This document shows, piece after piece, positions 1 through 64,000 of a DNA stretch of 64,000 nucleotides. The notes beneath the pieces were generated by a model that was not told where the DNA came from, ran no database searches, and worked only from the letters and a program-made list of their open reading frames with translations. Source of the stretch: Pristiophorus japonicus. Taxonomy: Eukaryota. The stretch covers positions 496,001-560,000 of the forward strand of contig NW_027251843.1 of NCBI RefSeq assembly GCF_044704955.1, written 5' to 3'. A program made the position numbers and the translations under genes. Numbering within the stretch: position 1 is the first letter of the stretch; every line of letters starts with the position of its first letter.

Positions 1-905
1 ACCCCGAGAGGTAATTCAGAGACACTGTGCCTTCGCATTATTAAAGCACAGTCACGACTCAGTCCCAACCCAAACTGGTCCAAGGCAGGAAATGGCCGGC
101 CCATTGACTTCCAGGAGATAAGCTGGTTAAGCAAGATCGGTTTGTGATCGAAACCCATTACCTGCTAATGGGGGCCATCAACTCAGGAAACGATAGACAT
201 CCAGTAATCAGCACCCATTGTCTCTCCAGACGCAAGGCCTGGAGCGGGAAAACAAAATATCATTTTTCACAAAGATTTCAAAGGCTACGGGGGGAGGGGG
301 CCCAGACAGATCACCGGAGTCAATCCATCGGTCAGTATTGGTGGGAGGAAAGGAGATGGGTTTTGGGGATATAAGGAGCCGCTTTGCAACAAGCTCCAGC
401 TCAGGAGGAAGAAAGCTCAGGAAAAAGCTCAGGAAAAAAGCTCAGGAAAAATCCCAAGAAAAAGCTCGGAAAAATGCTCAGGAAAAAGCTCAGGAAAAAG
501 CCCAGGAAAAAGCCCAGGAGCGAGACGTTCAGGAAGAAGCTGCAAGCAAGACAGCGGGCAATCAGGGTGAGCATATTGCCTGCGCCTACACATCCACAAG
601 ACCACTTAGCTGTGTGAGGGGGTGATTGTAAGTCCCAACCAAACCCAAGGGGTTTAGTGCTGCGGGGGTCCTGTGTTAGTTTATTTCATGGGAGCGCTCT
701 TTTATTAAGCCGTGGTAACTTAGCACGGCAGGGCTTATTGGACAGGCCAGGATTGTTTTGCACTGTTTATGAGTTAATCTTATTAAACACAATAGAGTTG
801 AGCCTGAAAAACATGTGTCCGAGTTGGATCTGTCCATATTACCCGTATCGTCCAGAACTAGCAGTAAGAGGTGCATATTAGGTACGCCCGAGAAAAACAT
901 CGACA
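1..905 (+). mobile_element. Probable LTR fragment (U3-R-U5 portion) of an unidentified LTR element
   Basis: TATA-like GGATATAA at ~368, GGTGAGCAT donor-like motif at ~567, ATTAAA at ~783 and ...TCGACA end at 905. The layout resembles the long LTR at 47095-48705. Confidence 0.4.
395..545 (+). repeat. 12-bp tandem repeat (AGCTCAGGAAAA)n
   Basis: About 10 imperfect copies visible directly; they generate the KAQE-repeat ORF 218..625. Confidence 0.85.
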
Positions 906-911
906 GGTATC

Positions 912-1060
912 CCCTCAATACTGCCCCTCTGACAGTGCAGCACTCCCTCAGTCCTGCCCCTCCGGCAGTGCAGCACTCCCTCAGTACTGCCCTTCCGACA
1001 GTGCGGCACTCCCTCAGTACTGCCCCTCTGACAATGCAGCACTCCCTCAGGACTGCACAG
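912..1060. repeat. 33-bp minisatellite (CTCAGTACTGCCCCTCCGACAGTGCAGCACTCC)n, SINE-derived
   Basis: 4-5 tandem copies; the unit matches the GACAGTGCAGCACTCCCTCAG segment of the SINEs at ~3220 and ~25460. Confidence 0.85.
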
Positions 1061-2449
1061 TCGTGTATGTCTTTATTTTGCACTCAGGTCCCTGGAGTGG
1101 GGCTTGAACCCACGATACAACATTGCATCACTGGATGCCGCACAGTCTGAGCTGTGAGTCATATCCCGACCTCAGTTGGAACAGCTCACTCAGAACAAAC
1201 AACAACAGCAACTTTTATACAGCACCTTTAACACAGTAAAACTCCCCGAGCGCTTCACAGAAGCGTTATAGAATAAGGATTGACAGCGAGCCACGTAAGG
1301 AGACATTGAAAATTGCAGCTCAGTCAAATTGTGAGGGAAATTGTCAGTGCTGTCTTCATACCAAAAGGGGGCGATGTTGGTTCTGAAAAGACCACATTTT
1401 TGGACAATTTCTGTGTCACTCAATTGATTGGTTTGTAAAACCCGTTTGTACCAAACCTCCAGTCAGGTTTGCAGAATCATTTCCAGTTCCCCACGTGTCA
1501 TTTGATGGTGGATTTCAGCGTGTATCTCCTCGTCCGCTCGTGAGGCGGTGTCTCAGACCGATTGGCGGGTCAGTAGCCACTCCGCACTGCAGTGAGCATC
1601 GGCAGGCCATTCCACTGTGGGAGGCCTCACTGCGGAGCTCGGTGCACGGGGTATATCCACACAGAGACGCTCTGCCGCCAGGTACAGCAGCAACAACCTG
1701 CATTGCTATAGCAACTGGAACATTAGAACAACATCCCGAGGCAGCTGTCAGAGGCGCAATCTGGTCAAAGTGGTGCTGAGCCAAAAGGGGAGGGGCTGGG
1801 AGGGTGATCAAAACCCTCAGTCACAGATTGGGTGTGAAGGGAGGTCTTAAAAGAGGAGAGGGGTGGAGTGGCAGAGAGGTTTAGGGAGCAGGGAGTTAGG
1901 GCCCAGGCAGCTGAAGGCACGGCCCCCAATGGAGGGGGAAGGGAAGGGGGGATGGATAAGAAGCCTGAGCCAGATACAGCGGCCCCTGAACACAACAACA
2001 ACTTGCATTTATATAGCGAGTGTTGTGACAATGACAGACAGTGAGAATATAACCCTGATAATGTAACACAGTATTTGCAGCACTTGACACTGTGGGGAAA
2101 GCTTGTAATTTTAAATCCATGAGCTGTACATAAGCAACAGCAGGACCTGTTTGTGGCCGGTGCGGAAGGTAGTTACTGCAGGGAATTCAGGGCCACAGTG
2201 ACCTCCTGGACTAGTTTCGCTCGCCTGGGGAGCGGGGGCGGGGTGGGGGGGTCGGAGAGGAGTTTCCCAGATTTATTTCCCCCCAATGGGTTTTTTAACC
2301 TGGTTTTCGCCTCTCCCAGGAGATCAGGTAGTTTTGGGTGGGGTGGAGAGTCTATACTGTGATACACAAGGTATCACAATTGTGTGGGACGGGCTGAATG
2401 GACCACAGGGTCCACGGGTTTGGGATTCAAAGATGTTGAGCTGAATTGG

Positions 2450-3355
2450 AAAGAAAGAATTGCATTTATATAGCGCCTTTCACCACCTCAGGATGTCTGA
2501 ATGCGCTTTACAGCCAACGAAGTACTTTTGAAGTGCAGTCACTGCGGTAATGGAGGAGACACGACAGACAGTTTGTGCACAGCAAGCTCCCACATGTGAC
2601 TATGATCAGAAAATGGGCCCAAATTGCGTATCGCCCCGATTGGGGCGGTAACTTTTCTCACGCCCAATTCCTGCCTGGTAGCGAAATTGGGGTCACGGCC
2701 CCTGACAGGAAGTGGAGCGCAATGTGGCGCACTGCACTTCCCCTGGGGGTGGGCTCGGGGGCGAGTGTCGGGCTGCACCATCGCGGCACCAACCCCGCCA
2801 CATCGGCACAGAAAGGCCCAACCGGTAAGTCGGCAAAAACAAATGGCGGGGCGCGGCGGCACGCACCTCGCGGTAAGCTTCACCCCGCGAGCGAAGTGCC
2901 GCCCGGTTCGTGACCCTCAGACCTGGCACGGACACGGCTCACGGGACACTTTCCATTTTGCGTCTCTGCTAAATCCCGCGGGAGCCGGTATACCCCCCAC
3001 CCCTGGGGGAAAACACTGTCACACCCCGTTAGCGCCCCCGGCGGGGGAATTTTGTCCCCAATCTGTTTCTGTGATGTTGATTGAGGGATAAATATTGGCC
3101 AGGACACCGGGGAGAACTCTCCTGCTCTTCTTCAAAATAGTGGCACGGGATCATTCACGCCCACCTGAGAGAGCACACAGGGGCTCAGTTTAATGTCTAG
3201 TCTGAAAGATGGCCCCTCCAACAGTGCAGCACTCCCTCAGCTCTGCACTGGGACTATCAGTCAAGATTTTTGAGCTTAGTCTCTAGAGTGGGACTTAAAC
3301 CTACAATCTTCAGACTCAGAAGTGAGTGTGCTGCCCATTGAGCCACAGCTGACTG
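2450..3355 (-). mobile_element. DeuSINE/SacSINE1-like tRNA-derived SINE, interrupted by a MITE
   Basis: TTGCATTTATATAGCGCC tail, GAGGGATAAATATTGGCCAGGACACC core and tRNA-like head near 3290-3350. Confidence 0.7.
2615..3059. mobile_element. GC-rich non-autonomous DNA transposon (Harbinger-type MITE)
   Basis: Imperfect TIRs GGGCCCAAATT / AATTTTGTCCC, 3-bp AAT duplication, inserted within a SINE. Confidence 0.6.
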
Positions 3356-3522
3356 ATCTGAAAACTTAAGGCCCATTAATGGCCCATCAGCAGTGTTCGC
3401 CCTCAGTCGGGTGAATAAATCCAGAAATTATGGCCTGAATGATGTTGGCCAGGCAGTTATTTGCTTTATTTTATTTTTAATTTATTTCTACTAAGTTAAT
3501 TCTCAGTCTATTAAATAGAGGC

Positions 3523-6500
3523 ATGGCAGGGCAGTTCTGTCCCGTGGAATGCACAACCTGTGCCATGTGGAAAGTCCTGGACGCTTCTTGTGGCCTGGAT
3601 GACCACATGTGCAGGAAGTGTCACCAGCTACAGCAACTCGAGCTCCGCGTTTCGGAGATTGAGCGGCGGCTGGAGTTACTGCGGTGCATCCGCGAGGCTG
3701 AGAACTTCGTGGATAGCACGTTTCTAGAGGTGGTCAACCCGCAGCTTAAGAGTGTGCAGGCAGAGAGGGAATGGGTGACCACCAGACAGAAGAGGAGGTC
3801 CAGGCAGGTAGTGCAGGAGTCCCCTGAGTCCATCTCGCTCTCCAACCAGTATTGTGTTCTGAGTACTGGTGGGGGCGATGGTTCCTCTAGGAAGTGCAGC
3901 CAGAGCCAAGTCCACGGCACCACGGGTGGCTCAGCTGCACAGGGGGGAGGAAGAAGAGTGGAAGAGCAATAGTGGTAGGGGATTCGATAGTTAGGGTAAC
4001 AGACAGGCATTTCTGCGGCCGCAGACGTGACTCCAGGATGGTATGTTGCCTGCCTGGTGCCAGGGTCAAGGAAGTCACTGAGTGGCTGCAGTACATTCTG
4101 AGGGGGGAGGGTGAACAGCCAGAGGTTGTGGTCCATATCAGTACCAATGACATAGGTAGAAGGAGGGATGAGGTCCTACAGGCAGAGTTTAGGGGGTTGG
4201 GAGAGAGATTAAAAAGCAAGAGCTCAAAGGTAGTAATCTCTGAAACAGTTCTGAATCAATTGAAAGAAACAATTACATCTGTGAGGAGGGATGATATGTC
4301 GGAAGGATCATCAAATGAGGCCATATAGGTCGAATTGAAGAACGAAAAAGGGGTAATCACACTGCTCGGAGTGTACTATAGACCCCCAAACAGTCAGAGG
4401 GAGAGAGAAGAGCAAATATGCAGGCACATTTCTGACAAGTGCAAAATCTATAGGGCAGTAAAAGTAGGGGATTTCAACTACCCTGATATTAACTGGGATA
4501 AAATTAGTGTGAAAGGTATCAAGGGTGTGGAATTCCTAAGATGCATTCAGGAGAACTTTTTTAGCCAGTATGTAACAAGCCCATTTACCTATACTCCTTG
4601 CATTGAAGTATATACCATTGAGCTCTGCCAAACTGCCTTGCTGTCTATTTTCTCGGCTTTGTTTCCTCTGTCTTCCAGATTCACTTTCTACTTTTCTGCT
4701 TTCCAATTCCAGCTTTGCTTCTCTCCCCACTGAATCTATTCTCCAGTTCCCATCCCCCTACCAAGCTAGCTTAAACCCTCCCCAACAGCACTAGCAAACC
4801 CCGCCGCGAGGATATTGGTCCCTCTGTTGAGGTGCAACCTGTCCGGCTTGTACAGGTCCCACCTCCCACAGAAACAATCCCAATGGCTCAGGACACTAAA
4901 GCCCTCCCTCCTGCACCATCTCTCCAGCCACGCATTCATCTGCTCTATCCTCCTATTTTTGAACTCACTAGCACGTGGCACTGGGAGTAATCCGGAGATT
5001 ACTACCTTTTATGTCTTGCTTTTTAATCTCTCACCTAGCTCCCTAAACTCTGCCTGTAGGACCTCATCCCATCAGAGGGAGATAGAAGAGCAAATATGTC
5101 GGCACATTTCTGAGAAGTGCAAAAACTGTAGGGCAGCAATAGTAGGGGATTTCAACTACCCTAATAATAACTGGGATCAAATTAGTGTGAAAGGTATAGA
5201 GGGTGCGGAATTCCTAAAATGCATTCAGGAGAACTTTTTAGCCAGTATGTAACAAGCCCAACAAGGGAGGGGACGGTTCTGGACTTGTTTTTGGGGAATG
5301 TCGAGGGGCAGGTGGAAGAGGTATCAGTGGGAGAGCATTTTGGTGCCAGTGATCAGAATTCCGTTAGATTTAGGGTAGTTATGGAAAAGGACAAAGATAG
5401 ACCGGAATAAAAGTTCTCAATTGGGGAAAAGCCAATTTTGCTGAGCTGAGATGAGATTTGGCCAAAGTGGACTGGAAACAGCTACTTGAAGGTAAATCAG
5501 TGTCAGAGCTGTGGGAGGCATTCAAGGAGGAAATCCTGTGGTTTCAGAGTAAGTCTGTTCCCTTAAAGAAAAAGGGTGGGACTAACAAATCTAGAGGCCC
5601 CTGGATGTCAAGGGAAATACAGTGTAGGATAAAGTAAAAAAGGGAGGCTTATGACAGATACCGAGGGCTCAATACTGCAGGAACTTTAGAGGAGTATAGA
5701 AAGTGCAGGGGTGCAATTGAAAGGAAATTAGGAAAGCAAAGAGAGAGTATGAAAACATTTTGGCAAGTAAAATCAAGGGAAACACAAAGATGTTTTATAA
5801 ATACATTAAGAGCAAGAGGATAATTAAAGAGAGAGTAGGGCCTATTAGAGACCATAAAGGTAATCTGTGTGTGGAGGCAGAAGACATGGGTATGATTCTC
5901 AAGGAATACTTTGCGCCTGTTTTCAGGGCGAAGGAGTGTGAAATATTAGATTAAATAAACATAGTAAGAGAGGAAGTATTAAGGGGCTTAGCAGCTTTGA
6001 ATGTGGACAAATCCCCAGGCCCGGATAAAATGTATCCCAGGCTGTTAAGAGAATCAAAAGAGGAAATAGCAGAGGCTCTGACCAACATTTTCCAATCCAC
6101 TCTGACTCCAGGTGTGGTGCCAGATGACTGGAGGGCTGCTAATGTTGTACCTTTGTTTAAAAGTGAGAAAGGGATAGACCGAGTAATTACAGGCCAGTCA
6201 GCCTAACCTCATGGTGGGAAAATTATTGGAAAAAATCCTGAGAGACAGGATAATCTTCATTTAGATAGACGGATTAATCAAGGACCATCAGCATGGATTT
6301 GTTCATTGAATTCATCGAGGAAGTAATAAGGAGGATCGATGAGGGCAGTGAGTATGATGTTGTGTATATGGATTTTAGCAAGACTTTTGATAAGGTCCCA
6401 CATTGCAGACTGGTCACGAAAGTAAAAGCCCATGGGATCCAGGGCAAAGTGGAAAGTTGGATCCAAAATTGGCTCAGAGGCAGGAAACAAAGGGTAATGG

Positions 6501-6890
6501 TTGATGGGTGTTTTTGTGACTAGAAGCTGTTTCCAGTGGGGTTCCGCAGGGCTCAGTACTAGGTCCCTTACTTTTTGTTGTATATATCAATGATTTAGAC
6601 TTGAATGCAGGGGGTATGATTAAGAAGTTTGCAGACGATTCTAAAATTGGCTGTGTTGTTTATAATTTAGAAGAAAGCTGCAGACTGCAGGAAGATATCA
6701 ATGAAATGGTCAGGTGGGCAGAACATTGGCAAATGGAATTTAATCCGGAGAAGTATGAGTTAATGCTTTTGGGGAATGATAACAAGGCAAGGGAATACAT
6801 ATTAAATTGTGGGACACTGAGGAGTTTTGTGGAACAACGGGACCTTGGTATGCATGTCGACAGATCCCTGAAGGGAGCAGGCCAGGTAGG
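3523..6890 (+). mobile_element. Rearranged, decayed CR1 LINE (ORF1 Cys-rich + SGNH esterase-like; ORF2 endonuclease-RT fragments)
   Basis: CTTC..CRKC, VVGDSIVR, VYYRPPN, GDFNYP, DKSPGPD and KFADD motifs; internal inverted block 4583-5070. Confidence 0.9.
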
Positions 6891-7040
6891 TCGTTTTTTA
6901 CGACAATCCGGCATTTTCTCGGTCACCATTACTGACACGAGCTTTTTATTCCAGATTTATTTAATTAACTGAATTTAAATTCCCCAGCTGCCGTGGTGGG
7001 ATTTGAACTCGTGTCTCTGGATCTTTCGTCCTGGCCATAA
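6890..7040 (-). mobile_element. tRNA-derived SINE fragment
   Basis: Minus-strand B-box GTTCAAATCCCACC; related copy at ~46630-46830. Confidence 0.5.
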
Positions 7041-7479
7041 TAGTCCATAGCTCTTTCAAAGAACCAGCACAGGTTTGATGGGCCGAATGGCCTCCCTCTG
7101 TGCTGTGAGATGCTGTGATTAAGGAGCGGGGCTGCAGCTAGCGTAGACAATGTGGGTTCAAGGGTTGAAAGCAGAGGTTTGGGTGGAGCCCATATAGATA
7201 TACCACAAGGGGGCGCTACAGCATCGATTGATCCAATTATTGGCAACGGGGAAACCGGGGACGGAAATAGCTTCAATAAAATGTATGCTGCGACTTTTGA
7301 AGTGGTCAACACCACCAGCACGATCATAGAATCACAGAAAATTACAGCACTGAAGGAGACCATTTCGGCCCATTGTGTCCGCGCCGGCCAACAAAGAGCT
7401 ACTCAGCCTAATCCCACTTTCCAGCTCTGGGTTGGAGTGCTGCGGCAGGTCAGAGTGCAAAGGTAAGAGCTTGGTAAGT

Positions 7480-10400
7480 GGGTGAGTTCGGGCAAGTGGG
7501 AGCGGGAAGTGTTGCTTTGTCTTGTTTCCCCTACTAGTGCTGACTCCCCGACCTGGGAGAAAAAGAAAACAAAGTGTGACATGACAGCAAGAGGTTCGGG
7601 GACGTCGGAGCGGCCTATAAAGGCCCAGCTGGTGCAGCTGCAGCAGAGAGAGAAAGCAAAAAAGAAGTAGAAAGAAATCGAAAGATGACGTCACAGCCAA
7701 GGGGGTAAGTGATTGGTCAGTAGTTTTTTATTTTTCTTTTCTTTATCAGGAAGTAATCTTTAGCATTATTGTTGCCAAATTAAGTTAATCTAGAGGTTAA
7801 GTCATGACAGGAGAGCTCGGACACGTGTTATGCTCCTCCTGTACTATGTGGGAAGTCAGGAACGCTTCCAGTGTCCCTGATGACTACATATGCGGGAAGT
7901 GTATCCGGCTGCAGCTCCTGACAGACCGAATTGCGGCACGGGTGCTGCGGGTGGATTCACTCTGGAGCATGCGCGATGCTGAGGATGTCGTACATAGCAC
8001 ATTTAGTGAGTTGGTCTTACCGCAGATAAAGGTTACACAGCCAGATAGGGGATGGGTGGCCAACAGGAAGAGCAGTGGAAGGAATCCCCTGCGGTCATCC
8101 CCCTGCAAAACAGATACACCGCTTTGGGTACTGTTGAGGGGGATCACTCATCAGGGGAGGGCAGCAGCAGCCAACTCCATGGCACCGTGGGTGGCTCTGC
8201 TGCATAGGAGGGCAGGAAAAAGAGTGGGAAGCTATAGTGATAGGGGATTCTATTGTAAGGGGAATAGATAGACATTTCTGCGGCTGCAACCGAGACCCCA
8301 GGATGGTATGTTGCCTCCTTGGTGCAAGGGTTAAGGATGTCTCGGAGCGGGTGCAGGACATTTTTAAGGGTGTGTGTAAACAGCCAGTTGTCGTGATGCA
8401 TATAGGTACCAACGATATAGGTAAAAAACAGGATGAGGTCCGACAAGACGAATTTAGGGAGCTAGGAGCTAAATTAAAAAGTAGTAATCTCAGGATTACT
8501 ACCAGTGCCACGTGCTAGTCAGAATAGGAATCGCAGGATAGCTCAGATGAATACGTGACTTGAGGAGTGGTGCAGAAGGGAGGGATTCAAATTCCTGGGG
8601 CATTGGAACCGGTTCTGGGGGAGGTGGGACCAGTATAAACCGGACGGTCTGCACCTGGGCAGGACTGGAACCAATGTCCTAGGGGGAGTGTTTGCAGAAG
8701 CAAAAGATAGAAAGAAGAAAAGCAAAAGTGGAGGGCAGAGAAACCCAAGGCAAAAAGCAAAAAGGGCCACATTACAGCAAAATCCTAAAGGGGCAAAGGG
8801 TGTTAAAAAGAAAAGCCTGAAGGCTCTGTGCCTCAATGCGAGGAGTATTCGGAATAAGGTGGAAGAATTAACTGCGCAGATAGCAGTTAATGGATATGAT
8901 GTAACTGGCATCAGGGAGACATGGCTCCAGGGTGACCAAGGCTGGAAACTCAACATCCAGGGATATTCAACATTTAGGAAGGATAGACAGAAAGGAAAAG
9001 GAGGTGGTGGTGTGGCTGGTTAAAGAGGAAATTAATACAATATTAAGGATGATGTGGAATTTGTATGGGTGGAGATACGGAATACCAAAGGGCAGAAAAC
9101 GTTAGTGGGAGTTGTGTACAGACCACCAAACAGTACTAATGAGGATGGGGACAGCATCAAACAAGAAATTAGGGATGCGTGCAATAAAGGTACAGCAGTT
9201 ATCATGGACGACTTCAATCTACATATTGACTGGGCTCACCAAACTGGTAGCAATGCGGTGGAGGAGGATGTCCTGGAACGTATTAGGGATGGTTTTCTAG
9301 ACCAATATATCGAGAACCAACGAGAGTGCTGGCCATCCTAGACTGGGTGATGTGTAATGAGAAAGGATGAATTAACAATCTTGTTGTGCGAGGCCCCTTG
9401 GGGAAGAGTGACCATAATATGGTAGAATTCTTTATTAAGATGGAGAGTGACACAGTTAATTCAGAGACTAGGTTCGTGAACTTGGGGAAACCAATTGAAC
9501 AAGTACTTTGGTTCGGTATTCACTGAGGCGGACACAAACAACCTTCTGGATATAAAAGGGGTCGGAGGGTCTAGTAAGGAGGAGGAACTGAGGGAAATCC
9601 TTATTAGTCGGGAAATTGTGTTGGGGAAATTGATGGGATTGAAGGCCGATAAATCCCCAGGGCCTGATGGACTGCATCCCAGAGTACTTAAGGAGGTGGC
9701 CTTGGAAATAGTGGATGCATTGACAGTCATTTTCCAACATTCCATTGACTCTGGATCAGTTCCTATCGAGTGGAGGGTAGCCAATGTAACCCCACTTTTT
9801 AAAAAAGGAGGGAGAGAGAAAACAGGGAATTACAGACCGGTCAGCCTGACATCGGTAGTGGGTAAAATGATGGAATCAATTATTAAGGATGTCATAGCAG
9901 TGCATTTGGAAAGAGGTAATATGATAGGTCCAAGTCAGCATGGATTTGTGAAAGGGAAATCATGCTTGACAAATCTTCTGGAATTTTTTGAGGATGTTTC
10001 CAGTAGAGTGGACAAGGGAGAACCAGTTGATGTGGTATATTTGGACTTTCAGAAGGCTTTCGACAAGGTCCCACACAAGAGATTAATGTGCAAAGTTAAA
10101 GCACATGGGATTGAGGGTGGTGTGCTGACATGGATTGAGAACTGGTTGTCAGACAGGAAGCAAAGAGTAGGAGTAAATGGGGACTTTTCAGAATGGCAGG
10201 CAGTGACTAGTGGGGTACCGCAAGGTTCTGTGCTGGGGCCCCAGCTGTTTACACTGTACATTAATGATTTAGACGAGGGGATTAAATGTAGTATCTCCAA
10301 ATTTGCGGATGACACTAAGTTGGGTGGCAGTGTGAGCTGCAAGGAGGATTCTATGAGGCTGCAGAGCGACTTGGATAGGTTAGGTGAGTGGGCAAATGCA

Positions 10401-13400
10401 TGGCAGATGAAGTATAATGTGGATAAATGTGAGGTTATCCACTTTGGTGGTAAAAACAGAGAGACAGACTATTATCTGAATGGTGACAGATTAGGAAAAG
10501 GGGAGGTGCAAAGAGACCTGGGTGTCATGGTACATCAGTCATTGAAGGTTGGCATGCAGGTACAGCAGGCGGTTAAGAAAGCAAATGGCATGTTGGCCTT
10601 CATAGCGAGGGGATTTGAGTACAAGGGCAGGGAGGTGTTGCTACAATTGTACAGGGCCTTGGTGAGGCCACACCTGGAGTATTGTGTACAGTTTTGGTCT
10701 CCTAACCTGAGGAAGGACATTCTTGCTATTGAGGGCGTGCAGCGAAGGTTCACCAGACTGATTCCCGGGATGGCGGGACTGACCTATCAAGAAAGACTGG
10801 ATCAACTGGGCTTGTATTCACTGGAGTTCAGAAGAATGAGAGGGGACCTCATAGAAACGTTTAAAATTCTGACGGGGTTAGACAGGTTAGATGCAGGAAG
10901 AATGTTCCCAATGTTGTGGAAGTCCAGAACCAGGGGACACAGTCTAAGGATAAGGGGGAAGCCATTTAGGACCGAGATGAGGAGGAATTTCTTCACCCAG
11001 AGAGTGGTGAACCTGTGGAATTCTCTACCACAGAAAGTTGTTGAGGCCAATTCACTAAATATATTCAAAAAGGAGTTAGATGAAGTCCTTACTACTAGGG
11101 GAATCAAGGGGTATGGTGAGAAAGCAGGAATGGGGTACTGAAGTTGCATGTTCAGCCATGAACTCATTGAATGGCGGTGCAGGCTAGAAGGGCCGAATGG
11201 CCTACTCCTGCACCTATTTTCTACGTTTCTATGTTTCTATGAAAGGTAATTTCAATGCTTTGAGTTGTGAATTGGCTCGAAAAGACTGGCGAATGACACT
11301 TAAAGGGTGGACGGTGGATAGACAATGGCAAACATTTGAAGATCACAGGGATGAATTTCAACAATTGTACATCCCTGTCTGGAGTAAAAATAAAACGGGG
11401 AAGGTGGCTCAACCGTGGCGAACAAGGGAAATTAAGGATAGTGTTAAATGCAAGGAAGAGGCATATAAATAGGCCAGAAAAGGCAGCAAACCTGAGGGCT
11501 GGGAGAATTCTGCAATACGGCAGAGGAGGACAAAGGGTTTAATTAGGAGGGGGAAAATAGAATATGAGAGGAAGCTTGCTGGGAAAATAAAAACTGACTG
11601 GAAAAGCTTCTTTAGATATGTGAAGAGAAAAAGATTAGTGAAAACAAACGTAAGTCCCTTGCGGTCAGATTCAGGTGAATTTATAATGTGGAACAAAGAA
11701 ATGGTGGACCAGTTAAACAAATACTTTGGTTCTGTTTTCACGAAGGAAGACACAAATAACCTTCCGGAAATACTAGGGAACCGAGGATCTAGTGAGAAGG
11801 AGGAACTGAAGGATATCCTTATAAAGTGGGAAATTGTGTTCGGGAAATTGATGGGATTGAAGGCCGATAAATCCCCGGAGCCTGATAGTCTGCATCTCAG
11901 AGTATTAAGGAAGTGGCCCTAGAAATAGTGGATGCATTGATGATCATTTTCCAACAGTCTATTGACTCTGGATCAGTTCCTATGGACTGGAGGGTAGCTA
12001 ATGTAACACCACTGTTTAAAAATGGAGGGAGAGAGAAAATGGGTAATTATAGACCGGTTAGCCTGACATCAGTAGTGGGGAAAATGTTGGAATCAATTAT
12101 TAAAGATGAAACAGCAGCGCATTTGGAAAGCAGTGACAGGATCGGTCCAAGTCAGCATGGATTTATGAGAGGGAAATCATGCTTGACAAATCTTCTGGAA
12201 TTTTTTGAGGATGTAACTAGTAGAGTGGACAAGGGAGAACCAGTGGATATGGTGTATTTGGACTTTCAACAGGCTTTTGCCAAGGTCCCACACAAGAGAT
12301 TGGTGTGCAATAGCAAAGCACATGGTATTGGGATAATATACTGACGTGGAGAGAGAACTGGTTGGCAGACAGGAAGCAGAGAGTCGGGATATACACATGC
12401 TTTTCAGAATGGCAGGCAGTGACTAGTGGGGTGCCGCAAGGCTCAGTGCTGGGACCCCAGCTCTTTACAATATACATCAATGATTTAGATGAAGGAATTG
12501 AGTGTAATATCTCCAAGTTTGCAGATGAGACTAAACTGGGTGGCAGTGTGAGCTGTGAGGCGGACGCTAAAAGGCTGCAGAGTGACTTGGATAGGTTAGG
12601 TGAGTGGGAAAATGCATGGCAGATGCAGTATAATGTGGATAAATGTGAGGTTATCTAATTAGGGGGCAAAAACACGAAGGCAGAATATTATCTGAATGGC
12701 GGCAGATTAGGAAAAGGGGAGGTGCAACGAGACCTGGGTGTCCTGGTTCATCAGTCATTGAAAGTTGGCATGCAAGTTCAGCAGTTGGTGAAGACGGCAA
12801 ATGGTATGTTGGTCTTCATAGCTAGGGGATTTGTGTATAGGAGCAGGGAGGTCTTACTGCATTTGTACAGGGCCTATGTGAGGCCTCACCTGGAACATTG
12901 TGTTCTGTTTGGGTCTCCTAATCTGAGGAAGGTTGTTCTTGCTATTGAGGGAGTGCAGCGAAGGTTCACCAGACTGATTCACGGGGTGGCAGGACTGACT
13001 TATGGGGAGAGACTGAATCAACTGGGCATTTATACACTGGAGTTTAGAAGGATGAAAGGGTATCTCATAGAAACCTATAAGATTCTGATGGGACTGGCCA
13101 GGTTAGATGCGGGAAGAATGAACCCGATGATGGGGAAGTCCAGAACCAGGGGACACAGTCTTAAGATAAGTGTTGGGCCATTTAGGACTGAGATGAGGAG
13201 AAACTTCTTCACTCAGAGAGTTGTTAACCTGTGGAATTCACTCCCGCAGAGAGTTGTTGATGCCAGTTCATTGGATATATTCAAGAAGGAGTTAGATATG
13301 GCCCTTTCGGCTGAAGGGATCAAGGGGTATGGAGAGAAAGCAGGAAAGGTGTACTGAGGGAATGATCAGCCATGATCTCATTGAATGGTGGTGCAGGATC

Positions 13401-13455
13401 GAAGGGCCAAATGGCTTATTCCTGCACCTATTTTCTATGTTTCTATGTTTCTATG
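7480..13455 (+). mobile_element. Near full-length decayed CR1 LINE (5'UTR, ORF1 from 7804, ORF2) with a nested younger CR1
   Basis: ORF1 CSSC/CGKC + GDSIVR; ORF2 [16 protein letters not shown] and FADE motifs; (TTTCTATG)n tail at ~13432-13455. Confidence 0.9.
9491..11240 (+). mobile_element. Young 5'-truncated CR1 insertion with uninterrupted RT ORF (9495-11141, 548 aa)
   Basis: Open RT domain ([31 protein letters not shown]), TTTCTATG tail, GAAA at both junctions; the host CR1 resumes at 11241. Confidence 0.9.
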
Positions 13456-13459
13456 GGTC

Positions 13460-13735
13460 CATAGCCCTGTGGTGACCAGAACTATACGCAGTACTCTAGC
13501 TGTGGCCTAATTAGTGATTTATACAGTTCAAGCATAACTTCCATGCTCTTATATTCTATGCCTCGGCTAATAAAGGCAAGTATTCCGTATGCCTTTTTAA
13601 CCACCTTATCGACCTGGCCTGCTACCTTCAGGGATCTGTGGACATGCACTCCAAGGTCCCTCCATTCCTCCACCCCTCTCAGTACCCTCCCATTTATTGT
13701 GTATTCCCTTGCCTTGTTGCCCCTCCCCAAATGCA
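13460..13735 (-). mobile_element. CR1 ORF2 fragment
   Basis: RDLGVHVHRSLK..RPQLEYCV translation on the minus strand. Confidence 0.8.
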
Positions 13736-14036
13736 TTAGAACAAGGCTGCAGTTAGAGCAGCCTTTCCATCCTCTGACAGCGCTCACTGAGTCTGACTCA
13801 TGGCATCGATCAGCTGGACATTGATCTGGAAACACCAGTCCCCTGGTGAGGGGATCAAGGCTCTGGTGCGACTGATAAAAGTCAAGATGAGGTTGCGGAG
13901 AGGTACACAGCTGCTGCTGGACACAATGAACAGGAGGAGGCCATCCAGCCCCTCGAGCCTGTTCCCCCATTCAATCCGATCACGGCTCATCTGTATCTGA
14001 ACTCCATCTACCCGCCTTGGTTCCACAAGTTCCAAG

Positions 14037-14277
14037 GCCTATACTCTCTAGAGTTCAGAAGAATGAGAGGGCATCCCATTGAAACATACACAATTCTGAC
14101 AGGGCTTGACAGGGTAGATGCAGGGAGGATGTTTCCTCTGGCTGGGGAGTCTAGAACCAGGGGTCACAGTCTCAGAATAAGAGGTCGGCCATTTAGGACT
14201 GAGATGAGGAGAAACCTCTTCACTCAGAGGGTGGTGAATCTCTGGAATTCTCTTCCCCAGAGGACTGTGGAGTCTCA
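14037..14277 (+). mobile_element. CR1 3' fragment (continues at 19284-19445 after the Harbinger insertion)
   Basis: RTRGHSLRI..QRVVNLWNSLP; sequence resumes exactly at TCAGTCTTTGAGTATATTCAAG. Confidence 0.85.
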
Positions 14278-14806
14278 GGGGTCAAGTTTCAGGCCGCGCC
14301 TAGAACAGCGCAGCCCTGACATGGATGCCCGTTTTTCGTGCCGAAAAGCACGACAAAAATGTTCCTTGCAATTCTCGGGCTCCCTGCAGGTCCCTCGCAG
14401 CTCGGTGCGGCGCGCAGACATCAGCAGGGGGCGGAGCCACAGAGTCGCGCCAATTCTGCAAGTGCAGGGGGGCGGGGCTAAATCAAATGAGAGAACGTCC
14501 TGCCGACAGCCCTGCGCCGTGCGCGTTGGAGCACGCGCGCCCGCGCAGTAGCCCATAAACATTGGCACTCGGCCATTTTAAAGGAACTTGAAGAAATGTG
14601 CTGATTTGTCTCGTGGACCTCTGGAAAGGCTTGGGATTGAATTTTGATGTCTGAAAGAGTGTTTTTAGCAGCACTGTTGAAGAAACCACCTGCTGAAATC
14701 AGTGAGTGCTGCTTTTCACCGCTAAACTTCCAGAACAGGTGCTACATAGGTGCATGCAAAATAAGGACTGTGTTTTGAAAAGTAAGAGTTTCAATTCAAT
14801 ACAGCA

Positions 14807-16795
14807 ATGGAACAACGTCCACCAAGAACAAAGAATTTCTTGCATGAGGAAGTGGAGATATTCATTAACGTCATTGAGCAAAGATGGCAGGAGCTCGATA
14901 CCAGCAACAGAGGTCACATAAAAGTGCCACCGAAAGAAATGAAGAAACGCTGGAACCAAGTTGCAGAAGATTACTGCGCAGTGGTGCATACCATGAGATC
15001 TGGAAGCCAGTGTAAAAAGAAATGACACGACCTTGGTCAAGTAGTTAGTGTAAGTAATATTTTCATTTTTTAAAGTAATCGTAATTGTAATGTGACTATC
15101 TGTATGTCCCGCCCTGCAGAAAGACGCACTTTGTAAAAAGTTATGTTTAACTCTTTGCAGAAGAAAGTGGCCCACAACAAAAGGGAAGCAACTCGAACAG
15201 GAGGAGGCACGCCCAATCTGCAGCAACTGACACCCTTGGAACGGAGGGTAGCTGCCATGATGAGTCGTACATGGAGAAAAGCATTCAGTACAGCACAAGC
15301 TGGGCCCACACGTGAGGAAGAGGGTAAGTCCTGAAAATGCATCGTGGCCCTTCAAATCAACCTGCTGCCTGGCCTGCTATATGTGAGAGTACTCATGCCC
15401 CATCCTGCCTCCTCCCTTGCTGTTTAACATTTGACTGTTCTGATATATTTTGCAGAACATGATGATGATGATGATGATGCCAACCCTGAGGATCCTGAAG
15501 ATACAGAACAAGAACCAGTACAACCAGATGCGGACGATCCAGACTGGATGCTGGCGGCGATGACTGAAATGTCGACAGGGGAGAACTTCCAAATTAATGT
15601 TTATGAGCCCCCATTAATGGGCATCTGAGTTTCAACCCCTTGCATAGGTTCTGGTTCCACCTTCCATGGTTTTGATTCCGACGTTGCGGGTCCCAGTGGT
15701 GCTGGTGATATCATGGAGCAGTTTACACCCATTCACCCACCATCCCAGCCCACGGCTCGCACACGAGTGCTGCCGCCTGGAACACAGAGAGTCCCACTGT
15801 CCCAGCCCATGCCTCTAACTTTAGTACTGACGTCTGGAACACCAAGCGTCCCACCGTCCCAGTCCACGCCTCTCTCTCTAGTATTGCCATCTGCAACACA
15901 GAGCATCCCACCGTCCCAGCCTGCACCTCTCTCTCTCGTACTGCCATCTGGAACACTGAGCGTCTCACCGTCCCAGCCTGCACCTCTCTCTCTCGTACTG
16001 CCATCTGGAACACTGAGCGCCTCACCGTCCCAGCCCGCACCTCTCTCTCTAGTACTGCCATCTGGAACACCGAGCGCCTCACCGTCCCAGCCCGCACCTC
16101 TCTCTCTAGTACTGCCGTCTGGAACACCGAGCGCCTCACCGTCCCAGCCCGCACCTCTCTCTCTAGTACTGCCGTCTGGAACACCGAGCGCCTCACCGTC
16201 CCAGCCCGCACCTCTCTATCTAGTACTGCCATCTGGAACACCGAGCGCCTCACCGTCCCAGCCCGCACCTCTCTCTCTAGTACTGCCGTCTGGAACACAG
16301 AGCGCCTCTCCGTCCCAGCCCGCACCTCTCTATCTAGTACTGCCGTCTGGAACACCGAGCGCCTCACCGTCCCAGCCCGCGCCTCTCACTCTAGTACTGC
16401 CGTCTGGAACACAGGGCGTCCCACCGTCCCAGCCCACGCCTTCCTGTGTAGTGGTGCCGCGAGGCAGGCCCAAGCAGAGGAGAAGGAGATTGGAGACACG
16501 CTCTCCTGAGATGCTGCATGCAACAGATGCGGTTCAGGTTGTGGCATTGGGTATGAAGACCAATGAGCTTACCCGATCACTCATCGGTAGCGTCAGTGCA
16601 GTGGGTGAAGAGGTGACGGTCCTGACGGGAGAAACAGCAGTAATGACACGGGAACTTAGGGAGGGAATGTCCGAGGGAGTGCTATCGACGGCACAGGCTG
16701 TCAGAGAGGGCATGCAAGTGAAGGCACAGGCCCTCATGGAGGTAGCTGCTGCAATAAGGGCACACAGCCCCGCCAATCAAATGACACTTCCATGA
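14807..16795 (+). pseudogene. Harbinger Myb/SANT-like DNA-binding gene, 3 exons (14807-15049, 15161-15323, 15456-16795), two in-frame stops
   Basis: RTKNFLHEEVEIF..KRWNQVA..QCKKK* trihelix pattern; GT-AG introns; TGA at 15023 and 15626. Confidence 0.8.
15735..16445 (+). repeat. 57-bp coding tandem repeat ([19 protein letters not shown]) x ~12-13
   Basis: CCGTCCCAGC recurs every 57 bp. Confidence 0.95.
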
Positions 16796-17304
16796 AGAAA
16801 TGAACGTTCACTGAGATGTGGATGAGAGATGGTTACAGCCGTTCTTTGCTGCTTTTGTTCTTGTTCTTGATGTAGTTGTAGCAGTGTTTTTCACTTGAAA
16901 TTGTTTTGTAACTTTTGTAACTTTACAACTTATAAGTGATCTTCGGGTTTTTAAGTGATCTTATAGTGTAAATGCTCGCACTTTTTGTAACTTATTTAAT
17001 TTTGCACCTAAAAAGTGATCTTGAAGTTTAAGTGATCTTAAGAATGTAAGATTTTTTACGTTGAAATTGTTTTGTAACTTTACAAGTTTATAAGTGATCT
17101 TAAAAGTTTTTTTAGTGATCTTAAGAGTAATATTAAAAAGAAAATGTTTGATACAACAAATATTTTATTACAGTGACGTTAACTTTTCAATAAAATATGT
17201 TTTCATTAAAACTGAATCATGTTCCGTTAACACAACACAACATAGGAACAACTCCAAAGAATAAACATGTCCATGTGCAACAGTTGTCGCAGAGCCCTCA
17301 GGCA

Positions 17305-18515
17305 TCAGTAATTGAAGCGTTCACGGATGAGCTGGTGGTGCAGGGCTCGAGCAATTGTTAAAGGAGCACGATGGACGGCCCTCCTCCGACCTCGTGCTCC
17401 GGCATCAGGCACTTGCATGCTTTCCTGATCATCGTCATCATCCTCATCCTGCTCTTCCAAATTACTATCATCAGGCACTGGCCCCTCATGTGGATCTTCT
17501 GGTTCCACTACCAGCTCCTGCTGCCTCATGATGGCTAAGTTATGGAGCATGCAGCACACAACAGTGAAGTGACCGACAATCTGAGGAGAGTATTGCAAGT
17601 GGCCTCCGGAATGGTCTAGGCATCGGAAACGCTGTTTCAATATGCCAATGGTCCTCTCAATGATGCTGCGCGTCGCAATGTGCGCCATGTTGTATTGATG
17701 GTCAGCTTCCATCCGTGTCACGTGTAGGGGCGTCATGAGTCAGGTGGCCAGGCCGTACACTTTGTCTCCCAGTAGCCAGCTCTGCCCTTCTGGCTGCTGC
17801 CCAAACATGTCAGATATAATGCTGTTGCGTAGGATGAAGGCATCATCTGTGCTGTCAGGGTATCTCGCATCGACTGACATGATGCGCTGCTTGTCATCAC
17901 ACATGAGCGGTACATTGATGAAAACCTTTTCTATTCCTGTGCTGCTCAGAATCCTCCACAGGTTCTCACAAGGCGATGTGGGTACAATCAATGCAGCCCT
18001 GTACCTTTGGGAAGCCAGCAATCCTGAAGAAGCCCACAGCCCTCATGGATCGCTTGTGCGGTCATTGGGAAATTGATGAAGTCATTCCTCTGTGCATACA
18101 GTGCAGCCGTGACCTGGAAAACGCAGGCATGTATTGCACGTTGAGAGATGGTGCACACATCTCCAGTTGTAGCCTGAAACGATCCTGAGGCATAGAAGGC
18201 AAGTGCAGCTGCTCCCTTCACTTCAACAGACAAGGCAGTTGGTGTTCTGCTTCTGGGCTGCAAATCTGCTCTCAGCATATCACAGATCTCAACAACAACT
18301 TCTCTGTGGAAACGCAGCCTTTTGACACAATCAGCCTCGCTCATGTCCAGGTCTGAGCGCTTGGCTCGATGTTGCCGATGCGGGTAAGATCTCCTGCCCA
18401 TCAGCCTACGGGCTATGACGTTCCTGGTGCGGTGAGCTCTAATCAATTCTCTCCTATACTGTGAATTGCTGGCAAACCATTGCATAATCCGTGGTGTTGA
18501 CAATGCAGCACCCAT
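17305..18515 (-). pseudogene. Harbinger (HARBI1-like DDE) transposase, frameshifted
   Basis: RLRFHREVV, ALAFYASGSFQ, WLLGDKVY, IIERTIGILKQRFRCLD and CCMLHN motifs. Confidence 0.9.
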
Positions 18516-19649
18516 TCTGCAATTACAAATTTAAGTTTCAAACTGGCTAGCTGGCTGCCTCTCCCTCCCGGTGCTTTACACGCCTACCCTGTCCCCTGAA
18601 CGAATAGCCTCAGTTACCCTCGCAGCTCGAAGGCTGCTTCCTGTGTCTTCCGCTGCCGTCAGCCACTGCCGCCTCCCCTATCCTGTGGCCGAATGGCCTC
18701 AGTTACCCTCGCAGCTCAAAGGCTGCTTGCTGTGTCTTCGGCTGCCATTGAGTCACTGAGGCCGCCCCTGTCTCCAACATGGAAGGAAGGCCTGCCTGAA
18801 GCACCGCAGCTCGAAGGTTGCTGCTACTTCACACAGGTAGGAATATTCAATATTTTGTATTTGCTTTGTTTATAATTTTTTATTCAGGATGGCTATTTAT
18901 TTGTATAAGGACTGTTGAATGCTTGTAGAATTTAATTACTTCCCCCCTCCCCCCGCCTCCCCTCCCCTCTCGTTTCCTAAGCCTGTTTTGTAACCTACGC
19001 CTGATTTCTAAAGTGTAGACAAGGTTTTTCTGAGCGTACAAAAATCTACAATTGCTCCATTCTAAGTTAGTTTGGAGCAAGTTTTCGCTGCCGAAACTTT
19101 CAAAACAGTCGTAAGTGGCCGGACACGCCCCCTTTTTAAAAAAGAATTCTGTTCCAAAATGAAACTGTTCTAACTCACTGGAACTGGAGCAAATTAAATG
19201 TCGAGAATTGCAATTTCTAAGATACTCCATTTTAAACCAGTTGCTCCCGAAAAAAGGAACAACTCGAGCGGAAAGTTGACCTCTCAGTCTTTGAGTATAT
19301 TCAAGACGGAGATCGATAGATTTTTGGATATTAAGGGAATTGAAGGATATGGGGACAGTGCCAGAAAGTGGAGTTGAGGTAGAAGATCAGCCATGATCTC
19401 ATTGAATGGCGGAGCAGGCTCGAGGGGCCGAATGGCCTACTCTGGCTCGGGAGGGGCAGAGGCAATGGGAGGGGAGAGGAGGGGCATGTGAGGTAGGGGG
19501 GCAGGGAGGTGGGGAGGGAGTGGGGGCTGAGTTTGGATCGGGGGGAGGGAGGCTGAGGGATGTGGTGTGAGGAGGGCGGGAGTGAGGGAGGGAGGTGGGG
19601 GAGCGGCTCGAGGTGGGGGTGGGGATAATGGCTCAGTGGGGGGAAGGTA

Positions 19650-20080
19650 GAGACTGACATCGGCTTCCAGTTCAGCAACGCCTCAATTTTTAAAATTCTC
19701 ATCTTTGTTTTCAAATCTCTCCAAGACCTCACCCCTCCCTATCTCTGTAATCTCCTCCAGCCCCACAACCCCCCGAGATGTCTGCACTCCTCCAATTCTG
19801 CCCTCCTGAGCATCCCTGATTATAATCGCTCAACCATTGGTGGCCGTGCCTTCTGTTGCCGAGACCCCAAGCTCTGGAACTCTCTCCCTAAACCTCTCCG
19901 CCTCTCTAACTCTCTTTCCTCCTTCAAGACGATCCTTAAAATATACCTCTTTGGTCACCTACACTAATTTCTTCTTATGTGACTCGGTATCAAATTTTGT
20001 ATCTCATAATACTCCTGGGAAGTGCCTTGGGACGTTTCACTACGTTAAAGGCGCTATATAAATACAAGTTGTTGTTGTTG
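19650..20080 (+). mobile_element. L2-like LINE 3' end
   Basis: GGRAF/LWNSLP-type remnant ending GGCGCTATATAAATACAAG(TTG)n; related minus-strand pieces at ~1196-1310 and 1740-2020. Confidence 0.6.
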
Positions 20081-20149
20081 AATTGAGGCAAAATCTGGTA
20101 TTCTGGATGTCGCCGCTCCTTTTAACACTCTCTCCAAAGCACGCACAGC

Positions 20150-22810
20150 AAATGTAACGCCCCTATTTCAAAAAGGAGGCAGACAGAAAGCAGGAAACGA
20201 TAGACCAGTTCGCCTAACATTTGTGGTTGGGAAAATGCTGGAGTCCATTATTAAGGAGCAGTAGCAGGACATTTGGAAAAGCATAGTTCAATCAAGCAGA
20301 GTCAGCACGGTTTTATGAAAGGGAAATCATGATTGACAAATTTTCTGGAATTCTTTGAGGATGTAACGAGCAGGGTGGATAAAGGGGAAGTAGTGGATGT
20401 TGTGTATTTGGATTGCCAGAAGGCATTCGATAAGGTACCACATAAAAGGCACAAGATAAAAGTTCATGGGGTTGGGGGTAATATAGAATTGGCTAACTAA
20501 CAGAAAACAGGGAGTTGGGATAAATGGGTCATTTTTCCATTGGAAACGGTAACTAGTGGAGTGCCGCATGGATCAGTGCTGGGCCTCATTGATTTACTAT
20601 CTACATTAATGACTTAGATGAAGGGACCAAGTGTAATGTAGCTAAGTTTGCTGGTGATACAAAGAAGGACATTGTAATATCCAACAAACACTATCACACA
20701 TTACACCACACAAATTAAAAAGTAAAGGAGGAAATTGAGGATGGCCCCTCCAAAATGGGATTTGGTATTCAATATTCAGATTCTCCTCTGGGTTTGAATC
20801 ATGTCTCATGCACTAGCCATTGTATAGTTGGTTATAGTGGTGTAACTATTTATCTTATCCTGTAAGTTGAAAAAGAATACAAAGGAAGGGAATCTTGAAG
20901 GGTTGTTAAGATGAACCAAAGCCAAAGTGTTTGTATATAAAACTGAAGTCAGATCAAGGCCGAATATTTTTGTTGTAAAAGTGTGGTTTGTCGGGAAAAA
21001 GTACTGTTTTTTGATGTAAAAAAAGAAAGTAATCTGGAGTTTTTGACTGAGACTGCAATACACTCAAAAAGAGCTCATGAAAAAAGAAGTACTCCACAAG
21101 TAATGTCTCTAGTTTATTTTTACGAAACATTAAAGGAGGGAGTGTAAGGTTACTAATCTTCAGAAAAGCACAGAAGGAGACCATGAGCCAAAGATTAATA
21201 CAAGGTTTTGGAATTTAATATCAGCTTTTGGAATGAAGCTGGACAATTAAGGGCATTCTTGGTCAGGGACCAAAACTGACTTCATGCATAACAAGAATGG
21301 AGTTGTTTCGTGAGGCCCTGAACTTGATTGACCAGGGTGGGGAAAACAAGCTCGCTGGAGACACCAAGTCTGTAAAAAGACTGGACAACAAAGGAACCAC
21401 ACTAGGTGCACATTTTTTGGGACGAGGTGTTAAGATGAGAAAGCAACTTGAGCGTTGCAGACTCAGTGTGCAAATGGGAAAACAGATGAGTCCATTATTG
21501 CAGTCAATCAACCAAGGGGACCACAATAAAATATATCTATGTAAACACTTTATCAGAACCCGCAGTGGCGGGAGATCAGTCATAATCTGGATATAAATAT
21601 GTGAGCTAGAAGCAGCTCTGCAGAAGATGGATGAAGGACAGGAACAGATGGAAGAAGAAGCACACAGAAGAAGTAGAAGGATACGTGTACAGATGGACAC
21701 AGGTCGAAAGAACGAACAGACGAATGGACGGAAGGACGTGGTATAAACGGAGGGAACAGCAATGCAGAGAATGGCCAGAAGAAGAAACAACAGGGCACAG
21801 AACCAACGACCACGAACCTACAATAGATACAGCCAGGGAGGGTGATTGTATGTCTTCAGTCGATTTTTAAGAATCAGAGTAGATTGAAAAACAATCACAT
21901 TATAATGTGTGGGAAAGCAAATTGTGAGGAGGACACAAATAGTCTGTAAAGGGATATAGACCAGCTAAGTGAATGGGCAAAAATTTGGCAGGTGGAGTAT
22001 AATGTGGGCAAATGTGAGGTTTTCCACATTGGCAGAAAGAATCGAAAAGCAAATTCATTTTCAAATGGAGAAAGATTGCAACCTGCTGCAGTACAGAGGG
22101 ACCTTGTGCATGAAACACAAAAAGTTAGTATGTGGGTAAAGCAATAATCAGGAAGGCAAATGGAATGTTGGCCTTTATTGCAAGGGGAATAGAGTATAAA
22201 AGCAGAGAAATCCTGCTACAACTGTACAGGGTATTGGTGAGGCCACACCTGGAGTACTGCGTACAGTTTTGGTCACCATACTTAAGAAAGGATAGACCTG
22301 CATTGGTGACAGTTCAGAGAAGGTTCACTCGGTTGATTCTGAAGAAGAGGGGGTTGACTTATGAGGATAGGTTGAGTAGGTTAGGCCTATAATCATTGGA
22401 GTTCAGAAGAACGAGAGGTGATTTTATCGAAAGACATCAGATAATGAGGGGGCAACAAGGTGGATGCACTGAGGATATTTCCACTCAGAAGGGAAACTAG
22501 TACTAGGGGTCATAGTCTCAGAATAAGGGGCCGTCCATTTAAAATTCAGTTGAGGAGGAATTTCTTCTCTCAGAGGCTTGTAAATCTGTGGAATTCTCTG
22601 CCCCAGAGAGCTGTGGAGGCTGGGTCATTGAATATATTGAAGGTCGAGATAGATTTTTGAGCGATAAGGGAATAAAGGGTTATGGGGAGCAGGCAAGGAA
22701 GTGGAGCTGAGTCCATGATCAGATCAGCCATGATCTTATTAAATGGCGGAGCAGGCTCGAGGGCCCAGGTGCCCGACTCCTGCTCCAATTTCTTATGTTC
22801 TTAACTCTTA
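20150..22810 (+). mobile_element. Decayed CR1 ORF2 fragment interrupted at ~20668-21898
   Basis: RT motifs up to ...GATACAAAG (20664) resume at ~21900. Confidence 0.8.
20668..21898 (+). mobile_element. Putative ERV-like fragment: decayed env-type TM tail, PPT (21132-21142), LTR start TGTAAG at 21143
   Basis: Hydrophobic-then-basic remnant frame WV*IMSHALAIV*LVIVV*LFILSCKLKK; AAAGGAGGGAG|TGTAAGG; TATAAA at ~21592. Confidence 0.4.
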
Positions 22811-23134
22811 ATACCCTTACCCAACAGGGCACTGATGGTGCCGGAGAACCAGCCTGAGCCTCAGATCCTGAACTGCCCACTGCAACACTGGACTGAGAAA
22901 CAGAGGGAGCAGAGTGTGTGCAGAGAGGTGACTGGCTGGTCCCTTGGTCCCGGAGCCCCCTCCCAGTCCTCCCCCACCCTAGTCTCCCCGGATGCCCTGT
23001 CCTTCCAGGGAACCCCGCCGCTGCCGATTGCGTTGGACCCCCCGTTCTACAAAAGGTCAGGCCCCGATCACCGCACCTCCCCACTCCCCTACCAACCCTC
23101 CACCACCCCCCCAGGAGCTGGAGCTCACACACAC

Positions 23135-23299
23135 ACCCCTACAGATGGTGCTGGGTAACGGTAACAGTCACACACACACACACACACACACACCTGCAGG
23201 TGGTGCTGGGGAACAGTCACACACACACACCCGCAGGCGGTGCTGGGTAACAGTCACACACACACACACACACACCTACAGGCGGTGCTGGGTAACAGT

Positions 23300-23330
<31 letters not shown>

Positions 23331-23545
23331 GCAGGCGCTGCTGGGTAACATTCACACACACCCCTACAGGCGGTGCTGGGTAACAGTCACACACACCCCT
23401 ACATGCGGTGTTGGGTAACATTCACACACACACACACCCACAGGTGGTGCTGGGAAACATTCACACACACACACACCTCCAGATGGTGCTGGGTGACAGT
23501 CACACACACACACACACACACCACACCTACAGGTGGTGCTGGGTA
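23135..23545. repeat. Compound minisatellite CCT(A/G)CAGG(T/C)GGTGCTGGGTAACAGT(CA)n, ~10 units
   Basis: Visible directly; contains several CAGGTG/CACCTG/CAGATG E-boxes. Confidence 0.85.
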
Positions 23546-24052
23546 AGCCACACTAACACTCAGGGACATGTACACGGTGATACACTGACTGCTCCTCTCC
23601 CGAAGCTGAGGCCTCACTCGGTACAGTTTTGTGCTGCTGCCACGAGCCACACGTTAAGGAGAGAGAATGCAACGTTGTGACTGTGGCCTCCTGCCACCAG
23701 ATTGCCCCCAGCAGTCAGCACAGAGTGCACAGTGCGATCCCACCATCGGGGGCTGTCCCAACACCCCCAGTTTGCAGAGTGAGAGCCAATGCTCAGACTG
23801 GGAGGGTTTAATCCCAGCAGCTTTTAGTGTCTCTGTGTTTAATCTTGTGCACTCCAGAGGTTCGAGCTAAAATTGATCGTTTTAAAATGATTGATAATTG
23901 GATTTGAATCAAATCTCCTGCTGATGTGCCATTGATTGACAGCTCACCCAGCCAATCAGGACAGACCCTTACTGAAATGCAGCCAATCCAGCTGAGGGGG
24001 AGGTGGGACATTTCTAAAGCACTCGTCAAACACAGACTGAATATTCTTCACG

Positions 24053-24153
24053 TTTATTGCCTTTTACAGATTCACATTTACAGAAACAAGACTTGAATAA
24101 ACAGCCCAGCGAGAGCGAGCTGGAGACATTCACAGGGAGAATGCAGCTTTATT
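24053..24153 (-). terminator. Candidate polyadenylation signals of the light-chain transcript (AATAAA at 24148-24153 and 24053-24058)
   Basis: TTTATT on the + strand 430-530 bp downstream of the C stop. Confidence 0.6.
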
Positions 24154-24583
24154 AAAACAGTTGTGTGGATTTTCTCCACACCGTGAGAATCCTGTCCCTT
24201 TAAACGAGGACAAAACCTTGAATTGTAACAGCAGGGTGAGCAGGGAGGGGGTCTGCTTACTGAAGCGGCACTTCGCAGTTTAACATTAGTTTTACTCTGC
24301 TGACAGTCTTCAGCATCTTCGAGAGGTTTTACTTGGCAGCACGAGTCAACACTGTCCCATCAAACCCTCCCAGGGCAGGTACAGCACGGGTTAGATACAG
24401 AGTAAAGCTCCCCTGACACTGCCCCAATAATGTGCCTTACCCCCTGACCCTCAGATGCTTTCCCTGACCCAGTCCCGAGAAGGAAGAGAGTAGAAATGCA
24501 GTGCTGACAATGACCTTTGTCCTCCCGGCTCACCCCCTGTTCTATTTAAAGTTGCGTCTCCCCCGCGGACTGTCCCTGACACA

Positions 24584-24912
24584 CTACGCACATTCTGCTC
24601 TCCTGACGCCCTTGCTGAGGGGAGAGGAGAGGCTCTCATGGGTGAGGCTGCAGGAGAATCTGGCGTTGGACTCCCAGTCGGAGCCAGAGAGGGTCAGCAG
24701 GCTGCTGACACTGTAGGTGTTGTCCGAAGCTCGCAGGTAGTCGCTGGTCTGGACCCCGGCCGAAATGGTCGCCCCGTCCTTCTTCCACTCCACCTCCACC
24801 GCATCGGGGTAGAAGTGATCAGCGAGGCACACCAGGGTGGCAGTGCCCTTGGTCGTGACCTCCTCCGGGGAGGGGGGCAGCAGGGTCAGCGTGGGTGGTG
24901 TCTTCCCTCGGC
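24584..24912 (-). CDS. IGKC: Ig light-chain constant exon, kappa (shark NS4/type III-like)
   Basis: TTTCAG acceptor; (S)RGKTPPTLTLLPPSPEEVTTKGTATLVCLADHFYP..W..YSVSSLLTLSGSDWESNARFSCSLTH..AECA*; C1-set Cys/Trp and penultimate Cys. Confidence 0.95.
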
Positions 24913-25144
24913 CTGAAAGGGAGGAGAAGGATGTTTAATAGGTGTATATTAGTGTGTGTGTGTGTGTGTGTGTGTCACTGTGGGGATAATTCACATCTGA
25001 TAACGGAGAGTTGGGTTAATGAACTCCTGGCTAGCGATTAACCATTGGAGGCGAGCAACACTAATTCTTAATCTTCTTTGCCTCTCTTGATAAGCTTAAT
25101 ATAAATATAAATGCGTTCGATGTTAAGGTGATTTAAAAAAAAAC

Positions 25145-25510
25145 TTGCATTTATATTACACCTTTCACAACCACCGGACATCTCAAAGCACTTTACAGCC
25201 AATGAAGTACTTTTGGAGTGTAGTCACTGTTGTAATGTGAGAAACACGGCAGCCAATCTGTGCACAGCAAGCTCCCACAAACAGCGAAGTGATAACGACC
25301 TGATAATCTGTTCTTTTGTCATGTTGGTTGAGGGATAAATATTGACCAGGACACGAGGAGAACTCCCCTGCTCTTTGAAATAATGGCATGTGATCTTTTA
25401 CATCCAGCTGAGAGGGCAGACGGGGCCTTGGTTTAATGTTTCATCTGAAAAACGACACCTCCGACAGTGCGGCACTCCCTCAGCACTACACTGGACTGTC
25501 AGCTTAGATT
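25145..25510 (-). mobile_element. DeuSINE/SacSINE1-like SINE
   Basis: Same core as 2450-3355; further copies at ~26180-26370 (-), 30265-30550 (+) and 31660-31860 (-). Confidence 0.7.
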
Positions 25511-25764
25511 GCATTTAAAAGCTTGCTGCCCAGCACCGGGGTGAGGTCAAGGGTGAGGCTACAAGGAGTCTCAGTGTACCGGGGTCAGGCAGGGGTCACT
25601 GCTCCCAATGATCCTGTGACCTCCTGGAAGGTCAGAGTGCGCGGACAATGGGTGAGGGTCAGGATCAGGGCCCTCCCACTTCAATGAAAGAAAGCCTTGA
25701 ATTTATATAGCACCTTTCACAACCTCAGGATGCCCCAAGGTGCTTTACAACCAATTGCACACAG

Positions 25765-28700
25765 GAAGATTTACGAGGATGTTGCCTGGTCTGGAAAATT
25801 TTAGCGATGAGGAAAGATTGGATAGGCTGGGGTTGTTTTCTTTGGAACAGAGGAGGCTGAGGGGAGACCTTATTGAGGTGTATAAAATTATGAGGGGTCT
25901 AGATAGAGTGGATAGGACGGACCTATTTCCCTTAGCAGAGTGATCAACAACCAGGACATAGATCTAAAGTAATTGGTAGGAGCTTTAGAGGGGATTTGAG
26001 GGGCAATGTCTTCACCCAGATGGTGGTGGGGGTCTGGAACTCACTGCCTGAAAGGGTGGTCGAGGCAGAAACCCTCACCACATTTAAAAAAGTACTTGGT
26101 AGATCTTTGTCGGCCAGTGCGGAGGCAATGGGCCGAATGGCCTCCTTTCATGCTGTAAATTTCTCTGATTCTATGAAGCTCCCAGACTGCAATGAGATCA
26201 TGACCAGATCATCAGTTTTAACTATGTTGGTTGTGGGATAAATATTGGGCAGAGCGCTGTGAAGAACCCCCTTGCCCTTCCAATAGTGATTATGAGATCT
26301 TTCATGTCCACCTAAGAGGGCAGACGGGACTTCGGTTTAACATCTCATCTGAAAGATGGCACCTCTGACAGAGGGATGGTATGTGAGAAGGATCATCAAA
26401 TGAGGCCATATGGGTTAAACTGATGAATATAAAAGGGCCAGTCACACTGCTGGGAGTGTACTATAGACCCCGAAACAGTCAGAGGGAGATAGAAGAGAAA
26501 ATATGTCGGCAAATTGCTGAGAAGTGCAAAAACAATCGGGCAGCAATAGTCGGGGATTTCAACTCTGCTCAATTAACTGGGATGGAATCAGTGTCAAAGG
26601 TATAGAGGGCGCAGAATTCTTAAAAGGCATTCAGGAGAACTTTTATAGCCAATACGTAGCAAGCCCAAGGGAGGGGGCGTTTCTGGACTTAGTTTTAGTG
26701 AATGAAGCTGGGCAGGTGGAAAGGGTATCAGTGGGAGAGCATTTTGGTGCTAGTGATCATTTTTCAGTTAGATTTAGTGTAGTTATGGAAAAGGACAAAG
26801 ATAGATCAGGAATAAAGGTTCTCAATTGGGGAAAGGCCAGTTTTACTAAGCTGAGGGGTGATTTAGCAAAAGTGGACTGGAAATAACTACTTGAAGGTAA
26901 ATCAGTGTCAGAGCAGTGGGAGGCATTCAAGGGGGAGATAGTGAGGGTTCAGAGCAAGTATGTTCCCACAAAGGAAAAGGGTGGCACTCCCAAGTGAAGA
27001 GCCCCCTGGATGGCAAAGATCATATAGGGTAGGATAAGGCAAAAAAGGGAAGCTTATGTCAGATACCCAGAGCTAAATACTGCAGAAAGCCCAGAGGAGT
27101 ATAGAAAGTGCAGGGGTGAAATTAAAAAGGAAATTAGGAATGCAAAGAGAAGGCATGAAAAAATATTGGCAAGTAAAATCAAGGAAAACCCAAAGATGTT
27201 TTATAAATACATAAATAACAAGAGGATAATTAAGGAAAGAGTTGGGCCTTTTGGAGAACAAAAAGGTAACCTGCGTGTGGAGGCGGAAGACGTGGGTATG
27301 GTTCTTCATGAATACTTTGCATCTGTCTTCACAGAAGAGAGTGACGATGCAGACATTGTAATTGAGGAGAAGTGTAAAATATTAGATGAGATAAACATAG
27401 TGAGAGGGGAAGTATTAAGGGGCTTAGCAGCTTTGAAAGTGGTTAATTCACCAGGCCCAGATGAAATGTAACCCAGGTTGTTGAGAGAAGCAAGGGAGGA
27501 AGTAGCAGAGGCTCTGACCATTATTTTCCAATCCTCTCTAGCTACAGGTGTGGTGTCAGAAGAATGGAGGACTGCTAACGTGGTACCTTTGTTTAAAAAG
27601 GGGGAAAGAGATAGACCGACTAATAACAGACCAGTCAGCCTAACCTCGGTGGTTGAAAAATTATTGGAAACAATTCTGAGGGAGAGGATAAATTGTCATC
27701 TGAAAAGGGATGGATTAATCAAGGACAGTCAGCACTGATTTGTTCAGGGAAGGTCGTGCCTGACTAACTTGATTGAATTTTTTGCGGAAATGACACGGAG
27801 GGTCAATGAGCGTTGCACCTTTGATGTAGTCTACATGGATTTTTGTAAGGCTTTTGGCAAGGTCCCACATGGCAGAAAAGTAAAAGCCCATGGGATCCAA
27901 GGGAAAGTGGCAAGTTGGATCCAAAATTGGATCAGTGGCAGGAAGCAAAGGGTAATGGTCAATGGGTGTTTTTGTGACTGGAAGGCTGTTTCGAGTGGGG
28001 TGCCACAGGGCTCAGTACTAAGTCCCTTGTTCTTTGTAATATACACAAATGATTCAGGCTTATATTCAATGGAATTTAGAAGAATGAGAGGGGATCTCAT
28101 AGAAACATATAAAATTCAGACGGGATTGGACAGGTTTGATGCAGGAAGAATGTTCCCGATGTTGGGGGAGTCCAGAACCTGGTGTCAAGTCGAAGGATAA
28201 GGGGTAAGCCATTTAAGACCGAGATGAGGAGCAAATTCTTCACTCGGAGAGTTCTGAGCATGTGGAATTCTCTACCACAGATAATTGTTGAGGCCAATTT
28301 GTTAGATATATGCAAAAGGGAGTTTGATGTGGCCCTTAAGGCTAAAGGGATCAAGGGGTATGGAGAGAAAGCAGGAATGGGGTAATGAAGTGCATGATCA
28401 GCCATGATCATGTTAAATTGTGTTGCAGGCTCGACAGGCCGAATGGCAGTGTGAGCTGCGAGGAGGATGCTATGAGGCTGCAGAGCGACTTGGATAGGTT
28501 AGGTGAGTGGGCAAATGCATGGCAGATGAAGTATAATGTGGATAAATGTGAGGTTATCCACTTTGGTGGTAAAAAGAGAGAGACAGACTATTATCTGAAA
28601 GTTGACAGATCAGGAAAAGGGGAGGTGCAACGAGACCTGGGTGTCATGGTACATCAGTCATTGAAGGTTGGCATGCAGGTGCAACAGGCGGTTAAGAAAG

Positions 28701-30260
28701 CAAATGGCATGTTGGCCTTCATAGCAAGGGGATTTGAGTACAGGGGCAGGGAGGTGTTGCTACAGTTGTACAGGGCCTTGGTGAGGCCAGGAGTATTGTG
28801 TACAGTTTTGGTCTCCTAACTTGAGGAAGGACATTCTTGCTATTGAGGGAGTGCAGCGAAGGTTCACCAGACTGATTTCCGGGATGGTGGGACTGACCTA
28901 TCAAGCAAGATTGGATCAACTGGGCTTGTATTCACTCCTGCACCTATTTTCTATGTTTCTATGTTTCTATGCATACTCCTGCACATATTTTCTCTGATTT
29001 TATGTTTCTACTTCAATGTAGGGGACATGATTCCCTACAAGGTCCTACATATGAGACTGGTGTGCAAATCAAAGCACGTGGTGTTGAAGGTAATATACTG
29101 ATGTGGATAGAGAACTTGTTGGCAGACAGGAAGCAGAGAATCGGGATAAATGGGTCCTTTTCAGAATGGCAGGCAGTGACTAGTGGAGTGCCGCAGGGCT
29201 CAGTGCTGGGACCCCAGCTCTTTACAATGTACATCAATGATACAAGGGGTATGGAGAGAAAGCAGGAAAGAGATACTGAGGGAATGATCAGCCATGATCT
29301 TATTGAATGGTGGTGCAGGCTCGAAGGGTCGAACGGCCTACTCCTGCACCTATTTTCTATGTTTCTATTTTTCTATGATTAAGAAGTTTGCAGATGATAC
29401 AAAAACTGGCCGTGCGGTTGGTAGTGAGGAAGAAAGCTGTGGACAGCAGGAAGATATCAATGGATTGGTCAGGTGGGCAGAACAGTGGCAAATGGAATTC
29501 AATGCAGAGAACTGTGAGGTAATGCATTTGGGGATGTCTAACAAGGCAAGGGAATAAACATTAAATGGTAGGACACTGAGAAGTGTAGAGGAACAAATGG
29601 ACCTTGGAGTGCATGTGCACAGATCTCTGAAGGTAGTAGGCCAGGTCGATAAGATGGTTAAGAAGACATACGGAATACTTGACTTTATTAGTCGCGGCAT
29701 GGAATACAAGAGCAGGGAAGTTATGTTATAATTGTATAAAACACTATTTAGACCATAGGTAGAGTACTGTGTGCAGTTCTGGTCACCACATTACAGGAAA
29801 TGTGTGATTGCACCACAGAGGATACAGAGGAAATTTACAAGAATGTTACCAGGACTGGAAATTTTTAGCTATGAGGAAAGATTGGATTGGCTGAGGTTAT
29901 TTTGTTCGGAACAGACGAGGCTGAGGGGAGATTTAATTGATGTGTATAACATTATGAGGGGCCTAGATAGAGTGGTTAGGATGGACCGATTTCCCTCAAT
30001 AGAGAGGTCAACAACCAGGTGAGAAAGATTTAATGTGTGGGTAGAGGGAAGTTGAGGAGAAATATTTTCCCCCAGAGGGTGGTGGGGGTCTGGAACTCAC
30101 TGCCTGAAAGGGAGGTCGAGGCAGAAACCCTCACCGCATTTAAGAAGTACTTGGATGTGCACTTCAAGTGCCGTAACCCACAGGGCTATGGACCAAGAGC
30201 TGGAAAGTGGGATTAGTCTGGGTAGCTCTTCTTTGACTGTCATGGACACAATGGGCTGAA
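25765..30260 (+). mobile_element. Stack of at least five CR1 ORF2/3' fragments in the J-C intron
   Basis: Repeated EN/RT/3'UTR motifs and TTTCTATG tails at ~28950 and ~29355. Confidence 0.85.
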
Positions 30261-30624
30261 TGGTGTCAGCAAGTGGCTCAGTTGGTAGCACCCTCGCTTC
30301 GGAGTCAGAAATTGTGGGTTCAAATCCCACTTCGGTGTCCTGGCCAATATTTATCCCTCAATCAACACAACAAAAACATATTATTTGGTCATCAGCACAT
30401 TGCTGTTTGTGGGAGCTTGCTGTGCACAAATTTACTGCTGCATTTCCTACATTACAACGGTGAGTACACTTCAAAAAGGACTTCATTGGCTGTAAAGCAT
30501 ATTGGGATGTCTGGTGGTCATGAAAGGCGCTATATAAATACAATTCTTTCTTTCTTTTCTCAGAGCCGAGCGTGCTTGTGATTGACGCACGGCTCACACC
30601 TCACGGTCGATTAGCCTGATACGC

Positions 30625-30845
30625 TCAGTCTCTGGGCACACACTGAGACAGTGAGCCCACTTGGGGAGCTCAGTCTCTGGGCTCACACTGAGACAGTGAG
30701 CCCACTTGGGGAGCTCAGTCTCTGGGCTCACACTGGGACAATGAGCCCACTTGGGGAGCTCAGTCTCTGGGCTCACACTGGGACAATGAGCCCACTTGGG
30801 GAGCTCAGTCTCTGGGCTCACACTGGGACAGTGAGCCTACTTGGG
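30625..30845. repeat. 45-bp tandem repeat with internal hairpin, ~5 copies
   Basis: Unit CTCAGTCTCTGGGCTCACACTGAGACAGTGAGCCCACTTGGGGAG. Confidence 0.9.
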
Positions 30846-31102
30846 AGGGGAGCTGTGCCCCAGCCAGAGGTAGTGCCTTCAGGAGTGAGATGGGGAGCAG
30901 ATGACGGGCAGCCTGTGGTGTAGAGGGGAGACATTTCACCGGCCGAGGGCAGGTGCTGAGCCCGTTTACCTATAAGAATGTGGTAAGTGGATGGGGAAAG
31001 TGGGCCGGGCACTGAGGTAACGTCCTGTGTTGCTGGTGGAACTCCTGCTGTCTGCTCCGTCACGTGTGACAAACACGCTGACACATCAGACGGACATCTG
31101 GG

Positions 31103-31556
31103 ATGGGGGGATTGTCTATGGAGAGATCGAGTATATTAGGCTTATATTCTCTAGTGTTTAGAAGAATGAGAGGTGATCTCATTGACACATACAATATTCT
31201 GACAGGGCTTGACAGGGTAGATGCAGGGAGGATGTTTCCTCTGGCTGGGGAGTCTAGAACCAGGGGTCACAGTCTCAGAATAAGGGGTCGGCCATTTAGG
31301 ACTGAGATGAGAAGAAACCTCTTCACTCAGAGGGTGATGAATCTCTGGAATTCTCTACCCCAGAGGGCTGTGGAGGCTCAGTCCTTGAGTATATTCCGGA
31401 GATCGATAGATTTTTGGATATTAAGGGAATCGAGGGATATGGGGACACTGCAGGAAAGTGGAGTTGAGGTAGAAGATCAGCCATGATCTCATTGAATGGC
31501 GGAGTAGGCTCGAGAGGCTGAATGGCCTTCTCCTGCTCCTAATTCCCATGTTCTTA
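31103..31556 (+). mobile_element. CR1 3' fragment
   Basis: RRMRGDLI..WNSLP and 3'UTR. Confidence 0.85.
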
Positions 31557-32384
31557 AGGAACATTAGTCCAAGTTCTGGGGATTTTCTGCTGGGTCCAGG
31601 TTTAATCAGCAGGGGAATAGTGCGAGTCCCAGTTCAGAAAAAGAAAAGAGTAATTAAAGAAAGACCTGCATTTATATAGCGCCTTTCACACCTCAGGATT
31701 TCCCAAAGTGCTTCACAGCCAATGAAGTACATTTTGAAGTGCAGTCACTGTTGTAATGTGGGAAACACGGCAACCAATTTGTGCACAGCAAGCTCCCACA
31801 CACAGCAAAGAGGTAATTGAGCATTTTAAGCGATGTAGGTTGCGGGATAAATATCAGCCTGAACTCGAGCCATAGAAACAGCAACTGAGAGTCTCCCCAC
31901 AACCCTGGAGCACTGCAGCCGCCGGATTGCGAGCCCTGCTGCCCCTGTTTGTGATCAGAAGTTGGACAGGAGGTGAGCGGGGGCTGGACAGATCAGAGTT
32001 GGAGCTGGGGGAGGCGGGACCTCGGGAGTGTCAGTGTGCTGAGGCTGAGCTCAGTTATATCAGAGACTGTGACAGGAGCACAGACTGCCCCCAGCGAGCT
32101 CACTCACTCACACCCACACTCTGCCCGTGTCTCACACACCGTGTCTGTCACACTGAGACAGGCAGGAGGCTCGGGAGCGATTTCCGGGGATGGTGCAGGG
32201 ATGGGACCGCAGTGTGCCAACGTCCAGATCTCCTCCACACGGTGGGTAACAGTTCGTTACTTATACTTTGCTGGGTGAAGGGGGAGTGTGGGTAAAGGAA
32301 TACAGCCGGGCTCCCTGTCATACACAGCACTCTTCAATTAACCCTTTCATTCACCGCAGCTCCCCACCATATTATATAACCCAT

Positions 32385-32885
32385 ACACAGGCACTTGAGA
32401 GGGTGCAGAGAAGGTTTACAAGGATGGGACCAGAAATGCGAGGGTGTACATATCAGGAAAGGATGAACAGGCTGGGGCTCTTTTCTCTTGAGGCTGAGGG
32501 GTGACCTGATCGAGGTCTTTAACATTCGGAAAGGTTTTGATAGAGTGGATACAGAGAGACTGTTTCCACTTGTTGGGAAGATCAGAACGAGAGACCTTCA
32601 ATATAAGATAGCAAGAAATCCAATTGTGAATTCAGGAGAAAATTCTTTACACAGCAAGTGGTGAGAATGTGGAACTCGCTACCACAGGGAGTGATTGAAG
32701 TGAATAGAATCGATGTATTTAAGGGGAGGCTAGACAGGGATATGAGGGAGAAGGGAATAGAGAGTTAGACTGATAGATTTAGATGAGGAAAGACGGGAGG
32801 CTCGAGTGGAGCATGAACACCGGCATGGACTGGTTGGGCCGAATGGCCTGTTTCTGGGCCGTATATCCAATGTAATCCTGCGTAA
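32385..32885 (+). mobile_element. CR1 3' fragment
   Basis: ALERVQRRFTR..LGLFSLE. Confidence 0.8.
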
Positions 32886-32971
32886 ACTAAAATCTCCCCC
32901 TATTCAGTATTTGTGTCTTGGAAAGATTCAGCATTTAAAGTGTTAATAACGGAGCATTGGGGTTTACTTAC

Positions 32972-33006
32972 TCAGTCTGAGCTTGGTTCCTTTACCGAAC
33001 GTGAGC
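32972..33006 (-). CDS. IGKJ: Ig kappa J segment (LTFGKGTKLRL)
   Basis: FGxG motif; phase-1 GTAAGT donor compatible with the C exon (A+GC = Ser). Confidence 0.95.
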
Positions 33007-33045
33007 CACAGTGACAGCTTCCAGTGCAGCGGCTGTACAATATCC
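33007..33045 (+). promoter_or_regulatory. J 23-RSS: CACAGTG-23 nt-ACAATATCC
   Basis: Heptamer 33007-33013, spacer 33014-33036, nonamer 33037-33045 with two mismatches. Confidence 0.9.
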
Positions 33046-33059
33046 TCCGACCCTGGCTC

Positions 33060-33342
33060 ACTCAGTCTCTCTCCCCCTTTCTCTGTCTGTGTGTGTGTGT
33101 CTCACTCTGTGTCTCTTTTTCAGTGTTTCACTCACTGTTTCTCACACTCTCTCTCACCAATCTCGCTGACTCTATTTCTCCCGCCCTCCCTCTCACACTC
33201 TTTCTATCCCCCTCGCTCCCTCTCCCACTCTCTCTATCCCCCTCGCTTCCTCTCCCTTCCTCCCTCTCTATCGCTTCCTCTCCCTTACACTGTCTCCCAC
33301 TACAATCACGCTCTCTCGCTCACTCTCTCCCTCTCTCTCTGT
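33060..33342. repeat. CT/GT-rich low-complexity tract
   Basis: Polypyrimidine-rich sequence visible directly. Confidence 0.8.
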
Positions 33343-33617
33343 GTCCGAGTTGCCTGGGGCAGTACCCGGGAGAGTTGGGGATCCAATGTGTTTGGGACAA
33401 ATCTCCCAGCTGCCCTTCCCGCCCCATCAGACGGTAACCCTAGGGCCACGGAATTGCTGGAGAATGAAAGTCCCCCTCACACAGGGCTCACCTCTTTGTG
33501 CCCCTTGAACAACGGGCTCCATCTGCAAGTGAAATGTTTGTGTTGCTGACAGAGGCCTTCCTCGGGATCATTATAAAATAACGAGTTTCAGGGGCTTTAG
33601 AAACCTGTTTCCTCAGT

Positions 33618-34020
33618 CCGTGACCCGTGTGTACGTGGAGTGTGAGAGGATGCAGCCCCTCTTCCACTATTTGAAGGGGCTGCTCCTCGATTTCTGGCTC
33701 CACTTCAGTCCCACGCTCCTGGGCCTGGCCACCCGGTGCGGGGGGAGTGGGCAGACCATCCACAGGTCCCAGTTGGATGGGGCCCATGGGGTGGTCACAC
33801 TGCCTGCCTGCCTCAATTCGTGGGCTTTGTCCGCATCCGAGTGGCCCTGGGGACAGACACAGGGTAGGCCTGAGGCCTTCTGCGACGGGAGTACACCGCA
33901 GGGCCTGGAGTGTGGGGTGGGCAGGGAAAGAGCACGAACATTTCACTTGTTCACTTTCCTTTCATGTTTATGCTTTGGGTTTTATAAGTTGTGGCCCTCT
34001 CAATAGTGGGGGGTTTGTGA
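33618..34020 (+). mobile_element. Tx1/L1-clade LINE 3' fragment between V and J
   Basis: VYVECERMQPLFHYLKGLLLDFWLHFSPTLL resembles the ORF2 C-terminal region; related piece at 62790-62996. Confidence 0.55.
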
Positions 34021-34313
34021 GATTATTTGGATTGAGCACACAGGACCACCCAGTGTCTCCGTGCTGTCTGAATGTACAGAGTAGAGCTGTGAGATTGTCA
34101 GTGATGAAGACACAGCCCCAACTCCTCTCTGACCCACTCCATTCTTTCCCAATTCACTGCAGCTTCCAGCTGAATATTCCTGCCATCACTCCCATCGAGC
34201 TGTGTGTCAGTCATGTGTAAAACCGTACAGGAGGTGGGGCTGTGTGTCCATTATTATATATTATATATAACTGTGGGGTGAGTCAGTACAGGAGGTGGGA
34301 CTGTGTATATTGA

Positions 34314-34341
34314 GGTTTTTGTACAGCTGTGTATCACAGTG
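34314..34341 (-). promoter_or_regulatory. V 12-RSS: CACTGTG-12 nt-ACAAAAACC
   Basis: Heptamer 34335-34341, spacer 34323-34334, consensus nonamer 34314-34322; V12/J23 is the kappa configuration. Confidence 0.93.
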
Positions 34342-34640
34342 TAGAGGGTAGCTGTTATGTTGCTGACAGTAATAGTCTGCGACATCCTCGCTCTTCACAT
34401 TGCTGATGCTCAGGGTGAACGTGTTGGACTGGTAACTGCCGGTGAAGCGATTGGACGTTCCAGTGAAACGAGTTGATCCCGAATGGATCAGCAGAGTGGG
34501 TTTCTGCCCGGCTTTCTGCTGGTACCAAGCAACATACTTGCTAACAGATGCACTGGCGGTACACGTGATGGTTGCAGTCTGTCCCTCACTCACTGACAGC
34601 ACCGGGGGAGACTGGGTCATGATGATGTCCCCACTGATAC
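34342..34640 (-). CDS. IGKV: Ig kappa V exon
   Basis: CAG acceptor; [47 protein letters not shown]; open frame. Confidence 0.96.
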
Positions 34641-34827
34641 CTGAGGGGGAAATGGGGAAAGAAAGTGAAGTAAGCACTGTCACAGAAAGACGCTGCAAAA
34701 TGAGAGATTGCTCGAGACACTGAGCTCTCCTCTAGTGTCAGCATTTGCCCTTCAATCACTGGTCAGTAGAGTTGGACAGAAATCGACAGCAGGGAGATAT
34801 TAAACGTGGAAGGAGAGAGATTGGTAC

Positions 34828-34876
34828 CTGCGACGCAGAATGCCAGAGGCCAGATCAGCTGGATGGGTGAAATCAT
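34828..34876 (-). CDS. Ig leader exon (MISPIQLIWPLAFCVAG)
   Basis: CACCATG Kozak context, 49 nt, phase-1 GT donor, 187-nt intron to V. Confidence 0.9.
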
Positions 34877-34935
34877 GGTGTCTGCTCCTGTCCCTGTGCC
34901 TGCTTACTGATAAACTGCCCTTCACTGGGCCCTGC

Positions 34936-35015
34936 TTTATAAACCTGCAGCCTGAGAGAGTCTCACTGCCCATCCCTCAATATGTAAATGTCTTCACCCA
35001 GAGAAAGCCACGTCA
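34936..35015 (-). promoter_or_regulatory. V promoter: TATA (34936-34943), variant octamer ATTTACAT (34982-34989), TGACGTGG (35008-35015)
   Basis: Spacing upstream of the leader ATG is typical of light-chain promoters. Confidence 0.7.
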
Positions 35016-35537
35016 GCACATTTCACTTCCTCTTCCCCGCCCTCCTTCTCCCCCTCCTTCTCTCTCCATTCCTCCATCTCTCTCCCCCTCTCGCTTCCCC
35101 ACAGACTCCCAGGTGCAGCACACTGAAATGCAGAATAAACCTCCCTGTGCCCTCCCCCACCAATGGATGTTAACCCTTGACCCCAGAGCATGCCTTCTGG
35201 AGTAAGGCCCCATTCCCCACAGTGGCCACCCCTTGGCCTCTCTCAGTACATTGGTTGTTTATTGCCCAATTAAGGGCCGTTCTGTGCTGTGGGCCTATTC
35301 TCTGTGGGGACCGGTTTGGACAGAAAGCTCATTTCATGAAGGCCCAGCAGAGGGAGGAGATCCTCACCCCATCAGTTTGAGCTGGAGCAACAGGACAGGG
35401 TCTGACCCACTGCTCCATCCTGTCCGCTCAGAACATCTTCGAATCCCTTCCCCTTCCATGGCCCCGCTCCAGATCAGGGTATTTTTACCGGGATCAGGTG
35501 ACGATGATCCTACATTTACAACAAGAAGGGTCCACAC

Positions 35538-35980
35538 TCCATGTCCCACTGGTCCTCCAATCGGCTCCAGGCAATATGGCTCCTTCCTATTGGTACCACA
35601 ATAGGGCCCAGGAATCATGGCTCCTTCCTATTAGTCCCCCACTTGGACCCAGGCAACATGGTGCCGTCCTATTGATCCTCCAATAGGGACAATGAAACAT
35701 GGCTTCTTCCTATTGGTTGTCCAATAGGGATCATGAAACATGGCTACTTCCTATTGGTGCCTAATAGGGACAAGGAAACATGGTTCCTTCCTATTGGTCC
35801 TGCAATAGGGACCAGGAAACATGGCTCCTTCCGATTGGTCCTTCATTAGGAATCAGGGAACATGGCTTTTTCCTATTGATCCTCCAGTAGGGACCAGGAA
35901 ACATGGCTCCTTCGTATTGGTCCACCAATAGGCACCAGGAAACGTTGCTCCTTCCTATTTGTCCTATTGGACAGGGAAAC
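35538..35980. repeat. ~41-bp palindromic minisatellite CATGGCTCCTTCCTATTGGTCCTCCAATAGGGACCAGGAAA, ~10 copies
   Basis: CATGG recurs at 35657, 35698, 35739, 35779, 35820 and onward. Confidence 0.9.
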
Positions 35981-36325
35981 ATAGAAAATAGGTGCAGGAG
36001 TCAGCCATTTGCCTCTTTGAGCCTGTACCACCATTTAATAAGATCATGGCTGATCATTCACCTCAGTACCCCTTTCCTGCTTGATCCTTTTAGCCGTGAG
36101 GGCCATATCTAACTCCCTTTTGAATATATCCAGTGAACTGGCATCAGCAACTCTCTGCGGTAGAGAATTTCACAGGTTAACAACTCTCTGAGTGAAGAAG
36201 TTTCTCCTCATCTCAGTCCTAAATGGCTTACCCCTTATCTTAGATTGTGACCCCTGATTCTGGGCTCCCCCAAAATCGGGAACATTCTTCCTGCATCTAA
36301 CCTGTCCAGTCCCATCAGAATTTAA
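35978..36325 (-). mobile_element. CR1 3' fragment
   Basis: GAAACATAGAAAATAGGTGCAGGAG tail in reverse orientation. Confidence 0.8.
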
Positions 36326-36896
36326 AAAAAAGTTGATCTTGCTGCTCGCAGAGACCTCACTGACGTACTGCCCCTGAACTCACTGCCCTCTGAGAGTCTA
36401 TGCTGAGGGTGAAGTGCCTTGTGCTTGACAACTTTAGCACCTTAAAGGCTCCTGATCAATGCAGACTGTGTGTGGATTTCTGGTGAGGACACTGTGATGA
36501 GGCCTCCTGCAGTCGGATATCCTGCTGAGAGGGTCCAGGCTTACACACGTGGAATGGGGAATTGGGTGAGGTCGGAATGTGCTGTCGGGGCCCATGGAAC
36601 TGGACCCCAGCATGCAGCTTTTCTCAGGAGAGCAGAGGGAATGTTCAGAGCCCTGGGCTCCATTTCCCACACCAGGTATTTCCTGTCCCAGTGAATGAAT
36701 AAGATGCCAATGTTGTGCCCAGGTTAAGGGCAGTCTAGTGCTGTGGGCCCAGGTCTGCAAGAGGGAATTGGATATATATTTGAAAAGGAACAATTTGCTG
36801 GGTTACCGGGGTTGGAACTTAACACAATCACAATCACTAAGGAGGTGGTACTCAGTAAGATAATGGGACTAAAGGCAGATAAATCCCCTGGATGTG

Positions 36897-37546
36897 ACAA
36901 GGTCCCAAGTGGTTTCCCAGCACTGTCGTGGCCAAAGAGGAGAGTAGGGTGTTTTGGTCAAACTTTCAAATGGACTCATCTACAGGAAACACTTGGACCA
37001 AACCAAACTCAGATTCACGGACTATCCAGAGCAACCCACATTAGACCGTACCTTTTTTGACCCCCCCAACACACACACCAGTAGCAACCGACACAGTGGT
37101 TGACCACGAAGCAGAACCCATCACCTGCAGCAGCCCAGCAGGACTCACCACACCAGGCAGCCCAGCAAGGCCAGCTGCACAGCAGCCCAGCGAGGGCCCA
37201 ACAAATGACTCACCAAAACCATCATTTGCACCGAGACATCAACCAGGGAAGGAAAGGCCTCTCTTCGACTAACCTTGTAAATAGTTACACTGTTGACTTT
37301 GGGGGGCGTGGGGGCATGGGGGTGGGGGGGTGTTGTTATATATGTAACCCTGTAAATACCTTGTTTAACCACCAGAGGGCTCATCCCCTGGAGTCCCAAG
37401 AAATCCCACAATCCCTTGGGAGCACCTGCACTGAAGGAGTGCTCACAGGTTGGAGAGGCACTCTGGAGATGTGCAATAAAAGACTGAGGTCACACTTTAC
37501 TTTGAGCTCACCGTATCTGGTCAGACTCTTTATTTATACATTACAA
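36897..37546 (+). mobile_element. 3' end of a Mag-clade Gypsy element (integrase C-terminus, PPT, 3' LTR 37331-37546)
   Basis: QGPKW..RKHLDQTKLRF; the LTR matches the reverse complement of 45921-46137. Confidence 0.85.
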
Positions 37547-40500
37547 GTATCATCTGCATACTTCTGAATCATACCCCCAACATTCAAGTCTAAATCATTG
37601 ATATATACCACAAAAAGCAAGGGACCCAGCACTGAGCCCTGTGGAACCCCAGCGGATACAGCCTTCCAGTCACAAAAACACCCATCAACCATTATCCTAA
37701 TCTGAGGAAGGACCTGCTTGCTATTGAGGGAGTGCAATGCGGGTTTTAGTGTCCCCCTCCCCTTTTATAGGGGGCACTTGGGGAAAAAAACTATGATTTT
37801 AGTGCCCAAAAAAACCCCCCACAAAAATCACCCAAAAAAAAAGGGCCTTGTGAAATGTTTGTAGTGTCCCCCAGATCGGGAGGCACTTGATCTAATGTTT
37901 GTTTTGTTTACTGAAAAGAGTTGTGGAGCTGTTGGAGGCATGGCCTGTTCATTTGGAGCCTGGAGCAGTGAGGGAAGGAGCTCCCTGCTTGAGCTCCTGC
38001 CTGGAGGCCTGTGAACCCTGAGACCAGCCCAGGAAGAGGAGGAAGGGGCTTATAATACTTCATGCACAAGGACCCCCAGGTCCCTCTGCACCGCAGCATG
38101 TTGTAATTTCTCCCCATTCAAATAATATTCCCTTTTACTGTTTTTTTTCCCAAGGTGGATGACCTCACACTTTCTGACATTGTATTCCATCTGCCAAACC
38201 TTAGCCCATTCGCTTAACCTATCTAAATCTCTTTGCAGCCTCTCTGTGTCCTCTACACAACCCGCTTTCCCACTAATCTTTGTGTCATCTGCAAATTTTG
38301 TTATACTACACTCTGTCCCCTCTTCCAGGTCATCTATGTATATTGTAAACAGTTGTGGTCCCAGCACCGATCCCTGTAGCACACCACTAAACACCGATTT
38401 CCAACCCGAAAAGGACCCATTTATCCCGACTCTCTGCTTTCTGTTAGCCAGCCAATTCTCTATCCATGCTAATACATTTCCACTGACTCCGCGTACCTCT
38501 ATCTTCTGCAGTAACCTTTTGTGTGGCACCTCATCGAGTGCCTTTTGAAAATCTAAATACACCACATCCATCGGTACACCTCTATCCACCATGCTCGTTA
38601 TATCCTCAAAGAATTTCAGTGAATTAGTTAAACATGATTTCCCCTTCATGAATCCATGCTGCGTCTGTTTGATTGCACTATTCCTATCCAGATGTCCTGC
38701 TATTTCTTCCTCAATGATAGTTTCAAGAATTTTCCCCACTACAGATGTTAAACTAACCGGCCTATAGTTACCTGCCTTTTGTCTGCCCCCTTTTTTAAAC
38801 AGAGGCGTGACATTGTTATCTCCTCAAAAAATTGAATCAAGTTATTCAGACACAAACTTCCCTTAATAAATCCTATGCTGACTGTCCTTGATTAATCCGT
38901 GTTTTGTTAAATGAAGATTCCTCCTATCCCACCCCCGAGGTTAGGCTGACTGACCTGTAGTGACTCGATCGATCCCTTGCTCCCTTTTTAAACAAAGGTA
39001 CCACGTTTGCAGTCCTCCAGTCCTCCAGTACCTGGGATTGCAATGTCAGCATCGCCCCTCTCGGCCAGCTCGGTCAGTAGTGGTGCTACCGAGCCACTAT
39101 TGGTGATGGACAGTGAAGTCCCCCACCCAGAGTACATTCTGTGTCCTTGCTACTCTCAGTGCTTCTTCCAAGTGGTGTTCAACATGGAGGAGCACTGATT
39201 CATCAGCTGGGGGAGGGCGGGAGGTGGTAATCAGCAGGAGGTTTCATTGCCCGTGTTTGACCTGATGCCATGAGACTTCATGGGGTCCGGAGTCAATGTT
39301 GAGGACTCCCAGGGCCACTCCCTCCCGACTGTATACCACTGAGCTGCCACATCGGGTGATGGAGGAATCTGGGACATTGGCTGAAAGGTATGATTCTGTG
39401 AGTAGGACTATGTCAGGCTGGTGCTTGACTAGTCTGTGGGGCAGCTCTCCCACTTTTGGCACAAGTCCCCAGATGTTGGTGAGGAGGACGTTGCAGGGTC
39501 AGCACTGAGCCTGGGTCCGCTGTCCTAGCCGGTCCGAGCTACTGTTATTCTGCCTGATTGGATGGTTATTATTAGAGACTCAGACCACAGCAGAAATCCC
39601 CCGTGCAAAAAATAACTGAAGAGACTGTCAGATCGGAAGAATGAAACTTCACCCACAGAGGAAGTGAAAGAGGGAGATTGTCACAGCTGTATGTTTGTTA
39701 ATGACACGGGAGAAAACTGTGAACCGCGCTCACAGCCTCGAATCTAAGGGACCAACATTTACTTTAGCCTCTCTTTTCCTTTTTATATACATATAGAAAC
39801 TCTTGCTATCTGTTTTTATATTTTGTGCTCGTTTACTTTCATAGTCTATCTTCCCTTTCTTAATCATTTATTCAGTCAATCTTTGCTGGATTTTCAAAGC
39901 TTCCCAATCTTCTGCCCTTCCACTAGTTTTGGCCACTTTGTATGCCCTTGTTTTTAATTGGATACCGTCCTTTATTTTGTTAATTAGCCACAGATGGCTA
40001 TATTTTCTTTTACACCTTTCCTCCTCACTGGAATATATTCTTCTTGAGAGTTGTGAAATACTTCCTTAAATGTATACCACTGTTCATCAGCTGTCCTACA
40101 CTTTAATCCATTTTCCCAGTCCACTTTAGCCAACTCTGCCCTCATACCTTTGTAGTCTCCTTTATTTAAGCTTAGTACGCTGGTTTGAGATCCAACTTTC
40201 TCACCCTCCATCTGAATTTGAAATTGAACCATGTTACCATCACTTGCTCCAAGGGGATCCTTTACGAGGAGATTGATTACTAATCCTGTTTCATTACACA
40301 GGACCAGATCTAAGATAGCCTGCCCCCTGGTTGATTCCGTTACAGACTGCTCGTCCCTTATGCACTCTCTGAACTCTTCCTCAAGGCTACCCTCACCAAT
40401 TTGATTTGTCCAACGTGGAGGTTAAAATCACTCATGATTATTGCTGTTCCCTTTTCACAAGCCTCCACTATTTCCTGGTTTATTCTCCGACCAACAGAGG

Positions 40501-42207
40501 TGCTACTGTTAGGGGGCCTATAGATTATGCCCACCAGTGACTTGTTCCCTTTATTATTCCTTATCTCCACACAAACTGTTTCAACATCCTCATCATTTGA
40601 GCCAATATCATTTCTCACTATTGCAGTGATTCCATTCTTTATCAACAGAGCTACCCCACCTCCTTTTCCTTTCTGTCTGTCCTTCCGGATTGTCAAGCAC
40701 CCCTGAATATTTAGTTCCCAGTCCTGGTCACCTTGCAACCATGTCTCTGTAATGGCTACAGATCATACCCATTTGTATCTATTTGTGCCATCAACTGATC
40801 TATTTTGTTACAAATGCTACGTGCATTTAGACAAAGAGCCTTTAAATTTGTTTTTTAACCTTTTTTCCTGCTCGTTTCCTCTCTCCTTCAAACTCACTTT
40901 ATTTTTGCTTTCTAATTCCAGCTTTACTCCCCTCCCTACTGAATCTATTTTCAGGTTCCCAGCCCCCTGCCCAGCTAGTTTAAACCCTCCCCAACAGCAC
41001 TAGCAAACCCTCCCCACTGCGAGGATATTGGTCCCAGCTCTGTTGAGGTGCAACCCGTCCGGCTTGTGCAGGTTCCACCTCCCCCTGAAACGGTCCCAAT
41101 ACCTCAGTAAACTAAAGCCCTCCCGCCTGCACCATCTCTCCAGGCATGTATTCGTCTGCTCTATCCTCCTGTTTCTGTGCTCACTGGCTCATGGCACTGG
41201 GAGTCATCCAGAGATTAGAGAATAATTAGAGATTAGAGATACTGAGAGAATAAATTCCTCCTCATCTCAGTTTTAAATGGATGGCACCTTATTCTAATAT
41301 TATGCCGCTTAGTTCTAGTCTCCCCTATCAGTGGAAACATCCTCTTTGTATCCACCTTGGTCGATAAGGTCACCTCTCATTCTTCTGAATTCCAATGAGT
41401 AGAGGCCCAACCTACACAACCTTTCCTCATCCCTGGAATCAACCTAATGAACCTTCTCTGAACGGCCTCCAAGGAAAATATATCCTTTCGTAAATATGGA
41501 AACCAAAACTGTACGCAGTATTCCAGGTGTGGCCTCATCAATATCCTGTATAACTGTAGCAAGACTTCCCTGCTTTTATACTCCATTCCCTTTGCAATAA
41601 AGGCCAAGATTCCATTGGCTTTCCTGATCACTTGCTGTACCTGCACACTAACCTTTTGTGTTTCATGCACCAGGACCCCCAGGTCCCGCTGTACTGCAGC
41701 ACTTTGCAATTTTTCTCCATTTAAATAATAACTTGCTCTTCGATTGTTTTCTGCCAATGTGCATAACCTCACACTTTCCAACATTATACTCCATCTGCCA
41801 AATTTTTGCCCACTCACTTAGCCTGTCTATGTCCTTTTTGGAGGTTTTTTGTGTCCTCCTCACGCATTGCTTTTCCTCCCATCTTTGTATCATCAGCAAA
41901 CTCGGCTACGTTACACTCGATTCCTTCTTCCAAGTTGTTAATATAGATTGTAAATAGTTGGGGATCCAGCAGCACCCCACTAGTTACTGATTGCCAAAAC
42001 GAGAATTAACCATTAATCCCGACTCTCTGTTTTCTGTTAGTTAGCCAATCCTCTATCCATTCTAATATATTACCCCCAACACTGTGAATTTTACCTTGTG
42101 CAGTAACCATTCATGTGACACCTTGTCAAATGCCTTCTGGAAGTCAAAATACACAACATCCACTAGTTCCCCTTTATCCACCCTGCTCGTTACATCCTCA
42201 AAGAATT
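37547..42207 (-). mobile_element. Multiple CR1 and other non-LTR fragments
   Basis: RT ORF 38050-38739, endonuclease fragments 39244-39462 and 40358-40738, RT 41377-42207. Confidence 0.8.
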
Positions 42208-45200
42208 CCATAGTTCAAAACAAATACAGGATCATTAATTTTAATTTCGCGTGACACATTTGCGCTATCATGATATATACTTTGTTGAAGCCACCTGCTC
42301 TCTCCCTGTTCGTGTTGATCAGGGTGAAGTAACGAGAGCCTTGCCTTAAATGCCCTTTTCATGAACAGTTCAGCAGGTGGAATCCCAGTGAGCAAGTTGG
42401 GTCTCGTGCGGTAACTAAGCAGGACTCGGGATAGGTGAGTCTACAGTGAGCCTTCAGCTACCCTCTTCAAGGTCTGCTTGATTGTTTGCACTGCACTCTC
42501 TGCCTGACCATTGGATGCCGGTTTGAACGAGGCAGATGTGACATGTTTGATCCCATTGCAGGTCATGTACTCTTTGAACTCGGCACTGGTGAAACACGGC
42601 TCATTGTCACTCACAAGGACATCAGGCAGGTCGTGCGTGGAAAACATGGCCCGCAGGCTTTCAGTGGTGGCAGCGGACGTGCTTGCCAACATTATCTCAC
42701 ATTCAATCCACTTGGAGTATGCATCTACAACCACAAGGAACATTTTTCCCAAGAATGGACCTGCATGAACCCTAGACTTTGGTTTGGAGGGCCAAGACCA
42801 TAAACTTAGTGACGCCTCCCTGGGTACACTGCTGAACTGTGAACATGTGTTACATTTGTGCAGGCAGGACTCTAAGTCTGCATCAATACCGGGCCACCAC
42901 ACGTGGGATCTGGCTATCGTTTTCATTATTACAATGCCTGGGTGGGTACTGTGGAGACCACTAATGAAAGTGTCCCTGCCCTTTTTTGGTACCAATACCC
43001 GATTACCCCACAGAAGTCAATCTGCCTGAATAGAGATTTCATCTTTGCGCCGCTGGTATGGCTTTATTTCTTCCTGCATTTCTAATGAGACACTGAACCA
43101 GCTCCTGTGAGCACACAGTTTTTTTTTACTAAGGACAGTAAGGGGTCCTGGCTCGTCCAGGTTCTAATCTGCCGGCGGTAACAGGTGATTGCTCACTCTC
43201 GAATGCTTCCATTACCATAGCTAAATCTGCAGCTGTGCCATTTCCACCCCTGTGGTGGGCAATGGCAGCCTACTGAGAGCATCGGCACAGTTTTTTGTGC
43301 CTGGCCTGTGGCGGATGGCATAGTTGTATGTGGACAACGTGAGCGCCCATCTCTGGATGCGGGCCGATGTATTCGTATTTATCCCCTTACTTTCAGAAAA
43401 GAGGGATATCAGTGCCTTATGATCAGTTTCCAATTCAAATCTGAGCCCAAACAGATATTGATGCATTTTCTTTACCATATAAACACACGCTAACGCTTCT
43501 TTTTCAGTCATGCTGTAGGCCCTCTCAGCCTTAGACAGACTTCTGGATGCATAAGCAACCGGTTGTAATTTTCCCAGATTCATTAGCTTGTTGCAATACA
43601 CACCGACACCACATGACGACGCATCGCATGCGAATAACAAACACTTACATGGATCATATGCTCAAACAAATTGCTTGTGTTGTAACAGTTTTCTAAGTTT
43701 TACATAGGCATTTTCTTGGCTTTTGCCCCATACCCATTCGCCTCCTTCATGCAGTAAAGAGTGCATTGGTTCTAACAGTGTGCTGAGACCCGGTAAGACG
43801 TTACAAAATTAGTTCAGGAGTCCTAGAAACGACCACAGCTCCGTCAAGTTCTGTGACCTTGGTGCGTTCTCGATTGCCTCCATCTTCGCGTTGGTGTGCC
43901 TGATGCTGTCCGCCGCGATTCTTCTCCTCAGTAATTCCACTTCAGGCGCCAGGAAAATTCACTTCGAGCATTTAAATCCGGGTCACCCTTGATTAAGCCG
44001 ACTAAGAACCTCCTCCAGGTTCTTCAGATGTTCGACTGTGTCCCGACCTGTGACCAAGATGTTGTCCTGGAAGAGCACGGTGTGTGGGACTGACTTCAGT
44101 AAGCTTTCCATGTTTCTCTCGAATATCGCCGTGGCTGATCGAATCCCAAACAAGCATCTATTGTAAATGAAGAGACCTTTGTTCATGTTGATGCAGGTGA
44201 GGCCCTTCGATTATTCCTCCAGCTCCTGCGTAATGTAGGCTAAGGTCAAGTCCAGCTTTGTGAATGTCTTTCCTCCCGCCAGTGTCGCAAAAAGGTCATC
44301 TGCCTTTGGTAGCGGGTATTGAACCTGCAGGGAGGAACAATTGATAGTTACTTTGTAATCACCAGAGATTTTGACGGTGCCATCTCCCTTGAGGACTGGA
44401 ACAATCGAACTGGCCCACTTGTTGAATTCGATCGATGAAATGATGTCCTCTCGTTGCAGCCTGTCCGGCTTGATCTCCACCCTCTCTCTCATCATGTATG
44501 GTACTGCTCTCACCTTGTGATGGATGGGTTGCGCCCCCGGAATTAGGTGGATCTGCACTTTTGCTCCTTGGAACTTCCCGATACCTGGTTCGAACAGCGA
44601 GGGGAACTTGTTTAGGACCTGGGCACACGAAGTGTCGTCGACAGGCGAGAGCACTCGGACGTCGTCCCAGTTCCAGCGTATCTTCCCCAGCCAGCTCCTG
44701 CCGAGCAGCGTGGGGCCATCGCCCGATACCACCCAGAGTGGCAACTTGTGCACCGCTCCATCATCGGAGACCTTTACAGCAGCACTGCCAATTACGGGAA
44801 TCAGTTGCTTTGTACAAGTTCTCAGTTTAGTGCGAATGGGAGTCAGGACTGGCCTTAAAGCCTTGCTGCATCACAATTCATCAAAAGTCTTTTTGCTCAT
44901 AATGGACTGGCTCATGCCCGTGTCCAGCTCCATTGACACCAGGAGTCCATTTAATTCAACATTCAGCATTATCGGGGGAATCTTTGTGGTAAATGTGTGC
45001 ACCCCATATACCTCTGCCTCCTATGTCTGAGGCTCTGGTTTGTCGTGATCTGCCGTGGATCTGTCCTCTCTGCAACATGGTGGTTTGCAGGATTAGCAGG
45101 GTTTGCAGCTCACCTGCACAAACATTGGAGATGTCCCATTGTTCCACAGCCCTTGCAAACATATCCTTTGAAGCGGTATGAATGGAAACAATGATAACCC

Positions 45201-46137
45201 TCGCAGCGCCAACAAGGTGTTAATGGCCTTGCATTCATCATCCTTGATGGTGGACTCTGAGACAACTGCGGACGTGCAGCTGCAGGCATGTGAGGCCTGC
45301 CTTGTACGTTATCATTCGAAAACAACATTACTTTATTCACAGTACTTGTAGCAGCACTCGAGTGCTGAGAGATTTGTTTGTTATTGTCACTGGTGGCGAT
45401 GAACGCCTGTGCTATCGCTATGGCTTTACTCAAGGATGGGGTCACTACAGTCAAAAGTTGCAAAGTAATACTTCATGGCCAATGTCAAGTACAAAGAAGT
45501 CCCTGAGCATGTGCTCCAAATGTCCTTCAAATTCGCAATGTCCTGCAAGGCGTCTTAGCTCGGCGACATAGCTCGCCACTCCCTGGCTTTCAGATCTCTT
45601 GGCACGTGTAGAACTGGTACCTCACCATCAGAACGCTTTCCTTCGGGTTAAGATGCTCCAGGATCAGTGTGCACAAATCTTTATATGATTTCTCTGTGGG
45701 TTTCACTGGAGCAAGCAGATTTTTGATGAGGCCATACGTTGGAGCCCCGCAAATAGTAAGGAGAATCACCCTTCGTTTGGCAGCGTTCGCTTCTCCTTCC
45801 AGCTCGTTGGCCACGAAGTATTGGTCGAGTCGCTCCACGAAGGTTTCCCAATCATCTCCTTCCAAATATTTCTCCAGGATGCCCACTGTTCTCTGCATCA
45901 TTGCAGGTGGGTTCGTTCGCTGTTGTAGTGTATGAATAAAGAGTCTGACCAGATACTGTGAGCTCAAAGTAAAGTGTGACCGTAGTCTTTTATTGCAGGT
46001 CTCCAGAGTGCCTCTCCAGCCTGTGAGGCCTCCTTAAGTACAGGTGCTCCCAAGGGATTGTGGGATCCCTTGGGACTCCAAGGGATGAGCCCTGTGGTGG
46101 TAAACAAGGTATTTACAGGTATACATATATTACAACA
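42208..46137 (-). mobile_element. 5' part of a Mag-clade Gypsy element (5' LTR 45921-46137, decayed gag-PR-RT-RH-IN)
   Basis: DWETFVERLDQYFVAN gag, FTKLDL, FQDNILV, CDASS, HPGI..VWWPG and VSDNEPCFTS motifs. Confidence 0.9.
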
Positions 46138-47094
46138 TATTACGGCTGTGTGGTTGATGATGAAGAAGAAAGCAGTAGACTGCAGGAAGATATCAATGAA
46201 CTCTACCACAGCATTTTGTAATCTCTCCCCATTTAAATCATTTTTATTTTTCCTACCAAAGTGGATAACTTCACATTTTCCTACATTATATTCCATCTGC
46301 TAAATCTTTGACCCCTATCTCCGCCTCTCGATATCCATTTGCAGAATCTTTGCGTCCTCCTCACAACTTGCTTTCCCATCTATCTTTGTACATCAGCAAA
46401 TTTGGTTACATTGCAGTTGCTCCCTTCATCCAAGTCATTAATATAGGTTGTAAATAGTTGAGGCCACAGCACTGATCCCTGCAGCATCCCATTAGTTACA
46501 GTTTGCCGATCTGAAAATGACCCATTTATCCCGACTTTCTGTTTGCTGTTAGTTAGCCAATCCTCTATCCATGCTAATATATTACCCCCAACCCCGTGAG
46601 CTCTTATCTTGGGCAGTAACCTTTTATGTGTCAAGGACGGCAGGTTTCCTTCCCTAAAGGACGTCACTGAACCAATTGGGCTTTTGTGACAATTTGACAG
46701 CTTTGTGGTCACTTTTACTGAAACCAGCTTTTTATTTCTAGAATTTAAAAAAGAGCTGAATTGAAATAGTCAAAGGGCCATGGTGAGATTGTGGGGATTA
46801 TTAGTGCAGGCCTGTGGAGTGCTCTGCAGCAACATAACCACAACACGACTGTACCCACAAGAGGTGTGTGTGCTGCTGGTGCCCGCGATCACAGGGCAAT
46901 CATCGGCAAAGCAGCCCTGATAACATTCAGCTTTGGCTTTACATTGATCATTGTCCTGGATTGGTGCTGGGCACATCTCCTTGGGTTCTGTCCTCGGGTC
47001 TGGTGCTCACATTGTGCATACTATGGGGAGGTTGTGAGTGCATGATGTCACAATCAGTGCTTACAATGTTCCTGTCTTGATACATTGAGTATTA

Positions 47095-48705
47095 TGTAAG
47101 GGGCGTTTTTTGGGGGGATCATCTTTCCCTTCTGACCTTATATGAGCGGTTTCGAACCGCTCCCACACCCTTGGTTCTCGACTCTGGAATTATGAAGGGA
47201 CTGTGACAGACTTGGACAGACAATCGCTTTCAAGGTCGGAAGCAGGTATGGCTTTATTGTGTCTGAAAGGAAGTAAAAGGACACACCTTTAATAACACAC
47301 ACAGAATAGTAATACCAATACACCCTGAGGGGTACAACATATTGAATAAATTGTCAACATACGGCCTTTGGGGAAAAGAATACATGGGGTAAAGAGGAGA
47401 ATGCAGATACATTTACACAAGTTATCCCAGCCTCCCCCCTCCCAATTCGCCGAACTAACTAAGTTATAGCTCTGGGGGTTCAGGGGCGATGCTCACCAAT
47501 CCTTTTCACAGTTGCCGGTGAATCGCGGTTTTGGGGTTCGCTGCACTTGGCCTTCGAGGTGAGCTGCACCCCGGACAGAGGAGAGGACTTCGGACTGCGT
47601 AGTCTTCAGTTGGGGTGAGTCCATTGATGCGGTAAATTGCGTTTTGGATGTATGGGGTAAGTACCCACTTTCTTTGGTTTGGAATAGTTTTAACTAGTCC
47701 TTTTAAGTAATTTCTCACCCGTTGGTTATTCAGAAGTAGATTGTAGAGTGGAAATAAATGTTGATTCTTCGGTTTTTGCTGAGTTGGTTGCAGTTGGTCG
47801 TTTCACTGGTTGTGGTGGCCCAGGTTGTCAATTTGGTTGCTGACAACCTTTCGTTTCGTGGGCCTCTTGCTGTCAGCGTGCTCGGTCGGTCCTTGATGAT
47901 TTCTTGTAGTTTTCTCCACTACTCCATTTCTTCACTCCCCACCTCCTGCTGCTTGTGTTCTTTTCCTTGTAAAACTGGGAATAGATATACCCCAAAAAGG
48001 CTTCCTTCCCTCCCACCAAATCTGGCCCAGCTCTTTGTTTCAAGGGAGCTGCTCATTAGTTTTAAGCTTTCTTCTTTGTCAGAATTTGTCGGGCTTGTTC
48101 AGCAGTAATTTGGTTATGATGTGATAATGTGGAAAATCACCGGTTGGCATTGTCGGAGCAGTGTTTAAACTCTTGAACCATTGGGCTGGGCCCGTGAATT
48201 CTATCGGTCTATTTGCACATGCATGCCACGAATGGTCTCCGGTGATTAGCCTGATAGCTCTTGATACGTTTATTCTCACTAGGGAGTGAATTTTTATGTC
48301 TCACAGTTCTTGTTAGTTATCGATCGACTCATTCTCCCAGACAAATTGAAGACCCAGTTCCTGAGTGAAGTCCCACCCTCTGTTCTGGCAGTCTCTTCCA
48401 ACATGCTTCTTTAGAGATCTTAAACTTGTAAAGCTCTTAGGTATCTTCCTCAGAGTTTTTCCGAGGATACCAAAATGTTCATCGATTTCCAAATTAAATT
48501 CCCTTTCCTATGAGTCCAAACATTGGGGGTTGGGGGGGGGTCTCCATGAATGCATCCCCTTTTATCCCCTGCAGGCCTCATCTGCCCTTTAAACTCATTT
48601 GTGTCCCGAGGTTTTTCCTTCCATTTTAAAAGTCCAGAAAGGGATTCTTCTCCTCTGCAGGGGAAAGGTACAAGGAATCTTTGCAAAATATTGGTAAATT
48701 CTACA
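47095..48705 (-). repeat. 3' LTR (~1.6 kb)
   Basis: Starts TGTAGAATT after PPT AGCAGGGGAG, ends CCCCTTACA; AATAAA at 47253-47258. Confidence 0.85.
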
Positions 48706-49262
48706 CTCCCCTGCTGTGATACCATTCCACTTATGATACCATCTTCTAGGTGAGCAAAGTTCCTGACTCTCAAGAGACAACCTTCCACGTAGATTAACTA
48801 AGCTGTTCCCAAAATATGCATTACACTTATGCAACATCACCATAGATACACACTTTTCCCTTTACAGGTACAAACTTTTTACATTTACACCCTCCCAGCT
48901 TGGAGGGGGTTTCATCACTACAATTGCATTTCAGCACAGTTACATTTCATTTCAATTACATTATATTCACCAGCATGTAGGCAATGTACAACCACATTAC
49001 AGAAGGAAGAACACAGATTAAACTAAAACAACATCAATTGGTCTCCGGGTGGCCTGGTTAATCCCTGCCAGGCCCATGCTTTCCCCGCAGCCGGTGAGCT
49101 GGAGACCCTTGTCTCTGGGACAGCTTGTTGATACTGCTCCTGTGAGATCCTCATCTCTGGGAGGCGGCTGGCTGGTGGTCCCTACTCTGAGCGGCCTCTG
49201 TACTTCTGACCTTTGGCCTTCCCTGTCGGGCTACCCTTCTCCTAGGGTAGAATCGCTGAGGC

Positions 49263-51365
49263 TCAGATGCCGTACACCATGGTATCTTTGGACGTGGTGT
49301 ACGGAGGGTCCTTCTCAGGGCTTGGGTTACTGGGAGTGCGTCCGAATCCCAAACGATGGATGGGACAGCCCCCCCAGTAGTGCAATTCACTGCCCCTATA
49401 GGCACGGTTTCTCAGCTTGCCACATTTTCTGTGGGCCCTCCGCCGTCGGGGAGGGTCCCTGTCCTGAGGACGGTTCACCCCTCCCGGCTGCCCTCTGTGC
49501 TTGGCTGACCCTGGGTTGTAAAGCTTGCACTGGTTGATGTGGAACCACTTAGTACGGCGGGGCAGCTTTATGGCATAGACCATCGGGCTTGCCTTGTCGA
49601 CAATGCTGTATGGCTCCATATATAATGCTTCAAAAATCCCTTCCCGAGCATAGTTCCTCACCATGACCTGATCCCCTTTCTCCCATTCGTGGTGTTTGCT
49701 GGGTTCTAGCAGCAATCGGTTACTCCGATGCTGTCTGCCCATGTTACTAGCAGCCTGCCAGTGAATCTGTTTGTGGTGTTCAAACAGGTTCCTGACAAAC
49801 CTCTCTGAGCTGACCTTCTGTGAGGGGCTAGGACATGGGTGGGGGTCTGCATGATCCGGCCAGTCATGAGCTCGTCTGGGGAATACCCCGTGCTCTTTGA
49901 CTGGCTGGGCTCGGATCCCCATTAGTTCCAACGGTAAGACCTCTATCCACTTTTGGGGTGAGTCTCCCGTCTCCTTTCTTTAATGGTGCGGTTTAAACGC
50001 CCCACAATACCCGATGACTGTGGGTTGTGGGCAGCGTGCCATTTCCCCTCAATGCTGAGCACCTTAAGGGTTGCCTGCATTACTTGCCCGGTGAAATGAC
50101 TCCCCTGGTCCGACTTCACATACTGTGGGAGTCCCCACCGGGAGAACACTTTCCTCACTAGAATCTTAGCTATCCCTAGTGCGGTGGCTGTTCAGCAGGG
50201 GAAGGCTTCAACCCATTTTGAGAACACATTCACCAGGACTAGGCAGTATTAGTAGCCTCCCTGGGCAGTGGGTTAGGGGCCTGGTGTAGTCCCGATGTGA
50301 CTGCCATGGTCCCTCTACCCTCCTGACGTGTCCTCGGGACACCTTCCTTTTCTGGGGGTCAGGGTTGTTCACAGCACACACCAGGCAGTTCGCACAGAAC
50401 TCGCGGACATCCTCCCTGAGTCCCGGCCACCATCCTGCCTGTTCCACCCGTTGCCAGGTGGTCTCAGGCCCGGGATGTCCCGCTCCTGGACCCTCATGGG
50501 CCAGTTTTAGGAATTCCCTCTGGTGCTGCTGTGGCACGACCCATTGTCCCTCTTTAAACAGCATGCCTTCCTTAACGGTAATGGCTGCTGTGCCGTACGG
50601 ACCTTCTACTCTCTCTCCTCTAGCTAGCGCATTCAGGACAGCTTTCAGGACTGGGTCCTGTACCTGAACTGTTTTTAAATCCGGGGCCAAAGCTATCCCT
50701 GTACTCACTGCTGCTATGCGGCCGGTGTCATAGGGGTCCCAGAACTTTCCCGTGTGGGCACCTTCTTTGGCCAGTTTCTCAGCCTGTTGGTTTCCCTCTG
50801 CAGGGGGATCGGATTTTGAATGGGCTTTTCCCTCTTCCCCCAGTGCTGTCATGATTTTCTCCAGCAGGGTCTTGATTGGCAGGGGTCTCCCGTCAGCGGA
50901 CGTGTATCCGCGATGGGACCAGAGAGCCAGGTACTCCGTACACGAATTGCAGGTGAACATACTGTCCGAGCAAATCGTGTACGGGGTAGGGAATTCCTCG
51001 GGGTGGGTCACCACGTACATTATGGCAGACAGTTCAGCATGCTGGACGCTCAAGGTGCTGAGGAGCTTGATTGCCAGTGCAATACCTGCCCTTGGGTCAT
51101 AGACTCCGCACCCTGTGAGTCGCTCGCCAGCAGATACCGTGCTGGACCCGTCCACGTAGATGTCCCGGCCTGTAGGGTGTAACCCAGCCCGATGGCCAAT
51201 GTTCACCTCCCATACCCCTTCTATGGAGCACCTGTGGGCTTTCCCTGGGTAGACTATGTTGGCTGCTCACTGTCCCGTCCTTAATCCTCCCATCTAGGAG
51301 CATCTGAGTAGGTGTGTGGTGCGTTAGGCGTGTTCGAGGAGACCTTCCCGTGAAGATCAAGGATC
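49263..51365 (-). pseudogene. pol 3' half: RNase H and integrase
   Basis: IYVDGSS..QHAEL..ICSDS..GNQQAE; HEGPGAGH..CLVC zinc finger; SDQGSHF, PQSSGIV; GPY/F-like tail. Confidence 0.85.
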
Positions 51366-51370
51366 TTTTC

Positions 51371-54300
51371 TGTTGTGTCCTTACACACTGCAGCAAATCA
51401 ACACGAGGCACATACTGGAGACAAGGTCACTCTGTGACCTGTACCTTTATTCACAGGACCAAGAAGTGATGACCCTGCGTGGAACCTCCCTTTATATACC
51501 TGGATGACCAGGTGTGGAGTGTCTCCCACAAGTTCACCACTGTGGTCAAGGTGTGCATTTCTCAGGTATATTCAGTGTGCAGTGTTGTTACATAAAGGTT
51601 ACAGTTATGTGAAGGTTACAAACATGACATCACCTCCCTCCAGAGTCTTTGGGTCAAAGATTGAGTCTTTCAGGCGGTCGACGCTCTCTCGTGGAGCGCC
51701 GCAGTTGGGGCTCTGGTTGTTGAGCCTTGGCATCCGTCTTTGTCGCCTGTGGTGATTCCGGCTTGTCTGGGCTGACCGCAGAGACTGTGCATGCTGCTGA
51801 CGGTTCCTGTTGCTCATTCACTGGCAGCGGTGTGGGCAGCATCTCATGATTTTCCTCAGGTTCCTCAGTGTCCATGCTGAACTTTTTTTTTACTTGGCCC
51901 TATTCTCCTCTTTACCAATTATAGTAAACTCGAGCCACTTGGGCCCCACAGCGTGATTAGGAATAAATGCAGGGTCATCAATTTCTATCCATCTCCCCTT
52001 TGAGTTACGGTCATGGCACTCATTTTGGGATTGGCGCTTGCCCTCAACAATGTCTGAAGACTGGATGAATGAGGGACAGCCGAGTTTTTAGTGTGGGTTT
52101 CATTAGTAGTTCTGCTGGCGGGACCCCCGTGAGCGAGTGCGGTCGGGACCTGTAGATGGTATTGAAGGGAGGGTCCTTGAATCCGGAACATGCCTTGCTT
52201 TATGATTTGGACTGCACCTTCCGCCTGGCCATTGGCAGCCGGCTTGAACGGCGCTGTCCTGACATGTTTGATGCCATTACCCGACATGAGCTCCCGGAAT
52301 TCTTAGCTAGTGAAACACGGGCCGTTGTCGCTAACTAGGATGTTCGGCAAGTTGTGGATCACAAAGACCACATGCAGACTCTCCACTGTGGTGGATGTTG
52401 TGCACAAATTCAATATGATGCACTCGATCCATTTCCAGTACGCATCAACAACAATGAGTAACATTTTTCCCATGAACGGGCCAGTGTAATCTCCGTGAAT
52501 ATGTGACCATGGCTTGGTGGGCCAGGGCCACGGGCTGAATGGGGCCTCCCTGGGGCATTGCCCAGCTGGGCACATGTCGTGCACCTGCGAACACAGTGTT
52601 CCAGGTCTGCATCAATTCCCAGCTACCATACATGTGACCGGGCAATGGCCTTCATGAGCACGATGCCTGGGTGCTTGCTGTGGAGTTCCCTGATGAATGC
52701 TTCCCAACCCCTCTGGGGCATGACTACCCGGCTGCCCCATAGTAGGCAGTCAGCTTATATGGAGAGTTCATCCATCCGTCTGTAAAATGGTTTGACCTCT
52801 TCAGGGCATGTTCCGTGTGCGAGCGCCCAATCCCCAGTCAGGACACACTTCTTAATCAGGGATAGGAGGGGATCTCTGTTCGTTCAGGTTTTGATCTGGT
52901 GGGCTGTGATGGGGGAGCCTGCGCTGTCAAAGGCATCGACAGCCATGACTATCTCTGCGCTTTGCCCCGCTGCCCCCTCAGTGGTGGTCAGTGGAAGCCT
53001 GCTGAGCGCCTCAGCGCAATTTTTGGTGCCTGGCCGGTGCCATATGGTGTAGTCATATGCAGCCAGCGTGAGAGCCCATTGCTGTATGCGAGCTGACACA
53101 TTGGCATTGACAGATTTGCTGTCAGACAACAGGGATGTTAACGGCTTGTGGTCCATTTCTAACTCGAACCTTCTTCTAAAACGGTACTGGTGCATCTTTC
53201 TCACCCCGTAGACACATGCGAATGCTTCCTTTTCAACCATCCCATATGCACTTTCTGCTTGGGAGAGCAACCTGGAGGCATAAGCCACAGGTTGGAGTCA
53301 GCCCTCATCATTCCTCTGTGCAACACATACCCAAACCCATAGGATAATGCATCGCATGTCAAAAACAATTTCTTAGAGGGGTCGTACAGGGTCAATAACT
53401 TATTGGAACAAAGCAGGTTCCGCACCCGATTGAAAGCCCGTTCCTGACAGTCCCCGCAAAACCAATCACAACCCTAACGCAGGAGCACGTGTAGCGGCTC
53501 CAACAATGTACTGACGTTCAGTAGAAAGTTCCCGAAATCGTTCAATAGTCCCAGAAATGAACGCAACTCTGATATGTTGCCGGGCCTGGGCGCGCGACGG
53601 ATCGCCTCCATTTTGGAATCGGTGGGCCAGATCCCGTCTGCGGCAACCCACCTGCCCAAAAACTCGACCTCTGGGGCAAAAAACACACACTTGGACTTCT
53701 TTAGTCGCAGGCCTATGCGGTCCAGTCAGCGTAGCACCTCCTCCAGGTTGTGGAGGTGTTCCTCAGTGTCTCGACCCGTGATAAGGATGTCGTTCTGAAA
53801 TACAATTGTTCCAGGGATTGATTTGAGCAGGCTTTCCATGTTCCTTTGAAAGATAGCGGCTGCTGAACGAATGCCAAACGGACACCTGTTGTAGACAAAC
53901 AGCCCCTTGTGCATGGTGATGGTGGTCAGTAGCTTGGAGTCTTCGGCTAGTTCCTGGGTCATGTAGGCCGAAGTGAGGTCCAATTTGGGTGAACAGCTTG
54001 CTGCCTGCCAGCGTGGCAAAAAGATCCTCCGCTCTCGGAAGCGGGTATTGGTCTTGAAGGGACACTCGGTTGATGGTGGCCTTGTAGTCGGCACAGATCC
54101 TGACCGAGCCAACCGTTTTTAGAACAGGGACAATGGGGCTTGCCCAGTCACTGAATTCAACAGGCGAAATCATGCCGTCTCTTAGAAACCTGTCCAACTC
54201 ACTCTCAATTTTCTCCCGCATCACATACGGCACAGCTCTGGCTTTGTGGTGCACTGGTCTGGCATCCGGGGTGATGCGTATCACTACTTTGGTGCCTGTG

Positions 54301-56059
54301 AAAGTCCCGACTCCAGGTTGAAATAATGACTCGAACTTTTGTAGGACCTGTGAGCATGAACTTCGCTCCACAGATGAAATGGCATGCACATCCCCCCCAT
54401 TTCCAGTTCATCTCGGCTAGCCAGCTCCTCCCTAAAAGCGCGGGACCATTTCATTTCCTGGGACAATCCAGAGTGGCAGCCGCTTCTGAGATCCATTATG
54501 TGTGACCACCAACATTGCACTGCCTAGCACTGGGATGATCTCTTTGGTGTACGTCCGTAATTGTGTGTCAATGCATTCTAGTTTGGGTCTGCTAGCTCTG
54601 AGTGGCCACAGTTTCTCGAATTGTTGGACACTCATAAGTGATTGGTTGGCCCCTGTGTCCAGCTGCATGCGTACCGGGATGCTGTTTAACAGTACTCTCA
54701 TCATCATAGGGGGCGTTTTTGTGTATGAGCTGTGGATGTTTGCCACCTGGACCCGCTGATCTTTAGCATCCATTGCGGTGTCCCAGGCATACCCCTGCCT
54801 TGCAGACCCCTCTGTGGTTCATCCACTTCGTAAACCAGCCTCGCTGCGGGCTTCCTGCACATCCTGGCTAAATGTCCACTCAAGTTTCAATTTCTGTAGG
54901 TAAATTGCTGAAACCTGCAGGTCTTCGCAGCATGTCTGCCCGCGCACCTCCAGCTTGAGCTGAGATTGTTGTGAACAAAAGAGCTGTTACCAGGCATTCC
55001 ACTCTGATTGTCTCTTTGATTACTCTTGAGCAATCTGTTTGTAGGTGTCAGTGGTCCCATCCCGGGACGTAATGTCGCTTGTGATGGTGTAAATGTCCGT
55101 TCAACCTGCCATTGGCTCTATTGTGGACCCACTCTAGAGTCTGTTTACTGCCTGGTTGGTGTTGAATTGCCCTTGCCTTCCTGTGGGGTCCTGAGTCGCG
55201 TTTACTCCCTGCTCCATTGCCACGTTGGGAGCAGAGTTGCGCGTGTATATGATCTTGGCTCCTCGCCCACCATGATGGTTTGAGCCATCAATGCCGCCGC
55301 TTCCAAGGTCAAGTCCTTGGTCTCAATTAGCTTCCTAAAAATCCCGGCATGACTAATGCTCTCAATGTAGAAATCCCGTAACATCTCCCCGCTCTGTGAA
55401 CTTACAGAGGCTGGCCAAGCGCCGAAGGTCCGCGACGAAGTCCGGTATGCTCTGCCCTTCCCAACATCGGTGCGTATAGAATCGGTGTCGGGCCATGTGT
55501 ATACTACTCACCGGTTTGAGGTGCTCACCGATCAGTTTACTGAGCTCCTCGAAGGTCTTGTCCACCGGCTTCTCGGGGGCGAGCAGGTCTTTCATCAGCG
55601 TGTACGTCCCAGGTCCACAGCTGGTCAGTAGATGTACCCTTCGCTTGTCAGCCGCTGCCGCTCCCAGCCAGTCCTTCGCGACAAAGCTCTGCTGGAGCCT
55701 CTCAACGAAATCGTCCCAGTCCTCACCAACACAGTACCGTTCCTCCGTGCTGCCGGTGGCCATTCTCTTGAGTCGTTGATTCCCGTTTCTCGTCGCCAAA
55801 TGTTGTGTCCTTACATATTACAGCAAATCAACACGAGGCACATACTGGAGACAAGGTCACTCTGTGACCTGTACCTTTATTCACAGGACCAAGAAGTGAT
55901 GACCCTGCGTGGGACCTCCCTTTATATACCTGGATGACCAGGTGAGGAGTGTCTCCCACAAGTTCACCCCCTGTGGTCAAGGTGTGCATTTCTCAGGTGT
56001 ATACAGTGTAGAATGTTGTTACATAAAGGTTGCAGTTATGTGAGGTTACAAACATGACA
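51371..56059 (-). mobile_element. Nested full-length Mag-clade Gypsy (LTRs 51371-51629 and 55801-56059), decayed
   Basis: 259-bp TG..CA LTRs, 5-bp TSD TTTTC, PBS TGGCGACGAG (tRNA-Ser-like), PPT GGAGGGAGGTGA, LDTGA, FQNDIL and VSDNGP motifs. Confidence 0.93.
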
Positions 56060-56064
56060 TTTTC

Positions 56065-57723
56065 ATTTCCAAATGTTTAGCGAGGTGGTGTCTCTCACAG
56101 TTGGTGTACCTGTTCTCCACATCTGTGAGGATCCTGGAGGAGTAAACCACCGGTCTCAGCTGGCCGTGCCGCTCTTGAAGCAGCACTGAACTCAAACTGT
56201 CCCCGCTGGCTGCCACCTCCAGGAAAACTCCTTTCCTACATCTATCGCTCCTAAGGCTGGCGTGGTCTGAAAGTCCTTCTTGAGCTGATTAAATGCTGCC
56301 TCGCAACCCTCATCCCAGTACCACTCTACACCCTTGTGTCGGAGCCTGAGCAGAGGGGCTGCGGTGGCTGCATAATCCTCAATGAAGTCTCTGCAGTACC
56401 CGGTGAGCCCTAGAAAGGATCTTACCCCTGTCACTGTGTTGGGGGCTAGTAACTCCTGTACTGCCTCCCTTCTAGCCTTATCTATGGCCCTTTCCCCAGC
56501 GCGCACAGTCAGCCCCAGGAATTTGAATTCCTTCTGGCCGATCTGTGCCTTCTTGGGGTTTACTTTAAACCCTTCTTCTTTTAGCAGCTCCAGCAGCTCA
56601 GCCAGCAGTGGGCCATGCTCCTCCCCCTGATCGGTGAACAGGAGCAGGTCATCCACATACTGCATCAACTGCTGGGGTCTGCTAAAGCCCTTTAAACAGT
56701 TCACCATACATTGGTGAAAAATGCTGGGGCTGTTGTGGAAGTCTTGGGGAAGACAGTTCCACGTGTATTGTTGGCCCTTAAAGGTAAAGGCGAACTTGTA
56801 TTGGTCCTCCCGTTTTAAAGGAATGGACCAAAACCCATTTGAAATGTCCAGCACTGTGAAAGTGGTCGCGGATGCTGGAATACTCCCTATGAGATCCGCT
56901 ACGGCTGCTACAGTGGGTGCACAGGCAGGGATATTCTTATTTAGTACTCGATAGTCCACGGTGGCCCTCCATGAGTTGTCCGGTTTCTTAACCGGCCACA
57001 GTGGTGAGTTCACATGTAGCTATCGGTCTTAACACCCCTTGCTCTACCAGTGATCCCAGCGCAGTTGTCAGGTCTGCCTTTGCCTTCCTGGGGAAGTTAT
57101 ATTGCATCTGTGGTCGGGTCATGGGGTTCCCTTTTATACCAACTTCCACCCCCGTTACCCTGCCACAGTCATGTTTGTGGGTGGCGAAGGCTGCAAGGTG
57201 TGCCCGTACATATGCCTGGTACTCCACTGGGGTGCTACTGACCAGTAATTCCAAGTCATAACCCTCCTTTGGCTTCATTACACAACGTTCCCTTGGCCCC
57301 TTTTTTTGGGATCACTGTCACCTCACCTTCCCTGTCAGTCCCTATGACTCCCCATAGACAGTGGTTCCTGAGATCCACTAGGATCTGGTGGCAAATGATA
57401 AAATCAGCTCCCAGGATCCCTTTTCCCTTCTGCTCCCATTTTATCAGGACACACTTCCATTTGGTTTTGAGTGTCCCTAACTGAATGGTGAGCGGGATGG
57501 AAAACGAACCAGTTTGCTCATTGCCTGTGAACCCCACTAGACTGTACGGGACCCCGTTTGATAGAGGTGAGGTAGCTGGGTTATCTGCATATACAAGGGT
57601 GCTGGAAGCACCAGTATCTAGCAGGTAGGTCCCTTTCACTTTCTCCACCTCCATCGTAACGCACGGTCTCTTCCAGGCATCGTACTCTAGGGAACACAGG
57701 TACACAGGCTGCACTGGCCTTAG
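56065..57723 (-). pseudogene. pol 5' half: protease, RT and degenerate RNase H/tether
   Basis: YLLDTGAS; NSPLWPVKKPD..DYR..LDISNGF..LPQDFHNSP..YVDD; RPVVYSSRIL..YTNCE. Confidence 0.88.
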
Positions 57724-59520
57724 TCATGCATCTGGGTGGGTTGGAGCAGAGGGTTTTACCGTACTGACTGCTGGACCGGTTGCGATAGCTACTGCTCCCT
57801 GTCCGTTTATGAGTGTCTGTAGGGTGGCTACGAGTATCTCATATGTGTCGGGTGTTCCTGCCCCGGCCTTACGGGCTGGGGCTGGAGTGGCCTTTCCCTT
57901 AGTTTCTTTCCAGGGGTTCCTACAGTCCTTCCTCCAGTGCCCACTTTTCACACACCCAAAACACTCGCCCCCTTTGTGGGGAGGGTTCCCACCTTCCTGA
58001 TGCCACTCTCTCTTGCCTTGCTGGATTTAGTGTCATGGACCTTCCCTTTAGAGGAGAGCTCCTCTGTCCATCCACCATTCCGGTAAGCCAGGGTCAACTG
58101 CCTGACCACTGTCTCCTCGGTGGTTCTGGGATCTCTTGGATCGAACCAGACCTCGGCTTTTGCCTTTACTCCAGGTAAGCTGTTTGCCACCAGGCTGCGG
58201 AGCCAGTGAGCCAGCTCGTTAGGGGTCAGGTGGGCCCGGTCAAGAACCCCACTACAGGCCCTTTCGTAGACTGGCCACAACCTGTCACCGAAAACCTGTG
58301 GAGTCTCCCCATAAAGCTGCACTGTTTTCTCCACTCGGGAGAAAGGACTCCTGTCGTTCATACCCATGGCCTCTAGAACCTCCGCCTTAACCGTAACGTA
58401 TGTGTTTTGCCCCTTTCTGCTGTCTGCAGAGAGGGAATGGCACAGCAACAGCTTCGCCTGCTCCGAATCATCGCACCCGTTAATATCCCGTGTGTTCCAC
58501 TTCCAGGAAGTGACCCAGGGATCCCCCTGTTGGGTGAGCTTACTTCGGTGGCCTATCTTAGCCCTCAGTTTTTGGGGGTCATGGGGGACTACGAAGCTGT
58601 TTTCTAGGGGTCCTGCTGCCCCATTGGCGTCAGGCGGGCCAAACCTCTGCTGCCGGACCGGGTGCATTGGCCCTGGTTCCGGCCCTTCTTGTATTGGCTC
58701 GCCCGCTTCCCCCTGCTGCCAAGCCGAGTTAAAACTCGGGGCCGCCGGTGTTGGTAGTTCGCAATCCTTGCCTGCCCCGCACTCTGGCTGACACCCCTGC
58801 TGCTCTGGGCCGTTCCCGGGAGCTGCAGGCAGTGACTGAGGGGTTGCTTGCACTACCAGGTGTTCCTGGGCCAAACCCGGGTTTATCAGGCACACCATGC
58901 CTTTAGCCGGGATAGAGCAAGGTTCAAGCTTTGGATCTGCTGCTGGCAGGGGCCGTGGTCTCCTGCCTCAAATTCCCTGGTACTGGCTACCTTATAGGCT
59001 ACCTGAATGTCTCTCACCCTCTCCCCGTATGCTTTAACTTGCTTGGCGAGGCAGGAATTCTCTTCTCGCAACGTCAGTTCACTATTCTTGGCTTCAATAA
59101 TCTGACACTGCAAAAGGTCCAGTTGGGTTTTGTGCCTTTCTTTAGTGAGGTCTCTACTTTCCTTCAACTGCCCCACCTCTGTTCACAGCCTATCCCCAAC
59201 TGTGGCCCTTGCATTGGACCTCTCTTCTGCCTGCTTCAATACTTCCTTTAATTTCTCATTCTCCTCATCGAGAAGCCGGATCTGTTGCTGAAGGCAAATT
59301 AGCCAAATGACCTTCTCTATCGACCTTTTATGGTCCTTGCTCTTGGTCCATTGAGCTGCAGCATCTTCTGGATGCTCAGCATACAATAGATCGAGTACCC
59401 ACTCCTTAGCCACATTTACCCTCTTAAACACATGCGAGGAAATCCCCTCTTCCATTTTGCTTCTTTTCCTGAGACCAGTCTCTCTCTTATCACATCCCTT
59501 GCCCCATTTGTGGTCGCCAT
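57724..59520 (-). pseudogene. gag (disrupted), N-terminal coiled-coil, C-terminal CCHC knuckle CFGCVKSGHWRKDC
   Basis: ORF pieces 59183-59455, 58886-59176, 57948-58898 and 57724-57951. Confidence 0.8.
59503..59519 (-). promoter_or_regulatory. Primer-binding site TGGCGACCAC (tRNA-Arg(TCG)-like)
   Basis: Starts 3 nt after the LTR terminal CA; complementary to a ...GTGGTCGCCA tRNA 3' end. Confidence 0.65.
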
Positions 59521-59522
59521 TA

Positions 59523-62086
59523 TGTAAGGGGTGGTTTTCGATGGGGTGTCAGCTTTCCCTTCTGACCTTATAGAATGGTTTTGAATCGCTCCCATACCTT
59601 TGGTTCTAGACTCTGGAATTATGAAGGGACTGTGACAGACTTGAACAGACAATCGGTTTCAAGGTAGGAAGCAGGTACGGCTTTATTGTGTCTTAAAGGA
59701 AGTAAAAGGGCACACCTTTAATAACACACACAGAATAGTAATACCAATACACCCTGAGAGGTACAACACATTGAATAAATTGTCAACATACGGCCTGTTG
59801 GGAAAAAAATACCGCTTAAACTCTAAATGGGGTAAAGAGGAGAATGTAGACACATGTACACAAGTTATCCCAGCCTCCCCCTCCCAATTCGCCGAACTAA
59901 CTAAGTTATAGCTCTGGGGGTTCAGGAGCAATGCTCACCAATCCCTTTTGACAGTTGCCGGTGAATTGCGTTTTTGGGGTGTGGGCCAAACCCCGGACGG
60001 AGGAGAGCACTTCCGACTGCATAGTCTTCAGTTGGGGTGAGTCCGAAGATGCGGTAAGTCTCGTTTTGGATGTGTGGGGTAAGTGCCCACTTTCTTTGGT
60101 TAGGAATAGTTTTAGTTAGTCCTTTTAGGCAATTTCTCACCCGTTGGTCATTCCGAATTAGATTGTAGAGTAGAAATAAATGTTGATTCTTCGGTTTTTG
60201 CTGAGTTGGTTTCGGTTGGTCATTTCGCTGGTTGTGGTGACCTGGGTTGTCAATTTGGTTGCTGACAACCTTCCATTTCATGGGCCTCGTGCTCGGTCGG
60301 TCCTGGATGATTTCTTGTAGATTTCTCCACTACTCCATTTCTTCACTCCCCACCGCCTGCTGCTTGTGTTCTTTTCCTTGTAAAACTGGGAATAGATATA
60401 CCCCAAAAAGGCTTCCTTCCCTCCCACCAAATCTGGCCCAGCTCTTTGTTTCAAGGGAGCTACTCATTAGTTTTGAGCTCTCTTCTTTGTCAGAATTTGT
60501 CGGGCTTGTTCAGCAGTAATTTGATTATGATGTGGTAATGTGGAAAATCACCGGTTGGCATTGTTTAAATTCTTGGGCCGTTGGGCTGGGCCTGTGAATT
60601 CTATCGGTCTATTTGCACATGCATACCAATAATGGTCTCCGGTGATTAGCCTGATAGCTCTTGATGTGTTTATTCTCACTAGGGAGTGAATTTTTATGTC
60701 TCACAGTTCTTGTTAGTTATCGATCGACTCATTCTCCCAGACAAATTGAAGACCCAGTTCCTGAGTGAAGTCCCACCCTCTGTTCTGGCAGTCTCTTCCA
60801 ACATGCTTCTTTAGAGATCTTAAACTTGTAAAGCTCTTAGGTATCTTCCTCAGAGTTTTTCCGAGGATACCAAAATGTTCATCGATTTCCAAATTAAATT
60901 CCCTTTCCTATGAGTCCAAACATTGGGGGTTGGGGGGGGTCTCCATGAATGCATCCCCTTTTATCCCCTGCAGGCCTCATCTGCCCTTTAAACTCATTTG
61001 TGTCCCGAGGTTTTTCCTTCCATTTTAAAAGTCCAGAAAGGGATTCTTCTCCTCTGCAGGGGAAAGGTATAAGGAATCTTTGCAAAATATTGGTAAATTC
61101 TACACTCCCCTGCTGTGATACCATTCCACTTATGATACCATCTTCTAGGTGAGCAAAGTTCCTGACTCTCAAGAGACAACCTTCCACGTAGATTAACTAA
61201 GCTGTTCCCAAAATATGCATTACACTTATGCAACATCACCATAGATACACACTTTTCCCTTTACAGGTACAAACTTTTTACATTTACACCCTCCCAGCTT
61301 GGAGGGGGTTTCATCACTACAATTGCATTTCAGCACAGTTACATTTCATTTCAATTACATTATATTCACCAGCATGTAGGCAATGTACAACCACATTACA
61401 GAAGGAAGAACACAGATTAAACTAAAACAACATCAATTGGTCTCCGGGTGGCCTGGTTAATCCCTGCCAGGCCCATGCTTTGTGCGGCCTGATAGCCGCC
61501 TGGATGCTAGGGTTTCCCCGCAGCCGGTGAGCTGGAGACCCTTGTCTCTGGGACAGCTTGTTGATACTGCTCCTGTGAGATCCTCATCTCTGGAGGCGGC
61601 TGGCTGGTGGTCCCTACTCTGAGCGGCCTCTGTACTTCTGACCTTTGGCCTTCCCTGTCGGGCTACCCTTCTCACAGTTCTTGTTAGTTATCGATCAACT
61701 CATTCTCCCAGACAAATTAAATACCCAATTCCTGAGTTAAGTCCCCCACCCTCTGTTCTGGCAGTCTCTTCCAACATGCTCCTTTAGAGATCTTATACTT
61801 GTAAAGCTCTTAGCTATTTTCCTCAGAGTTTTTTCGAGGATACCAAAATCGTCATCGAGTTCCAAATTAAATTCCCTTTCCTATGAGTCCAAACACTGGG
61901 GGGGCGGGTGGGGGGCAGGGGTCTCCATGAATGCATCCCCTTTTATCCCCTGCATGCCTCATCTGCCCTTTAAACTCATTTGTTTCCCAAGGTTTTTCCA
62001 TCCATTTTAAAAGTCCAGAAAGGGATTTTTCTCCTCTGTGGGCGAAAGGTACAAGGAATCTTTGTGAAATATTGGTAAATTCTACA
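59523..62086 (-). repeat. 5' LTR containing a ~970-bp duplicated block (~60700-61672)
   Basis: 59523-61104 aligns to 47095-48705, 61105-61672 aligns to 48706-49240, and 61670-62086 aligns to 48299-48705. Confidence 0.85.
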
Positions 62087-62169
62087 AGTATTCCCACCAC
62101 TTCAAAGTTCTTGCCTTTTGTGTTTAATTAACAGTACGCTTTCTTCGGATGAGACATTAAACCGAGGGT

Positions 62170-63835
62170 ACAGAGGAGATTTACGAGGATGTTGCCTGGA
62201 CTGAAGAAATTTAACTATGCGGAAAGATTGGATAGGCTGGGGTTGTTTACTTTGGTACAGAGAAGGCTGAGGGGAGACTTGATTGAGGTGTATAAAATTA
62301 TGAGGGGCCTGGATAGAATGGATAAGACGGACCTCTGTTCCTTGGCAAAAGGGGTCAAAAACCAGGGGGCATAGATTTAAAGTAATTGTGGAGAGTTATA
62401 GAGGAGATTTGAGGGGAAATTACTTCACCCAGAAGATGGTGGGGGTCTGGAACTCACTGCCTGAAAAGGTGGGAGAGGTATCCTCCATGAATGCCTCCCA
62501 CTGCTCTGACACTGATTTACCATCAAGTAGCTGTTTCCAGTCCACTTCGGCCAAATCTCATCACAGCTGAGCAAAATTGGCTTTTCCCCAATTGAGAACT
62601 TTTATTCCATGCCTATCTTTGTCCTTTTCCATTACTACCCGAAATCTAACTGAATTCTGATCACCAGCACCAAAATGCTCTCCCACTGATACCCCTTCCA
62701 CCTGCCCCTCTTCATTCCCCAAAACCAAGTCCAGAACCACCCCCTCCCTTGTTGGACTTGTTGCAACTATTTTGAAGAAACGATGAATTAAGTGCCCCCT
62801 TCTTAAAAATGAAAATTTGGTTGCCTGGGGTGATGATGCACTCCAGTCCCTCCGGTGCCCACGTCTCGTGGAAGGCCGCGAGCGTACCGCTGGACACAGC
62901 GTGCTCCATCTCCAGGGACACTCTGGCTCGAATGTAACCGCGGAAGAGAGGCAGGCAGTTGGGCTGAATGACCCCCTCGACCGCCCGCTGCCTGGTGGAT
63001 TGTTACATACTGGCTAAAGAAGTTCTCCGGAATGCATTTTAAGAATTCTGTACCATTCACACGACTTTTTCTCCAGTTAATAGTCGGGTAGTTGAAATTC
63101 CCCACTATTACAGCTCTATAGTTTTAGTACTTCGCAGCAATTTTCCCAAATATTTGTTCTTCTATCTCCCTTGGATTGTTTGGGGGTCTATAGTACTCTC
63201 CCAGTAGTGTGATCGCCTCTTTTGTGTTCTTCAATTAAACCTATATGGCCTCCTTTGATGACCCCTCTAACATATCATCCCTTATCACAGCAGTAATTGT
63301 TTCTTTAATTAATACTGCGATCCCCTCCTTTTTTACCCCCTTTCTATCCGTCTGAAAACCCTGTAACCAGGAATGTTGAGCTGCCATACCTGCCCTTCTT
63401 TCAGCCATGTCTCAGTAATAGCTATAATATCGACTCCCAAGTGTCTATCTGTGCTCTCAGCTCATCTGCCTTATTCCCTATACTCCTTGCATTGAAGTAT
63501 ATACCATTCAGTGTTACCAAACTCGCTTGTTTTCTATTTTCCAGCCCTTGTTTCCTCTGTCTTCCAAATTCACTTTCTACTTCTCTGCTGCCCAATCTCA
63601 GCTTTACTTCTCTCCCCACTGAATCTATTCTCCGGTTCCCGTCTCCCTGCCAAGTCCCCAACAGCACTGGCAACCACCCCCCGTCCCCCGCCCCCCCACG
63701 AGGATATTGGTCCCGGCTCTGTTGAGGTGCAACGCGTCCGGTTTGTCCAGGTCCCACCTCCGCCAGAAATGGTCCCAATGCCTCAGGAATCTAAAGCCCA
63801 TCCCTCCTGCACCAGCTCTCCAGCCACGTATTTAT
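62170..63835. mobile_element. CR1 fragments (+ 62170-62475; - 62480-63835) with a Tx1-like piece at 62790-62996
   Basis: RRLRGDLIEVYKIM; YFNARSIGNK; GNFNYP. Confidence 0.75.
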
Positions 63836-64000
63836 TGTGTTCCTAACACAGATGAGACTGCACACAGGGAGGTTAAAGTAACAATGACCTCAGTCTTTAT
63901 TAAGACACTCAGAGAAAGGAACAGGCCTGAGGGGCCGGTTTTTATACAGTGCTCTCAAGGGATGCTGGGATGGATCCCTTGGGACTTCAGGGGATGCGCT
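63836..64000 (-). mobile_element. Partial Mag-type LTR at the window edge
   Basis: GTCTTTATT..GATCCCTTGGGACT..GGGATG resembles 45975-46090. Confidence 0.6.

Follow-up and report, generated by a model that had tools for sequence, protein, structure and literature searches.

The window analysed here, i.e., a 64,000-nucleotide stretch of the Pristiophorus japonicus genome (contig NW_027251843.1, positions 496,001 to 560,000 of the forward strand), carries at positions 47095..62086 a retrovirus-like element that reads on the minus strand in the order LTR-gag-PR-RT-tether-RNase H-IN-LTR (Table 1). All features that a sequence-only reading had described for this element were present in the sequence, and the proposed gene order (i.e., gag with a coiled coil and CCHC, PR, RT with YVDD, a degenerate RNase H, a second RNase H and IN) was confirmed by Pfam and translation. 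The LTR length of 1.6 kb given by that reading holds for the 3′ LTR, while the 5′ LTR proved to be split by a copy of the element's own 3′ end.

Table 1. Features of the element and of the pieces that interrupt it (window positions).
Feature	Position	Strand	Remarks
3′ LTR	47095..48705	-	1611 bp, TG...CA; from self-BLAST and junctions; family copies with same termini
Polypurine tract (PPT)	48706..48715	-	Position same in family copies
Remnant, IN stop to PPT	48716..49262	-	env deleted; join ~49041-49046, mapped on env-bearing copy
Integrase (IN)	49263..50540	-	H2C2 at 50361-50537, core, SH3-like C-terminus; frameshifts and stops; Pfam, three-frame translation
Second (acquired) RNase H	50757..51161	-	PF00075 E 3.5e-12; YVDGSS/HAEL/SDS/GN
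Tether (degenerate RNase H), C-terminal part	51200..51365	-	Family frame
Nested Gypsy, presumably Mag-type	51371..56059	-	260-bp LTRs 4.6% apart; single RNase H; inside tether; not part of retrovirus
Tether, N-terminal part	56060..56260	-	
Reverse transcriptase (RT)	56192..57120	-	Open frame 56192-57019, YVDD; N-terminal piece in other frame; PF00078 (RVT_1) E 8e-34
Protease (PR)	57256..57723	-	DTG; in frame behind gag TGA; aspartyl protease Pfam E 1.5e-4
gag	57724..59520	-	Coiled coil, capsid-position region, one CCHC ~57919-57963; split into several frames
Primer binding site (PBS)	59502..59519	-	Diverged variant of family tRNA-Arg site
5′ LTR, inner part	59523..60690	-	
Copy of element's own 3′ end	60691..61672	-	~980 bp (IN tail, remnant, PPT, LTR start); splits 5′ LTR
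5′ LTR, outer part	61673..62086	-	414 bp

The integrase moreover matched Integrase_H2C2 in Pfam (E 1e-18), and the coiled-coil N-terminus and CCHC of Gag gave weak Pfam matches (E 0.001–0.016), while the best solved-structure matches of the RT were the MLV/XMRV and foamy RTs, ahead of Ty3. The tether, with the peptide RPVVYSSRILTDVENRYTNCE at ~56085-56150, is devoid of the Gypsy-type carboxylates (VAAS, ERH, THH), and the second RNase H of the window copy lacks, in frame, a short stretch that other family copies have. In a natural family copy, where this region is a single frame, the matches were RT_RNaseH for the tether (9e-18) and RNase_H for the second domain (9e-20); the tether would have a structural role, and catalysis would fall to the second RNase H. 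Since gag and pol are in frame across a TGA, Gag-Pol would be made by read-through of TGA-CTA. The PBS of the family, identical in 23 copies, is complementary to the 3′ terminus of a tRNA-Arg(CCG) gene in the same genome, and tRNA-Arg would prime reverse transcription. The target site duplication (TSD) of the family is 4 bp in 14 of the 22 pairs, and the flanks of the window copy show a TSD-like match at 3/4 bases.

Two pieces interrupt this copy. The nested single-RNase H Gypsy was upheld with its 5-bp TSD (at 51366-51370 and 56060-56064), and groups outside the retroviruses in the RT tree. As for the ~980-bp piece in the 5′ LTR, positions 61105-61673 are 100% identical to 48706-49241 (0 differences over 535 bp), and the piece is absent from 4/4 segmental-duplicate copies of the locus; because of both this identity and this absence it would be either very recent or an assembly artefact, the former probably by recombination. 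A three-LTR tandem for 59523-62086 was rejected, since one plain 5′ LTR is found at the paralogous loci. The window copy was probably hit by the Gypsy insertion in its tether and, flanks included, duplicated to give at least five copies. It is a dead, twice-damaged member of the env-deleted subfamily described below.

Loss of env and the env-less subfamily

From the IN stop (49263-49265) to the PPT the window copy measures 547 bp, in agreement with the ~550 bp and the lack of env reported by the sequence-only reading. When genomic copies were searched for an ORF between IN and the PPT, as that reading had proposed, env-bearing copies were found that are 90–95% identical to the env-less family. 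The env search of the genome gave 150 scored matches, and all 20 that were fetched carry an env region (8 from the same family and 12 from a sister family). The env-less copies share a 2.3-kb deletion, with one end immediately 5′ of a splice-acceptor-like tract and the other at the last env codons; in the window copy a further small deletion within the remnant has removed this shared junction. The exact junction was present at 450 genomic sites and the undeleted env end at 44 (by a pattern that fits 7/9 env copies checked), i.e., some ten deleted copies per undeleted copy. Among 40 copies picked by RT score alone, 35 had the shared deletion, one had env and four were uninformative. Long stretches behind IN in other copies consisted of LINE or Gypsy pieces in five cases and env in two, and two more copies carried a short insert without a 90-aa ORF. 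On these sequence comparisons, env is secondarily lost and not primitively absent, and one deletion defines the majority subfamily. The loss had also been envisaged as a private deletion in a described family with env: other copies indeed carry env, but the deletion is not private.

The envelope gene taken out by this one deletion is predicted to encode an F-type (paramyxovirus-like) fusion protein. Its loss would have restricted the element to an intracellular life and promoted reinsertion in the germ line, and the env-deleted subfamily probably spread through retrotransposition within germ cells. Median LTR-pair divergence was 1.7% for env-less copies (22 pairs) versus 4.7% for env-bearing copies (6 of 13 pairs recovered; p-value of 4e-5), in samples chosen by similarity and not at random. 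The LTRs of the window copy are 6–7.5% apart outside the homogenised block, above the env-bearing median, and the deletion is therefore old, with the env-less and env-bearing forms having overlapped in time. We consider it highly probable that the window holds a broken copy of a canonical endogenous retrovirus (ERV), from an env-deleted subfamily whose amplification was likely intracellular and followed the loss of a predicted F-type Env.

Alternatively, env-less genomes could have spread by complementation in trans, i.e., by packaging into particles with Env supplied from env-bearing copies and germ-line reinfection; complementation is given as a recognised route in PMC10435555. Env-bearing copies of the family and its sister family are numerous, and the ages overlap (6–7.5% for the window copy and 4–6% for env-bearing copies). 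Nevertheless, most env-less LTR pairs (1.2–2.8%) are younger than every measured env-bearing pair (at least 4.1%), and gag and pol have kept long reading frames in env-less copies, which is what copying in cis would predict; this route is unlikely as the explanation.

A 'superspreader' study reportedly tied env loss to higher copy number. In mouse IAP-type ERVs, too, env loss was followed by higher copy number, although the present family resides in a cartilaginous fish and lost a non-canonical Env type; IAP is listed as a case of env loss with intragenomic spreading in PMC10536682. The env-less anatomy is in itself ordinary, a clear-cut shark case of amplification after the loss of env, and the point of interest is the deleted gene.

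The type of the deleted envelope

The Env of the family has a signal peptide, a furin site (RXKR-type), a long heptad helix, a Cys-rich region and a C-terminal transmembrane (TM) segment. A motif scan of this Env detected neither an ISD nor CX6CC, and a gamma-type Env was rejected on that ground. It aligned with the Env of a second shark family (27% identity over 543 aa, E 1e-51), whose RT is near or sister to class I retroviruses and which has the same Env type. Two members of this second Env family matched PF00523 (E 1.7e-6 and 0.018), both below the curated cut-off and the better one picked by a genome-wide search for PF00523 (genome E 0.0055).

Profile alignment (HHalign) with natural lokiretrovirus Env gave a probability of 80% (E=1.3e-5) over 319 collinear columns, and HMM scores of 7.9 and 9.6 bits between the two were obtained. 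On this basis, we infer that the family Env and lokiretrovirus Env are homologous and that the former is a class I fusion protein, with a predicted link to the paramyxovirus F family through the related shark Envs.

It could be argued that the third ORF encodes an unrelated envelope or a captured membrane protein, with its likeness to F stemming from shared coiled-coil and TM composition. Indeed, Pfam and PDB searches with the family Env or its profiles returned nothing relevant, two AlphaFold models had a pLDDT of 35, the identities to lokiretrovirus Env are 20–21%, and the language-model neighbours (Baculo_F and Fusion F0, at 0.92–0.93) have to be read against a score of 0.9 being reached by 4–10% of shuffled proteins. 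The lokiretrovirus alignment, however, runs past the helices through the beta/Cys-rich part with matching cysteines, shuffling in blocks, with local composition preserved, gave no score as high as either real HMM score (0/500, twice), and the related shark Envs match two PF00523 regions, so that an unrelated origin appears improbable.

The Env of snakehead retrovirus (SnRV) may, on weak evidence, be F-like as well: HHalign gave E 0.13 with a narrow profile and E 3e-4 (probability 39%) with a wider one, hmmsearch did not rise above shuffles, direct comparison with lokiretrovirus Env gave E 0.36, and the top language-model match was F0 at 0.91.

Position among retroviruses and related elements

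In RT plus tether trees (LG+G4), built without foamy virus, ERV-L, class II or Odin references, the window element fell inside the canonical retroviruses (99/99) with lokiretrovirus-type RTs as outside sister (100/99), and a repeat tree gave the same placement, as did a mixture model (97 and 99). An AU test rejected a clade with lokiretroviruses (p-value of 0.0047). The family clusters with ERVs of amphibians and coelacanth (80/98; 98 under the mixture model), within the SnRV-like grade of basal ERVs from fish, amphibians and coelacanth, and its RT plus tether is 43–51% identical to amphibian and coelacanth ERVs and 38% to SnRV. Since SnRV itself sits on a separate basal branch nearer class I, in no supported clade with the family, 'SnRV-like' is a grade label here. 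The RT motifs DISNGFWS, LPQGF and PTV agree with those of both SnRV and CmiERV lineage I but differ from those of lokiretroviruses (PFGY.NSPAEFN), as compared by eye with published supplements, and RT and RNase H motifs together agree with the same two (by eye and motif table). RNase H and IN trees lack resolution, the short RNase H tree placing the family beside lokiretroviruses (SH-aLRT 87, not starred). Scans of viral contigs with the window RT and a lokiretrovirus Pol gave no matches, and an exogenous form of the family was not seen. As judged from these trees and motifs, the element is a canonical endogenous retrovirus of a shark, within the basal SnRV-like grade.

The sequence-only reading had seen a shark member of a retrovirus-sister lineage that lacks or lost env. 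The cartilaginous fish host and the env loss stand, whereas the position is inside the canonical retroviruses and a clade with lokiretroviruses is rejected by the AU test. Its distinction from single-RNase H Gypsy elements was borne out, membership of Ty3/Gypsy being ruled out by the second RNase H and by an RT that does not group among Gypsy. ERV3/ERV4 (Chong et al. 2014, PMC4299795) are likewise neither class I nor class II; they have a 5-bp TSD and no zinc finger, and the predominantly 4-bp TSD and the CCHC of the family exclude membership.

With SnRV-like elements (clade Huo, comprising snakehead retrovirus and elephant-shark CmiERV lineage I, Han 2015) the family shares its RT motifs, a tether plus acquired RNase H, a Gag that has a coiled coil and a single CCHC, a pol that continues the gag frame beyond a stop, and a basal canonical position. 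It differs in being mostly env-less, in its 1.6-kb LTRs and in lacking a supported clade with SnRV; CmiERV lineage I moreover carries an env of the gamma type (with ISD and CX6CC, by eye in the supplement) in contrast to the F-like env found here. Lokiretroviruses (Wang and Han 2021, PMC7947760) have the dual RNase H and an F-like Env in common with it, but differ in RT motifs and RT position, and were reported from 0/3 chondrichthyan genomes. Odin (Wang and Han 2022, PMC9040795), known from sea anemones, has the same outward anatomy, i.e., gag-pol only with dual RNase H and no env, while env absence in the present family is a demonstrable secondary deletion. Membership of Odin was excluded by the env in family copies, the RT inside canonical retroviruses and the rejected lokiretrovirus clade, the latter because Odin, of which no sequence was in the trees, is published as the sister of lokiretroviruses.

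That the element is an env-deprived shark member of the lokiretrovirus/Odin lineage is thus very improbable: the dual RNase H, the homologous Env, the weak RNase H grouping and the chondrichthyan gap left by the 0/3 report speak for it, but the RT plus tether trees, the AU test and the RT motifs speak against it, and a lokiretrovirus Pol query of this genome found only the window family, at 33–36% identity, among at least 53 scored matches.

Implications for retroviral envelope origins

In the published model (PMC9040795), independent env gains are preferred because canonical and lokiretrovirus Envs share no detectable similarity. Among vertebrate retroviruses an F-type envelope was found in print only for lokiretroviruses, and no paper describing SnRV-like ERVs or shark ERVs with an F-like env was found in a search that was thin on subscription journals and did not cover Repbase, where the family may already be named. 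A canonical-type Pol combined with a predicted lokiretrovirus-type Env in at least two shark lineages contradicts the no-similarity premise, and makes the alternatives testable, i.e., that the F-like Env is ancestral or that env moved between lokiretrovirus and canonical lineages in fish.

Tentatively, the F-like Env could be the ancestral envelope of all vertebrate retroviruses, kept by lokiretroviruses, the window family, the second shark family and SnRV, with the gamma-type replacing it later. If true, the view of two independent acquisitions would be overturned, and the case for separating lokiretroviruses from Retroviridae would lose its chief argument. The present family also cautions that a dual-RNase H element lacking env, Odin for example, may have lost it secondarily, and that screens for env based on gamma-type motifs overlook families of this kind.

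Anatomy of the window element and its family

On the minus strand, Pfam matches to a protease, RT, RNase H and an integrase (IN) zinc finger bore out the order put forward by the sequence-only reading (i.e., gag-PR-RT-tether-RNase H-IN, the tether being a degenerate RNase H ahead of a second, acquired one), with weak CCHC and coiled-coil signals for gag. The tether peptide and second RNase H motifs reported there were both found in the window sequence, the claimed distance of ~550 bp from IN stop to PPT measured 547 bp, and the ~1.6-kb LTRs were recovered as a 3′ LTR of 1611 bp and a 5′ LTR interrupted by ~980 bp. This insert duplicates the 3′ end of the element itself (535 bp identical) and was missing at 4/4 segmental-duplicate loci (the paralogues); it is either a very recent event or a misassembly.

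A 4.7-kb Gypsy element interrupts the tether; it has LTRs of its own, a 5-bp TSD and, as previously stated for the neighbouring Gypsy, one RNase H. In a natural family copy with a single frame through this region, the tether matched RT_RNaseH (9e-18) and the second domain RNase_H (9e-20), and the acidic residues of a Gypsy RNase H were absent from the tether. Since frameshifts and stops, besides the insertion, disrupt gag and pol, the window copy is dead.

The gag-frame ATG was located two bases past the 5′ LTR, overlapping the primer binding site (also in three other copies), therefore leaving hardly any leader, unless translation begins at a later ATG. The gag stop TGA recurred in 44 of 45 pattern matches, with CTA next in 40; TGA-CTA is a candidate read-through context, and gag and pol share a frame across the TGA in the family.

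Coordinates of features in the window
Feature	Position	Remark
Window element	62086-47095	minus strand
Gag-frame ATG overlapping primer binding site	59500-59522	
Gag stop TGA	57724-57726	
Nested Gypsy element	51371-56059	inside tether
Second, older Mag-type Gypsy	42200-46100	just left of element; ~65% identical to nested one
Tandem repeat, 41 bp	35518-36003	
Tandem repeat, ~37 bp	23119-23521	
Tandem repeat, 57 bp	15668-16537	

An RT search of the 5.9-Gb genome yielded 140 scored matches (91-100% identity), and the nearest named relatives were shark and skate proteins, pointing to a cartilaginous fish as host. Copies were sampled by 3′-end similarity (20) or RT score (40, i.e., the 20 highest rows, 10 rows showing long frames and the 10 last rows). 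Their termini were TG..CA, the TSD was 4 bp in 14/22 measurable pairs, and the most frequent PBS, present in 23 copies, is able to pair with a tRNA-Arg(CCG) gene of the same genome. The window locus, including nested Gypsy and flanks, occurred four more times within 3 Mb of one contig (95-99% identity), with a LINE replacing the 3′ LTR in two copies of this cluster. A sister family (75-85% DNA identity, RT 85-89%) was abundant, and env was present in 12/12 of its copies fetched through env.

Placement by reverse transcriptase

Trees of RT and RT+tether, with retrieved proteins as references (foamy, ERV-L, class II and Odin not among them), put the window family inside canonical retroviruses (99/99), with lokiretroviruses as sister (100/99) and Gypsy outside; a mixture model (35/53 rows) gave the same placement. 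This contradicts the proposed membership of a retrovirus-sister lineage, and a constrained grouping with lokiretroviruses was rejected (p=0.0047). The RH and IN trees, suggested as checks alongside RT, gave no resolved position for the family. Lokiretrovirus rows were assigned by RT motifs identical to those in the PMC7947760 supplement, and two metagenome loci found through one such row had the same RT motif and an Env matching PF00523, the Pfam family of the paramyxovirus fusion (F) protein. The snakehead retrovirus (SnRV) row shared 99% identity with a viral contig of 10,688 nt and agreed by eye with the SnRV RT in that supplement.

The family's tree neighbours were amphibian and coelacanth ERVs (80/98; 98 under the mixture model). 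Since SnRV was placed on its own basal branch, "SnRV-like" is a grade label. The elephant-shark CmiERV lineage I, reported to cluster with SnRV, has by eye the same RT motifs as the window family. A frog relative has a predicted protein with an Ig-like segment at its end, behind the integrase, which may stem from host-gene capture or from a fusion in the gene model. Judged by RT sequence, the window element is a canonical retrovirus, neither lokiretrovirus, Odin nor Gypsy, although it works like env-less LTR retrotransposons. The flagged feature is real and correctly described, but wrongly placed.

Deletion of env and spread of the deleted form

The question whether other copies carry an ORF between IN and PPT was followed up by comparison, and 2 of the first 60 copies had a 2.5-kb stretch where the window copy has nothing. 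A genome search with this stretch gave 150 scored matches, and 20/20 fetched copies keep the region (8 being 90-95% identical to the window family and 12 belonging to the sister family). When the 40 RT-chosen copies were mapped on an env-bearing copy, 35 showed a 2.3-kb deletion, one retained env and four were uninformative. Of the phrase "lacks or lost env", loss through this shared deletion therefore stands, whereas lack throughout the family does not, as env-bearing copies exist.

The deletion extends from just upstream of a splice-acceptor-like tract and a signal-peptide-like start into the final env codons. Its exact junction occurred at 450 sites genome-wide, and the undeleted env end at 44. 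The standard junction was kept in 3/4 paralogues, and lost from the window and one paralogue through a further small deletion. LTR pairs diverged by a median of 1.7% in env-less copies (22 pairs) versus 4.7% in env-bearing copies (6/13 recovered), both samples being non-random; one env-bearing pair without TSD was 14% apart. Since the window copy's own LTRs are 6-7.5% apart, against these values, the deletion is old and amplification went on after the measured env-bearing copies inserted.

A retrovirus that was infectious and carried an F-like Env would have entered the germ line, where, as the shared junction shows, a single deletion removed env from one provirus. This env-less element, whose gag, PR, RT, RNase H, IN, PBS and PPT were intact, likely copied itself in cis, a process reportedly also covered in a "superspreader" paper, and came to exceed its parent ~10:1. 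The main rival is that env-less copies spread via complementation by env-bearing helpers. For ERVs that lack env, copying in cis is on record (PMC10435555, PMC10536682). Later, a Gypsy inserted into the window copy, and this copy was duplicated together with its flanks.

The lost envelope and its relatives

Features of the family Env are a furin site, a long helix with heptad pattern, a region rich in cysteines and, at the C-terminus, a TM helix; ISD and CX6CC were not found in it. It had no direct match in Pfam or PDB, and two structure predictions gave no usable fold. Its language-model neighbours were Baculo_F and Fusion F0. A PF00523 genome scan led to another ERV Env (alone E 1.7e-6, below cut-off), whose own family aligned with the window family's Env at E 1e-51. 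Against a lokiretrovirus Env, the joint profile gave an alignment of 319 columns in which the cysteines correspond (E 1.3e-5, probability 80%), and for each of two lokiretrovirus Envs it scored above 500/500 block shuffles. Because these indirect lines (i.e., language model, PF00523 relative and lokiretrovirus alignment) converge, the family Env is very probably of the F type.

Other ERV families with F-like Env were seen in the same genome (150 scored Env matches), and the RTs of four of their copies were sister to class I retroviruses (96/94). For SnRV, the C-terminal half of Env (positions 7640-9200 of the SnRV locus) had Fusion F0 as top language-model match (0.91), and comparison with the shark Envs gave an HHalign E of 3e-4, other tests not being significant; an F-like SnRV Env is fairly likely.

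Since SnRV-like ERVs are already known from cartilaginous fish (PMC4422223) and env loss is common, the flagged env-less feature is ordinary. Canonical and lokiretrovirus Env types have been described in PMC9040795 as lacking detectable similarity, with independent gains preferred. No paper describing a canonical Pol with a lokiretrovirus-type Env was found in a search without most subscription journals and Repbase. It is this pairing that is out of the ordinary, and the interest lies in the F-like Env that the parent family carries, not in the absence of env from the window copy.
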